From an uncultured Candidatus Binatia bacterium (GTDB taxonomy: Bacteria; Desulfobacterota; Binatia; UBA9968; JAJDTQ01): DNA of 57,712 bases. The stretch covers positions 1 through 57,712 of the forward strand of contig CBDCAF010000020.1 in the NCBI GenBank assembly GCA_965213675.1. Direction: 5' to 3'. Below the pieces are notes generated by a model. It made no database searches, was not told the origin of the DNA, and saw only the letters and a program-made list of their open reading frames with translations. The translations under genes were made by a program, and so were the position numbers. Positions 1 to 57,712 of the stretch are shown piece by piece (within the stretch, counting starts at the first letter, position 1; the number at the start of each line of letters is the position of its first letter).

Positions 1-134
1 CTTAGGACCGGCAACAGTACGCAGGCCTGCGCTCCAGTTGTCAATAGTGACATAATTTCAGTGCGTTAGGCACAAACTTTGAGCGCCAGAGCATGCTGCG
101 GCCCGCGCTGCGATGCGCTCCGTTTCCTTCTCTG

Positions 135-143
135 GTGTTGACT
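135..143 (+). repeat. Putative integrase arm-type site GTGTTGACT (left end)
   Basis: Same motif occurs twice, 11 bp apart, at 57640-57659. Confidence 0.45.
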
Positions 144-296
144 TCCGGCATGATGCCCCCATGGAAATCTGCGTTCGTTGTTGGTTGAGGCCAATTCGAG
201 GCCTCAGGCCTCCGGTCGGCTCCTCCGAAGGGCAGACGGAAGGGATGCTCCCGACCGGTTGGAACAGCAACCGCATAACCGTATGACGGAGGCGCC

Positions 297-1562
297 ATGG
301 AACAATCCTCCGGGAAACACATTGCCAAGGTCAAGCTTACCCTCAACAAGCGCACCGTAGACGCTCTTGAGCCCCAGGACAAGCCCTGGATCGCCTGGGA
401 CGACAGGCTGACGGGCTTCGGCCTTCGAGTTTACCCCTCGGGGGCCAAGGCCTTTGTGGTAAACTACCGCGCGGGCAACGGCGGGCGCAAGGCGCCCAAC
501 AAGCGCGTGGTGGTGGGCCGCGCGGGGCGGGTGACCCCGGACCAGGCAAGGAAGCTGGCCCAGGAGCTTCTGGGGCGAGTGGCCTCGGGCGGGGACCCCG
601 CAGAGGAGCGGGCAGAGGTCCGTTCCGTGCCTACGTTGGGCGAGGCCTGCAAGGACTATATGGAGTCGGGCAACGGCCGCACGGCCAGCACCGAACGGGG
701 CTATCGGCGGTACGCGGCGCTGTATCTCGGAGACTGGCTGTCGCGTCCTCTGGATTCCATCACCCGCCGGGAAGTGGAGAGCCGCTTCCGGCTGATCACC
801 GAGCGCCACGGAGAGATGCCCGCCAACCAGTGCCTGTCGTTCCTGCGCTCGGTGTACCGAAGGCCGTGCGTGGACTACGAGGGTCTGAGGAACCCGGTGG
901 AGCAGTGGCCGGCGGGCGGGGGGCGGTACCACCGCAAGAGGCGCAAGCGGATATCGTCTCCGGGCGAGGTGCTGCCGTGCTGGCGGAGGGGGATGGAGGC
1001 TGCGGTGGGGAATCCGGGGCGCCGGGACGTGTTTCTGTTCGGACTCTACACGGGGATGCGGCGGGGAGAGATCCTGGGCCTTCGTTGGGAGGACGTGGAT
1101 CTGGACAGAGGGTTGTTCCGGGTGGAGGAGACGAAGACCGGAGTGCCGCTGGAACTGCCGGTGACGCGCCAGCTCGGGGCGGTCCTGGCGCGGCGGCGGG
1201 CGGACGGGGAGAACGTGCCCGAGGAGCTTCGCGGGTGGGTGTTCCCGTCGCCGCTGAGCGAGTCGGGTCATGTGGAGGAGCTTCATGCGCACTATGAAAC
1301 CATCGGACGGGCGGGCGGAGCGAAGTTCTGGTTTCACGGGTTGCGGAACGCTTTCATCAGCGTGGCGGAACGGGAGCTGATGCTGCCGCGGTCTCTGGTC
1401 AAACGGCTGGTGAACCACGCGCGGCCCAATGACGTGACCGAGGGCTACGCCTCGGACTGGACGGTGGAGCAGCTTCGCCAGCCCGCCCAGTGCATCGCCG
1501 ACCGCATCGACCGGCTCGTGACGGAGTCGGAGGCGCTGGGAAGTGCAGTGCCGGACGCGTGA
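297..1562 (+). CDS. Tyrosine integrase with N-terminal arm-binding domain (P4-like)
   Basis: N-terminal WDDRLTGFGLRV arm-binding motif; catalytic motifs TGMRRGEI, HGLR, VNH, TEGY. Confidence 0.93.
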   Translation: MEQSSGKHIAKVKLTLNKRTVDALEPQDKPWIAWDDRLTGFGLRVYPSGAKAFVVNYRAGNGGRKAPNKRVVVGRAGRVTPDQARKLAQELLGRVASGGDPAEERAEVRSVPTLGEACKDYMESGNGRTASTERGYRRYAALYLGDWLSRPLDSITRREVESRFRLITERHGEMPANQCLSFLRSVYRRPCVDYEGLRNPVEQWPAGGGRYHRKRRKRISSPGEVLPCWRRGMEAAVGNPGRRDVFLFGLYTGMRRGEILGLRWEDVDLDRGLFRVEETKTGVPLELPVTRQLGAVLARRRADGENVPEELRGWVFPSPLSESGHVEELHAHYETIGRAGGAKFWFHGLRNAFISVAERELMLPRSLVKRLVNHARPNDVTEGYASDWTVEQLRQPAQCIADRIDRLVTESEALGSAVPDA

Positions 1563-1678
1563 GAGCTTCCCGCGCGAATGCCTTGTCGCCCCGCGGCTGG
1601 CAGGGGACGCCCGGAGGCCGAGAGACAGTCGGTCGACCGTCCAAACCGTGGGCCCGCCAGAGGGGCGCCGCCGCGGAC

Positions 1679-2020
1679 CTACTTGCGACCGCAGGCGGCC
1701 CGTGCTCCAAGGGGCCGGTAGGGCACCTTCTTCTTGACCGCCTCGTCCACCGTCTCCGGCGTGATCAGCACGGTAGCCCTGATGTCGAGGGCGCCGGCGT
1801 TGGCGATGTTCAGTGAGACGGCCACAGCCGTGGCGTCGTCGGGAAGATCGCAGATGATGTAGAGGTCGGTGTCGCCGAAGGCGTAGTACAGCCCCGTCAC
1901 GCTGCCGCCCATGGCCTCGACGGTCTGGGTCAGCGCCGCCCGCCGGCGGCTGCCTCCTTCCTTCAGCCGGCCCGCGAGCCCGCTGCCGGTGTAGGTAGTG
2001 TGGAACATGTATTTCCCCAT
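1679..2020 (-). CDS. GYD domain-containing protein
   Basis: YYAFGDTDLYII motif and typical ~100 aa GYD layout; SD-like GGAGGGAG upstream. Confidence 0.8.
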   Translation of the reverse strand: MGKYMFHTTYTGSGLAGRLKEGGSRRRAALTQTVEAMGGSVTGLYYAFGDTDLYIICDLPDDATAVAVSLNIANAGALDIRATVLITPETVDEAVKKKVPYRPLGARAACGRK

Positions 2021-2451
2021 CGTTCTCCCTCCAAGGATTGTCTTCTACTCATGATCGCCCATGGAGCCGGGGGGGGGTCAAGCCCGGCCGGGATGCTTCA
2101 CGGCGGCAATACGGCAGCTGGCGGGCGATGGCAACGCGCGGCGTGTCTGGTTTGGAACTCCGCGGGATGGTCACGGCACGGGAGGCGGCCGGCCTCGTTG
2201 ACGTGCATCCGGCGCACAGTTGCCGCCATGGGTTCGATCAGGCCATCAGGCGCGCTCCCTGGACATTTGCGTCCCGTTCCTGTTACTGGAGAGGGGCAGG
2301 CGTTCGGCAGAGCTACGTATCGGGGGCGAAGTCCGAATCAGGCTGGCGTGCGGGTCGCCGTTGTTTTTCCTTTTGCAAGAGCCGTGTGGCGGCGCGGCCA
2401 CGAGCCGCGGGACACGCCGCCCTACACTTGTGATGAGCGAGGCGAGCGGAA

Positions 2452-2685
2452 GTGACGAGCGATGAAACGGCCATGCTCCTGGAAATTGGAGGCCGCGTCG
2501 CTGGCCGGCGCCACAGGTTGACGCTGTTGACCGATGCCAGGCTGGTTGAGCTGGTGAGCGCCCTGACGGAACAAGGATTGACGGAGCGTTGCCGCTGGCA
2601 GAATCGGCGCTACCGTGATGCGGTATCCAGTCAGAATGGCGCCCCTCGGGATCGAAGCGGTGGTGGAGTTCCGCTGGAGGACTGA
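2452..2685 (+). CDS. Small hypothetical protein upstream of the GHKL/Dcm operon
   Basis: ORF ends 2 nt before the next ATG; no clear motif. Confidence 0.3.
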   Translation: MTSDETAMLLEIGGRVAGRRHRLTLLTDARLVELVSALTEQGLTERCRWQNRRYRDAVSSQNGAPRDRSGGGVPLED

Positions 2686-2687
2686 GC

Positions 2688-4784
2688 ATGGCTGTTGACT
2701 ATTCGATGCGGATATCCCGCCTTACGGTCGACAAGCTGGGCGTGAAGCTCTACGACAAGGTATCGGCTGTCATCGCCGAACTCATCGCCAACGCATACGA
2801 CGCCGATGCAACCGAGGTGACCATTCACGCCCCCATGGGCCAGTTTCTCGCGACCCGCGCGGGCGGCACTATCGCAGACAAGGGTTTCGACATCGAAGTT
2901 GTCGACAACGGAATCGGCATGACCCCGCAGCAGGTGCAAGATTTCTTCTTGGTGGTAGGAGCCGAACGACGTAATGACCCGAACCGCGGCGGCGCCTCGC
3001 CGCGGTTCTACCGCAAAGTGATGGGGCGGAAGGGCGTCGGCAAACTGGCTCCTTTCGGAATTTGCAAGACCATCGAAGTGATTAGCGCTGGCGGCGAATT
3101 GATCTCGGCGGACGGCGGGGCTCCCTCTCGCTCCGGCTACCTAACCTCCCACATCGTTCTCGACTACGACGGCATCGTGGCGCTCGGTAACGAACCAGAC
3201 GAACGTTACGAGCCGACCGTCGGTGACCGAGATGAGACGCTTACCGGGGAGTCGGGCACTCAAATCATCCTTAGGAACTTCAACCACCGAAAAGTTCCCG
3301 ACATCGACATCCTCGCCCGCCAACTCGCCCAGCGCTTTGGCATAAGGTCGCCAGACTGGCGAATCCAACTCACGGACAACACGAAGTGCGACCCTTCGCC
3401 GGAGACCGTCGGCGACTTCCGTATCGACACGATGCCGAACACTAGAATCACGTTTCAGCAGGACGGCTCGGTATTCGGTCCCGACGGCACGCTCGAACCA
3501 GAGATCTCGGCTGGATTCGATCACAACGACACCTTTTCCCCGCTCTCCGGCTGGATGGCATACTCGAAGGCTCCGTACAGCGACGAACTCATGGCGGGCG
3601 TCAGGATCTATTGCCGCGGCAAGATCGCTGCTCAGACCTCCATCTTTAACCAACGGGCGGGCTTTACCGGAGAACACAACATCCGCTCCTACCTCGTCGG
3701 TGAGCTTCACGCGGACTGGCTCGACGAGGAAGAAGATCTCATCCAAACAGACCGACGCGATATCCTGTGGTCCGACGAGCTTGCCGCCTCTTTCGAGGCT
3801 TGGGGACAAGGCATAGTCAAGCGAATCGGCACTCTGTCGCGCAATCCCTTGCGGAAGGCGACCTTGGAATTGTTCCTCGAAACAGGGGATGTCGACGCCC
3901 GAATTCTTGATGCGTATCCCGCAGACGACCACCAAAGTATCCGCGAGCGCGCAGGAGAAGTAGCCCGTTCATTTGGCCGCACTATCAGTCGAGGTGAGGC
4001 TGAAGACCCCACGGTCGTAAACGAACTGGTCGATCTGAGCATCACCCTGGCACCGCACATCACGCTCAGTTCTATGATGAAGGAAGCCGTAGCCGATGCA
4101 GACAGGCCGCTCTCTGTCCTGGCCTCGTTCCTGCGGACCGCCCGCTTGGCGGAACTGTCCTCTTTCGGCCAAATCGCCGAAGACCGTCTTAAGGTGTTGG
4201 AACGCCTAGAGGTTCTCAAGGATGCGGGCGACACCGACGAAAGCGACCTTCAACAGCTCATTGCGGACGCTCCTTGGCTGGTCAACCCCGAGTGGGCGCC
4301 GGTCACCGAAAACCAGACCTTTTCCAGCCTCCGCAGGGAATTCGAGAAGTATTATCAAGAGAAGACGGGCCAACCCATTTCGCTCTCCGACTTCCGGCAG
4401 ACGGGGAAACGCCCCGATTTCGTCCTTTCAAACCAAGAAGGCACCGTGCAGATCATCGAGATCAAGAAACCCCACCACAAGCTGACCAATCCAGAGATGG
4501 ACAGAATCGTAACCTACTACCAAAACATGAACTCGTTCCTCAATGAGCCGGCGCACGCCGAGTTTCGGAAACACTTCGCGGACTTTCACGTCACCGTGGT
4601 GTGCGACAGCCTTGCACTGACCGATGCCCAACGCGCTGCCTTCGACGGCTATCACGCCACTGGAAAGCTGACCCACATGGATTGGACCGCGTTCCTCCTC
4701 AAGACGGAGCAAGTCCATCAGGACTTCCTCCGCGAGGCACGACGTCAGCGCGCCGCAATGCCCGCGGCGCCTGGGGACGATTGA
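2688..4784 (+). CDS. MORC/GHKL ATPase with C-terminal PD-(D/E)xK nuclease (putative restriction component)
   Basis: GHKL motifs ELIANAYDA, DNGIGM, GRKGVGK, GT; C-terminal RPDFVL...IIEIKKP. Confidence 0.85.
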   Translation: MAVDYSMRISRLTVDKLGVKLYDKVSAVIAELIANAYDADATEVTIHAPMGQFLATRAGGTIADKGFDIEVVDNGIGMTPQQVQDFFLVVGAERRNDPNRGGASPRFYRKVMGRKGVGKLAPFGICKTIEVISAGGELISADGGAPSRSGYLTSHIVLDYDGIVALGNEPDERYEPTVGDRDETLTGESGTQIILRNFNHRKVPDIDILARQLAQRFGIRSPDWRIQLTDNTKCDPSPETVGDFRIDTMPNTRITFQQDGSVFGPDGTLEPEISAGFDHNDTFSPLSGWMAYSKAPYSDELMAGVRIYCRGKIAAQTSIFNQRAGFTGEHNIRSYLVGELHADWLDEEEDLIQTDRRDILWSDELAASFEAWGQGIVKRIGTLSRNPLRKATLELFLETGDVDARILDAYPADDHQSIRERAGEVARSFGRTISRGEAEDPTVVNELVDLSITLAPHITLSSMMKEAVADADRPLSVLASFLRTARLAELSSFGQIAEDRLKVLERLEVLKDAGDTDESDLQQLIADAPWLVNPEWAPVTENQTFSSLRREFEKYYQEKTGQPISLSDFRQTGKRPDFVLSNQEGTVQIIEIKKPHHKLTNPEMDRIVTYYQNMNSFLNEPAHAEFRKHFADFHVTVVCDSLALTDAQRAAFDGYHATGKLTHMDWTAFLLKTEQVHQDFLREARRQRAAMPAAPGDD

Positions 4785-4789
4785 ACGAC

Positions 4790-5884
4790 ATGGCCCTCAC
4801 AGCGGTCGATGCCTTTGCCGGCGGGGGCGGACTCACCGTCGGCCTCAAACGCGCCGGGTTTCGCGTCGTAGCGGCCATCGAGCTAGAGCACCATGCATTC
4901 GCCACCTACAAGGCCAACCATCCAGAAGTCCGCTGCTTAAACCAAGACATCGCCACCGTTTCCGGCGACGCACTGCTGAGACACGCCAAGACCGACCGGA
5001 TAGACCTTCTAGCCGGTTGCCCGCCTTGCCAAGGTTTCACGAGCCTCACCGCGAAATACAAGGACCAGGAAGACCCGCGGAACGACCTCGTTCTCGAAAT
5101 GGCCCGCATCACCGAGGAAACGCTGCCCAGAGCGATTATGATAGAGAATGTCCCCAGACTTACGCAGAAGGGAGAATCGCTCTACCGGCAACTGCGCGAC
5201 CGACTGCAAGCCCTCGGCTATCTGCTGGCCGACGGAGTTCTCCAGGTCGCCGATTTTGGTGTTCCTCAGTACCGGCGACGGCTCGTCCTCCTCGGCGGGT
5301 TGGGTTTCAGCATTCCGCTTCCCCAGCCTACGCACTCGCGCTCCCCGACCGACGGCCTCGCACCTTGGCGAACCGTACGCGACGCGATCGCGGGGATGCC
5401 CAACCCTGCTACGTTATCGCAAGCCAAGGCCAACGGCGATGTCGAACGGTCCGACTGGCATATCGTCCGTGACCTATCCGCCAAAAACCTCGACCGGTTG
5501 CGAGTAGCGAAAGCCGGAGCGACTTGGCAACATATCCCAGAGCATCTTCGACCCACCTGCCATCGGAACGGCTATCTCGGGTTCACCAATGTCTACGGTA
5601 GGATGGAGTGGGACCGACCCGCACCCACTATCACCGGCGGATGCACGACCCTCAGCAAGGGTCGATTCGGGCACCCAGACGCCGACCGGACGATCTCCGT
5701 TCGAGAAGCTGCTCTGCTCCAAACGTTTCCACGCGACTACCGTCTCGATACGCCGTACATGGAATACGTCTGCAACATGATCGGCAACGCATTGCCGTGC
5801 GACTTCGCCGAATCCATTTCAAGGCAATGCGTCCAACAGTTGCAGCACCATCCCGATCGACTCTCTTCCTCACCTGCCGACTAG
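4790..5884 (+). CDS. dcm: DNA (cytosine-5) methyltransferase
   Basis: Motifs FAGGGG, GCPPCQ, IENV, PQYRRR, REAALLQTFP, GNA; start trimmed to ATG 4790. Confidence 0.93.
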   Translation: MALTAVDAFAGGGGLTVGLKRAGFRVVAAIELEHHAFATYKANHPEVRCLNQDIATVSGDALLRHAKTDRIDLLAGCPPCQGFTSLTAKYKDQEDPRNDLVLEMARITEETLPRAIMIENVPRLTQKGESLYRQLRDRLQALGYLLADGVLQVADFGVPQYRRRLVLLGGLGFSIPLPQPTHSRSPTDGLAPWRTVRDAIAGMPNPATLSQAKANGDVERSDWHIVRDLSAKNLDRLRVAKAGATWQHIPEHLRPTCHRNGYLGFTNVYGRMEWDRPAPTITGGCTTLSKGRFGHPDADRTISVREAALLQTFPRDYRLDTPYMEYVCNMIGNALPCDFAESISRQCVQQLQHHPDRLSSSPAD

Positions 5885-6711
5885 GGCCTGTTAACACTAT
5901 CGTAGGGCCTCGATGATGAGCGAGAAGTGAATGAAGCCGAGGAAGATGACGTCGAGCTTCTCGAAGCGGGAGAAGATGCGCCGGAATCCCTTCAGACGAC
6001 GAAACAACCTCTCTATTTCATTGCGTCGCTTGTACATTTGGCGATCATACACCCATGGGTCGCGTCGCGTCGACAACGGCGGCACCACGGGAGTAAACCC
6101 TAGAGCCAGAGCCAACTGGCGTGTCTCGTTACCTTCGTACGCTCGGTCCATGATCAGCGAGGGACTGTCATGCTGCTGACCAAGGCGATTCAGAAGCTTC
6201 CGTCCTTCTGGGGCGTCGTGGGCCTGTCCAGGGGAGAGAGAGAAGGTGATAGCCGTTCGAGCATCCGCGGCAACCATATGAATCTTGGTGGTCCAGCCTC
6301 CTCGGGATTTGCCGATGGCTTGGGGGCCGTTTTTTTTAGCGCCCCCGTTCCGTCGGGATGGACCTTGACGATGGTGCTGTCCATCGACACCGCCTCGATC
6401 TTGATGCGCACCATCTGCTCCCTTTGGAGTTGCTCGAAGACCTGGTCCAGCACCCCGTTCTTCGACCAGCGATTCATCCGAGTGTAGATCGTGTGCCAAT
6501 TGCCAAACCGCGCCGGCAACCCGCGCCACTTGCAACCGTGCTCCGCCACATACAAAATAGCGTTGAGCACCTGACGGTTCGAAAGGCTGACATTGCCACG
6601 CTGCACCGGGAGGTACCCTGCTATGCGCTCATATTGCGCTTCCGTCAATTTGCGCTTCCGTCAATTCCATCCCATGAGCTTAACATATCTTCATATTAGT
6701 GTTAACAGGCC
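5885..6711 (-). mobile_element. IS5-family (IS427-like) insertion sequence, 827 bp
   Basis: Perfect TIR GGCCTGTTAACACTA at both ends; CTAG duplication at 5881-5884 and 6712-6715. Confidence 0.92.
5897..6670 (-). CDS. IS5-family transposase in two frames (orfA/orfB joined at an A-run near 6330-6337)
   Basis: orfA GCKWRGLP..FGNWHTIYTR; orfB IGKSRGGWTTKIH, DRAY, RNEIERLF; 16-bp duplication just after the ATG. Confidence 0.85.
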
Positions 6712-6721
6712 CTAGACGAAG

Positions 6722-7138
6722 GTGGCCGACAATCTCACACCCGAGGTCCGGTCTAGGATCATGGCTTCCGTTGCACAAAAGAACACCGGGCCCGAGATGT
6801 GCGTCAGGCGGATTCTTCACCGCCTAGGATACCGCTACGCGCTCCACCGACGCAACCTACCTGGGCGTCCCGACCTTGTCTTTGCGCCTCGGCGCAAAGC
6901 AGTGTTCGTGCACGGCTGCTTCTGGCACGGCCATTTGTGTCGCAAGGGGCGGCTGCCCACCACCAGAGTCGACTACTGGAGCGACAAAATCAATAAGAAC
7001 AAAACGCGGGACGCGAGCAACGTGAACGATCTACAGGTTGATGGCTGGGACGTTTGCATCGTCTGGGAGTGCGAGACCTCGGATCGCGAGTCTCTGACGA
7101 GACGTCTAATCCGCTTTCTCGACGGTCATCAGTCGTGA
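6722..7138 (+). CDS. vsr: Very short patch repair endonuclease
   Basis: DNLTPEVRSRIMA, LPGRPD, FVHGCFWHGH, VWECE. Confidence 0.95.
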   Translation: MADNLTPEVRSRIMASVAQKNTGPEMCVRRILHRLGYRYALHRRNLPGRPDLVFAPRRKAVFVHGCFWHGHLCRKGRLPTTRVDYWSDKINKNKTRDASNVNDLQVDGWDVCIVWECETSDRESLTRRLIRFLDGHQS

Positions 7139-7190
7139 CTCGGCCCACTGCGGTCAACGCCTCGCTGGCACCGATGGGCCAGACCTCCGG

Positions 7191-8381
7191 TTAATAGCTT
7201 AGCAGGCGAGACATCAGGGACGCGTTCAGCCCTGCGATCCGATCCGTAGCGGCATCGGCGGTGTCAGCAACGCAGCGCACGTTGTCTACAAGTCTGGCGT
7301 AGAGGTATTGTAGCTTGATGGGTGGTATCGGAACCGGGAAGCTGCCGAGCTGGGTTTTGTTAATGCACGCGATACCCGTCGTTCGTTTGGCAATGGAAAT
7401 AAAATACGCTTTGCCATATGCGCTACCGGCAACGTCCTTGAGATAGTTAGTCAATACGAACTCAGAATTTGGTCGAACCCGAAAGACATGGTTCTGATGA
7501 GCGCAATACGGGAGTTCACCGTTCCACACGGCGGCGCGCCCTAGTTTATCGGGATCGCCACCCTCGGTCATAATGAGATCGCCTGGTGCTAACGCATACT
7601 TTCCTTCTTCGCCACACCGGATCGTAATCCTTTTGATTTCATCGAGGTTCAGGAAGCCATCCTGAACATTCGCGACACGCAGGTAGGGTACTTCGACGGC
7701 GTATTTCGGATCGATCTTTCGACCCTTCGTCGCCCCGGACGCTATCGCTGCCGCTTCGCGGAGCGGCATACACGGAAACTTCACGTCGATTCGTTTGTGA
7801 TCGCCGAACATCCTGACAAACAGCGCGGGAATGAATTCCCGCAACCGCTCCTGCGCCTGCTCCCGCAGCCGCTTGATCTTCGCCGCCCGGTTCAGGATGC
7901 CGACGATCCGCCGCTGTTCGTCGAGCGGCGGAAGGGGAACCCTGGCCTCTTTCAGGGTTGAGAGCTTCAGGGAAGGCAGACTCGTAACCTGGGCTTGGGC
8001 GCGCGGGTCGTAACGAACCGACCACCAGAACAAGTAATCTGGATCAATCCTGCTCTTGTCGGGCATTACCACGGCAAGATGGCTCACCACATAGGCATCC
8101 GTGGCGAGTTTGGCGCGATGGTTCAGGTTCACCGAGGCGCCGCTCTTCGGGATCAGGATGCTGTCCTTGGGAAAGAGCCGAAGGCGGTTCCCTGCTAACC
8201 AATCCGGGGAAAGGCGGTCCGCAGAATTGGCCAGCACTGGGTTGACGTGATGCAGCCCCACATCCTGCATACGTACAAACAACGGGCCGTCGGGTGCGAA
8301 GGCTCCCGGTTTTTGGGGTGCAGGGTCCCCTGCTACGACGTTGGCAATATCGCCAAGGCGAAAAACAGGATACGCACTCAT
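7191..8381 (-). CDS. hsdS: Type I R-M specificity subunit
   Basis: Two TRDs separated by the VPLPPLDEQRRIV helix; second PIPPIKLQ repeat. Confidence 0.92.
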   Translation of the reverse strand: MSAYPVFRLGDIANVVAGDPAPQKPGAFAPDGPLFVRMQDVGLHHVNPVLANSADRLSPDWLAGNRLRLFPKDSILIPKSGASVNLNHRAKLATDAYVVSHLAVVMPDKSRIDPDYLFWWSVRYDPRAQAQVTSLPSLKLSTLKEARVPLPPLDEQRRIVGILNRAAKIKRLREQAQERLREFIPALFVRMFGDHKRIDVKFPCMPLREAAAIASGATKGRKIDPKYAVEVPYLRVANVQDGFLNLDEIKRITIRCGEEGKYALAPGDLIMTEGGDPDKLGRAAVWNGELPYCAHQNHVFRVRPNSEFVLTNYLKDVAGSAYGKAYFISIAKRTTGIACINKTQLGSFPVPIPPIKLQYLYARLVDNVRCVADTADAATDRIAGLNASLMSRLLSY

Positions 8382-10009
8382 TCCGGCACCGCCTCCCGCA
8401 CGGCCTCGGCTAATTCATCGATTTCGCCCAGTATCTCGGTCTCGATACGCCGTAGCTCGTCCAAGATCTCCACCGGATCGCGGTGCTCGACTGTCGCCCG
8501 GTTCTGAGGGCGATGCCGGTTGGCGCTCAGGTTGAAGTCGGCGGCGCGAATTGCGTCCGCGTTGGCGAACCACCAGTTCTCCGTCCAGGCGGCGTCTGCC
8601 TTGCGTCCCTGCCAAGCGGTCCATCGAGCTTCCCGATCCCGGAACGCTTCGATCAGACGGGGAAGATCGTCCTCGTCTATCGGTTGTTCGTGGTTGGCGT
8701 CGAGCTTGAAGCCGTCGTTGTCTGCGTGCAGGAACATCACCCTTCCGGTCACGCCACCATTGCGGAACACCAACACAGAGGTCTTGACGCCGGAGTAGGG
8801 GTTGAAGACGCCGCCGGGCAGCGACAGTATCGCCTCGACCGTGTTGTTTTCGACCAGTCTACGACGGAGTTCTCTGTGCGCTCCCGTGGAGCCGAACAGC
8901 ACGCCTTCGGGCACCACGACACCGCAACGCCCTCCGTCCCTCAGATGGTTGAGCATGTATTGCAGGAACAGGAGCTCGGTCTGTCCGGTGCGACCGACCT
9001 TCACGTCTTCGACGATGCGGTCCTTGTCCAGCCGCCCGGAAAACGGCGGATTGGCGAGAATGACGTCGAAGCCGTGTACAGGGAAACCAAGTTCCGCCTT
9101 GGCCGCTCGGTCGAGGGAACGAGTGAGCGCGTCCCGGCGCAGAATGCGGACCCGGTCGAGACCGCGGAGGGTCAGGTTCATGGTTGCGAGACGGACCATC
9201 TGCGGGTCCACGTCAGTGCCGTAGAAAGTAGCCTCCCGCAACTTTCTCACCGCATCGCGGCTCAACGTATCGCCGAGGCCGCGCCGGACGGTCTTGCCTT
9301 CCGCGTCGATCTCCTCGATCCCGGCGGGCGAGGAGTTGGCGAGCCGGATGTGGTCCCACGCGGCGACCAGGAATCCCGCGGTCCCGGCCGCCGGGTCGTA
9401 GATCGTGTCGCCGAGCCGGGGATCCACCAGTTTCACCAGAGCGCGGATCACGTGGCGGGGCGTCCGGAACTGGCCTAGTTCGCCCGCCTGCCGGATCTGG
9501 CGGAGTACGTGTTCGAAAAGGTCGCCCTTGGTGTCCGCGTCCACCCGGTCGAGATGCAGGTCGTTCAACTGGCTGACGACCTGGGTAAGCACCGTCGGCT
9601 CGTCGATTACCAGCCGGGCGCCGTCCATGAAGTCCGTGACGCCGTTCGCAGCGAGTTCGGCATGGAACGGAAAGACCTCCTCCCGCACCCAGTTCACCAG
9701 CCGTTCCCCGTTCAGCGCATGCGCCCAGGACGACCAGCGGAGCAGTTCGCGCGGCACCGTCCCAGCGCCGGGCTCGCGGGCGTTGCGCGGATCGCGCAGG
9801 CTCCATTCGCCTTCGAAGGCGCTGGCGTATTGGGCAGCGCCCGGCCGTTGCGCCGCGCGAACCCCAGCGGCGTCCGCCGCCTCGTACATGTAGAAGTAGA
9901 TCAGGAAGCTTAGCTGTTCGGCGTTCTGGGCCGGGTTCGGGTAGCCGCCGCCGAAGAGATAGTCGCGGATGCGATCAATGCCGCGCCGTAGCTCGGAGGT
10001 CATGGGCAT
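8378..10009 (-). CDS. hsdM: Type I R-M N6-adenine methyltransferase
   Basis: GQFRTPRH, YDPAAGTAGF, NPPF, VVPEGVLF. Confidence 0.95.
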   Translation of the reverse strand: MPMTSELRRGIDRIRDYLFGGGYPNPAQNAEQLSFLIYFYMYEAADAAGVRAAQRPGAAQYASAFEGEWSLRDPRNAREPGAGTVPRELLRWSSWAHALNGERLVNWVREEVFPFHAELAANGVTDFMDGARLVIDEPTVLTQVVSQLNDLHLDRVDADTKGDLFEHVLRQIRQAGELGQFRTPRHVIRALVKLVDPRLGDTIYDPAAGTAGFLVAAWDHIRLANSSPAGIEEIDAEGKTVRRGLGDTLSRDAVRKLREATFYGTDVDPQMVRLATMNLTLRGLDRVRILRRDALTRSLDRAAKAELGFPVHGFDVILANPPFSGRLDKDRIVEDVKVGRTGQTELLFLQYMLNHLRDGGRCGVVVPEGVLFGSTGAHRELRRRLVENNTVEAILSLPGGVFNPYSGVKTSVLVFRNGGVTGRVMFLHADNDGFKLDANHEQPIDEDDLPRLIEAFRDREARWTAWQGRKADAAWTENWWFANADAIRAADFNLSANRHRPQNRATVEHRDPVEILDELRRIETEILGEIDELAEAVREAVPE

Positions 10010-10013
10010 GCTG

Positions 10014-12158
10014 CTATCGCTCCCCCGCGCGGGCGCTCGCGGGATCGTCGGGCGCGGGCCGTTGTCCGAACACTGCGGTGTTCAACTCCGCAATCAGCCG
10101 GCCGAGCGACTGTTCCCCGCCGAACACCCGCCGGGCCTGATCGTAGCCGCCGAGGGCTGCAAATGGGTGCTCGTCGAAGACCCATTCGCCGAAAGTATCC
10201 ATGTTCATCGCGTCGGCCCGTACTCGGCTTCCGATCAGGCCCGCCCAGCGAACCTGTTCCGCATCGAACTCGTCTTGCTTCCCCCGCCATGCCTCGAAAC
10301 GCATGCCGATCTCGTCGGCGCGTGCCTGGTGCTCGGGCGTGCGCATGATGCGGCCGGTGTCGTCCAGGGTGAGCCAATCCCGGCTCTCCGGGTCGATGTG
10401 GTCGTCCACGTCGAGGGTAAACAGCATGCGAGGCTTATCTGGTCCTGGCGGTCCACCGCCGTCGCGCACCAAGCCGCCCCCGATGTCCCTTTCGTCGTCG
10501 CCGTGGAAGTCCGTCACGCCGACGAAATCGAAGATCGTGAACCTGGTCTTCAGGATGTGCGGCGCCTTGCGCGTGCCGCGCCCGCGCATCTGGCGGTAGA
10601 GAATGGCGCTTCGCGTGAACCGCGCCATGACAAGGTTGACGGCCTCCGGACAATCGAATCCGGTGTCAAGCATGTTCACGCTGACGAGTATCTTCGGATA
10701 GTCCTCCTCCTTGAAGCGCTTGACGATAGCGCTCGCATCGGGCGCCGGACCGCCGCCGACATCGCTGACTACGAAGTCCGCATAGCGCGTGGCCGGGTGG
10801 GGCTTCAGGTCCGCGAAATGCTCGTCGAACATCTCCGCCAGCGTCTCGGCATGGCGCCGGGTCACCGCGAACACGATGGTCTTGCCCCATGCGGGCCAGC
10901 GCCTGACACCGTCCCGGCCCATGAAGCCCTTCTCGTGGGCGTCGCGGAACTCCCGGACGATGGCGCGGTTGCGCTCGGGGATCGTGAACTGGCGCTCAAG
11001 CGCCCGTGGGTCCACCGTGATCGTGTCCGAAGAGTCGAAAAGTTCCTCCAACTCGCCGCGCGTCCGCTGGTCCATGGCGCTCCAGTCGAGTTCGTCTCGT
11101 CTCACGTCGAACCCGTCCCCGGCGGCGGTCTTCACCGTCATCGCCTTGTAGATGCGATAGGGCACGAGATGGCGCTCCTCGATGGCCCGCCGTAAGGTGT
11201 ACCGGAATGTGGGCTCGAGGAGTTCGAAGAAGCGCAGCGTGTCGCGCACGAACTGCCCGTCCTCGGGATCGGGAATTGCATCCGCGTCCGTGGTGCAGGG
11301 AGTGGCCGTGAGGCCGAGCTGGATGCTGTCGAAGTGTCGCAGCACACCGCTCCACTTGCCGTAGATCGAGCGGTGGCATTCGTCGGTGATGACGAGGTCG
11401 AAGTACCCCGGCGAGAGGTCGCGGTACTCCGCGATCATGGTTTGCAGCGTCGCGATCGTGATGCGCTTGGCGCGGTCAAAGCCCCGGCCGGGACGCAGTA
11501 CGTGGCAGGGATAGTCCCGGAGATGGTCGGTGAACGCGTCCTCGGCTTGGCGGGCCAAGGCGATCCTATCAACGAGGAACAGGACGCGGGTGACGATGCC
11601 CGCCTCGAACAGCCGCTTGATGAAGGCCGCCGCCGTGCGGGTCTTGCCGGTCCCCGTCGCCATCTCGACCAGCAGTCGGCGCCGCCCGCGCGTGACTTCG
11701 GCAGACAGCGTTTCGACGCAGTCGATCTGATAGTCGCGGTCGACGATTTTCCGGTCGATGGCCACAGTCGACAATTCACGCCGGACCCGGCGCGCCGCGA
11801 TCCGCCGTTCGAGGTCGTCCTGGGCATAGAAGCCCGCGATCTTGCGCGCGTGGGCGTCCGTTTCCCCATCGAGGAACCGTACTTCTTCGCCGTTCGACAG
11901 AAAGACGAACGGCACCCCGAGCTGTCTCGCGTAGTGCCGGCCTTGGTCCTGCGCCGCGACGGGATCGATGCTCGCGCGCTTGGCCTCAAGCGCGGCCATC
12001 GGCCGGCCCTGCCGGTCGCAGAGGACGTAGTCGGCCTGCGTCCCGTCCGGCAACGCGTGTTCCAAGAGGACGCTTGAGCCGTCGGTGAGGTTCCAGCCGG
12101 CATCCTCGAGCAGGGCGTCGATCTTGACGCGTGCAAAGGCTTCGGTCGTACCGCTCAT
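10014..12158 (-). CDS. hsdR: Type I R-M restriction subunit (compact, EcoEI-like)
   Basis: ADYVL...EAKR nuclease; MATGTGKT, DECH, TATP, QMRGRGTR helicase motifs. Confidence 0.9.
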   Translation of the reverse strand: MSGTTEAFARVKIDALLEDAGWNLTDGSSVLLEHALPDGTQADYVLCDRQGRPMAALEAKRASIDPVAAQDQGRHYARQLGVPFVFLSNGEEVRFLDGETDAHARKIAGFYAQDDLERRIAARRVRRELSTVAIDRKIVDRDYQIDCVETLSAEVTRGRRRLLVEMATGTGKTRTAAAFIKRLFEAGIVTRVLFLVDRIALARQAEDAFTDHLRDYPCHVLRPGRGFDRAKRITIATLQTMIAEYRDLSPGYFDLVITDECHRSIYGKWSGVLRHFDSIQLGLTATPCTTDADAIPDPEDGQFVRDTLRFFELLEPTFRYTLRRAIEERHLVPYRIYKAMTVKTAAGDGFDVRRDELDWSAMDQRTRGELEELFDSSDTITVDPRALERQFTIPERNRAIVREFRDAHEKGFMGRDGVRRWPAWGKTIVFAVTRRHAETLAEMFDEHFADLKPHPATRYADFVVSDVGGGPAPDASAIVKRFKEEDYPKILVSVNMLDTGFDCPEAVNLVMARFTRSAILYRQMRGRGTRKAPHILKTRFTIFDFVGVTDFHGDDERDIGGGLVRDGGGPPGPDKPRMLFTLDVDDHIDPESRDWLTLDDTGRIMRTPEHQARADEIGMRFEAWRGKQDEFDAEQVRWAGLIGSRVRADAMNMDTFGEWVFDEHPFAALGGYDQARRVFGGEQSLGRLIAELNTAVFGQRPAPDDPASARAGER

Positions 12159-12577
12159 GCCACCGCCCAGGGATCGACGAGTTCGACTTCCGTACCTTCG
12201 AAATCCCGTACGTTGCGCGTCACCAGGACAGCCCCACGGTACTGCGATATGGCGGCAATCTGACAGTCGGCCTCACCGATCGGCCGGCCGACCCGGCGAC
12301 GGCCGGATGCGATCTCCGCATAGGCTCGAGCCGCGGCGCTGTCGAACGGCAGAATCCGTTGCGTGAACCCAAGGCCGAGCCACTCGCGCATGGTGGCTTC
12401 CAGTGTGTTTCGTCGCTTGCCGGCCGGCATGATCGCCACGCCGTACAGCAGTTCCGCTTCGCTCACGGCCGTCAGATACATCGCCTCCGCGTCCTGCTCG
12501 GCAATCCACGCCGCCACGGCGGGATTCGGCGCAGGGCGCATGAGTTCGGACGCGACATTGGTGTCTATGACGAACAT
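12155..12577 (-). CDS. vapC: PIN-domain toxin (VapC/FitB)
   Basis: IDTNVASE, EAEL, DCQIAA, TRNVRDF; stop overlaps hsdR start (ATGA). Confidence 0.93.
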   Translation of the reverse strand: MFVIDTNVASELMRPAPNPAVAAWIAEQDAEAMYLTAVSEAELLYGVAIMPAGKRRNTLEATMREWLGLGFTQRILPFDSAAARAYAEIASGRRRVGRPIGEADCQIAAISQYRGAVLVTRNVRDFEGTEVELVDPWAVA

Positions 12578-12586
12578 CCCAAGCGT

Positions 12587-12838
12587 TCAGGAGAAGTCCA
12601 AAGGCTCACGCATCGGACCGCGCGGAGGAAGTTCGAGTTCGACGCCGCCAAGGGGCGCGAAGCATTCGCGGGTGAACTTCGCCAGATCCCGGGGACCGGC
12701 CCGCCCGCCGTTCACCGCGTCACGCAGGATGATGCGGACCTCTTCCTCCATGGAGCGGTGGTGCTCGGCCGCGCGCACGCGCAGGCGCGTCTTCACCTCG
12801 TCGTCGAGATTGCGAATCGTGATGCTTGCCATGGTCAT
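12587..12838 (-). CDS. fitA: RHH antitoxin (FitA-like)
   Basis: MASITIRNLDDEVKTRLRVRAAEHHRSMEEEVRIIL. Confidence 0.9.
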   Translation of the reverse strand: MTMASITIRNLDDEVKTRLRVRAAEHHRSMEEEVRIILRDAVNGGRAGPRDLAKFTRECFAPLGGVELELPPRGPMREPLDFS

Positions 12839-12853
12839 CCTCCCATGGTTGTC

Positions 12854-12882
12854 AATCTAAGCGGGGATTGCGATGCAATCAA
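12854..12882 (-). promoter_or_regulatory. Sigma70-type promoter with overlapping operator palindrome
   Basis: Minus strand TTGATT-17 bp-TAGATT; GATTGC-N3-GCAATC palindrome at 12866-12880. Confidence 0.65.
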
Positions 12883-13671
12883 GATGCTGTGCATGTGCTC
12901 ACACCTTTCCTCATAGCCGTAAGGACTATAATTCGACTCGGAGAGGCTAATCTGCCCTTGCGATGGATGTGTCTTTTCGCCCATCGACATCTGTCCTACG
13001 GCCGCCTCCAGAGATCCCTCAGGTCGTCCCACGCGTGGGCCGTGCCTAATGCTCCCGTGCCGGATCTTCGTCCACCAAGCGTAGCGCCGCACGCTACGCG
13101 TCGCCAACAAGCCGACGTCATCTCCGGTTCCTCGCGACTATGGACGACCGCGCTTCCACTGACCAAGTCTTTACAGTCTTAGCCAGCCGATGGCTGGTGC
13201 CGTGCCCGGTGGCGTCGCGCACTTCGCCGTCGACCGGAGCATCGGCGCTCGTACCGGGCACGCGGCCACCCGCCGCAGCGCCGCTCTGATCACCAAGAAC
13301 TTCGCTCCCGCTGGACACGTCCGCACCGTTCGCTTCGGTGGGTGCCGGAACAAGTGCTACGCGGTCATTGCCGCCGACGTCGACGATTGAGCCTGCACAG
13401 CCGCCGACACCTCATCCGGCAGAACTCTAGACCCCGGTGCATACATTCTCGCCAGCCATCATAGCACTCGCGTCGACATCAAGACCGACAGCGTGCCGGA
13501 GTCCGCCCTTGTCGAGCGCTCTTACGGCACCGCAACAATCTTTGCACCACGACACGCCGCCCCGCTCAATCGCCACGGCGGCTTTGCCTTGCAGAACGTC
13601 CCTGCAATCTTCCCCGACATCGTGGCTGTACGCCGATGCCGCGTGGACGGCCTGACGGCCGTTAGCTACCT

Positions 13672-13908
13672 TCACACCCGCCTCACTGCCCATACAACCT
13701 TGCCGAGGATGTGCGCGTCCTGGACGAGGCACGAATACGGAGCATAGTCCGGGTTGGCGGAGATGAGCCTGAGGCGGGGCGGCTCGTTCCCGTCGTCGTC
13801 GGCGCCATGCAGGACCTCGACGTGTTTGGCGATGAGGCAGGCCGGACGGGCAGTCGAAGAAGGGCGGTGTGGGGCGATTCTCGACAAGCCGGTTCCGGCA
13901 AGGTTCAT
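13672..13908 (-). pseudogene. S24 peptidase (CI/LexA-like repressor) C-terminal remnant
   Basis: IAKHVE...RLISANPDYAPY...HILGKVVW; no HTH or catalytic Ser region; ATG overlaps the upstream stop. Confidence 0.7.
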
Positions 13909-14285
13909 TCGGGCGGGCTGTTTTTGAGCGTATTCTGAAGCTTGCGGGCTTCGTCGACCAGTTGTTCGAGTCGCTCGCGGTCTCCATTGTCGATCATGTC
14001 GCCGCGTATTTTGGTTGCCATGATGTAAGCGTAACGAAAGGTGCGCTCGATCAGGGGCACGAGATGGGCGGGCAAGGAGAAGGAAGCGGGGTCCTCCCGG
14101 TTTCGGACGAGGTCGAGAATCTTCTTCCGTACGAACTCGGCGGGCGTGATGTCATGGGATTGTGCGGCTTCTCGCACCTCCTTCCATTCGGAGTCGGAGA
14201 AGCGGACGCCGCGGTTCTTGCGTGCGGCATCGTGTTGCTGATCCCGGGCGTCGCCGGTTTCGGGGTCGGGGTGGTTGGCGGTCAT
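13905..14285 (-). CDS. Ribbon-helix-helix protein (relaxosome accessory, MobC/TrwA-like)
   Basis: RGVRFSDSEWKEVREAAQSHDITPAEFVR; transcribed away from the oriT-like site. Confidence 0.7.
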   Translation of the reverse strand: MTANHPDPETGDARDQQHDAARKNRGVRFSDSEWKEVREAAQSHDITPAEFVRKKILDLVRNREDPASFSLPAHLVPLIERTFRYAYIMATKIRGDMIDNGDRERLEQLVDEARKLQNTLKNSPPE

Positions 14286-14526
14286 GTCAATGCTTTGGGG
14301 CCTGGTGGCGGATCGACTTTAGGCTCGTGGGGTGCGGACGCGGTGTGTAGTGGGGGACCGGGATCGAGCGTTCGCAACTCTTTTTTGCTACCAGATCGGC
14401 GAGTTCATGGCGAACTCGAAGCGGTTTTGGTTCGCCAGTGATCCTGTAGAGAAGCGATGGGATGGCTGGGACGGGGAGGATTTTCGGGCGGAACGGCGCG
14501 GGAGTGAGCCAGCGGAGGGGAGGATA

Positions 14527-14645
14527 AGCGTGTAACGATCGTGGAGCGCGGCATTGTGTCGGTGTAACGGCGGTGGAGCGAGCGTGTAACGGTAGCGACA
14601 GCAGGCGCCAGGGCTGCGCGGCGGCGCAACGGTAGTCGTGTTACA
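14527..14645 (+). repeat. GTGTAACG direct repeats (x3) plus one inverted TGTAAC
   Basis: Copies at 14530, 14562 and 14584; inverted copy near 14640. Confidence 0.7.
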
Positions 14646-14736
14646 GGGAGCAACCACTCGGTCCAACAAGAGGCAGGCGGACAAAGGCGCCACTTGTACC
14701 TGAAAGGGCACGGCATTCGCATCAATGGCACAACCA

Positions 14737-14760
14737 GCATCGGAGGTGCGTGGGGTGTGA
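14737..14760 (+). other. oriT: MOBF-type origin of transfer (nic region)
   Basis: GCATC-GGA-GGTGC hairpin runs into TGCGTGGGGTGTG, matching the F-plasmid nic core as recalled. Confidence 0.65.
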
Positions 14761-15338
14761 GAACTTAACGCCGCAAGGCGTAAGTACACGCCGGCATCGC
14801 GCTCGATCGCACCGGGACGAACAAGCAGCGGGATTACCGACGGTTAGCCCAAGCGGCGCTTGAGCGTCAGGTCGGCCGCGCATGCAATGAAGCGGTTCTG
14901 AAGCCGTTGCGCAACTTCAAGGCGTCAGCATAGGAAGCGCGAATTGACAAGGCAATGCCTGAGGGAACGACACGCGGTGGCGACACTGACTTGACCCGTA
15001 CCGTCGGCGGTAGTGCGGGCTCAGTCGTCATCGTCTGCGGCGGCGACTGCTGCACCCGTTCCAGCACGACCGAAGCGGTTGGCGCCGACGTTGGCAGTCG
15101 GGACCGCAGTCGTCAACGCGGAGAGCGGGGCGGCAATGAGGTGACAGCTCGCCCGGGCGCAAGCCCGGTTGTTCTGGTAAGGGTTCGGATGCATGGCGTC
15201 TGCGGGAATGCCACAAGCGGCGGCGAAGGCGTTTCGGACAATGCCGGTGGGCGATCATTCGGGGACGAGCACGGCTCATTGCCGCGCGCCGCGTGCAGCG
15301 CTATGGTTTGACGGGATGAAGATCCGGCGCTAGGGTGG

Positions 15339-16397
15339 TTGGAGGCCCTGGAATTGGAGCGTTCACGGGATTTCTTTGACAGGGTCGAGGCGCGGCCGCT
15401 CACAGACGAGCAGCGCCGAGCGGTGGTCGTCGATGAGGGCCGAAACTTGGTCGTTGCGGCGGCCGGTAGCGGCAAGACCTCCGTGATTGTCGCGAAGGCC
15501 GGCTGGCTTCTTCATCGGGGGTTCCGGCGCCCGTCGGACCTGGTGCTCCTGGCCTTCGCCAGAGATGCCCGGACGGAGATGGAGCAGCGAGTCCGCAGGC
15601 GTCTTGGTGAAGAAACGGCCCGTGATATCGCGGTTCGCACTTTCCACGGTCTGGGCATGTCGATCATCGGCGAGGTCGAGGGCAAGCGTCCCACCCTGGC
15701 CAAGGTGGCCGAGGACGACAAGGCTCTGTACGACTTGCTGAAGCGCATCGTTGGCGACCTGCTGGCCGATTGGGGGTTCTCCCGTATCCTGTTGAAGTGG
15801 TTCCAGGATCGATTCGCTCCGTACAAGAGCGAGCATGAGTTTCAGAGCTGGGGCGAGTATTGGAACTATGTTCGGCGTCACGAGATCCGTTCCTTGAAAG
15901 GAGAGAAGGTCAAGAGCTTCGAGGAGTGCGAGATCGCCAACTTCCTCTATCTCAACGGCGTGCCCTACGAGTATGAACGCGCCTACGAGCACGACACCGC
16001 GACGCCTGACAGGCGGCAATACCAGCCCGATTTCTATCTTGCCGAGGCGGGTATCTATATCGAGCACTTCGCGCTCGACGCGAAGGGGGATACCCCGCCC
16101 TTTATCGACAAGAAAGAGTATCTGCGGTCGATGGACTGGAAGCGGCAGCTTCACGCCGCGCACGGCACCACCCTCATCGAGACCTACAGCCACGAATGCG
16201 CCGCTGGGGAGTTGACGGAGAAGCTTGCCAAAAAGCTGGCAGCCCATGGCGTCACCTTGTCTCCGATCCCTTCCGACGAGGTGTTCGCGAACTTCCTGAT
16301 TTGTCACTACTGCCAGGACCGCCTTGCTGGGGTTGATCCCGTGACGATTCCCGGCAAACTGCGCGGCACAGCAGTGGAGGAGGACCGTCGCTCATGA
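15339..16397 (+). pseudogene. Truncated UvrD/HelD (helicase IV-like) fragment
   Basis: LTDEQRRAV, AAAGSGKT, RTFH, VKSFEEC, YQPDF; lacks Walker B and C-terminal helicase half. Confidence 0.75.
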
Positions 16398-18082
16398 TGA
16401 TGAGAATACCGGCACCGGCGATTGGGCTGCTTCTCGCGATGGCGGCGACATGCGCCTTCGCGACACAGGCAGGAGGCGCAACGTTGGAGATCGTCGCCCG
16501 TGAGCCCAGGCTCCTGTGGACCGCGAAAGGGGAATTCGTGCCACGGCCTTTCCCGATCTCGTACCGGTACTTGGGGGGCGAGCATCATCGCATCGAGTTG
16601 ATCCTGAACCGGGATCGATTCCACCTCAACGGCGTGGACCCTGACCATGTCCTCGCGCCAAGTGATGATTCGCTCGATCAAGGCCGCCGCGCTGTGCAGT
16701 TTTACCGCGTGTTGTACGAGGATCTTCCGGACGTTGAACTGTATGCCCTGGCAACATCTGCGAGCGTGGCCAATGCGTACTACCACTACTTTCTCCGGGA
16801 GGACGGCGACCGGTTCCGCCATTTGGGCCATTTCGCAGATCTCTCTTATGGCCCTGCGCGTCAAGTCTTCGTGGGCAAGGAGCGGTTTGGTCCAAGGGAC
16901 TACGGTTCTTCCACTTACCGGCTCCATGAAGATGGTCGAAGCCTGCTCGTCAAGGTCGTCGGGGCGGCCGCAGGCATGGGCTGGGCGTGCTCCCAGGAAA
17001 ACGATGCCGCAGGAACGATCCAGGGAGAGTGCTTGGCAAGAGGCCGTTTTGTCGCTTCAGGGAAAGAGACGGAGTTGCGCATAGGACTTGGCGCATACGG
17101 TCTCCAGTCGCATGTCGTCCTCGAACTCGACGACGTAAAGGGACGCCCGGTATCCGTGCTTTGTTACGACGGTTATGCCGAAGGGGAGTCTTGCCCCGCG
17201 AGTGAAGAAGGACAGGCGCGGTTGCACCCATACGGGTTCTCCTGGGAGTTCGGTGACTCCGTGGACTTGCCGGGCATATGCCGTGACGCCGTTTCAGGAC
17301 GGGATCACCTCGTTTTCCGGGGCCGCACCGGCGGGTCAAAGGCCGGCGCGTACTATCTGGTTTTCTCGTTCGACCCTGAATCGCGGCGGTTGAGGCTTGA
17401 ACACGTACGCTCCAACTCGTCCTACGCGATGGGGCCTGCCGCTGGGTTCGCAGAATCGGGAACCTGTAATTGGCGCGAATCGAAGGATGCCGAAGCGGCA
17501 ATCGGCGAGGCGATGTCACGGCTGCCGGTTCGCGACCGGCAGGAGAGGTCCGCAAAAGCCGATTCCTGGGAGATGCCCGTCCGCGAAGTTCCCAACCACG
17601 TCGCGCGGGATATGCTGCTTGCCCTTTCCGAGGGGACCACGTGGAATTTCGTGACGTTCCAGGGGGCCAATTATCCCTCCGTGGAACACCGTGACACCTG
17701 GCGCGTGATCCAGGTGCAGACGTGGGGCGGACATTGCGAAGATGCGCCCGGCGTTGTCCTCCTTCACGATCGACGCCGCGACCGTTGGTGGTCGATTTAC
17801 GACACACGGTTTGATTGCCGGCAGATGTATACTCTGGAGGACATGGTGGTGAGCGATGATTTCCTGTTTGCGCGGATGTGCCGAGCGTGCCAGTGGGACG
17901 CGAACCCTGAACTGACGGACGTCGCAAGAGTGGAACTGTCTTCGCTTGGTGATGGCGATGGCAAGCGTGTGCCCGTCTCCAGAATCGACCGGGACGAGAC
18001 CCCAGCGTCGTTTGTGGATGCAACACGAAATCATCTGAGGCATGATATGATAAGGGCGGAGGTTCGTGGGCAGGGGGAGTAG
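16394..18082 (+). CDS. Secreted hypothetical protein, Cys/aromatic-rich, probably multidomain
   Basis: Hydrophobic signal peptide; long ORF; RBS GGAGGA. Confidence 0.7.
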   Translation: MMMRIPAPAIGLLLAMAATCAFATQAGGATLEIVAREPRLLWTAKGEFVPRPFPISYRYLGGEHHRIELILNRDRFHLNGVDPDHVLAPSDDSLDQGRRAVQFYRVLYEDLPDVELYALATSASVANAYYHYFLREDGDRFRHLGHFADLSYGPARQVFVGKERFGPRDYGSSTYRLHEDGRSLLVKVVGAAAGMGWACSQENDAAGTIQGECLARGRFVASGKETELRIGLGAYGLQSHVVLELDDVKGRPVSVLCYDGYAEGESCPASEEGQARLHPYGFSWEFGDSVDLPGICRDAVSGRDHLVFRGRTGGSKAGAYYLVFSFDPESRRLRLEHVRSNSSYAMGPAAGFAESGTCNWRESKDAEAAIGEAMSRLPVRDRQERSAKADSWEMPVREVPNHVARDMLLALSEGTTWNFVTFQGANYPSVEHRDTWRVIQVQTWGGHCEDAPGVVLLHDRRRDRWWSIYDTRFDCRQMYTLEDMVVSDDFLFARMCRACQWDANPELTDVARVELSSLGDGDGKRVPVSRIDRDETPASFVDATRNHLRHDMIRAEVRGQGE

Positions 18083-18274
18083 TCCACGGCAGGATCCGAT
18101 GGTCAACGAGCTCCTCGTTGAAGCGGAAGGCGGCGCCACGGCTATCGTCACAGGCGTATGTTATGCTGCCGCCAGGCTGCTTCCTCGAGGGAACCGGGCC
18201 CCGATCTCGGATGAAAGGAGACGGAATGGCTACGGACGCTCCAGTGCAGCTATTGTATTGTAGAGGCTCTGGGG

Positions 18275-18778
18275 TTGCCGGAGCCGGACATCACCGAGGT
18301 CCTCTCCGAGCGCGACGGCGTGCTGGCGTTGCGCCGCCGCACTGGACCACGGCACCGCGGCGGGCGAACACTTCGAGGGACCGGTGAGGGTGCCGAAGGC
18401 GCGTGGCGGGTGGATCTGGACGCACGAGTCACCGTTCGCACCGGCACCGTCATGGAGCGTTCGCATATCCCGCTCCAAAAGTGGCTTTACGCCATGTATA
18501 TGCTGGTAACGTCCCGGAAGGGCATTTCCTCGGCGGAACTGCACACCAAGATCGGCATCATGCAAAAATCCGCCTGGTTCATGCTCCACCGGCTCCGCGA
18601 GGCTTGCCGCGACAAGGACAGCCCACTTTCCGGCATCGTGGAGATTGACGAGACCTACGTGGGCGGGAAGCAACGCAACAAACATGCGGACAAGAAAGTG
18701 GAAGGTCGTGGAACCGTGGGCATCCGCTCCCTCCTGCGCTCGAACCAGCTTAGCGCTGGCGCGACAATCTCCCGATAG
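18275..18778 (+). pseudogene. IS1595-family transposase fragment
   Basis: VRTGTVMERSHIPLQKW, KGISS, KSAWFMLHRLR, VEIDETYVGG; C-terminal half absent. Confidence 0.85.
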
Positions 18779-18969
18779 AACGCAATGACCAGAACTACGG
18801 CAGCTATGGACCACCAGACCCAAGGCGATATCTGTGGCCACATCACCTCTGCGCCCCTCTCCCCACAAAACAGGCCGAGTCCGACCGCCGGGAGCTTGAC
18901 CTTGCCCGATACCCGATTTTCGATAGGGAGTCAACTCAATAGTTCCCAACGTAATGGAGGCAACTTGCG

Positions 18970-19602
18970 ATGCCAATAATGAAAATGATGAAGCCCGCCG
19001 TCCTCATTCTAACAGGCTTGCTGCTTCTCGCGGCTCCGACGTGGGGTCAGTCCTACAAGGTGTCCGAGGAGAAACGAGAGCTTATTCGTCGGTTTAGTAA
19101 GAGCATATGCCAACTTGCCAAAAACAATGCCTTCGGTGCAATCAAAAGTATACTCAAGAAGGCCGGCGTGCGTTACTTGGGCGAGGAGATCACGATCGAG
19201 GAAGCCTACCCTTACATCAGGTGCAATGAGATGTTCGCCGACAATATCGACCTCTTTCGAGTCGTTGCAGAGAACCCTCAGCTCATCTCGTTCACCGTAA
19301 ACTTCATATTCCACTTTACGGAAGATGTCGCCGACAAGAGCCTTTTTGGGAAAATACTGCATTGCAGGAAGGATTTTGGTACGGGCTGTGTTGATGTGCT
19401 CGAGCATGTGGAGAAAAACAGAAAAAAAAGATCCAGCCACGCAAGCTTACGTAGAAAGTATGACAAGCTTTCGAAAATCCTCGTGTCGCAGTTGGCCCGG
19501 GTGGATCTTGGGAGCCGAGATCTACAATTTTGTCGGGAAGTTCTCGACGAACCTCCGCACTGCCAAGCGGAAGATGATACCAGGGGAGATCTGAACAAGT
19601 GA
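18970..19602 (+). CDS. Secreted Cys-containing helical protein, paralog A (C-terminus probably clipped by IS5 remnant)
   Basis: Signal peptide; clear similarity to 21694..22599; RBS GGAGG. Confidence 0.75.
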   Translation: MPIMKMMKPAVLILTGLLLLAAPTWGQSYKVSEEKRELIRRFSKSICQLAKNNAFGAIKSILKKAGVRYLGEEITIEEAYPYIRCNEMFADNIDLFRVVAENPQLISFTVNFIFHFTEDVADKSLFGKILHCRKDFGTGCVDVLEHVEKNRKKRSSHASLRRKYDKLSKILVSQLARVDLGSRDLQFCREVLDEPPHCQAEDDTRGDLNK

Positions 19603-19848
19603 CCTTTCTCATGTCATAATGGTGAAAATGGCAGAGGTTGGAGCGGGAAACGATGAAACAGGCGAGCTTCCCAGAGATGGAATATGATCGGAAGAAGCGG
19701 CGGACGCGGCGGGATGAGTTTTTGGAGAACATGGATGGACTGATGCCGTGGCGGCGTCTGGAGAAGCGGATAGAGCCATTTTACCCGAAAGCGGGCCGAG
19801 GACGACGGCCGTACCCGTTGGGAATGATGCTGCGGATGCTTTGTGTGA
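19584..19848 (+). mobile_element. IS5-group remnant (left end plus transposase N-terminus)
   Basis: GGGAGATCTGAACAAG resembles the IS5 TIR; MKQASF...RTRRDEFL...MPW...GRRPYPL. Confidence 0.8.
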
Positions 19849-19864
19849 TCCCTCATGGCGAGAT

Positions 19865-20322
19865 TCAACGAGGGGTCATCATAGGAAGCGGCCGGAGCGA
19901 TCCTAATGCGCCCCTCTCATAAAGTTCCTGCATATGACTGCGCTTGCCCAGCTTGATCAAGGCACGTCCAGGGTTGGGTAGTTTTATCTTGGCGGATGCT
20001 GGCAAATCGGGAGCTGTGGGTTTCACAAATGGAACCTCGCCATGGGCAGGCAGGCCGCGTTCACGTAGTTCATATTCTTCGAGGAGATGCATGAACAGGA
20101 TCATCCACCGCATGTTGGACGGGGGCACCGCACCTCCAATACCCCCACCTGTCTTTTGGGCGTCAGCGTCATTAGATTATTGAAGACGTCCTTGAATCGC
20201 TGATCTAGGGTATCATCGCTCGCACGATTCAAGTACCGCCTCTGGCGGTAGTCCCGTCGCCAGATCTCGTGATTCTGGAGCTGTGATTGTCGGGGCCGTG
20301 CCGGGCGTTCTGCTGTTACCAA
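19865..20322 (-). pseudogene. Frameshifted, truncated hypothetical protein
   Basis: Two overlapping protein-like ORFs (20101..20322, 19865..20128) abutting the IS5 remnant. Confidence 0.4.
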
Positions 20323-20463
20323 TCAGCGGTCGTCGCCGCGCTTGTTCCTGCGCTGCCGAAGCGTTGTATGGTCACGTTGCCGGGCGGTACCGAAATCGTC
20401 CATGAGGAGGACAGCGCTGCAACGCCGTTGCAGCGTGTTCGGCACAAGGTCATTCTCAAGGCA

Positions 20464-20700
20464 CTAAGGGTCAACCGGCTCGTCGAGGAATGCGCTTAGC
20501 CGCCGGGCGACCGCGTCCACGTCGGCAAGCTGACACTCCCATAGAGTTAGTCCTGTCCACCCGGTCGCCGTCAATTCGTCGAGTTGGTCTGTGTAGCGTT
20601 TGACGTTGCGTGCTATCTTGTCGTGCCAGTACTCGGCGTTGGTTTTCGGCAGGCGACTTCCATGCTTGCATGCGTGTCCATGCCAGAAACATCCGTTCAA
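20464..20700 (-). pseudogene. vsr: Second Vsr endonuclease, C-terminal half only
   Basis: NGCFWHGH...PKTNAEYW..KI.RN...GW...LWECQ. Confidence 0.85.
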
Positions 20701-20709
20701 CGGTGGGCA

Positions 20710-21532
20710 TGGCGGGAGTCTCCGCTTCCGGCCAGGGCGACCGCGACCCTGCCCGAGACCCGCTCGACCGTGTCTGAGACCACACGGTCGGATAGGTGGA
20801 CGTAGCGCTCGGCTCGACGAGGGCGTGGCCCAGGAGCTTGGCGATGGTCACCGTGGAGATCCCGTTGGCGGCGGCGACCGAGGCCCAGGTGTGGGGCGGG
20901 TCGTGGAACCGCAAGCCCGGCAAGTCCGCCGCGTTGCGGATGCGCTGCCACTGGACGGAGATGCTGTTCACGTGGCGGTTAGGCGGCCGGGCCGGGAACA
21001 GGAAGGGGCAGTCCATACTGTAGCGGAGGACGGCGCCAATGACCGCGCGGGCGGCGCTCGACAGCCACACCGTGCGCGGCCCGGACTTGGAGTCGGGAAG
21101 GTGGATGCGCTTACCCTTGATTCAACTCCACTCCAGCGAAACCACTTCGCCGAAGCGGCGCCCGGTGAGCATGTGCAGGCGGACGATGGCGACGACGTGA
21201 GGGCGCCGGAACTCGTCGCGGGCGAGCACGGCGTTGAGCCGGGCCATCTCCCCGCCCGACAGGGAGCACTCCTTCGGCGGCATCCGGTAGGGCGGGGTGT
21301 TCCGGCACGCATTGGAGTTGTGGAGCCGGTATCCCCACAGCTTCGCCATGCGCATCATCACCGGCATGGCGCGGTTGGCGACGCCGGGACGGCCCGCCAT
21401 CGAGGCGAACAAGTCCCGGACGTGCTCGACGGTGACCGCGTTTCACGGCCAGACGCCCCATGGCGGGCTGGATGACGTCGCGGATGGCCCACCGGTTCGC
21501 GGCCGGCGTGGCCGGCTTCCAGTGGCGCGCAT
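20710..21532 (-). pseudogene. Multiply frameshifted tyrosine integrase remnant
   Basis: ARHWKP, ANRAMPV, MLTGRRFGEV, LPDSKSGPRTVWL, LRFHDPPHTWAS, AKLLGH across frames. Confidence 0.85.
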
Positions 21533-21693
21533 CGCGAGTAGTCTCCATTACGCCGTAACCGTTCCTTGGCCCCTACTCGGCCGCCCCGAAACAAGATTCA
21601 TCACCCTCCGCAGCTTCCCGCAGTCACTCAATTGTTCGTCACCTCTCGTTGCAGGACCTCCTGCCTCCCTGACCGATTCGGTGATCCGTCCTC

Positions 21694-22599
21694 TTATTGG
21701 GCACAGTATATCCGGGCCATACGGGGAGCATCCCGACAACGCTCGCGCAAACGAGTGTCAAGCCGCTTGAGCTGTGGAATCAATCTCTTCCGTTCCTCTT
21801 CGAAATTCAGATGTCGGTACTCAACCGGGACGTATTTTTCCCAAGGGTCCTCCCCCACCCACAATCTCTTCGTTTCCTTGATCGTGTCCAGACCTTGGAG
21901 TTTGCCCTCAACCGCGACTCTTTCTGCCCAAAGGTCCCTCAATCCCTTTATTTCCTTCATCGTGGAATCCTCTACGCGGGCTTGGCAACGAGGGAGTTCG
22001 TCGAGATACTCCCGGCAGAACTCCGGGTCTCGAATGGGCCCACCGAGCTTGTTCAGCTTGCTTTGCAGCCCACCTGCAAGACGCTTATACTCATTAACTA
22101 TCAACGCGTTGTTAGAATGTTCATTCGCGTTTTTCTCTATGTGGTCGAATATGTCTAGACACCCGTCGCCGAAATCGTTCCGGCAGCTCACAATCCTCCC
22201 CAGGAGTGTCTTGTCGGAAACGTTCTCAAGGAAATAAAAGATGAACTCTGTGGAGAAAACGGTTAGCTCAGGATTCTCCACGGCGACTCGAAAGAGGTCG
22301 ATATTGTCGGCCAACAACTCATTGCACCTGATGTAAGGGTAGGCTTCCTCGACCGTGATCGCCTCGCCTAGGTGGTGCTCGCCGACCACCTTGAGCATTC
22401 GTTTGAAGCTGAGGAAGTCATTCTTGTTGGCGATGAAGCATATCTTCCTATTGAGCCGACGAATAAGCTCTCGTTTCTCCTCGGACACCGTGTGGTTCTC
22501 CTCGGACACCTTGTTGGACTGACCCCACGTCGGAACCGGGAGAAGCAGCAAGCCTGTTAGAATGAGGATGGCGGGCTTCATCATTTTCATTATTGGCAT
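21694..22599 (-). CDS. Secreted Cys-containing helical protein, paralog B
   Basis: Signal peptide nearly identical to paralog A; shared EEAYPYIRCNE..ADNIDLFRV; extra ~85 aa C-terminal. Confidence 0.8.
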   Translation of the reverse strand: MPIMKMMKPAILILTGLLLLPVPTWGQSNKVSEENHTVSEEKRELIRRLNRKICFIANKNDFLSFKRMLKVVGEHHLGEAITVEEAYPYIRCNELLADNIDLFRVAVENPELTVFSTEFIFYFLENVSDKTLLGRIVSCRNDFGDGCLDIFDHIEKNANEHSNNALIVNEYKRLAGGLQSKLNKLGGPIRDPEFCREYLDELPRCQARVEDSTMKEIKGLRDLWAERVAVEGKLQGLDTIKETKRLWVGEDPWEKYVPVEYRHLNFEEERKRLIPQLKRLDTRLRERCRDAPRMARIYCAQ

Positions 22600-22789
22600 C
22601 GCAAGTTGCCTCCGTTACGTCGTACCTGTTCTTTGACCGCTACTCGACCGCTGCGAACGTTCCCAATAGCTTCCATTACACAACCGGCGGCATCTTGCCT
22701 CCCATGTATCTCGAAGCGCGGTCCTTCTGCAACATGGGCGGCGGGGCACCCTGTGGCGCCTTGATTCGGCAGGAGCAAAGGAAACCCAT

Positions 22790-23014
22790 CCATATGACAG
22801 GCCCTGCGCCCTCGGCGATCCTGCCCGAAATGCGGTTGGCGGCGGACTTGACCGGATGATTCGGTAGGAGGGGCGCGGTGGGGGGTGATGCGCATCTTGT
22901 TGCCCCGAGCAGCTTTCCGATCATCGGGAGGCCCTTGCCGACGAACGCGCCGCCGCTGGCCAGGATGTGACGCAGGTTGTGGATCCGCGGATTCCCGATT
23001 TCAGCCCCTTCCAC
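22790..23014 (-). pseudogene. Tyrosine integrase C-terminal remnant
   Basis: RIHNLRHILAS...LPMIGKLLG...VKSAANRISGRI. Confidence 0.7.
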
Positions 23015-23125
23015 GATGCGACGTCACGGGTGGTGCAGGATGGCGAGACAGACGCTGCACGTCCGGCCGGGGAACGCCCATCGCCTTGTGCGTTTCGCTG
23101 CATGCCGCGAAGCACGGCTATGGCG

Positions 23126-23152
23126 GGCGCCAGGATACACGATCCTGGCGCC
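23126..23152 (-). terminator. Hairpin downstream of integrase 2
   Basis: Perfect 11-bp stem GGCGCCAGGAT/ATCCTGGCGCC; no U-tract. Confidence 0.45.
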
Positions 23153-23182
23153 TGTCCTGGAGTCCGGCATCCGTAACACGTC

Positions 23183-24454
23183 TCAGCTTGAGACGGGACG
23201 AGGCTCCGGCGCGGACAGGTTGGAACCCAACAGGATCTCGATGCGGTCGGCTACGCGCTGAGCGGGCTCCCGGAGTTGCTCGACGGTCCAGTCGGCGGCA
23301 TAGCCCTCGGTGATGTCGTCGTCGCGGGCGTGGTTGACCAGCCGCTTTGTGAGCGGGCGGGGCAGCATGAGATCGCGCTCGGCCACGGTGATGAAGGCGT
23401 TGCGCAGGCCGTGGAACCAGAAGCGCGTGCCGGCGGCCCGGCTTATGTCGCCATGGTACTGCTGAAGACCCATGAGGTGGCCGGTGGCGCTCGTGAGCGA
23501 GGGAAACACCCAGCCTTCCGCCGCCGCGCCGTGCGCCTCTTCCCGGCGGCGTTCGAACACGGCGGCGAGTTGTCGGGTGAGGGGAAGCTCCAGCGGCTCG
23601 CCGGTTTTGGTCTCCTCGACCCGCAGGATGGCGTGGTCGAGGTCGATGCGCTCCCAACGGAGCGAGACCACCTCGCCCAGGCGCATGCCGGTGTAGGCTC
23701 CGATCAGGAAGATGTCGCGGTGGTCGGGCGGGAGCCCTATCGCCTCCACCCCTGCACGCCAGCGGGGCAGCACCTCGGCCGGGGAGGATATGCGCCTGCG
23801 GCGCTTGCGGTTCAGTCGCCCGCCGCCGGCGATCCAGAGCTCCACGGGGTTGCGCAGTCCCTCGTGGTCGATGCTGGAGCGGCGGTAGATGGAGCGCAGC
23901 ATGGAGACGGCTTGGTTGGCGGTGGCCCAGCCGTGGCGCTCGGTGACGCGGTGGAAGCGGGCCTCGATGTCGCGCCGATCGATCACGTCAAGGGAGCGGT
24001 TGAGCCAATCTCCGAAACACACCCTGAGGTTCTGGCGGTAGATCAGGACGGTTCGGGGCTTTCGCCTGGGGTTGGCCTCCATGTAGTCCTCGAAGGCCCG
24101 GGCCAAAGTGGGCATGGTCCGGGCCTCGGCGCGCTCCTGGGCAGGGTCTTCGCCGGAGGCGACCTTGCCGAGGAGTTCCTGGGCCATGCGGCGGGCTTGT
24201 TCCGGAGTGATGCGGCCGAAGCGCCCGAGGGTGACGCGCTTGTTGGGAGCCGAGCGGCCGCCGGAGCCCGAGCGGTAGTTGACCACGAAGGTCTTGGCGC
24301 CGGAGGGTTGGACCCTGACGCCGAAGCCTGTAAGGCGGTCGTCCCAGGCGATCCAGGGCCTCTCGTCCGGCTTGAGGGTCTCGACGGCGCGCTTGGTCAG
24401 GGTGATCTTGAGTCTTGCGATGCGTTTGGCGGTGTTGGCTTTGAGGGGTTCCAT
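23183..24454 (-). CDS. Tyrosine integrase, paralog of 297..1562
   Basis: Same arm-binding N-terminus; TGMRLGEV, FHGLRNAF, LVNHA, ITEGYA. Confidence 0.93.
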   Translation of the reverse strand: MEPLKANTAKRIARLKITLTKRAVETLKPDERPWIAWDDRLTGFGVRVQPSGAKTFVVNYRSGSGGRSAPNKRVTLGRFGRITPEQARRMAQELLGKVASGEDPAQERAEARTMPTLARAFEDYMEANPRRKPRTVLIYRQNLRVCFGDWLNRSLDVIDRRDIEARFHRVTERHGWATANQAVSMLRSIYRRSSIDHEGLRNPVELWIAGGGRLNRKRRRRISSPAEVLPRWRAGVEAIGLPPDHRDIFLIGAYTGMRLGEVVSLRWERIDLDHAILRVEETKTGEPLELPLTRQLAAVFERRREEAHGAAAEGWVFPSLTSATGHLMGLQQYHGDISRAAGTRFWFHGLRNAFITVAERDLMLPRPLTKRLVNHARDDDITEGYAADWTVEQLREPAQRVADRIEILLGSNLSAPEPRPVSS

Positions 24455-24611
24455 GGGAAGATGGTAGCAGACGGGGAAATTGGTTCAACCCCATATTCAA
24501 CACGAGAAAAGAAGCCGGAGGGATGGACAAGGGTACGAATGGCCGCCAGATGGGAAGATAAGCCCTTATAATACAGTATAAAAGGCGATTTGTGTCCATT
24601 CGATCGCAGGT

Positions 24612-24884
24612 CTATGTATCGTGATATACAAAAGCGTCGAGCATGTTGACGAAGCCCCAGAGGAGGCTTTCGCGCTCGTCTGCGAGCTGAGTGCCGTCGG
24701 GGCCGATGCCGTCCGCGAGGATGCTGAAGGCGGTGTGTACGGAGTCGAGAGCGTCGTCCTCGTCCCAGACATCCCTGGAATCGAACTCGTCGGTGCCCGG
24801 GGCAGCGCCGAAGAGCTGCGCGTTTTGGCAGAACGCCTCCATGATGGACTGACCCTGATCGGCGATGTTCTCTATGCTGTTCAT
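24612..24884 (-). pseudogene. N-terminus of DUF2493-type ICE backbone protein, cut at a putative att site
   Basis: DGTQLADERESLLWGFVNML then an abrupt shift into AT-rich sequence. Confidence 0.55.
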
Positions 24885-25152
24885 GACTCCCTCCTTTACG
24901 GGTTAAGGACGCTGAGGTCCGTGACTAGGGCGCGAGTCCGCCCGAAGTGATGTCTCTTCTTTTCACGCGCGCGCAACGTAGCCACCGGGACGGAGTCCCG
25001 GCCGGAACGGAGTGGAGGACCCCAACGGGGTTGGCGCAGAGAGCACGTGTGACAAGATGGGAGTTCACGTAGGAAGGACTTGTTGGAAACAGCACCGTCC
25101 CCATAGACGCTCAAACTTTCCTTCGGGGACGTTGAGGCCCCCTCGCTGCCGA

Positions 25153-25386
25153 TCACGGCCAGAGGGGATGTGAGTCGACGAGGCGCTGAGCGGTCTCGCG
25201 GATGCGGCAGCGTTCGTGAACGCGCCGAGGCCCCCTGGGATCGTCATGCAAGTGCACGACCCAGGACACGCTTCCGGGGGCGAGGATGTCGTCCTGGCGG
25301 TAGACGTCGCCCACGTGGTCGCCGTCGGCGTCGTAGATGCGGGACTCGCGCGGGGTCAGCCGCTTGAAGGTGACGCTGCCCATCAC
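25153..25386 (-). CDS. Small hypothetical protein
   Basis: RBS AGGAGGGG; start overlaps the DUF4326 stop. Confidence 0.65.
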   Translation of the reverse strand: MMGSVTFKRLTPRESRIYDADGDHVGDVYRQDDILAPGSVSWVVHLHDDPRGPRRVHERCRIRETAQRLVDSHPLWP

Positions 25387-25718
25387 TCACCCCTCCTTTC
25401 GGCCAGTGCGGCTGCGGCCCACGCCGCGGCCCGGGCGAGCACGTGTCCGTGACAAGGCTGAGGATCACACCAGCAGGCCGGCCGCATGCCGTCCATTTCG
25501 GCGAGTTCTTCCAGGGTGATGTCGCCTGCGCGGATACGGCCCCAGAGATCGGCGCGGTAGCGCGTGATCACCTCCCAGCGCGTTCCGTCGCGCCCGATGC
25601 GGAACCTGTTGCCCCACTTCGTGCGGCGATCGATGAGGACGGTGTTGTTGTGCACGGGCGCGTGCGCGAGTTCCTCGCGGAGCGCGGGTTCGCGCCTGAG
25701 GTTGATGACGGCATCCAT
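25383..25718 (-). CDS. DUF4326 domain protein
   Basis: IDRRTKWGNRF, ACWCDPQPCHGHVL; start trimmed to 25718. Confidence 0.85.
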   Translation of the reverse strand: MDAVINLRREPALREELAHAPVHNNTVLIDRRTKWGNRFRIGRDGTRWEVITRYRADLWGRIRAGDITLEELAEMDGMRPACWCDPQPCHGHVLARAAAWAAAALAERRGE

Positions 25719-25750
25719 AATTCCCTCTCCTTCCATCACTGCTTTGCCCG

Positions 25751-26761
25751 TCAGGCTCCCTCTTCTCCGACTCCAGCGGAGCGGAAGAGCGGGCCGAGCC
25801 TTGCGGCGAGGACGGCGGGGCCGAGCTGAGTCAGATCGTCGTTGAAATCGCCTCCCTGGGGGACGATGACCGTGGCCGCGAGGCCTGCCCGCGCGCAGCG
25901 CCGGGCGAGGCGTTCGGCGGCCTGTTCGCCTTCCGGATCGTTGTCGCGGGCGATGACGAGGCGGCAACAGCCGGGCGGGAGTGAAAACGCGCCGAGACTG
26001 CCTGCGGAGAGGGCCGCGGCGGCGGTGATCTCGGGCACGGCGGTGACGAGGGACAGGACGGTCTCGATGCCTTCGCCGACGAGGAACGGAGCGACGGAGT
26101 CGGCGGGCAGACCGAAGCGCACGGCCAGGCCGTAGACTCGGCCGAGGGCCTTCCTGGGCGAGGGGATATTGGCCTTGGCGGGCCGGCGAGGATCGAGCCA
26201 CGTGCGCTGGACGCCCCGGACGGCGACGTCGTCGCTGGTGACGGCGGCGACAAGGGCCGGGAGGCGGAGGACGGCGGAGCCTTCGCGGTAGCGAAGCTCC
26301 GGATGGAACCGCAGAGCCGGGAACCGGGAGCGCGCGAGCCCTCGGGCGCGGAGGTAGGTTTCGGCGCGGGTGCCGTCCACCGGGCGGCAAAGCCGCCAAA
26401 GGCGGCGCGCCGCCTCGGTGGCGTCGTAGGCGTCTGCATCGCCCGCGGCCGGCGACGCCGGCAGGGCGAGGAAGGCCTGGGCCTCGTCCAGCGCCGCGCG
26501 GAGCGTCGGCGCGCCCATGCGGTGGCGGATGAGGTCGAGAAGGTCGCCATGACTGCCTTCGGCGGCGTCGGTCCACTTCCCGGGCATGCCCGGACCGTGG
26601 AGGCGGACGAACAGGGAGCGGCCCCGGGCGCCGTCGATATCGCCCGCGACCCAGTAGCGCCCCTGGCGGCGGCCGTGGGGCAGATAGCGGCGGCAGACGT
26701 CTTCGGCGCGTTCGGCAAGTGCGTCGGCGATTGAGGCTGCGGGGGACGGATGGTCGTGCAT
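25751..26761 (-). CDS. Toprim-domain primase-like protein (ICE backbone)
   Basis: GKWTDAA..GDLLDLI, YLRARG, GEGIET, IARDNDPEG, GDFNDDL; start trimmed. Confidence 0.87.
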   Translation of the reverse strand: MHDHPSPAASIADALAERAEDVCRRYLPHGRRQGRYWVAGDIDGARGRSLFVRLHGPGMPGKWTDAAEGSHGDLLDLIRHRMGAPTLRAALDEAQAFLALPASPAAGDADAYDATEAARRLWRLCRPVDGTRAETYLRARGLARSRFPALRFHPELRYREGSAVLRLPALVAAVTSDDVAVRGVQRTWLDPRRPAKANIPSPRKALGRVYGLAVRFGLPADSVAPFLVGEGIETVLSLVTAVPEITAAAALSAGSLGAFSLPPGCCRLVIARDNDPEGEQAAERLARRCARAGLAATVIVPQGGDFNDDLTQLGPAVLAARLGPLFRSAGVGEEGA

Positions 26762-26867
26762 GGCATTCTCCTTCGTTGCGCAGGACGCCGGATGCGGGCC
26801 GGTTGGCGGCGGAGGGCGAAAGGCCGAGCGAAGCGAGGGCCGGAGGTGCGGACTCGGAATGGACTCC

Positions 26868-26903
26868 AAAAAAAGGGAGCCGACGCACGAAGCGCCGGCC
26901 CCC
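26868..26903 (-). terminator. Rho-independent terminator after ssb
   Basis: 12-bp GC-rich stem followed by T7 on the minus strand. Confidence 0.75.
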
Positions 26904-26935
26904 GGGTTGGGAGGAGAGGAAGTGGCGGAGTCCAC

Positions 26936-27403
26936 TCAAAACGGAATGTCGTCGCCCGGGTCCGCGGCCTGCAGCGCGGTCCCGTTGTCCTGCATCGCGG
27001 CGTCGCCCGATGCCATGGCCGGGTCGGCCGCTGCGGGCACGCCGTTGCCGTTCGGCTTGTCCAGGAACTGGATCCGGCTGCCCGGAACCAGCAGGATCTC
27101 GGTGGAGTAGCGGTCGCTGTCCTCGCCGGGCTTGGACCAGCGCCGGGTCTGGAGCTTGCCGTCGATGTAGACCAGCCGGCCCTTGCGGGCGTGCTTCTCG
27201 AACATGTTGACGAGACCGTCCTGGAAGGTCACCACCCGGTGCCATTCGGTCTTGTCCACCCGGTTGCCCGAGTTGCGATCGATGTACCCCTCGTCGGTGG
27301 CGATGCTCAGGTTGGCGACGCGGCCTCCGCTGGTGAGGTGATTGACGGTGACGTCGGCGCCGAGGCGGCCGATCAGTTCCACGCGATTCAGTCCGAAGCT
27401 CAT
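26936..27403 (-). CDS. ssb: Single-stranded DNA-binding protein
   Basis: NRVELIGRLGAD, TEWHRV, KGRLVYIDGKLQTR, C-terminal DDIPF. Confidence 0.95.
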   Translation of the reverse strand: MSFGLNRVELIGRLGADVTVNHLTSGGRVANLSIATDEGYIDRNSGNRVDKTEWHRVVTFQDGLVNMFEKHARKGRLVYIDGKLQTRRWSKPGEDSDRYSTEILLVPGSRIQFLDKPNGNGVPAAADPAMASGDAAMQDNGTALQAADPGDDIPF

Positions 27404-27496
27404 GGTAATTCTCCTTCCTGGTCTGGTTAATGACGATGGCCTGCGAACATCGAGGGACCGGGTCCTCCCTCCCCGGCCCCCTTCCGTTCACTTCTC

Positions 27497-27646
27497 TCAA
27501 GCCCCCCGCTCACTCCACGCGTCGGGACAGCGCCTGTCGTTGTCGTCGTCGATGACGTCCCGGATCGCGCCGGGTTGGAGCCCGATCTCGGTCAGCAGGT
27601 CGCTGCCGCTCAGGGCTTCCTCAAGGTCGATATCGATTCCGGACAT
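27497..27646 (-). CDS. 49-aa acidic small protein
   Basis: RBS AGGAGG; MSGIDIDLEEAL...DDDND. Confidence 0.5.
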   Translation of the reverse strand: MSGIDIDLEEALSGSDLLTEIGLQPGAIRDVIDDDNDRRCPDAWSERGA

Positions 27647-27929
27647 GGCCGTATCCTCCTGTGCAGGTTGTCCTGCCCGGACTGTGTGAAGGAGACCCTC
27701 TCCCTCCCCCTCCCGGGCGTTCGCCCGGAACCCGCTCTTCTCCGGCTCCACGGAGAGGGTCCGGCCCGGCGGAATGCCAGGAAGGGCTGACGGTCCCTGC
27801 CGCGTCAGCCTGGCGGCCATGACGGTCGGAATTGAGGATCGCTGACAAGGCCCCGGTTGGTCCGGGGGGGCTGGCGGTGCGCTGAGAGGATGGCGAGCGG
27901 GTTGCTCGGCAACGCGGCCCCGTTCCGGT

Positions 27930-28199
27930 TCAGTGCCGGGAGTGGCCGTCGCTCTGGGGTCCCTCGGCTCGCATGGAGCTTGCGGCGAGTGCGGTCCAGT
28001 CCTCCCTCGAGTGAGCGAGCCTGGCGTTCAGGCGGTCGCACAGCCCCTCCGCACTCTCGACCGACACGGCTACAAGCGCCGTAGGTACGTAGCCTTGCAT
28101 GCCCTCGAAGACGATGCGGATCTGTTGCGGCTCGTCGCCCAGCTCGTAGCTCGGGCAGAACGCGTAGTTGGGGTCGTCGGGCAGGGTGTGCGCGGTCAT
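27930..28199 (-). CDS. Hypothetical protein
   Basis: RBS AAGGGAG; protein-like composition. Confidence 0.65.
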   Translation of the reverse strand: MTAHTLPDDPNYAFCPSYELGDEPQQIRIVFEGMQGYVPTALVAVSVESAEGLCDRLNARLAHSREDWTALAASSMRAEGPQSDGHSRH

Positions 28200-28322
28200 G
28201 GCAATGCTCCCTTCGGTGAGTGGGACCCGCCGGCGGCGGGCCGGCGGCAGGTACGCCGCGGGGCCGGCGGTACGGACCCAGGGGCGCGGAACGGACGTGG
28301 ACTCAGGTTGGCCGGCCGGGGT

Positions 28323-31300
28323 TCAGGCTGCGAGGGGCCAGCGCTGGATGACGCGTTCGAGAAGCCCGGGTTCCGGGGCGAAGACGCGCGTGCGCCAGGA
28401 GATGATCTCGACCGTGCAGCCCAGGCGCTTCAGCACGGCGGTGTCGGAATCGGTAGGCCCCTCGATCTCGACGCGGTCGGCGCCCATGATGCGCCGCCTG
28501 GCAAGCGGCCAGCCGTTGGCGAGCGCGAGCGCCGCGCCGCGCCCGAGGACCTCCTCGAAGGCTTCGGCCCCGGTCATGGCGGGACCCCCCGCGAGACCGA
28601 AGGCGGAGCGGACGGCGCGGACCTGCCCGGCGTCGAGCACGCGTCCGATCAGCGCCTCGCCCGCATCTGTCCTGAGACGCCGCACCCGCATGTTCTCGGA
28701 TGGCAGGCGGTCCCAGACCGGCAGCAGGAGGCCCGTGGCGAGCCAGAACCGCGACTCCCTGTGAGACGGCAGGCCGGCGATCTCGTCTTCCCAGAGCCTG
28801 CGCCACTCGGCTTCGGTCGCCTTCCGCCAGTTCGAGGCGTCCAGTTCGGCCTGGGCCATGGAACCCCGGCCGGCGGGACGCAGCAGCCGGACACGCTCCT
28901 GCACGCCGCCGTCGTCGAACATGCGCGACGGCGCCGGAAGGACGACGGCAGCGCGGTCCGACCTGTCGTTGAGCATGAGCACCGGGCCGGGGTCCGTCTG
29001 CGCGCCGATCTCCAGTGCCTCGTCGGCGGATGTGGGCTCCAGCCTGTCGCGCCGCACGATCTCCACCAGCTCGGTGGCGGCTCCGCTGCCCGGGTGCGTG
29101 TACAGCGTCTCCCGGCCGGCGACGGCCAGGGAGTCGGCCCGCACGGTCTCGACGCCCACCTCGTAGGTCCCGGCCTCCATGGCCTGCTCGATGCCCGAGG
29201 CGATGCGCTCTTCGAGTTCGGAGAAGAGCTGGTTCTGCTCGGCGATGGGTAGGGCCAGGAGCCTGTTCAGGAACTGCGGCATGGACGGCAGATCCTCCTT
29301 GAGGGAGCCCTCCCATGTGAGTCTGAGCCCGGTGGCGTCCTCGAAGCGCTGCAGTGGCCAATCGGGTATGTTGCCGCTCCAGAGCGCCAGGTAGAACCGC
29401 CTGAGCGCCGCCTTCGCGTACAGGCTCTCCAGGTTGTCGCTCTCGCGGAAGAGCGTTGCGTCCGAGCCGCCCATGGCGGTCTGGGAGTCGCGCTGGCCGC
29501 GGGTGATGGCGCCCAGGCTGTCGAGCCTGCGCGCGATCGTGGCGATGAACCTCCGCTCGCCCTTGACGTCGGTGGTCACGGGCCGGAAGAGCGGGGCCGA
29601 GGCCTAGTGCGTCCGGTGGGTGCGGCCGAGCCCCTGGATGGCCTGGTCGGCGCGCCAGCCGGGCTCCAGCAGGTAGTGGACCCGGCGCCCGGTGTTGGCG
29701 GACGAGAGGTCCGAGTGGTAGCTCCGGCCGGTGCCCCCGGCCATGGAGAAGACAAGGATGCGCTTACGGCCGTCCATGAAAGCGGCGGTCTCGGCGAGGT
29801 TGGCGGAGGCGGGCCGGCCGCGGAGCGCCAGGCGCTCGCCTCCCCCGTCGGAAATCCTCAGAACCCGCCGGGAGCGGCCCGTCACCTCGGCGACTGCCTC
29901 GTGTCCGAAGTGGTGCAGGACTTGGTCCAGGGCCGAGTGCACGGGCGGCAGGGACGCCAGCTTCTCGATCAAGGCGTCGCGCTGCGCGAGCGCCTCCCGG
30001 CACAGCACCGGATTGCCGTCGGCATCGACCGCGGGGCGGCTCATCAGGTTCCCGTCACCGTCGGTGAAGGGCTCCTGAAGCTGCACCGGGAAGGCGTGGG
30101 CCAGGAAGTCGAGGACGGCCTCGCGGGGCGTGAGGTCGATGGCCAGGTCGTCCCATTCCGACGCCGGTATCTCGGCCAGGCGCCGCTCCATGAGCGCCTC
30201 GCCCGTGGACACGAGCTGGATCACGGCGGAGCGCCCGGCGTCCCGATCGGCCTCGATGGCGCGGATGAGCGAAGGGCACTTCATGGCGGTCAGGAGATGG
30301 CCGAAGAAGCGCTGCTTGGCGCTCTCGAAGGCGCTCAGCGCCGCGGACTTGGCGTTCCTGTTGAGGGTGGAACCCTCCTGCATGATTCCCGTGGCCTCCA
30401 GCGCTGCTTCGATGTTGGCGTGGATGACCTTGAACGCGCCGGCATAGGCGTCGTAGATGCGCCGCTGCTCCTGCGAGAGCTCGTGCACCAGGATGTCCAC
30501 CTCCACGCCGTCGTAGGCCAGCGCACGGGCCTGGTAGAGGCCCAGGGCCTTGAGGTCCCTGGCGACCACCTCCATGGCGGCGACCCCGCCCGCTTCCATG
30601 GCGGACACGAAGTCGCTCCGGCTCTCGAACGGGGTCTCGCCGGCTGTCCAGAGCCCCAGACGCCCGGCATAGGCCAGTCCGGGCACGGTGGTGGCGCCTG
30701 TGGCGGAGACGTAGGTGATGCGAGCGCCGGGGAGCGCGTTCTGCAAGCGTAGCCCGGCCCTGGGCCGAGGGCTTCACCTCGCCGCGCTCGCTCTTGCCTC
30801 CGGCCGCGTTGGCCATGGCGTGGGCCTCGTCGAACACGATGGCGCCGTCGAAGGCGTGCCGGCGATCCTCGTCGAGGTTCCCGGCGAGCCAGCCCACGAT
30901 CTGGTCGAGCCGTGAGGCGCGGCCCTGGCGGGAGGGCGAGCGCAGCGTGGCGTAGGTCGTGAAGAGGATCCCTGCCGTGTGCGGGATCTCCGCCCCCTGG
31001 CGGAAGTCGCCGAGCGGGATGAGATCGTCCTCGCGTCCACCGAGGGCGGTCCAGTCGCGGCGCGCGTCTTCGAGGAGCTTGTCCGACTGGCTGAGCCACA
31101 GGGCGCGTTTCCGTCCGCGGAGCCATCCGTCGAGGATGATGGCCGCTACCTGGCGTCCCTTGCCGCAGCCCGTGCCGTCTCCGAGCATCCAGCCCCGGCG
31201 GAAGCGCACCGGCTCCGACAGGGTCTCGCCGTCGTCCGTGAGGGCGGTGTCGTCCTGGTCCTCCTCGCCGCAACGCTGGACGGTCTCCCAGCCGGAGCCG

Positions 31301-32788
31301 ATGCGGTAGCGTGCCGCGAGGTGGCCCTCATGGGCCTGCCCTGCCAGTACGACGCTTTCGAGCTGCGCGTCGGACAGGAGGCCGTCGGTAACGGCGTTCC
31401 GGCAGCATGGGGCGGTAGGACGGCGTCGGATGAGGAACGGCGGCCATTGCGGCGGACTGGACCAGGGGCGTCGGATGGGCGACAGCGCCCGGAACCCGGA
31501 CGGCGCCCGGCCGCCAGGGCTCGTAGGGTCCTGAGCCAGCGGAACGGGCGTCGGCGGCGGAATCCGCCGGACCGGTCTCGATCGCCAGCTCGGACACCGG
31601 CCCCCAGTCATGGGCTGGGCTGGATGCGGGCGTCTCGGGCACGGCCCGGCGCTTCGGCCGGCGTGGCGCGGCCGTATTGCCGAAGAGGCCCCGGGCAGGC
31701 GCGGGTCCGGCGGTACGGACCTCCACAGGCAGGCGCGGCGGAACCCGGTCGATGACGGCGTCGAGCAGCTCTCCGGCAGTGGCGGCGCGAGCGTGGGGAT
31801 CGACCTTGATGCCGGCTCGGTCCGTCCGGTCGAGCACGGTGAGCCGGGTGTCGAAGCCGGTGCCCCGGCGGGCGTAGACGCGGCCGTCGACGATCATGGT
31901 GAACACGACCCGGGCGGACGGATCGACGCGCCCGAAGGCGCCGTTCCACTCGGAATCGCCCGGAATGCAGTTGGCCGATGTGACGGCCACGAGCCGGCCG
32001 CCCGGCGGCAGCATGCTGAAGGCCGAGCGCAGGTGCCGGAGGTCGGCGTCGTGGCGGATGCGGTGAACTCCCGGAGTTGCCGAGAAGGGCGGGTTCATGA
32101 TGACGGCGGTGGGCCGGATGCCCGGCAGACGGTCGGCGGCGTTCTCCGCGTTTACGCCGGTGATCACGGCGCCCGGGAAGAGGCGGCACAGGAGTGCGCG
32201 GCGGACGGCCGCGATCTCGTTCAGATAAAGGTTCCCGGATGCGCGGCTCCCCAGGGCGCATTCCGCCATGACCGCCAGCATGCCCGTGCCGGCGGACGGC
32301 TCCAGGACGGTGTCGCCGGGGCGGATGGCGGCGGCCTGCAAGGCCGCGTAGGCCAGCGGCAGGGGCGTCGAGAATTGCTGAAGGCGGACCTGCTCTTCGG
32401 AGCGCCTGGTGTGGGAGGGCTCCAGCGCGGCCACGGCTTCGAGCATCCTGAGCATGGCGGAGGGTCCTTCCGGGCCGGCGCCGGCGTGGCGGCGCATGGC
32501 CCGGCCGTGGCGGCGGATGAACAGCACGACCGCGGCCTCGGCAGCCTCGTAGGCGTCCTTCCAGACCCAGGCGCCCCGGGCGTCGTCCTCGCCGAAAGCG
32601 CGTGTCATGGCGTCGCGCAGGGTCGCGGCGTCGAGCGGCCGGCCGTCCTCCAGGACCGGCAGAAGGGTTTCGGCGGCGGTGTGGAGCGCTTCACTGGCGG
32701 AAAGGCGGGGAGCGGCTGGAGGGGCGGGAAGCGTGTGGGGAACGGGCAGGCGCGCGGATGCCTCCGGCACCGTATGGGCGTCGAGCAT
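28323..32788 (-). pseudogene. Strawberry-notch family methyltransferase-helicase, disrupted
   Basis: QQFSTP, LEPSAGTG, NPPF; GDGTGCGKGRQ, DEAH, SATG, GGTGRSYH, QGLGRTHR; frameshifts near 31395 and 30750, in-frame TAG at 29604-29606. Confidence 0.88.
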
Positions 32789-32910
32789 GGAGCCTTCCTT
32801 CCTGGAATTGGGTGGAAATGCCGGGGTTCGGCCTGCATCGAGCCGGCTGCTCCGGTTCACCGCGGGTGTCGGGTGGATGGCCGGTGACGGGACGGCAGGT
32901 CAGCGACAGC

Positions 32911-33492
32911 TCACAGCAATCCTTCCTGCCTGAAGCTGAAGAACCGGCCGTGGCCGCAGACGACGTGGTCGTGGACCCGGATCCCCATCACCTCGCCCAC
33001 CTGCCGGAGCCGGTGGGTGATCTCCACATCCTCGCGCGAAGGGGCAGGATCGCCGCTGGGATGCTGATGGGTAAAGATGACCGAAGCGGCGCTCTCACGG
33101 ATGACGGGGCGGAAGCACTCGCGCGGATGTACCACGGAGGCGGAGAGGCTTCCCGTGGACACCCGGTGGTGACGGATGAGCCTGTTGCGGTTGTCCATCA
33201 TCAGGACATCGAAGTGCTCCCGGTACTCGTTCACGTACCGCGGGCGCATGTAGCGGTAGGCCTCCTCCGGAGAGCTGAGGGTGGGAGCGTCGCCGTGGAG
33301 GGAGGATTCGGCTTCGAGGAGCTGGCGTCCCAGGTCGAACGCGGCCTTGACCCTGCCGGCCTGCGCCTGGGTGAGTCCGTGTTGTCGCAGTTCCCGGACG
33401 GCCATGGAGTCGAGGTCGAGCAGGGAGAGGCCGGTGAGCCTGCTCGTGCCGTTCGCGCCGATCAATGCTTCCATCGGGTTCGGGGTGTCCAT
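32911..33492 (-). CDS. radC: RadC/JAB domain protein
   Basis: EHF, GSLSASVVHPRE, HQHPSGDPAPSRED, VHDHVV; start trimmed. Confidence 0.92.
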   Translation of the reverse strand: MDTPNPMEALIGANGTSRLTGLSLLDLDSMAVRELRQHGLTQAQAGRVKAAFDLGRQLLEAESSLHGDAPTLSSPEEAYRYMRPRYVNEYREHFDVLMMDNRNRLIRHHRVSTGSLSASVVHPRECFRPVIRESAASVIFTHQHPSGDPAPSREDVEITHRLRQVGEVMGIRVHDHVVCGHGRFFSFRQEGLL

Positions 33493-33668
33493 GCAGCGCT
33501 TCTCCTTGTGGCGGGTGAATGTCGCCGGCGGGCAACGGCCGCTCCCGCGCCCGCGCCCGCGCCGCTCCGCCACCGGAAAGCCGGGCTCGGCTCCGGACGG
33601 AGCAGGGCACTGATGTGTGGCAAGGGTGGAATGCCGGCCGGCCCAAAAGAGCCGTTCGGCCAACGTGC

Positions 33669-35423
33669 TCAGGTGGCGGCTTTGGCGGGATCGCCCAGAA
33701 CGACCCGGACGTCGGGCCGGCGGATGGAGACCTCCACCTTGCGGCCGTTGGGAACGAGGTGGAGGATCTCCCGGCGGACGGTCTCGGCGATGGAGAGTTC
33801 GAGCGCGGAGTCCTCGCTGCAAAGGAGCCTGGTGGCGATGTGGAGCGCGTCCTCGTCGAACCGCTGGGCCTGCGTGGACCAACTGTCAGCGTCTGCGTCG
33901 TCCGAGGCGATGAAGTAGCCCCGGCGCAAGATCTCCGCGAGTTGGTGTGGTTCCAGGGCGCTGTCCCTTGTCACGAGCGGCAACGCGTCGCCGATCTAGC
34001 TCCAGGGCTCGCCAGCGAAGGCGAGATCGGCAGGAAGATGAAGAGTCGGGCTGGAGCCGCCAGCGGTCCTGACCAATAGCGCCACGCGGATCGCCGCGGG
34101 ACGCGGAGGTAAGGGGGTCACTTCAGTCTCCTTGTGACCGGGCATGGGGAAGTCCCGGAGCGGCCACGCCTTGCCATGAGAGTCGGTGACCTCGGTGTCG
34201 ATGCCCGTGACGCGGTCGAGGCGGTTATACCACTCGTAGCCGTCGAGGCGCCTGTCGGCTTCGAAGAGCCTCCCGGCCAAGCCCGCGTGTTCTGCCGCGC
34301 GCCACAGCGCCTGCGCCTCGGGGGGCTCGGGATCGCAGTCCATCACCAACGCGTCGGGGCCGGCGGGCGCGGGCTTCGGAGGCTCCCGCCAGTCGTCGAT
34401 GTCCGCGATGGCGGGACGCCAGGGACGGAGAACCTGGGGAGGCGGCGCGAGGTCGATCCCGGCGCCGCGCGCCCGCGTCCAGTCGGCGAAAGCGGGACGG
34501 GGCTCGGAGTCGGCGGCCATGGCGCGGTAGATCGCCAGACGGGCGGCCTGGCGCATCTCGGCCAGAAAGGCATTCTCCACCGCTTCGCGGCGGGCGGGCA
34601 GCACGAGTTCGAGTCCGGGGCAGTCCACGACGTCGGCGCGGACGGACCAGTTGGAGCCGTGAACGGTCTCGACCGTGGGCAGGCGCGCGGGCACGGTCAG
34701 CCCGAAGAAATTGAGGTCGGGCTCCATGTAGCTCCGCCTGCGGTCCCGGTAGACGCCGAAGGCGAGTCCGTTCCATGCCTCGGCATGGACGGCGCCGTCG
34801 AGGAAGGCCTTGCGTTCAATCGCCTCGCCTTCGAACGTGACCGGTAGCGGAAAATGGCGCGCCGCACTGGCGAGGGCGGCGCGGATCATGTCGGCGGACT
34901 CGGCAGCCTCGAACCGTATGGCCGTGCCGGATGGATAGGGCGCGCTGTCGTCGCGCCGGACCAGGGCGTCGCTTTGGCCCGTGAAGTGCTCTGGTGCGAG
35001 GTCCACCGACCAGCCGTATTCGACTTCGCCGCCGGGCGTGCGTGGGCGCGAGCATATCCGGCAGCCGCGGTGTGCGAGGCTCAGGATCCCCATGCCGGCG
35101 GCGTCCTCTCGGGCCACAAGGTCGTCGGACCAGCCGTTCTCGCCGAAGCTCAACAGGACGGCAGGGTCCTCGATGCCGGCCCCGTCGTCGGTGACGGTCA
35201 CCGCAAGGCGTGGCTCGGACGGCTCGGGCGCACGGCCGGCGCCCTTGGTGAGTGCCTCCACGGTGACGTGGATGCGGGTCGCGCCGGCTCGACGCGAGTT
35301 CTGGAGGGTTTCGAGGAAGATTTCGATCGGGCGGGACGCCCAGAACTTCGTGACGCGCTTGAGCGCGCTTTGGTGGACCCGGGCGCGGATGGTCGCAACG
35401 GGCGGATTGGCGGTGCGGGTCAT
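33669..35423 (-). pseudogene. GHKL (HATPase_c) domain protein split by one in-frame TAG
   Basis: ETLQNSRRAGA, DDGAGI, AGMG, GT; frame continues past TAG at 33996-33998 into 33669..33983. Confidence 0.75.
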
Positions 35424-35446
35424 GCGGTGCCTCCATTTTGGATGAG

Positions 35447-35493
35447 AAAACGCAAGCGCCCCGCCCCGCACACCGCGGGGCGGGGCGCTTGCG
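35447..35493 (-). terminator. Long GC hairpin/terminator after parB
   Basis: Perfect 19-bp stem, 5-nt loop, then TTTT on the minus strand. Confidence 0.75.
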
Positions 35494-35506
35494 GGCAGAA
35501 GACGGT

Positions 35507-37807
35507 TCAGACGCGGCGGAGGAACTCGGGGATGTCGAGCCCTTGGCCGTTGTCATGCCCGTTGGCGGCACGGACCACGGCATCGCCGTTGACGGCAATG
35601 GTCGCGCCGCTGGGTTCGGCCGACTCTGGAGGCTCGATGCTTTCGATTACGGGCCTCGGCGGATCGGCGGGCGCGGCTGCGCTCTCCGGTTCCACCTGCT
35701 CGGTTGTGTCGGCGTCTTCCGGTTCCGGGGCTGCAGAAACCCATGACTCGTCTGCCGTCGTGTCCGCACCGGCATCCTCGACGCCGGCGCGGCCCGCGTC
35801 GAACGCCTTGAAGCCGGGCGGCGTCCAGGCCAGCGCCGCCGCGTGGGCGTCGGCGGTGACGCCGACCGGGGGCGTGCCGGCAGCGAACGCTTCTTCCATC
35901 GCCTTGACGAGCGCGGTCTTCTTGCTCTTGGCCCTTGCCGAGGCCCATGCCGGTCCCAGGGTCTCCCTGGCGATGTCGAGGATGCGGCCCTTGTTGATGC
36001 GCGACCACAGCATGTCCGCTGTCGGGCGCACTTGGCCCGCGAAGTCGATGCCGAGCCGCGCGACGGTGGCCTCCAGCTCCGGACGCGCCCCAGGCTCGAA
36101 GGCCAGCTGGCCCTTCACCGTGCGCGCCACCGCAGCGGCGAACGATGCTTGCTTGTCGGCCTGCGGCAACGCCCGGAGCGCCGCGAAGGATTCCCGGTCG
36201 TCCTCGATGGTCAACCAGTCCAGCGGCAGGCCGGAGCGGTCGGCCAGCATGGCCTCGCCCGGGCTCCAGGCGCCGAAGTCCTCGTCGTTCATGCGCGTCG
36301 TGGGACGGTCGGCGGTCTCCTTGATGGCGATGTCGAGGGCGTGGGCCTGGGAGCCGTGGGTGAACACGGAGCGGCCGAGCTGGAAGAGCATGAGATCGAA
36401 GGCCGCCTCGAAGTCCTCGCCCAGATGCGCCTTGACCAGGGCCGTGCGGATCGATCGGAGATCGTCCGAGAGCCCGATCCCCATTCCTGCCTCCTTGCGC
36501 GCTTCCGCCCCGGGATCCGGAGCCGGGGCCATGGGACCGGAGATGGACGGTCCCCGGAGCCGGTCGGACCCCGTGACGTCGCCGCCGCCATCGGCCTCAC
36601 CGCCGTTGCTCTCGCCGGCATCGGCTGGCTTGGGCATGTCCCCGGGACGGATCAGTCCCTTGATCACCTGGAGTTTGCCGTCCCGGCCGATGGTAGCGAT
36701 GCAGCCCGCGATCGCGTAGTCCTCCGCCTGGTAGGCGGCCCGGGCCTCGATCGCCGCGTGGATCTCGTCCGTGCGGGTCTCGATGGCGCAGGCCTCCTCG
36801 CCGAGTTGCTCGGTCCACTCGTCCTCGTCGAGATCGCAGAGTTCGTCCTCGCGGGAGCGCAGACGCTCCAGTTCCGATGCCTCCTCGTCCGTGGGCGTGG
36901 CGGGCTCCGGCTGGATGCGCCCGTAGCGCGCAAGCTCGCTCCAGTCGACCTCCGGCACGGCCGTTGCCCAGCGCCAGCGGGTCACCAGGTCCTTCGCGGT
37001 GTCGTCCAGCTTCTGCATGGCGAGATTGTTCAGCAGCACCGGGTCCACCAGCCAGACGCCGCTCTCGTCCTCGTCGGAGAAGAGGTCCCGCAACACCGCT
37101 CCGCCCGCGGCCTCGTAGGTGCCGACCCCCACGAAGTGCGCCACGGCGGAGTTGGCCGGGACCCGGTCCTGGGTGAGGAGCCGCTTTACCTGCCAGGCGG
37201 TGGGGCGGTAGCCCTGGTTGGCCACCTGCTCGAAGACCGCCATCTGGCGGCGGTGGTCGGTGGTGACGGCGAAGCCCTTGAGCGTCTCCAGGTCGATCGT
37301 GCCGTCCCGGTAGGCGTGGAGCAGTTCGGGCGCGGCGTTGCCGAGCCGAAGACGCTGTTCGACCAGGCGCTCGGAGATGCCGAAGCGGGCCGCGATGGAG
37401 GACACGGTTGAGCCGGACTCGGCCAGGTCCCTGAACGCCGCCACCTGATCGGCCGGATGCATGGCGATGCGTATGACGTTCTCGGCGAGCGACAGTTCGC
37501 TTGACGAGGCGTTGCTGTCGACCACCATGCAAGGCACCGGGTGGGCGGCATCGAGCACGCCGTCCGCGGCGAGAGCCTTGAGCGCCGCGAGGCGGCGACC
37601 GCCCGCGACCACGGCGTAGCCGCCGTCCGGGCCTTCGCTTCGGACGACGAGGTTCTCCAGGAGTCCGTGGGACGCGATGGATGCCTCGAGCTCGGCCTCG
37701 GCCGCCGCGTCGGACGGTGTCTTGCGCACGTTCTCGGGCGCGACGGAGAGTTGGTCGAGGGCGATCGGGCGGATCGCCGAATCGTGGATGGGAGCGGTAT
37801 GGTTCAT
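35507..37807 (-). CDS. Large ParB N-terminal domain protein (ICE/plasmid type)
   Basis: ENVRK, GLLENLVV, AGGRRL, SLAENVIRIAMHPADQ; RBS AAGGAGG; start trimmed. Confidence 0.9.
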   Translation of the reverse strand: MNHTAPIHDSAIRPIALDQLSVAPENVRKTPSDAAAEAELEASIASHGLLENLVVRSEGPDGGYAVVAGGRRLAALKALAADGVLDAAHPVPCMVVDSNASSSELSLAENVIRIAMHPADQVAAFRDLAESGSTVSSIAARFGISERLVEQRLRLGNAAPELLHAYRDGTIDLETLKGFAVTTDHRRQMAVFEQVANQGYRPTAWQVKRLLTQDRVPANSAVAHFVGVGTYEAAGGAVLRDLFSDEDESGVWLVDPVLLNNLAMQKLDDTAKDLVTRWRWATAVPEVDWSELARYGRIQPEPATPTDEEASELERLRSREDELCDLDEDEWTEQLGEEACAIETRTDEIHAAIEARAAYQAEDYAIAGCIATIGRDGKLQVIKGLIRPGDMPKPADAGESNGGEADGGGDVTGSDRLRGPSISGPMAPAPDPGAEARKEAGMGIGLSDDLRSIRTALVKAHLGEDFEAAFDLMLFQLGRSVFTHGSQAHALDIAIKETADRPTTRMNDEDFGAWSPGEAMLADRSGLPLDWLTIEDDRESFAALRALPQADKQASFAAAVARTVKGQLAFEPGARPELEATVARLGIDFAGQVRPTADMLWSRINKGRILDIARETLGPAWASARAKSKKTALVKAMEEAFAAGTPPVGVTADAHAAALAWTPPGFKAFDAGRAGVEDAGADTTADESWVSAAPEPEDADTTEQVEPESAAAPADPPRPVIESIEPPESAEPSGATIAVNGDAVVRAANGHDNGQGLDIPEFLRRV

Positions 37808-37941
37808 GTGTCCTCCTTGCATGGGATGATGGACGGGGCTCTCTCCAGCCGTGTTCCGCCGCCGGACCCTGAGCCAGACTCCGCCTCCGGGCGGTGTCCG
37901 TAGTAGACGGGGTGGCGGCGCGGACCGTGAATAGTCCTGAC

Positions 37942-38796
37942 TCATGGCCCGGCGCTCTCTTCGGCAAGGAGCCGGTCGGAGAGGCTGGGCGTTCCGGCGG
38001 CGGAATCGGCCGGAATGCCGGTGAGATCCGGAAGCGCGACGCCGGACGGCGACAACGTGTGGCCGATGCGTTTCTCGAGCGCCGCGTAGCGGCGGTAGAG
38101 CCCGGGGCGAAGCTCGGCGGCGCGGCGCATGGCGGAACTGGATGAGAAAATACAAAAGGAGCAAGAGCACCTCGACATCCCCCGCGCATACACCCAGTGC
38201 GGCGACTGGCCGGCGTCGCGGATGATCCGGAACACGTCGTCGGTGGTCAGATCGAAGATCGGTAGCCAGTCGAACCATTCCCGGCCGGCACGGGAGTTGC
38301 GGTCGCTGCGCGTCCAGGGGATGCGTTTGGACCGCGCATTGCTCTCGTCGCGTCGGATTCCGATGGCGCTGACGATGCGCCCGCCGAAGCGGGGGTGGGC
38401 CTTCAGGTAGCGGCGAAGTTCGCGTTCGATGGGCGAACGCTTCCAAGTGGCCGTGCACCACCGCAACTGGGGTCCGGAGAACATGCCCCTTTCCTCGATG
38501 CCATCGAGAAGCGACTTGCCGGACGCCACGCGCGCGAGTATCAGCGGAACGCCGGCGGGCATGGTGTTCTCGATGTGCTCGACCGTGCCGGGCCACTCGA
38601 CCTCTCTGAGCGGAGCATGGACCACCACGAGCTGGTCGCGGGGCACGGTCCGGGCGAGGAGGATGGTCATGGATTGGCTATCCTTGCCCCCTGACGAATT
38701 GACAGCAACGAGCGCGCCCCGGCGGATCATGTCGCGGCACTCGGGCGGGATGTGGATGTCAGCGGGTCTGCGGCCGCGTGGCGGGCGCCCGCTCAT
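37942..38796 (-). CDS. PAPS-reductase family (PP-loop) protein
   Basis: SSGGKDS, RWCT, GIRRDESNAR, LPI, RCSCSFC; start trimmed to ATG overlapping the upstream stop. Confidence 0.88.
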   Translation of the reverse strand: MSGRPPRGRRPADIHIPPECRDMIRRGALVAVNSSGGKDSQSMTILLARTVPRDQLVVVHAPLREVEWPGTVEHIENTMPAGVPLILARVASGKSLLDGIEERGMFSGPQLRWCTATWKRSPIERELRRYLKAHPRFGGRIVSAIGIRRDESNARSKRIPWTRSDRNSRAGREWFDWLPIFDLTTDDVFRIIRDAGQSPHWVYARGMSRCSCSFCIFSSSSAMRRAAELRPGLYRRYAALEKRIGHTLSPSGVALPDLTGIPADSAAGTPSLSDRLLAEESAGP

Positions 38797-39035
38797 GCCC
38801 GGCGCCCTTCGTGGTCCGTCAAAATCATCGCCGGGGTCGGGCAGACGAAGAGGGGGCTGATGAGATATTCCGGATCGCCGCCGTCCTGAGCGGGGAGACT
38901 GACGGTGACCGCGGCAATGGCCGCGGTTGCTTCGCCGTCGACGAAGCACGAGACGAGGCAAAAGTTGTCGAACCGGCCCCTGGCCAGGGCCTCGAACGCG
39001 CGGCGGTGTTCCTCTGTAATGTTGGTGTGGGGCAT
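38793..39035 (-). CDS. Small hypothetical protein
   Basis: MPHTNITEEHRRAFEAL...ISPLFV; coupled to the PAPS-reductase gene. Confidence 0.65.
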   Translation of the reverse strand: MPHTNITEEHRRAFEALARGRFDNFCLVSCFVDGEATAAIAAVTVSLPAQDGGDPEYLISPLFVCPTPAMILTDHEGRRA

Positions 39036-39123
39036 GGCGGCGACTTCCGTGGGAGTGGCGTGGGGGAGCCCGTCCTCGGGCCCCGGGACTCGCCCGGCCC
39101 GCGCCGCTCGCCACCTCCCGGCG
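39001..39123 (+). repeat. Diverged direct repeat, copy 1
   Basis: Aligns by eye with 46234..46359. Confidence 0.75.
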
Positions 39124-39677
39124 GCGGGCGGAAGCACCAGGTGGATGTATGGCTGGGGACCGGACGGCCACGCGGATCCAGGCCATGACCGCCCGATACT
39201 GCTGATAAGTCATTCACAAGCCGCAGTGGATGCGGGGACGGACTCGTCGGCGGTCGCCTCGACTTTGTCACGCGAGAGCTTGCGAAAGGGAACACATCGA
39301 GAACTCGGCCTCGCTGTCGGCGTTTCCGTGGTCTTCGCGCGTGGAATTTCGATGACGGTGTGGTCCGGGGGGTGAAGCGGTAGCGCGTGAAGTGATCCGA
39401 GTGGGAATACGAAGATCTCGCGCAGGGCCACCAACGGCTGACTCCCTGCGAGAAGCCACCGTGCGCCCGTCCAACACGTCTCACTCGCAACTCGACCGGA
39501 CCAGAAGGACGTGTTAAACAGGACCCTGGCGGCGAGATCCTGTCAACGGAATACGCCTTAGCTCGGCCACTTTCCTGTACATCAATAGAGGACTACCTTA
39601 GGTATCTACTGGGACTTGGAGACACTCCATCGCTTATTTTGTCCCTTGTTTGTCCGGGAAAAGAGCTGACGGAACAT

Positions 39678-42600
39678 ATGGCTGGCGAAAAGAGGCAGAT
39701 CTTCACTGCACAACGGGTGGACCCGCGAGAGCCTGAACTATCGCAGAGTACATCGGCACGGTTCTCTCCTGGAGATGTAGTGAGACTCCGTGCAGATCCC
39801 GAGCAGTCCGGTGTCGTTACACACGTCCATCCCGTGGGGCAGGAAACGCGTTATCAGGTCTTCATCGACGGAAATGTTGGCTCCTTCTACGAAAGCCAGC
39901 TTGAGCTTGCAAGAGCAACGTCGGAGACGGATTCGGTCGTCCCGCTTGCGGAATTCCATGCGTGTCTGACCGCGTTACAGCTCCTCCATCCGAGTGTGTC
40001 GAAACTCTATTCACTCCACGCAGCGCGAATTGACTGCATTCCTTACCAGTTCCGTCCCGTTCTGAAGTTTATCCAAACCGACCGGCCCCGGTTGCTGATT
40101 GCCGACAGCGTTGGCGTAGGGAAGACGATTGAAGCCGGTCTGATTCTGCGGGAGTTGCAAGCGCGTCGTGACATGCGCCGTGTCCTAATAATCTGTCCGC
40201 GCCCGCTCATGACGGAGCAGAAGTGGCGCCTTGAGATGAAGCGGTTCGACGAGAGCTTCGTGCATCTCGACGGCCCGAAGTTGCGATACTGCATTTCGGA
40301 AACGGATCTCGACGGCGAATGGCCCCAGCAGTACGAGAAGGCAATTTTACCGTTCTCACTTCTCACGGAGGAGTTCCTGCATGGGCGAGGTACGGCGAAG
40401 GGGCTTCTCGACTTGGACCCGCCGCCGCAGTTCGATTTGGTCATCGTCGATGAGGCACACCACATCCGTAACGCAGAGACTCAGCGCCATCAAGCGGTCC
40501 GCTTTTTTTGCGATAACGCCGAAGCCGTTCTTTTCCTTACGGCTACCCCCATACAACTGGGTGAACATGACCTGTACGTGCTTCTTAACGCCCTTCGCCC
40601 TGATGTTGTCATCGATCATGCCGGTTACACGGCAATGGTGGAACCTAATGCGCACATCAATGAAGCTGCACTCATTGCCCGAGCCGGAGAGCCGGGTTGG
40701 GTTGGCAAGTCACAGGATGCATTAGGCCGCGCTGCCGAGACTCCGTGGGGGAAGACCGTCCTACGAGAGAACCCGCGTTTTCAGAACCTGTGCGACGCGC
40801 TAGGTGACTTCGGCGACGAGCGGTCTGGACGAGTTCAGGCTATACGCGAGATCGAACAGCTGCACACGTTGTCCGGCCTAATGAACCGAACGCTGCGCCG
40901 CGATATCGGCGAGTTCACTCAGCGCAAGCCCGAAACGGTGACCATAGACTTCACACCAGCGCAACGCGAACTACATGACGCGGTGCTGGCCGCTCAGGCC
41001 TCGATCTATGCGGCCATCCACGGTGACCGGTCGGTGAACTTCCTGTTGACCACGATACGCCGACAGGCCGCCAGCTGTATCCACGGTCTGGCTCCGCTTC
41101 TCCGTGACATCCTTACCCGGAGAATCGGAGGGCTGGAATGGGACGACTTGGCGGACGCTGAGGGGGCACCAGTAGGTGCTGACGATGCCGTTTCGAAGAT
41201 TAAAGCCCTAGTGAACGATGCACTCGCCTTGGCTGAGAAACTACCGCCCGATCCGGTCGGGGACCCTAAGTTCCAGGCTCTACGAAGAGTGTTAGAACAG
41301 AAGAAAGCGCTCACCAACAACAAGGTGATGTTGTTCAGCACCTTCCGCCACACCCTAGCCTATCTCTATGAGGCCCTCCGAGAAGCTGGATGCCGGGTAG
41401 GGCTCATTCATGGAGGCGTCGAGGATGATGAACGTATTGCATTCCGCGCGCGCTTCGAAATGGATCAAATGGCCCCCGAGGCTCTCGATGTCCTTCTTTT
41501 CTCCGAAGTGGGATGCGAGGGTCTTGACTACCAGTTCTGCGACTGCATTGTGAACTACGATCTTCCCTGGAACCCTATGCGCATCGACCAACGCATCGGG
41601 CGCATCGACCGGTGGGGTCAGGCGAGTGCAGCCGTTGCTATCTACAACTTGATAACGCCTGGCACAATTGACGCTGAAATCTACGATCGCTGTCTTCTCC
41701 GAATCGGCGTCTTTGAACGTGCCTTGGGAGCAAACGAGGTAATCCTCGGTGAAGTCACGCGGGAACTCACGAGCGTCGGTGAGAACTTAACGCTTACCGA
41801 GGAAGAACGGCAAGCAAAGCTCGACCAGCTAGCGGACAACAGCATCCGCCTAGTCACCGAACAGCGGGAACTAGAGAACCGTCAGACGGAGCTGTTCGGT
41901 TTACGGCCACCCGCGGATCAGTTCCAGCAAGATGTGGATGACGCTACAAGTTACTGGTTGACCCCAGACTCTATCGACCGGCTCGTCACGCACTATCTGA
42001 AATCCGTCACGGGAAAAGAAGGGACCCCGGTCCTCGGCAAAGGGCCGAAGAAGACCCTGCGCGTTTCCAGATCGGGGCGGGATGCGCTGCTGGCTGACTT
42101 CGGCAAGCTAACAAGCCGCACCGCCACCGTCGCGAGGGAGTGGGAAATGTGGCTGAAGGGAACGGAGCCCAATCTCTCGGTGACTTACGATTCGGCCTGC
42201 GCGAAGGGTGATAGAAGCGTGACCCTGATTACTCCGGTCCATCCGCTAGCGCTTCAGGCCGCCCACGCGTTGGGAGCCGTGGGCCGGGGACGCCCATTGA
42301 CCGCCATCGAGGTTTCAGCCCCCAAGGTTGTTCCGGGTGATTATCCATTTGCTGTTTACCAGTGGCAGTTTCACGGCATTCGCAACGACGTCGACTTTCA
42401 ACCGGTGACTACGCAGACCGAATTGACGGCCCAGTTTACGCAGCTCTTGCCGGGCGCCAAGGAATGCACGCTACCTGTTGGGGGTCTATCTGCAAATGAC
42501 CGGAACAGTATCGAGGAGGAGCACTACCGGTTGTGGTCCGATGCCCGCGCCGAGCATGTTGAAGAAACCAATCGACTAGCCGATTTCCGGCGCGGGAGCC

Positions 42601-42809
42601 TTGAGACAAGCCACAAAGCCCGCATGGCGATCCTCGAATCGCAGCTTGCCCAAGGGGCGAACGACCGCATCCGAATCATGAAGGCGGCTCAACAGACGAA
42701 CGCCCGAGCCGACTACCAACGGCGATCCAAGGAAATAGACGATGCTACCAGCAAGGCCGACATCACGGCTAAGCCGGTAGCTTGGGGAATCATCCGCGTG
42801 AATACGTAA
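39678..42809 (+). CDS. SNF2-family helicase/translocase (RapA/DrmD-like architecture)
   Basis: IADSVGVGKT, DEAHH, TATP, EGLDYQ, YDLPWNP, QRIGRIDR; SH3-like N-terminus; start uncertain (39639 or 39678). Confidence 0.92.
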   Translation: MAGEKRQIFTAQRVDPREPELSQSTSARFSPGDVVRLRADPEQSGVVTHVHPVGQETRYQVFIDGNVGSFYESQLELARATSETDSVVPLAEFHACLTALQLLHPSVSKLYSLHAARIDCIPYQFRPVLKFIQTDRPRLLIADSVGVGKTIEAGLILRELQARRDMRRVLIICPRPLMTEQKWRLEMKRFDESFVHLDGPKLRYCISETDLDGEWPQQYEKAILPFSLLTEEFLHGRGTAKGLLDLDPPPQFDLVIVDEAHHIRNAETQRHQAVRFFCDNAEAVLFLTATPIQLGEHDLYVLLNALRPDVVIDHAGYTAMVEPNAHINEAALIARAGEPGWVGKSQDALGRAAETPWGKTVLRENPRFQNLCDALGDFGDERSGRVQAIREIEQLHTLSGLMNRTLRRDIGEFTQRKPETVTIDFTPAQRELHDAVLAAQASIYAAIHGDRSVNFLLTTIRRQAASCIHGLAPLLRDILTRRIGGLEWDDLADAEGAPVGADDAVSKIKALVNDALALAEKLPPDPVGDPKFQALRRVLEQKKALTNNKVMLFSTFRHTLAYLYEALREAGCRVGLIHGGVEDDERIAFRARFEMDQMAPEALDVLLFSEVGCEGLDYQFCDCIVNYDLPWNPMRIDQRIGRIDRWGQASAAVAIYNLITPGTIDAEIYDRCLLRIGVFERALGANEVILGEVTRELTSVGENLTLTEEERQAKLDQLADNSIRLVTEQRELENRQTELFGLRPPADQFQQDVDDATSYWLTPDSIDRLVTHYLKSVTGKEGTPVLGKGPKKTLRVSRSGRDALLADFGKLTSRTATVAREWEMWLKGTEPNLSVTYDSACAKGDRSVTLITPVHPLALQAAHALGAVGRGRPLTAIEVSAPKVVPGDYPFAVYQWQFHGIRNDVDFQPVTTQTELTAQFTQLLPGAKECTLPVGGLSANDRNSIEEEHYRLWSDARAEHVEETNRLADFRRGSLETSHKARMAILESQLAQGANDRIRIMKAAQQTNARADYQRRSKEIDDATSKADITAKPVAWGIIRVNT

Positions 42810-42812
42810 ACC

Positions 42813-45800
42813 ATGTCAAGCGACTACGAAGCGATTACTCGTGACAATATCCGTCGGCGCGGGGAGGAGTTCGACGACATCGGCAATCTTCTTGCCGAAA
42901 AGCTCTACGGGGACCGCGCACACTTTATCTATGAGCTGCTACAGAACACGGAGGACGCCCTTGCTTTGCGTCGCCAGAGGGAGCCAGACGTAGACTTCTG
43001 CGGCGAGGTTCTCTTCCGCCTATGCATCGACCACCTGGAAGTGAGCCATTACGGGAAGCCTTTCGATGAAGACGACGTGGGAGGTGTTTGCGATGTTCTT
43101 CGCGGTACCAAGAATGAACGTCTGGACCAAATCGGGACGTTCGGCATTGGTTTCAAATCCGTCTATGCTTTCACGCGTTCGCCTGACATTCATTCTGGCG
43201 ACGAGCATTTCGCCATCACGCATTTCATCCGCCCTCACACCGTGAAACCCCGTCTCCTTGAAGACGCCTCACAAACCTTGTTTTATTTCCCTTTCGACCA
43301 CCCTGAATTTGATGCATCCGCTGCTTTTGATCTTATCCAGAGCAAACTCAAGTCTCTCGGTCCGAGGGCGCTTCTCTTCCTAAATCACGTTGATGGACTT
43401 CGCTGGATTGTTGAAGGAGGTGGACGCGGATTCTACATGCGGGACCACCAGACGAGCGAGGACGGCGGTACCCTCGTCCAGATCATGGGAGAGGGTACCA
43501 ACCAGGACGACACTGAGGAGGAGTGGCTAGTTGCGCATCGAGATGTGAATCACCCTGCTCGTGGCGAACAGCTCCCGGTCAAAGTGGCGTACCGTATAGA
43601 GCGGGACGAAGTTGGTGGATCCATCGTCGGTCTTCGCCCGTCGCTACTGACTGCATTCTTCCCAACCGCGAAAGAGACGGGCCTCGGTTTTCTGATACAC
43701 GGGCCCTTCGCCTCCACACCTGCCCGTGACAACATCGAAACTGACTCGGCTTGGAACACCCTGCTCTTACGTGAGCTTGCAACTCTGGTTTCTGACAGTC
43801 TGGACGTCTGCAAACAGCGTGGCTTTCTGACGCCGCAATTCCTAACGGTGCTACCGACCGACCCCGAGAGCTTCCCTGAAGGCTCGCCATTTCGACCAAT
43901 CTACGAGGCTGTTCTCGAAGCTTTCCAGACTCAAAGCGTAATACCGCGCGTCGGTGGTGGGCACATAAGAGCGGACCAGGCGGTTTTGGGCCGTTCGCAA
44001 GAACTGCGGAATCTGCTGTCTCCGGCCCTTCTGACGGAGGTCTTCGGCAATTCCGCTGAGACCAGGTATTGGGTTGACGCCGCCGTCACGGAGAACCGTC
44101 TCCCCGAACTCTGGCAATACTTGCGGGACGAATGCCATGTTCCGGTCCTCGACGGTGACGCGTTTGCACGGCAGATCACGGGTCACTTCCTGGAAGAGCA
44201 GGATGAGAAATGGATGGCCCGCTTCTATGCGTTTCTGAACGGGCAAGAGGCCCTTTGGAGGGTGTCTCGCTACGGGCCCGAAGGATCGCTCCGCAAGAAG
44301 GCGATTATTCGGTGCCAGGACGGACGACAGCGTCCGCCGTTTGATAGCGCCGGGAATCCTCTTGTCTTTCTCCCGATAGAGTCAAAGACCAACTGTGATG
44401 TCGTGCACAGGTCTATCTATGCCATGGAAGAGGCAGCGGAATTTATGCGTCGGCTCGGGTTGGTCGAACCCGACATCTGCACCCGTGTTCTCGATGAAAT
44501 CATCCCGCTTTACCGGGATGATGTAGAGGACGCAGCTCATAAAGAACATGTTGGAGTGATCGCCGATGCCATGCTCGCAGAAAATTCTCCGCGCTATGCC
44601 GCGATGTTGTCGGCGCTGAAGGCGACTACCTGGGCTCTGGCCACCAACGCAAAAACTGGGGAAGAAGACTACAAAGCACCTACTGAACTGTTTTTCCCAT
44701 CTTCTGAGTTGCGGGTTTTCTTTGAAGGTAACGAGGAAGTGGCATTCCTGGCTGAACAAGAAGAGGGAGTCAACTGGGAGAAACTCGGTGTAGGCAGCGA
44801 GCCAGTCATTCGCTTTCGGGGGTCCGCTAGGGAGCGCAATCGTTGGGTGACCCTGCTTTCCTGGCACGGTTGGCACGAGCGCGGTTACGACGGCTTTGAC
44901 CCGGAAACAACTGTGGCCGGCCTCGACCATGCTCTTACCAACATCACGTCTCCACGGGCCGCATACATTTGGAACGAGCTGTTGCCTCCCCTCATACGAT
45001 TCCTCCACGGCCGTTACCAGAAGGCAACACACCGAAACTACGATAACGCAACCACCTGTGAAGGCGATTCCGTCGTCTGCAAGATGCTGAAGAGCCATGC
45101 CTGGATTCCTGTACGGAGTGGCGGGTTCAAGAAGCCTTCCGAGTGTACACTTGCCGATCTGGCCGGTGAATTGAGACGGAATGAAGACCTTGCGGAAGTT
45201 CTTGGCGTCCGTCCCGATCCCGTGAAAGTAGCCGAGGAGACGCTCGAGAGTGAACAGAACCTTGTTGCCGCAGGATTCTCTCCTGAGGTTGCCGCCCTCC
45301 TCGTCAACAACAAGGAGGTCCTGACGCCAGAACTCATCAAGACATTGTTGGGCAGTCGCGGTACGGGATCCTCAAGTCAACCCCCATTTCCCGAGCGGCC
45401 GGTTCCTAATAGAGAGCGCCGAGTTGGTCGGGTCGGTGAACGCGTGAAAAAGGCAGACCCCAAGACTTACGACAAACGAAAGCGCTCTGTTCGTACTTCC
45501 AAACCGGAAGTCCCGGCGGACGCGTGGCTTCGCGAGATGTACACGAATCCAGAGGGCACCACCGTTTGCCAAATGTGCTGTCAGGCGATGCCCTTCAAGC
45601 TTCCCCGAACGGGCGAGTATTACTTTGAAGCCGTCCAGATAGCGGACAACTTCCCTATAGAGGAACACTGTATGTACTTGGCGTTGTGCCCGCTGTGCGC
45701 CGCGAAGTACAAGGTATTGGTGAAGGGGGACGCAGATTATCTCAAGGAGTTCATCTGGGCGATAGAGGAGGCGAACGAGAAAGTCGTTTCAACAGAAATG

Positions 45801-45881
45801 GACGGAACGCCCTGTACAATACGTTTCGTTGAGTCCCACCTTCTTGACGTGAAGACCGCGCTGTCAGAATGCTTATCCTGA
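42813..45881 (+). CDS. Sacsin-like GHKL ATPase with C-terminal CxxC...CxxC (HNH-like) domain
   Basis: YELLQNTEDA, GKPF, GTFGIGFKSVY, IHGPF; C-terminal CQMC...YFEAV...LCPLC. Confidence 0.83.
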   Translation: MSSDYEAITRDNIRRRGEEFDDIGNLLAEKLYGDRAHFIYELLQNTEDALALRRQREPDVDFCGEVLFRLCIDHLEVSHYGKPFDEDDVGGVCDVLRGTKNERLDQIGTFGIGFKSVYAFTRSPDIHSGDEHFAITHFIRPHTVKPRLLEDASQTLFYFPFDHPEFDASAAFDLIQSKLKSLGPRALLFLNHVDGLRWIVEGGGRGFYMRDHQTSEDGGTLVQIMGEGTNQDDTEEEWLVAHRDVNHPARGEQLPVKVAYRIERDEVGGSIVGLRPSLLTAFFPTAKETGLGFLIHGPFASTPARDNIETDSAWNTLLLRELATLVSDSLDVCKQRGFLTPQFLTVLPTDPESFPEGSPFRPIYEAVLEAFQTQSVIPRVGGGHIRADQAVLGRSQELRNLLSPALLTEVFGNSAETRYWVDAAVTENRLPELWQYLRDECHVPVLDGDAFARQITGHFLEEQDEKWMARFYAFLNGQEALWRVSRYGPEGSLRKKAIIRCQDGRQRPPFDSAGNPLVFLPIESKTNCDVVHRSIYAMEEAAEFMRRLGLVEPDICTRVLDEIIPLYRDDVEDAAHKEHVGVIADAMLAENSPRYAAMLSALKATTWALATNAKTGEEDYKAPTELFFPSSELRVFFEGNEEVAFLAEQEEGVNWEKLGVGSEPVIRFRGSARERNRWVTLLSWHGWHERGYDGFDPETTVAGLDHALTNITSPRAAYIWNELLPPLIRFLHGRYQKATHRNYDNATTCEGDSVVCKMLKSHAWIPVRSGGFKKPSECTLADLAGELRRNEDLAEVLGVRPDPVKVAEETLESEQNLVAAGFSPEVAALLVNNKEVLTPELIKTLLGSRGTGSSSQPPFPERPVPNRERRVGRVGERVKKADPKTYDKRKRSVRTSKPEVPADAWLREMYTNPEGTTVCQMCCQAMPFKLPRTGEYYFEAVQIADNFPIEEHCMYLALCPLCAAKYKVLVKGDADYLKEFIWAIEEANEKVVSTEMDGTPCTIRFVESHLLDVKTALSECLS

Positions 45882-46233
45882 CGACTAGGAGGTTGCCCTT
45901 GTAGCCAGGAATCGCTGAGGGGCACGCAAATGGCGTCCTTTCCCCTCTCTAAGATCCGCTTACTCTGACAAACCCCCTATCCTCGGTCGACAAGCTTCGC
46001 TGCACGCCAAGGTGCCCAACCACACATGGGAAACCTTTGAGCACCCACAAGACGGCGAGCGAGAAACCTCGAACCTACCTCAGACAGGTAGTCGTACGAT
46101 GATCGAAAGAGGTCGGATCTAACGCACCGGCGAGGCACGTCCAGAAGATCTGATCTCTGGAGAACCTGGACGGCACGGTGGGGCGGCGGACCGTGCCACG
46201 ACACTCGGAGGAATGAAAAGGTCGGCGGGTCTG

Positions 46234-46359
46234 CGGCAGCGTTCCCCGGTGACATGGGTGTCGGGCATGGCGCGGACCTCCTTTGCAGTCGGGTGGGGGC
46301 GCCCGGGCTCGGGGCTCTCCGGGTTTCGCCCGGCCCACGCCGCCCGCCACCTCCCGGCG
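46234..46359 (+). repeat. Diverged direct repeat, copy 2 (with aborted MPDTHVT gene start)
   Basis: Aligns with 39001..39123. Confidence 0.75.
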
Positions 46360-46425
46360 TTGGACAGCGCGTTGTGGGGGTCGCAGCGACCGACCGCCAC
46401 CGGCGGGACAGTCGCCGTCAGCGGA

Positions 46426-46803
46426 TCAGCGGAGGTGCTCGTTGTCCCGGAGCAGCTCTTCCTCCATTTCGCGAAGCCAGGCGTAGCGGCCTGTCCGCAT
46501 CGCCCATTCCTCCATTTCGCCGTCGTCTTCCGGCAGCTCGTAACCTGAGAAGGTGGACCAATCGGAGTGACGGAACCCCCGCCAGAGGGCGCCCGCGAGG
46601 CTTGCGGCAACGGTCCAGGCAATCGCCGCCATCCAGAGCGGGCCGACGTGCTCCGCGCCCGCGCCGAGAACGAGCACCGCTGCGTTGTAGACAGCGGCGA
46701 GGGCAAGCCCGCCGAGTACCAGGGCGCGGGCGTGCCAAGTGATCCGGCGCGCGGAGCGGCCCGGTCCGTTGTCCTGAGTTGTGTATGTTCCCGTCATGTT
46801 CAT
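46426..46803 (-). CDS. Small membrane protein (2 TM)
   Basis: Two hydrophobic segments and an acidic tail. Confidence 0.65.
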   Translation of the reverse strand: MNMTGTYTTQDNGPGRSARRITWHARALVLGGLALAAVYNAAVLVLGAGAEHVGPLWMAAIAWTVAASLAGALWRGFRHSDWSTFSGYELPEDDGEMEEWAMRTGRYAWLREMEEELLRDNEHLR

Positions 46804-46929
46804 GGCTCCACTATGTCGGTGGGAGCGGGGCGGGTCCGGGCTCCCGCCGGCGCTGCGCTGATTGAGTTGACAGAGGAGGACAAAGGGTCTTCTTCGGTGT
46901 ACCGACGAAGACGCCTCTTGCCGGAGGTA

Positions 46930-48267
46930 TCAGGAGGTTGCGATGTCGATGCGCTCGCCCCAGGGCTCGCAACTGCGCTCCGGCGGGGCCGTATTCCAGT
47001 TGACCCAGACCACGTCGAACCCGGGCTGGGCCTCTGGGTAACTGGAGCACTCCATGTCCGTGAAGTAGAGGCACAGGGTTGGCTGTATCCCCTGCTCATC
47101 GAGCCACTCGAAGCCCGGGCGGAAGTCGGTGCCGCCCCGGCCCTTGAGCACGATCTCGCCGGGGAGGTCGTCGGCCGTGTACTCGGCCGCGTCCTGCAGT
47201 GCGGCGTCGACCTGGAGCACGATGACCCTCTCGGGGCGGATCTCGTCAACGACCTCGCGCAACTCCGCCCAGAACTCGGCCAGGGTCTGGGCGGGAACGG
47301 AACCCGAGGTGTCGATGATGACCGTGATCGTGTCGATGCCCTCGGAGCGGATCGAGGGTAGGTAGAGGCCCGAGTCGATGAAGCGCCTGTTGGGTGCGCT
47401 CCAGCTGTAGTCGCGTCTGGCGGCGTCGGTCATGTAGCGGCGCAGCAGCGTCCGCCAGTCGAGCGTGCTGGCGTGGGCGTTTCGGACAGTCTCCTCGACG
47501 CCTCCCGGCGCCTTGCCCTCGGCCCTGGCGATGCTGAGGGCCTGGTGCATGGCCTCGTCCCAGGCCTGCTCCTCGGCGGCGGTGTCCACCAGTGTCTCAG
47601 AGGGATCGGAGCCTTCTCCTGCACGGGAGGCGGCGTCCATGACCTCGCCGGTGCCGGAAGGATCGTGGCTCGGCGGCCCACTGGATGCACCGTCCTTGTC
47701 GTGGGGGCTTTTCTGCCCATCTTGGCCGTCACCGGCGGGGTCCGACGGATCGCCGAGCTCCTCGCTGTCGCCGCCGGAAGGCGCATGGCCGCCCGCCCCG
47801 GCGCCCCCGCCGCCGACATCCTGGGACGCGTTCCCTTCGTCACCCGAGTCGCCCTCCCCGGGATCCGGCAGGCGGTCATATGCCTGCTCCACGCTCAGGT
47901 CCTCCCAGGCCTCGGCATCGGGCGGGAGGGTGAAAACCGCATCGCGGAGCAATGCGTGGGTGACGAGCTGCGAGGCCTGCTGCCACCGTTCCGGGTCCCG
48001 GTCTCCCCGGCGGGTGTGGTGCTTGAGCGCGCACGCCATCACCACCCGCGCCATGGCGGTCTCGATGAGGTGCGCATCGGTTTCAGCTACCCAGCGGGGT
48101 GAGTAGCGGATCTCGTGTCCGTCGCTCGCAAGCGTCGTACGTGTGGGATCGGCCCGGAGCGGGAGCCTCAGCACGAGGCTCCCGAAGAAGGGCTGCTTTT
48201 GCAGGAGCCGGGTCACGCAGTCGCTGACCCGGAGCGCGGACTCGGCGAGTACGTTGGCGGACATCAC
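46930..48267 (-). CDS. DUF2201-type metallopeptidase-like + vWA protein
   Basis: QPFFGSL, ASDG, acidic linker, LDWRTLLR, MIDAS DTSGS, RGGTDF, YFTD. Confidence 0.87.
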   Translation of the reverse strand: MMSANVLAESALRVSDCVTRLLQKQPFFGSLVLRLPLRADPTRTTLASDGHEIRYSPRWVAETDAHLIETAMARVVMACALKHHTRRGDRDPERWQQASQLVTHALLRDAVFTLPPDAEAWEDLSVEQAYDRLPDPGEGDSGDEGNASQDVGGGGAGAGGHAPSGGDSEELGDPSDPAGDGQDGQKSPHDKDGASSGPPSHDPSGTGEVMDAASRAGEGSDPSETLVDTAAEEQAWDEAMHQALSIARAEGKAPGGVEETVRNAHASTLDWRTLLRRYMTDAARRDYSWSAPNRRFIDSGLYLPSIRSEGIDTITVIIDTSGSVPAQTLAEFWAELREVVDEIRPERVIVLQVDAALQDAAEYTADDLPGEIVLKGRGGTDFRPGFEWLDEQGIQPTLCLYFTDMECSSYPEAQPGFDVVWVNWNTAPPERSCEPWGERIDIATS

Positions 48268-49154
48268 GCCACCTCTTGTACCCGCGGCGTGAAGTAGCCG
48301 GCGAACTGCTCCATGAGCGCGTCGGCGTCGCTCTTCACCTTCGCCCGGACAGCGGGGTCGAAGGTCCCGGACGGACGGAGCGAGTCCGGCTCCACGCCGG
48401 CGATCCTGTCCTTCACCTGCTCGCAGAGGCTCGCCAGCCTGTGGTCGCCGAAGATGTTAAGGCGGGGGACCACGTCCACCAGATCCCGGATGTTGGATAT
48501 CATGGTGTCTCGGAACACCAACGGCTTGCCGTTGTCGTTCTCGGTCAGACGCTCCGAGACCCGCTCGACCGCCTCGGCCAGGCGCCGGTAGAGGTCTCCC
48601 ACGGCGTCGTGGAGCTGTTCCTCGATGTGGAGCTCAATCTCGCGCTTCACCCGCTCGGTGTCGTCCGAGGCCAGCCTGGCCATGAAATGGTCCGCGTCGG
48701 GCACGGGCGTGATGCGGTAGCGGATGGAGAACCTGTCCCGGAGATCCTCCTTCGATGGATACTCCTCCATGCGAAAGAGTTTGCCCAGGTCGATCCGGGC
48801 CTGCTCGACGTAGTCGTCGTACTCCTCGATGAAGCGGGTGCGCTGACGCACCAGGCGCTCCCGGAGTCCGTCCATGACTTGGGTGTAGTACTCGTAGTTG
48901 GCGACGGTGAGGAGCCGCGAGCCCTTGTCGTCCCACGGCAGCGAGTTCGAGTAGTGCCGGGTCCTGGCCTCGTTCATGGTGGCGTTGAGCGCGGCCAGGG
49001 CCGCCTTGGGCAGAAGTCGTTTGTTGTACCGCCCCGCGCTTGTGCTGGCGTCATGGTGGGCGGCGACGTGGTCGCTCGCCTCGCGGTCGTAGAGCCGGCT
49101 GGACCAGGCGCTTATGCGCAGCCCGACCAGCATGGCATCTCTGTTGAGGTCCAT
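48264..49154 (-). CDS. DUF3150-like helical protein
   Basis: LRISAWS, YNKRLL, SLPWDDKGSRLL, EYPS, FRDT; located between MoxR and vWA genes. Confidence 0.6.
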   Translation of the reverse strand: MDLNRDAMLVGLRISAWSSRLYDREASDHVAAHHDASTSAGRYNKRLLPKAALAALNATMNEARTRHYSNSLPWDDKGSRLLTVANYEYYTQVMDGLRERLVRQRTRFIEEYDDYVEQARIDLGKLFRMEEYPSKEDLRDRFSIRYRITPVPDADHFMARLASDDTERVKREIELHIEEQLHDAVGDLYRRLAEAVERVSERLTENDNGKPLVFRDTMISNIRDLVDVVPRLNIFGDHRLASLCEQVKDRIAGVEPDSLRPSGTFDPAVRAKVKSDADALMEQFAGYFTPRVQEVA

Positions 49155-49174
49155 GATGGGTTCCTCCTTCAGGG

Positions 49175-49306
49175 CTACCTGAGGGTCCACAGGGGGACGT
49201 TGATTGCAGCGGCGAGTTTACGCGCGGCCTCGCGGCTGCGCGCCCTCACGGCGTACTCGCACGAGTTGGCACAGCCCGCGGGGTAGTGAGTTGTCATCCA
49301 GTGCAT
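49175..49306 (-). CDS. 43-aa small ORF (absent from the ORF track)
   Basis: RBS GGGAGGA; MHWMTTHYPAGCANSCEYAVRARSREAARKLAAAINVPLWTLR fills the intergenic gap. Confidence 0.5.
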   Translation of the reverse strand: MHWMTTHYPAGCANSCEYAVRARSREAARKLAAAINVPLWTLR

Positions 49307-49318
49307 GAGCTTCCTCCC

Positions 49319-50344
49319 TCACCGGGTCCTTGCCGCGGCCCAGCGGATGAAGGCGGGCGAGCGCTGGAGAGCCGGGTCCCGGCGCACGCACGCGCCCACC
49401 AGCGACTCTCCCACCTCCCTCCTGAGCCGTTCCGCGAACGTGACGATGGCGTCCATGGTGACATCGCTTGCGAGCCGGTAGAGCGAGCCGCAGAGCGCCA
49501 TCAGCGCGCTCGCGTTCTCCGGGATGTCCGCGTTCCCGGGGTCGGCGAGGACCGCCCGCGGGTGGGGCAACTCCCGCCACACCTTCAGGAACGCCGAGAA
49601 CTCCACCGCCGCCGCCTCGCCCACCGCGCCCCGGAAGAGCGCCCGCTCGACTGCCGGATCGAGGCCGTTCCGGAGCTTGACGATGTTTGAGGTGAACTCC
49701 CATGTCCTGGGGCACGGGTAGGCGCGTTCCCTGGACTGCGGGTCGAACTGGTGCAGGAGGTCCGGTTTGTATGTGACGAAATACAGAACTTCGGGAGCGA
49801 TGCCGTTGGCGGCGCCCCAGGCGAGCCAGTCCTCCGCATCGACACGGATATCGAGGTGAACGAATCGCGAGGCCAGGGGCGTGGGCATGCGGTGGACGAC
49901 GCCGCGGTCGGTCTCCCGGTTGCCGCAGGCTATGAGCGACGCTCCCTCGGGAAGCTCGTACTCGCCGACCTTTCGATCGAGCACCAGCTGGTACAAGGCC
50001 GCCTGGACCATCGGGACAGCGGAGGGCAGCTCTTCGAGGTTGATGAGCCAGCGGCCGGTATCGTCGGACGGGGGCAGGAAAGCGGGCGGCGCCCAGCGGG
50101 TGCGGTCATCGGTGTCGCGCCAGGGGATGCCGCGCAGGTCCACGGGGTCGAGCAGCAGAGCCCGGACATCCACGTACTGGCGGTTCGTGTCCACGGCCAC
50201 CTGCTGGGCGATTTGGCTCTTGGCCGCGCCGGGCGGCCCGAAGACGATGGTCGGCTGGCGGGCCTCGACCAGCAGGGCGAGGACCGAAGCCAGTTCGCTG
50301 GGGCGAAGCGTGTAGTCGGCGGAGATCTTCTCGGGAAGAGGCAT
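49319..50344 (-). CDS. MoxR-like AAA+ ATPase
   Basis: GPPGAAKS, DPVDLRGIP, LEEL, ACGN, PLASRF, PRTWE; start trimmed. Confidence 0.88.
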   Translation of the reverse strand: MPLPEKISADYTLRPSELASVLALLVEARQPTIVFGPPGAAKSQIAQQVAVDTNRQYVDVRALLLDPVDLRGIPWRDTDDRTRWAPPAFLPPSDDTGRWLINLEELPSAVPMVQAALYQLVLDRKVGEYELPEGASLIACGNRETDRGVVHRMPTPLASRFVHLDIRVDAEDWLAWGAANGIAPEVLYFVTYKPDLLHQFDPQSRERAYPCPRTWEFTSNIVKLRNGLDPAVERALFRGAVGEAAAVEFSAFLKVWRELPHPRAVLADPGNADIPENASALMALCGSLYRLASDVTMDAIVTFAERLRREVGESLVGACVRRDPALQRSPAFIRWAAARTR

Positions 50345-50651
50345 CGGCGTCCTCCGTGTTGAAGGGAATTCGGCGCGGAGGACGCTCTCCAGACCGTCCG
50401 TCCGCGCCCTCGCCGGAGGCCATCTCCACCTCTTTGGGACGCCGGGACGCACGGCAGGGATCGCAGGGGGGTTGCGCGGCAAGCCATGGGGCGATGCTCC
50501 TTCGGCATCCCGATTGCCTGCCCCTCGTTGAATCGGATAGGCTGGAGTTCTCCCGGAGAACTTGCGGGCGGGACCAATGATTGCGTGGGACGCCGGACGC
50601 GCTCTGCCGCGCCGACGTTACGGCGTGGGCAATTGTACAGGGGAGGACCAA

Positions 50652-51038
50652 ATGGCTGCGGATCTGAGAGTCAGCGTGAAGAGGCAGATTGATCGGTTGA
50701 AGAAGGAGTTGGCCGTGGCCACAGGGCAAGTCGCCGCGTTGCAGGAGGAGATCAAGAGGCACGAGCTGGTCTATGACATGCTCGATGGACGAAAGACCGG
50801 CAAGGGGTCACGGCGGGGCCGTCCGGTGGCAGGAGCGTTGAAACGGGGGCCACGCGGCGCGATGATCGATTGGGCTGCGGTCTTCGCGACACTGCCCGAC
50901 CAGTTCACGCTGGATTCCTTTCTCGCCCACGAAACGGCGGGCGAGAAGACCCGAGCGTACCTCCGGCAGCTGGTCTCGCGGTGGTCCAAGGAAGGACGGA
51001 TCACGCGCACCGGCCGGGGCATGTACGAGAAGACCTGA
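50652..51038 (+). CDS. Putative DNA-binding protein (coiled coil, RGRP, winged-helix-like C-terminus)
   Basis: RBS GGGAGG; C-terminal GRITRTGRGMYE wing motif. Confidence 0.6.
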   Translation: MAADLRVSVKRQIDRLKKELAVATGQVAALQEEIKRHELVYDMLDGRKTGKGSRRGRPVAGALKRGPRGAMIDWAAVFATLPDQFTLDSFLAHETAGEKTRAYLRQLVSRWSKEGRITRTGRGMYEKT

Positions 51039-51233
51039 TTCCGAACAACAACCGGACGGGACCGGCGGAGCCGGGTCTCGACTGACCCATTCCCAGCGGC
51101 TGTTTCAACGGTGCGCATCCGCGCATCGCAACTGCCCGAACCTAGCCCGTGGGGAGCGAGTCGCTTTTCAACAGCCGGTCGGCTACCTTGAGAGTTTTCC
51201 ATAAAGCCCGCAAGCTACGGAAGGAAAAATGAG

Positions 51234-51575
51234 ATGGCGACAACCGTAAACCGCAAGAACACGGCGCTCAAGGAGGCCATGACCAAGACCCAGATCCTGG
51301 ACGCCCTGTCCGAATCGACCGGGCTTCAAAAGAAGGACGTGGCCTCAGTGCTGGAGGAGCTCGGAGTGGTCATCGAGCGTCACGTCAAGAGACGCGCAGT
51401 GGGAACGTTCACCCTTCCGGGCCTGCTGAAGATCAAGGTGGTGCGCAAGCCCGCGACAAAGGCCCGCAAGATGATGTCGCCCTTCACCGGCCAGGAGATC
51501 GAGGTGGCCGCGAAGCCCGCCTCACGGGCGGTGAAGGTTCAGCCCCTGAGCGGGCTCAAGCGCATGACGAAGTAA
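51234..51575 (+). CDS. HU/IHF-family DNA-binding protein
   Basis: MTKTQILDALSESTGL, FTLPGLLK, SPFTGQEIEVAAKPA. Confidence 0.92.
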   Translation: MATTVNRKNTALKEAMTKTQILDALSESTGLQKKDVASVLEELGVVIERHVKRRAVGTFTLPGLLKIKVVRKPATKARKMMSPFTGQEIEVAAKPASRAVKVQPLSGLKRMTK

Positions 51576-51964
51576 GTCCGGGCCGGCGGAAGGGAGCACC
51601 GTTGGGCTGTTCGGGACGTCTAGGCGTTCGGATTTCGCTACCGTTCTGGAGCACCCGAAACGGAGACAGCCTGCAGAACCTGCCTTTGTTGTCCAATTGC
51701 CGAGTATGATCAGTTAGTTATGGAAATTGGCCGGGACTTTGTCGGCTGTGGGAAACTATCTACGTACGAAGCCGGTGTCTCTTCGTCCAGACGACGCGCT
51801 TGCGCTCCGCGGATATGAGGGCGTCTACCGTTCGCTTGGTGCCTGACACAAACAGGCATGGACACTGATCGAATTAGATCCATGGCAAGGGGGAATCGTG
51901 TGCTTCGCCATCGGTTGGCTCTCGATGATTCTGACGAATAGGGTGTTTCTTTGGACGACAAAGA

Positions 51965-52795
51965 TTATCGTTTCTCCAGAATGGTTCGTACACTCTTTTC
52001 ACCATGCGCGATGAGTTTTCTGTCTCCGTCGGATCCTTCGGCGTAGACGAGGCCTTCTAGTTTCACGGCCTTATTTCCTAGGCCGTCCATTGGCAAGGTG
52101 ATTTCCCAGACGGCGCTTCCACTTACGCCTCCATGTGTCGAAGGAATCCATGCATCGTCATTGGTAATGGCGTACTCCCCGTAATCCCAGTCCTTGTCGT
52201 TACTCTGTCTTTCTGCGGTCTTCCTGGCTAGCAGCCCATGGGCGACAACGATATTGTCGGCTCGGTTGCTTGCTGCCTCAACAAATCCGAATACGATGCT
52301 GAACTGGCATACCCTTCCCGCGTATAGTTCCACCATTCTTCCCCTGTTGTGGAACACAGCTCCTATCGCTTCCATTGTATCTGCTTCCTCTGCGGACAAA
52401 GGTATCCAGCCAATATCCGGGCCTGTCGGACTGCGGTTGTTCTCGCCCCAGCCGTGCATGCCTTCCGCTTGGATCCTGATCCAGGTGGCCTTTTCTCGAT
52501 CCTGTGCCGGGAGGATCTGTATGCTCTCCCCGTGTCGGATCGCCCCAATTACGTGTCCTGCGGTAAGGATACCGAACTGGCCGTCTGTTCTTCTCAGGAA
52601 CGTCCCGGTACCAACCGGAACTAGCGTTCCGTCGACCTCGTAACCGATTACGGTCGTATATCGTCTCACCAAATCTGCCAAGATCCGCGGAACGACTTCA
52701 GGGTTCAACTGCTCCTTCAGGAAAAAGCCCGTCGCCTCCAGACTGCCCGCTACTTCGAGCCATCCGTTCGTCACTATGTCTGGTTCTTTAGCCAT
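51965..52795 (-). CDS. Trypsin-like serine protease
   Basis: GTGTF, LTAGHV (His), DIG (Asp), GGVSGSAVW (Ser); no signal peptide. Confidence 0.7.
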   Translation of the reverse strand: MAKEPDIVTNGWLEVAGSLEATGFFLKEQLNPEVVPRILADLVRRYTTVIGYEVDGTLVPVGTGTFLRRTDGQFGILTAGHVIGAIRHGESIQILPAQDREKATWIRIQAEGMHGWGENNRSPTGPDIGWIPLSAEEADTMEAIGAVFHNRGRMVELYAGRVCQFSIVFGFVEAASNRADNIVVAHGLLARKTAERQSNDKDWDYGEYAITNDDAWIPSTHGGVSGSAVWEITLPMDGLGNKAVKLEGLVYAEGSDGDRKLIAHGEKSVRTILEKR

Positions 52796-52823
52796 GACAT
52801 GTTGCGTCGCGCCGCGCGTTAAC

Positions 52824-53732
52824 TCATTCGGCCGGGAACACGTGTCCCGAAACGATGTTCCCCAGAAAGGAGACCGCGTCCTCGACCCGGCTTCGAATGG
52901 ATTGTAGTTGCGCATGCGAAAACCGGCCCGAGGAGCCGTGTGTGCCATCGTTAAACACATTGAAGAGCTGGATCACGTTTTCCATATCGCTCTCAACAAA
53001 ATCTGTCAGAGTATCGTCTAAGACACCAATTCTGTGGAGAAGAAAGCGAATCTTTGAACGCCTGGTAGGCCGACCCTGGTCCGTCAGATCGCAGTTCGGG
53101 AGCATGGCGCGGACGTCGTCGTCACTCGCGTGCCGTTCGAGAATAGCCGTCAGGAGCTCACGGGCGCTTGTACAGAAATGCCGCGCGGCATCTGGATTTC
53201 TGGGATCTAGTGCAAACAGAGCACCGTGCCACCGATTGCTGATATCCGGTGATAGCTCGTTGAGTACATGATCAATTTCGGCGGACAGAAAGTCATCTTC
53301 TTGTTCGTTCTCCGGTGGCTCTCCCTGGAGGGCATTGATCACGCCGACGCTATTTGCCGCTTCCCGTTCGGACAAATCCAAGAGGAGGTGGAAGCGATCA
53401 TCATATATGTTCGCGGTTTCCCGATGGTCCAGCCTTGCGTAGGAGCGTTGGAGTGCTTCTACAGATGTACGAAAAGTGACATATTGCGGTCGCGCAGACG
53501 CCCGCGTGAGTTTTTGCAACTCATGTCGTAAGCGGTCACGACTTGCACGTAGGCGAGCGTTATGGGTTCGAACTTTGGAATTGTAGGTGCTGACTGTTTG
53601 GTTGAACTTATTTATTGCCTGACGCTGCCTATTTTGCGCTTGCTTCAGTTTCGACTGTGCCTGTTGAAGCTTACTGCGGAATTGCGAGAAAGAGATATGT
53701 CTAGCCATGTACTGGTCTACCTTTCGGGCCAT
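52824..53732 (-). CDS. Coiled-coil protein with putative 'pPIWI-associating nuclease'-like (HEPN-like) C-terminal domain
   Basis: RWHGA...NPDAARHFCTSARE, PTRRSKI, FNDGTH; family recalled, not searched. Confidence 0.6.
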   Translation of the reverse strand: MARKVDQYMARHISFSQFRSKLQQAQSKLKQAQNRQRQAINKFNQTVSTYNSKVRTHNARLRASRDRLRHELQKLTRASARPQYVTFRTSVEALQRSYARLDHRETANIYDDRFHLLLDLSEREAANSVGVINALQGEPPENEQEDDFLSAEIDHVLNELSPDISNRWHGALFALDPRNPDAARHFCTSARELLTAILERHASDDDVRAMLPNCDLTDQGRPTRRSKIRFLLHRIGVLDDTLTDFVESDMENVIQLFNVFNDGTHGSSGRFSHAQLQSIRSRVEDAVSFLGNIVSGHVFPAE

Positions 53733-54368
53733 TGAACATTAGGACTACATGCCGACAATAACACGCACACTGTCCTGCGGCTCGTCACGGATCTTCGCGT
53801 TGATACATGCCGCGACTGTGGCGCTGGGGAGTATTCCTGCGCGAGGACCGTAACTTGGTAAGGATAGCATTTAGGGGTGGCGGCGCCAAATAGTTGGCGA
53901 GAAGGACGTGTGCAGCTTGGCGCTCAACGGCGACGCTCTGGATCCGGTGTGAAACCAGGTTTCCGGTGAAATTCGCGGCACTGCGTGTCAAACTGGAAGC
54001 GGAAAATATCCAGGACCAACTGTGCAGTCCCAGTCCTGGGGGCGCCTGTGCGAGGGATCGGGCGTTGAGGCCGCTCAAGTGCGGTCTGAACGCTCGCGGA
54101 TGACACGGGCGAAGAGATAATTCGCCGCCGAGGTGGAGATTTGGTGGCGCATTGTGACGGCGGTGCTGGAAGCTGGATTGTCGACGAGGCGGGCGAGTAC
54201 GTGGACGAATTTGACTGGAAACGGTGGATGGCGTTCTGCCGCGACTCAGTCTGGCGAGAGGGCTGAAGCCGAGAGGCGTGAGCGACCCCCGGTTCGGGGG
54301 ACGTTTAGAGAATACCAGCGCGGAGTGTTGTGCGCGGAATTGGAGAAACCAACGGAGTTCTTCGGCGG

Positions 54369-55244
54369 TTAGGGGGGCGTCCGAGCGGGACGAGGTAATA
54401 AAGTTCTCGGAAGTATAATCGCGGGGCGCGGACGGATGACCCTTGGACAGAGGTCAAGCCACATAGTGAGCTTCTTGTCGAAAGTATCTCGGATATCCTC
54501 TTGCTCCCAGGCGGTACTGAGCATCAGGACATCGCCTTGCTTGCCCCAAGGAATGGGATTCTGAGAACCGTCAAATTTCTTGTCCTTGAGCGAAGTTTTC
54601 CGACGCCACCATGCCCACAAGTCGGCGAACTGTACGGGTGGACTGTTCTTGCTATCCTCAAATTGAGGGGGTTGGCCCATCAAGGATCTTTGACCGGGAG
54701 GAACCGTCTCCCGGTGAACTTCGAAACCTTGACGGATCTTATCTTGAAAATCTGGATCGCTAAATCGATCAAAGGTAATGTCCACAGGCTCAGACAATCC
54801 GGGTTGAACCGCTGACCCGAATTTGACCTGGAGCTGCCCGAAGAAAGAGCAACAGGCGATGTAGGACATGTACCGATACGACCACTGATTGACCGCCTCG
54901 GGTTCAAGTGCGTCCCAAAAGGGTACATCCATAAGAATTTTGTTGCGGAGGGCGACCCGTTCCTTCATCCGAGTGAATTCGGCTTTGTAGGCCTTTACAG
55001 GGATGGCGACGTCGTAGACGGCATGGATGTACGGAATTGACTGCATATAGAGTTGTTCGGCTAAGGGCGAATCGCGACGTTTGCTTTTTCTTCTTCCATC
55101 CTTGCTCAACTCGTGCCCCTTCGGAAGCAACTTCCACCACTCCTTGGAAAGAGGCTCGACATCTTCGGGGTTGAGAATTGCTCCTGAGACGATAAAAAGC
55201 TGACCTGACGCCTCGGACTCGTCGACAAACATTTGTTTATTCAT
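54369..55244 (-). CDS. DUF3800 family protein (RNase H-like fold)
   Basis: FVDES at N-terminus; DSK...VQFADLWA near C-terminus. Confidence 0.78.
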   Translation of the reverse strand: MNKQMFVDESEASGQLFIVSGAILNPEDVEPLSKEWWKLLPKGHELSKDGRRKSKRRDSPLAEQLYMQSIPYIHAVYDVAIPVKAYKAEFTRMKERVALRNKILMDVPFWDALEPEAVNQWSYRYMSYIACCSFFGQLQVKFGSAVQPGLSEPVDITFDRFSDPDFQDKIRQGFEVHRETVPPGQRSLMGQPPQFEDSKNSPPVQFADLWAWWRRKTSLKDKKFDGSQNPIPWGKQGDVLMLSTAWEQEDIRDTFDKKLTMWLDLCPRVIRPRPAIILPRTLLPRPARTPP

Positions 55245-55524
55245 TAAGGACCCTTTCCCAGTGGAGTCTAGGAAAAGCAGGCGGATGTGTGTCTCTCGCT
55301 TCAATGAAGGGCGAAAGCAGTGACGGTATCCTTTCAGCCGTCCTCGCGCGTCACTGCGCCAGCGGTCGGGTCTTCAGTAGTGGCATATTATGAACGCGCG
55401 CACAAATTTGCAAAACCTGTGCCGGGGCTGTAATACTGCCAAACTATTGTCGAGGATGCGCTACCAGTGTCGCCAGGGCTGGGCGTAGATGCCGCTTGGT
55501 CGCCAAACTAACGGAGGGCCGTTG

Positions 55525-55815
55525 ATGGACGCAGTGCTTGGACTGATACTGTTGGCATTTGCCGTTCTCGGGATTATCACCTTCATCAAGGGTGCGGTCG
55601 GGCGCGGTAACAAACAGGAGGAGGAGCGCCTGAGTCGGCTCAGGCGGGAAATCGAGGAAGGGGAGAAACACTTGAAGGCCATCAAGGACCAAACCCTCGA
55701 CCACCTCTACGACCGCCTGTCTCCCGCTGGCAAGGAGCACTTAAAGGCCATCAGGGACAGGCCCCAAACCAAGGGATCGTCCTCGGCTTGGTACCCTACG
55801 GGAATAGTTGACTAA
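55525..55815 (+). CDS. Small membrane-anchored coiled-coil protein
   Basis: N-terminal TM helix; repeated KHLKAI/EHLKAI. Confidence 0.55.
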   Translation: MDAVLGLILLAFAVLGIITFIKGAVGRGNKQEEERLSRLRREIEEGEKHLKAIKDQTLDHLYDRLSPAGKEHLKAIRDRPQTKGSSSAWYPTGIVD

Positions 55816-55828
55816 GTTTTCCGCCTAG

Positions 55829-57347
55829 GAGTCTGTCCGAGTAATCGGTCTCGGATCGACGGGAAGGGAAGGATGTGATTGGGTAGGGGTCATGAGTAAG
55901 CGTTTTCGTAGCTGGGAAGTGGACCAGATCTGGCTGTTGCCGCCGTCGGTGCATGACTTTGTACCGGCGGGACATGCGGCGCATATGGTTCGGGACGCGG
56001 TACGGGAGACGCTGGACCTGACGGCGATCTACGAGTCGTACGAGGGGGAGCGAGGGCAGCCGCCGTACCATCCGGGGATGATGGTGGCGTTGTTGCTGTA
56101 TGGGTATAGCTGCGGGGTGTATTCGTCGCGGCGGATGGCTCGGGCGTGCGAGGAGCGGCTGGATTTCATGGCGGTGAGCGGACTTCAGCGGCCGGACTTT
56201 CGCACCATCAGGGACTTTCGCAAGCGTCATCTTGAGGCGCTGGCGGGTCTGTTCAGGCAGGTTCTGGCGCTGTGCCGGGAGGCGGGGCTGGTGAAGTTGG
56301 GGCACGTGGCGCTGGACGGGACGAAGATCAAGGCGAACGCATCGAAGCACAAGGCGATGTCTTATGGGCGGATGGAGAAGGCGGAGAAGCGGCTGGAGGC
56401 GGAAGTGAGGGGGTGGCTGGAGCAGGCGGAGGCCGCGGACGCAAGGGAGGATGGGGAGCACGGGGAAGAGGCGCGGGGCGACGAGATGCCGGAGTGGGTG
56501 GCGGACAAGCAGCAGCGGCTTGAGCGGATTCGGGAGGCGAAGGAGGCACTGGAAGCGCAGGCCAGGGAGCAGGGAAGGCCGGGGAAGTCGGCGAGGCCGC
56601 CGGAGAAGGCGCAGCGCAACTTCACGGACCCGCAGAGCCGCATCCTCAAGACCGGGGACGGTTTCATCCAGGGCTACAACGCCCAGGCGGCGGCGGATGC
56701 GGGACACCAGGTGATCGTGGCCCACGGGTTGACCTCAAGCGGCAGCGACCAGAAGCAGTTGCAGCCCATGATCGAGGCGATGGAGGACGAGGCGGGGGCG
56801 TTGCCGACCGAGTTGTCGGCGGATGCCGGCTATTGTTCGGAGGACAATCTGGCCATCCTGAAGGCGCGAGGCATTCGGGGCTACGTGGCCACCGGGCGTC
56901 AGAAGCACGGGACGGCGACCGTGGCGGGCGACAAGGCTTCACCGCCCGGGAGCCTGCGGGAGGCCATGGCGGGGCGCTTGAAGCAGGGCGGACGGCGCAG
57001 CCGCTACCGTCTGCGCAAGGTGACCATCGAACCAGTCTTCGGTCAGGTCAAGCACGCCCGCGGGTTCCGGCAGTTCCTGCTGCGCGGCCTGGATCAGGTC
57101 CGTCATGAATGGGCGCTGGTCTGCATCGCTCATAACCTCAACAAGCTCGCTGCCCACCGCGCCTCGGCTCACGCCTGAAAGAGCCTTGTCTTGCGTTTGC
57201 GGCCACGAACAGGACCACCTCGAACTCGAAATGCCGTCCCTCGGCTTCACTCAGGACCAACGATTGTCAAACGTCATCTCGCCTCCCGTCCGGAGCGTCG
57301 CCAGGCAAATAAAAGGAAGTCGCTTTGACTACTACTCGGACAGACTC
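55829..57347 (+). mobile_element. IS1182-family insertion sequence, 1519 bp
   Basis: TIR GAGTCTGTCCGAGTA; CTAG duplication at 55825-55828 and 57348-57351. Confidence 0.92.
55892..57178 (+). CDS. IS1182-family transposase
   Basis: GQPPYHP, PDFRTI, DGTKIKANAS, TDPQSR, GYNAQ, ADAGY, EPVFG. Confidence 0.95.
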   Translation: MSKRFRSWEVDQIWLLPPSVHDFVPAGHAAHMVRDAVRETLDLTAIYESYEGERGQPPYHPGMMVALLLYGYSCGVYSSRRMARACEERLDFMAVSGLQRPDFRTIRDFRKRHLEALAGLFRQVLALCREAGLVKLGHVALDGTKIKANASKHKAMSYGRMEKAEKRLEAEVRGWLEQAEAADAREDGEHGEEARGDEMPEWVADKQQRLERIREAKEALEAQAREQGRPGKSARPPEKAQRNFTDPQSRILKTGDGFIQGYNAQAAADAGHQVIVAHGLTSSGSDQKQLQPMIEAMEDEAGALPTELSADAGYCSEDNLAILKARGIRGYVATGRQKHGTATVAGDKASPPGSLREAMAGRLKQGGRRSRYRLRKVTIEPVFGQVKHARGFRQFLLRGLDQVRHEWALVCIAHNLNKLAAHRASAHA

Positions 57348-57639
57348 CTAGGCGAGGGTGTTCACCGAGGGGGGCTACGTGTCGCAACTCCAGCCTACCG
57401 GCGCGAATCAGCGCCATCAACTATTCTTCATTATTCCTTCTCTACCCATCTCACCCAACTTCAACAGACGCAGATGTACTGCCAACTGACCGAACCGCTG
57501 CAGCGGCGGGTAAGTGTTCGGTCAAGGGGTGACGAAGCTAGCCAAGCCAGCGATCCGCGGCCCTGCTAAACCCAGAATCGCCGCTGTCTGGGCACTGGCA
57601 TCACCCAGTGACCGAACGACGTGTCCACCGCCGCAGTTT

Positions 57640-57659
57640 GTGTTGACCATGTGTTGACT
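57640..57659 (+). repeat. Tandem GTGTTGAC arm-type sites (right end)
   Basis: Two copies 11 bp apart, followed by AT-rich DNA at the window end. Confidence 0.5.
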
Positions 57660-57712
57660 GTTCGTGAGCGAATCATCCGGTCTTTCAAGGGGAGCGTTTT
57701 ACTTATTTGTTT

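Follow-up and report, generated by a model that had tools for sequence, protein, structure and literature searches.

What does a compact cassette of two long genes, set at lower GC content and in opposite orientation among the genes of its flanks, contribute to the bacterium that carries it? The question is posed by the window, meaning the whole 57,712-nucleotide stretch of DNA analysed here, which belongs to a contig of a genome bin (97.7% complete, 8% contamination). Based on the sequence of this locus and its relatives, the cassette (about 39211-45881) may be understood as a mobile two-gene module directed against invaders, a variant of Tiamat/DISARM kind whose two proteins would act together; the probability we attach to this reading is about 0.55. 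The role in defence would draw its support collectively from the pairing of the genes, the invariant ATPase motifs, the parts belonging to defence families, the genomic context and the mobility of the unit.

The two genes are both on the + strand and are separated by 3 nt, the first an open reading frame of 1056 aa from TTG (39639..42809) and the second one of 1022 aa (42813..45881), which agrees with the earlier note in its description of two intact genes of ~1000 residues. The ATG at 39678, from which that note had read gene 1, is residue 14 of the frame opening at TTG 39639, and it is the likelier start because family conservation begins only near residue 41. The contrast in base composition and the orientation against the backbone, both noticed from the letters of the sequence, hold up as well: the GC content is 0.55-0.59 over 39500-45999 (a 56% block) compared to 0.67-0.73 upstream (30000-39499) and 0.66-0.70 downstream (46000-50499), and all Pfam-matching flanking reading frames in 28323-39213 and 46930-55304 lie on the - strand. 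Only the two genes are found inside the cassette, which thus lacks a methylase as had been claimed; the nearest DNA methylases of the window (4601-5884 and 8378-10009) are more than 29 kb away. A leader or promoter region (39211..39677, + strand), probably non-coding, travels together with both genes: its counterpart in a second copy of the cassette is 97% identical to it, the alignment contains a single 1-nt indel, and homology sets in abruptly at 39211. A consensus promoter scan of this leader returned sites in a number not above chance.

The second copy (96.8% identity over 6660 bp) is located on another contig of the bin, C1, in an unrelated context beside an IS3-type transposase; given the contamination of 8%, the two copies may stem from two organisms. 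Of 24 other genomes in the genus, one has a full-length homologue (88% identity); 16 genomes from other genera of the order have none. The window itself is an island of defence and mobile elements that includes two integrases, a type I RM system, IS elements, a C5 methylase with an adjacent GHKL protein that matches REase_II profiles, and a pPIWI-associated nuclease domain. The suggestion that backbone genes nearby are decaying is borne out for at least one of them, a strawberry-notch-like helicase split into three successive reading frames (28323-29579, 29604-30746 and 30055-31611), which correspond one after another to consecutive stretches of the AAA_34 and Helicase_C_4 profiles. As the contig is part of a genome bin, assembly indels may be the cause of the split.

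Gene 1 (39678..42809, + strand) encodes a RapA/DrmD-like Swi2/Snf2 ATPase with C-terminal domains of the RapA type. The motor is recognized by Pfam (SNF2-rel_dom, 5.8e-17; Helicase_C, 3.5e-18), and its GVGKT, DEAHH and QRIGRIDRWGQ motifs are kept in 49 aligned sequences. The PADLOC profile of DrmD (PDLC02623) matches at 6.2e-117 over residues 42-918, and the NCBIfam model DISARM_DrmD gives 315.6 bits, about half of its cut-off of 610. Among solved proteins E. coli RapA is nearest (phmmer, 6e-35), yet the score of 176 bits in the NCBIfam RapA equivalog model is under the cut-off of 576 and gene 1 is therefore not a RapA orthologue. Profiles labelled BrxHI/BrxHII match at 4e-52 and 3e-44, the HmaA profile covers only a part of the protein (residues 542-709, 3e-44), and DDM1 and HELLS are among the matches to the ATPase lobe. 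The small conserved domain with which family conservation begins (39759..39923, + strand; residues ~41-95 of the TTG-start frame) is probably a beta-barrel, with a weak match to TOBE_2 (2.9e-4) as its sole Pfam assignment. In the C-terminal region (41706..42806, + strand; residues 690-1056), where Pfam has nothing at E<=1, the AF2 model (mean pLDDT 84.5) shows RapA-like domains leading into a long helical hairpin. All four Foldseek matches to the PDB at E<=0.001 are RapA (best 6bog, 2.6e-8, prob 1.00), and the best 50 PDB matches of this region include no nuclease. Neither Pfam nor Foldseek thus identifies a nuclease domain in gene 1.

Gene 2 (42813..45881, + strand) is a Tiamat-like ATPase of the sacsin/Hsp90-type GHKL group, extended by a TmtA-like core. 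Its ATP-binding core of Bergerat fold (42906..43211, + strand; residues 32-133) was delineated by profile comparison with the PDB, in which the gene-2 family aligns with sacsin (5v47, 5.3e-14) and with structures of Hsp90/TRAP1 over residues 19-134, and residues E41, N45, D48 and G108-G113 are invariant in 35 sequences. Consistent assignments are obtained from Pfam SACS (1.5e-11) and NCBIfam P_loop_sacsin (70.4 bits, 1.3e-19, over the cut-off of 50). Nine PADLOC profiles of TmtA (Tiamat) match the protein, with alignments spanning residues 24-629 and 147-760, and the best of them (PDLC03972, residues 24-629) does so at 2.9e-51. Pfam DUF3684, the type of central core that marks Tiamat in the strict sense of its curators, gave no match at E<=0.1 with the whole protein or at E<=5 with the piece, and a NOV_C nuclease domain was likewise not found by Pfam.

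The C-terminus of gene 2 is an HNH-like zinc-finger module of McrA type (45390..45878, + strand; residues 860-1022) that has the McrA-type fold and a Cys4 zinc site and has lost the canonical histidines. The earlier note had suspected an HNH domain with the His replaced from the motifs YFEAVQI and LCPLCA, both present in the protein, and profile, structures and column counts all agree with it. The family profile finds the HNH domain of E. coli McrA (6ghc) at E=1.4e-7; the AF2 model (pLDDT 87.7) has McrA (Z 6.5, rmsd 3.5, 94 aa) and TagI (Z 6.4) as its top two VIA-align matches, and McrA as its best Foldseek match (E 0.018, prob 0.97). The catalytic residues of McrA we take, from the general HNH motif, to be the His ending strand 1 and a metal-binding His/Asn in the helix. 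In the alignment, EVHHV of McrA stands opposite EAVEV (EAVQI in the window) and CPNCH opposite CPLCA, so that HH has become V/E or V/Q and CxxCH has become CxxCA. Among 44 family sequences, position 941 is V36/K4/H1, position 942 is E27/Q11/Y6 and position 963 is A32/S7 with His in 0/44; both canonical His positions are thus substituted in the window protein and, except for the single His at 941, in all of these 44 sequences. The zinc ligands are retained (C919, C922 and C959 in 44/44, C962 in 41/44), as are H1009 and Q920 (both 44/44), E939 (43/44) and D1012 (40/44). A nuclease active site was found in neither of the two proteins.

That the pair is a self-contained unit, as had been proposed, is well supported by the neighbourhood survey: in 54 of 57 loci having a full-length gene-2 homologue, the gene immediately before it, in the same orientation, codes for the SNF2 protein (median gap 17 nt), and no third gene is conserved within +-8 kb across the related loci. 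Two of the remaining three lack upstream DNA on the contig and the other, L046, has an SNF2-like gene downstream; rare co-occurrence, named beforehand as an observation that would speak against the proposal, is the opposite of what is seen. The pairwise identities of the two proteins correlate (40 sequences, Spearman 0.80 over 780 pairs), a descriptive value as the relatives are not independent. Regarding the wider neighbourhood, about 24 of 39 loci have an RM, TA, DarTG, Mrr, pAgo, Azaca, Hma, PARIS-like or PDC-S68 gene within 6 kb, and 11 of 39 have only housekeeping or unannotated neighbours. Defence genes are thus frequent neighbours of the pair, but the figure is a raw count and does not establish an enrichment in defence islands statistically. 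A true HmaA adjoins the pair in one locus (L013), and in three Nostoc loci (L021, L036, L074) DrmA (E=0) and DrmB (8e-197) come next after the pair.

The earlier view that the pair matches no named system needs division, for the components match TmtA (2.9e-51) and DrmD (6e-117) while no complete named system is matched, and by the note's own criterion of a hit to a named system the claim to novelty is weakened at the component level. The cassette may also not be wholly undescribed: a preprint of 1 Oct 2026 (10.64898/2026.09.30.754977) already contains Tiamat-like proteins of Type IV-A and Type IV-B. In the portion of the preprint available, Type IV-A, described like IV-B without experiment, is Tiamat-like with a catalytically degenerate HNH-like fold and so resembles gene 2 in its ATPase/core and in the HNH-like fold without catalytic residues that replaces the nuclease. 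Type IV-B is there a helicase-containing neighbourhood with Swi/Snf among the associated SF2 helicases; compared by description only, it may correspond to the adjoining SNF2 helicase seen here in 54/57 loci, in which no nuclease domain was found. The single-gene Tiamat (TmtA) of B. cereus, an anti-phage ATPase and DNase experimentally shown according to the same available text, shares with gene 2 the sacsin/Hsp90-type GHKL ATPase including the catalytic Glu and Asn; it carries a C-terminal PD-(D/E)xK (NOV_C/DUF3883) nuclease in place of the degenerate HNH fold and acts from one gene, whereas gene 2 is not autonomous in this sense, with an SNF2 partner in 54/57 loci.

Gene 1 matches the PADLOC DrmD profile of DISARM class 1 at full length (6e-117) but remains under the NCBIfam cut-off, and DISARM class 1 has DrmA, DrmB, DrmC (PLD) and an adjacent methylase, all four of which are missing from the window cassette. 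BREX (BrxHII) and ARMADA (ArmA) have the RapA-type Swi2/Snf2 architecture in common with gene 1, but their motors partner a PglX-like methylase and a YprA-family helicase-nuclease, here replaced by the GHKL protein only. ARMADA II defence depends on the RapA-like SNF2 protein ArmA, as stated in the accessible parts of the sources (PMC13463889; 10.1101/2025.09.15.676423). Hma combines an SNF2-NOV_C fusion with a methylase and an ATPase, and the present pair lacks NOV_C and methylase. The modification-dependent restriction enzymes McrA and TagI share the Cys4 zinc site and beta-beta-alpha fold with gene 2, which differs in the replaced His, in having no McrA-type N-terminal reader domain and in continuing into a conserved extension at the C-terminus, where one His is invariant. 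Prokaryotic MORC/paraMORC proteins, reported in the available text of the preprint to adjoin helicases, nucleases and methylases (10.64898/2026.09.30.754977), similarly couple a GHKL ATPase genomically to a superfamily-2 helicase in defence contexts; gene 2 is of another GHKL clade (sacsin/Tiamat), and methylase and active nuclease are absent here.

Defence by the paired ATPases might proceed as follows. Both proteins would probably form one complex on incoming DNA, in which the GHKL protein, presumably dimerizing upon ATP binding as Hsp90, MutL and MORC do, recognizes or clamps the target, with the HNH-like module serving as a DNA-binding or DNA-sensing/docking element rather than as cutter. 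The SNF2 motor, whose ATPase motifs are present and whose activity would be translocation on double-stranded DNA or remodelling of protein-DNA complexes, could then block replication or transcription directly or expose the DNA to a nuclease acting in trans; such a nuclease might be supplied by the host or, where present, by neighbours of DrmAB or PDC-S68 type. As no methylase accompanies the pair, self/non-self discrimination would have to have a basis other than cassette-encoded methylation. A bolder version, in which an ATP-driven GHKL clamp with its dead HNH "reader" and the RapA-like SNF2 motor silence or compact the invading DNA, or strip it of the transcription and replication machinery, without any cut, strikes us as distinctly doubtful. 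If true, it would make the pair a prokaryotic counterpart, possibly a forerunner, of the GHKL-SNF2 partnerships of eukaryotes, where GHKL ATPases (MORC-type) partner SNF2 remodellers (DDM1/HELLS-type) in transposon silencing.

It is unlikely, though the conservation of E939, H1009, D1012 and Q920 invites the idea, that the HNH-like domain is itself the effector of the same defence module, a non-canonical nuclease whose site is rebuilt from these residues and to which the SNF2 protein feeds DNA. PacI is among the weak Foldseek matches of the module, and the part of the preprint available notes that PacI cuts DNA while lacking the canonical HNH residues, and that the DNA on which B. cereus Tiamat depends is single-stranded, which a helicase could supply (10.64898/2026.09.30.754977). 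Against it, positions 941-942 are occupied by V/E/Q, where His occurs once among 44 sequences, and position 963 by A/S, and both H1009 and D1012 belong to the C-terminal extension outside the core beta-beta-alpha unit. The DrmD profile matches, and the DrmA and DrmB genes directly after the pair in Nostoc, raise instead the thought of an incomplete or auxiliary DISARM-type piece that cannot work unless helicase-nuclease partners of DrmA/DrmB type are encoded elsewhere, and the bin does contain one DUF1998/MZB reading frame, its sole one, on contig C19. We give this little credence: the three Nostoc loci are one lineage because their DrmA and DrmB are 97-99% identical, the remaining loci, which form 36 clusters at 80% identity, keep an intact pair without DrmAB, the NCBIfam DrmD score is about half of what is demanded, and the window shows no tblastn match with Nostoc DrmA or DrmB and no PLD or DUF1998 domain among 53 scanned reading frames.

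A role outside immunity, as accessory module of transcription or DNA repair that joins a RapA-like recycler of RNA polymerase to a MutL/Hsp90-like ATPase, we regard as improbable. No solved structure is nearer than RapA to the ATPase core (6e-35) or to the C-terminal region of gene 1, a GHKL ATPase with a nuclease-like domain is reminiscent of MutL, and 11/39 loci have only housekeeping or unannotated neighbours. The patchy spread within the genus, the low GC, the duplication in unrelated contexts, the frequent defence and mobile-element neighbours and the homology of gene 2 to anti-phage Tiamat all point away from it and are consistent with the anti-invader module. If the pair protects, it would show a Tiamat-type ATPase working without a nuclease and with a DISARM/BREX-type motor as sole partner, with bearing on the defence role of DrmD/BrxHII/ArmA-type SNF2 proteins and on whether GHKL-based immunity can act without cutting. 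A direct link between the Tiamat and DISARM families is provided by the operon of the one Nostoc lineage, in the order DrmD-like, Tiamat-like, DrmA, DrmB and then a DrmMII-like methylase, the last confirmed in L036, the only locus where the next gene was checked.

The gene-2 family is large, with 3201 homologues, mostly of about 1020 aa, and 1095 cluster representatives (50% identity) that match the C-terminal half at E<=1e-30. By record titles, the related loci span more than 15 phyla. Almost all family members are supplied by uncultured organisms.

The cassette is a real, intact and mobile two-gene module, in which a RapA/DrmD-like SNF2 ATPase (gene 1) is followed by a Tiamat-like GHKL ATPase (gene 2), and this pair is widespread in uncultured bacteria. 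As the earlier note had described, two genes of about 1000 codons lie 3 nt apart: the ORFs are found on the + strand at 39639..42809 (1056 aa from a TTG) and 42813..45881 (1022 aa). The ATG at 39678, taken as the start in that note, is residue 14 of the longer gene-1 reading frame and appears the likelier start, because family conservation begins only near residue 41. The pair runs against its surroundings, all flanking ORFs with a Pfam match (28323-39213 and 46930-55304) being on the - strand, and its GC content (0.55-0.59 across both genes) is below that of the flanks (0.67-0.73 upstream, 0.66-0.70 downstream). No methylase is encoded inside the cassette, the nearest ones being at 4601-5884 and 8378-10009. 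Opposed orientation, lowered GC and lack of a methylase, all claimed beforehand, are thus borne out. The further picture of an intact pair amid a decaying backbone holds for the pair; of the backbone, one gene is split, a strawberry-notch-like helicase (AAA_34 + Helicase_C_4; 28323-31611, - strand) broken into three ORFs, which lie in different frames and correspond to consecutive portions of the two Pfam profiles. Either the gene is a pseudogene or an indel arose during assembly of this GC-rich stretch; assembly error is an alternative to decay since the window is one whole contig (57,712 bases) from a genome bin rated 97.7% complete with 8% contamination. A scan of 39000-46600 for promoters and terminators was uninformative (promoter-like sites, 1 vs 2.2 expected; terminator-like sites, 10 vs 7.5 expected).

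Gene 1 comprises the Pfam domains SNF2-rel_dom and Helicase_C. One DrmD profile of PADLOC matches it near full-length (6.2e-117, residues 42-918), with weaker matches from BrxHI/BrxHII-labelled, DrmA, HmaA, DpdE and ZacC profiles; among NCBIfam equivalogs, DISARM_DrmD (315.6 of 610 bits) and RapA (176.4 of 576 bits) stay far under their cut-offs. The closest solved protein is E. coli RapA (6e-35), and Foldseek with residues 690-1056 as modelled by AF2 (alignment of 46 sequences, pLDDT 84.5) returned RapA only at E<=0.001 (4 matches, best 2.6e-8). An alignment of 49 sequences shows conservation of Walker A (GVGKT), DEAHH and motif VI. Pfam, run on the entire protein and on pieces of it, and Foldseek, run on the C-terminal model, brought up no nuclease domain in gene 1. 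With the two proteins cut into five pieces, Pfam revealed no further domain; at E<0.01 there was just one match, a weak one to TOBE_2 at the N-terminus of gene 1.

The N-terminus of gene 2 is a sacsin/Hsp90-type GHKL ATPase, as seen from the Pfam SACS match, NCBIfam P_loop_sacsin above its cut-off and sacsin in the PDB (5.3e-14), with E41, N45, D48 and the GxxGxG box invariant in the family. Nine TmtA (Tiamat) profiles of PADLOC match the protein, the best at 2.9e-51 over residues 24-629. Within the C-terminal 160 residues lie four conserved cysteines, C919, C922 and C959 (44/44 sequences each) and C962 (41/44). A profile built from 40 sequences over residues 640-1022 matches E. coli McrA in its HNH domain (1.4e-7); the C-terminal AF2 model (pLDDT 87.7), compared with 48,161 chains, has McrA (Z 6.5) and TagI (Z 6.4) as its best two matches, with further HNH domains coming next at Z 3.5-4, and McrA is also the top Foldseek match, weakly (E 0.018, prob 0.97). 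In the HMMER alignment, EVHHV of McrA corresponds to EAVEV (EAVQI in the window) and CPNCH to CPLCA; the former His positions in 44 sequences are V36/K4/H1, E27/Q11/Y6 and A32/S7 without His. The earlier description of an HNH domain with its His replaced is therefore correct, the McrA alignment and the column counts being in agreement. In the C-terminal extension, H1009 is invariant and D1012 near-invariant (44 sequences). A profile of the C-terminal half, searched against 1.84 billion proteins, gave 1095 cluster representatives at E<=1e-30, and in the listed full-length matches (~1000-1080 aa) it aligns to the C-terminal end or close to it. There are also 173 matches to short proteins with the HNH-like module, most of them on short contigs, hence probably fragments, and a few on long ones.

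Protein search gave 3201 homologues of gene 2, most of ~1020 aa with full coverage. For the survey of pairing, 77 loci were kept from at least 468 encoding stretches, with one genome per species scanned. Where the match reached the gene-2 C-terminus, a gene-1 homologue lies directly upstream on the same strand in 54 of 57 loci (median gap 17 nt), which substantiates the treatment of the two genes as a unit in the earlier note. The remaining three are two loci without upstream DNA on the contig and L046 (28% identity), with an SNF2-like gene downstream. Of the loci with partial matches (n=20), 8 have an SNF2 gene, and 6 of these 8 are truncated, for the most part at a contig end or close to it; the remaining 12, half of them from Actinomycetota, lack the SNF2 gene and differ in the C-terminus. 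At 80% identity the sequences fall into 36 clusters, and identity in one protein goes along with identity in the other (Spearman 0.80). When 4052 ORFs around the pair were compared all against all, no other gene proved conserved save a MazF/PemK-like gene downstream of the pair in 6 loci and a ~210-aa middle gene in 9. The latter, an ORF of ~205-238 aa between the SNF2 and Tiamat-like genes (L006, at 7340-7957; L007, L010-L013, L034, L057, L058), has no Pfam or PADLOC match, and the window lacks it. L005 (11575-14760; TmtA 2.7e-50) and L066 (about 4100-7100) have a second Tiamat-like paralogue in tandem beside the pair.

The genome bin of the window holds a second copy of the cassette on a 3.97-Mb contig (C1), with a gene-2 protein 93% identical and a 6660-bp DNA segment 96.8% identical to window 39211-45865. 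Homology of the two copies begins sharply at 39211 on the left and ends 16 nt before the gene-2 stop on the right. The C1 copy has an IS3-type (rve) transposase on one side and an unannotated ORF on the other, with glnS and ferritin genes nearby, and its GC is 0.55-0.58 vs 0.62-0.675 in the flanks. The genus was represented by 24 other genomes: one has a full-length homologue (88% identical) and five have distant or partial Tiamat-like matches only. In the order's other genera, 16 genomes gave no match at E<=1e-20. From the second copy, the homology edges and the sparse occurrence in genus and order, it therefore follows that the cassette moves as a unit of leader (39211..39677) and two genes. 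Collections of plasmids and phages yielded partial matches in 6 plasmid records and 1 phage record, all of them spanning less than 80% of gene 2. The possibility that the leader hides a third gene was considered and rejected, given a 1-nt indel there between the two copies and an overlapping ORF (38825-39490) without Pfam match. Across the genome bin, DUF1998/MZB is matched once, on another contig (C19, 66876-67175; L080), in a 663-aa ORF unlinked to either cassette copy.

The suggestion of an unnamed system held only in part on comparison with known ones, for the parts match TmtA and DrmD profiles and a recent preprint on Tiamat (10.64898/2026.09.30.754977), in its accessible text, already catalogues this kind of pair in part. 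None of the established categories accommodates the cassette completely. Gene 2 departs from strict Tiamat in the nuclease domain and, in its C-terminal module, from HNH nucleases in the catalytic residues; the cassette departs from DISARM in DrmA, DrmB, DrmC and the methylase. Of the classes defined in the available portion of the preprint, Type IV-A fits the architecture, and Type IV-B, compared by text description only, plausibly fits the neighbourhood. IV-B is grouped there with helicases that are often nuclease-fused (10.64898/2026.09.30.754977), whereas no nuclease was seen in the pair's SNF2 protein by Pfam and Foldseek. A literature search found no paper testing an SNF2 + Tiamat-like pair, and the accessible part of a preprint on YprA/ARMADA (10.1101/2025.09.15.676423) does not mention Tiamat, GHKL, HSP90, sacsin, HATPase or MORC. 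The pair is best filed with the Tiamat and DISARM kind, as a putative variant.

The mechanism that we propose builds on two intact ATPases with conserved catalytic motifs, on the strict gene pairing, on an HNH fold that keeps the zinc site with its histidines lost, and on a RapA-like architecture without detected nuclease. Both proteins would act jointly on invading nucleic acid, the SNF2 protein as translocase and the Tiamat-like protein as ATP-gated clamp or sensor, whose dead HNH module might bind DNA or dock the partner. The killing step could consist in non-nucleolytic interference, in a nuclease recruited in trans or in a non-canonical active site of the HNH-like module. MORC-SNF2 may offer a eukaryotic parallel to the pairing of GHKL and SNF2 proteins. 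According to the accessible text of the Tiamat preprint, B. cereus Tiamat has ATPase activity, cleaves ssDNA and is an inefficient nickase on duplex DNA; neighbouring helicases are proposed to feed ssDNA to Tiamat, and the activity of HNH-like folds is left open (10.64898/2026.09.30.754977).

The gene neighbours of the pair were surveyed by Pfam for 260 ORFs of 39 loci, leaving out L011 and L012 (near-duplicates of L010) and, for its size, one 1632-aa ORF of L075; fifteen selected ORFs were scanned with PADLOC. At least one defence, TA or RM gene, or PADLOC candidate, lies within 6 kb in about 24 of the 39 loci, four are ambiguous and eleven have housekeeping or unannotated neighbours only; as raw counts, without a background rate, these numbers are consistent with defence islands. 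The neighbours include type I RM (L024, L030, L033, L044), CfrBI RM (L048), Mrr (L024, L060), PIN or MazF (L006, L038, L058), DarT + Macro (L002), Schlafen-type genes (L001, L053), AAA_21 + DUF4276 (L029), a pAgo (Piwi) upstream of the pair (L036), ZacA + ZacB (Azaca) directly downstream (L062), HmaA (L013) and a mad8-domain protein (L020). In L062, moreover, a Mutator-family transposase (3748-4971) interrupts the pair between its two genes. The PDC-S68 helicase, found downstream of the pair in L025, L033, L040, L043 and L044 and upstream in L035 and L048, is an SF1 helicase of 1180-1270 aa that matches the PADLOC candidate over its full length. Five copies are 92-99.6% identical as proteins in records labelled Pelobacter, Syntrophobacteraceae, Sedimentisphaerales, Desulforapulum and uncultured bacterium, which suggests recent transfer of a larger island carrying this helicase. 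DrmA (E=0) and DrmB (8.4e-197) come after the pair in three Nostoc loci of one lineage (L021, L036, L074; 97-99% identical), the order in L036 (4889-18447) being DrmD-like SNF2, Tiamat-like, DrmA, DrmB and a convergent DrmMII-like C5 methylase. The Nostoc operon is a DISARM hybrid, with the Tiamat-like gene presumably in the methylase slot of class 1 DISARM. By tblastn, the window has no match to the 210-aa middle gene, DrmA, DrmB or the PDC-S68 helicase.

The window's own load includes two integrases, a type I RM system and IS elements. At 2688-5884 there is a second GHKL-based RM-like pair, unrelated to the cassette: one member, a 698-aa HATPase_c_3 (GHKL) protein with PADLOC REase_II matches at its N-terminus (1.8e-31), overlaps the beginning of the other, a C5 cytosine methylase for which DruM is the best PADLOC match (1.1e-89), with the MTase_II and DrmMII profiles not far below. 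A second low-GC block (50500-56000; 0.53-0.58), without PADLOC match at 1e-12, includes unannotated ORFs, a predicted pPIWI-associating nuclease domain protein (52824-53732; 1.3e-45) and a DUF3800 protein (54369-55304). On the - strand at 35507-39213, a 1029-aa ParB_N ORF and a 423-aa PAPS-reductase-like ORF (weak BrxP and SspD profile matches) overlap by ~650 nt in different frames, which could reflect a frameshifted fusion or a miscalled start.
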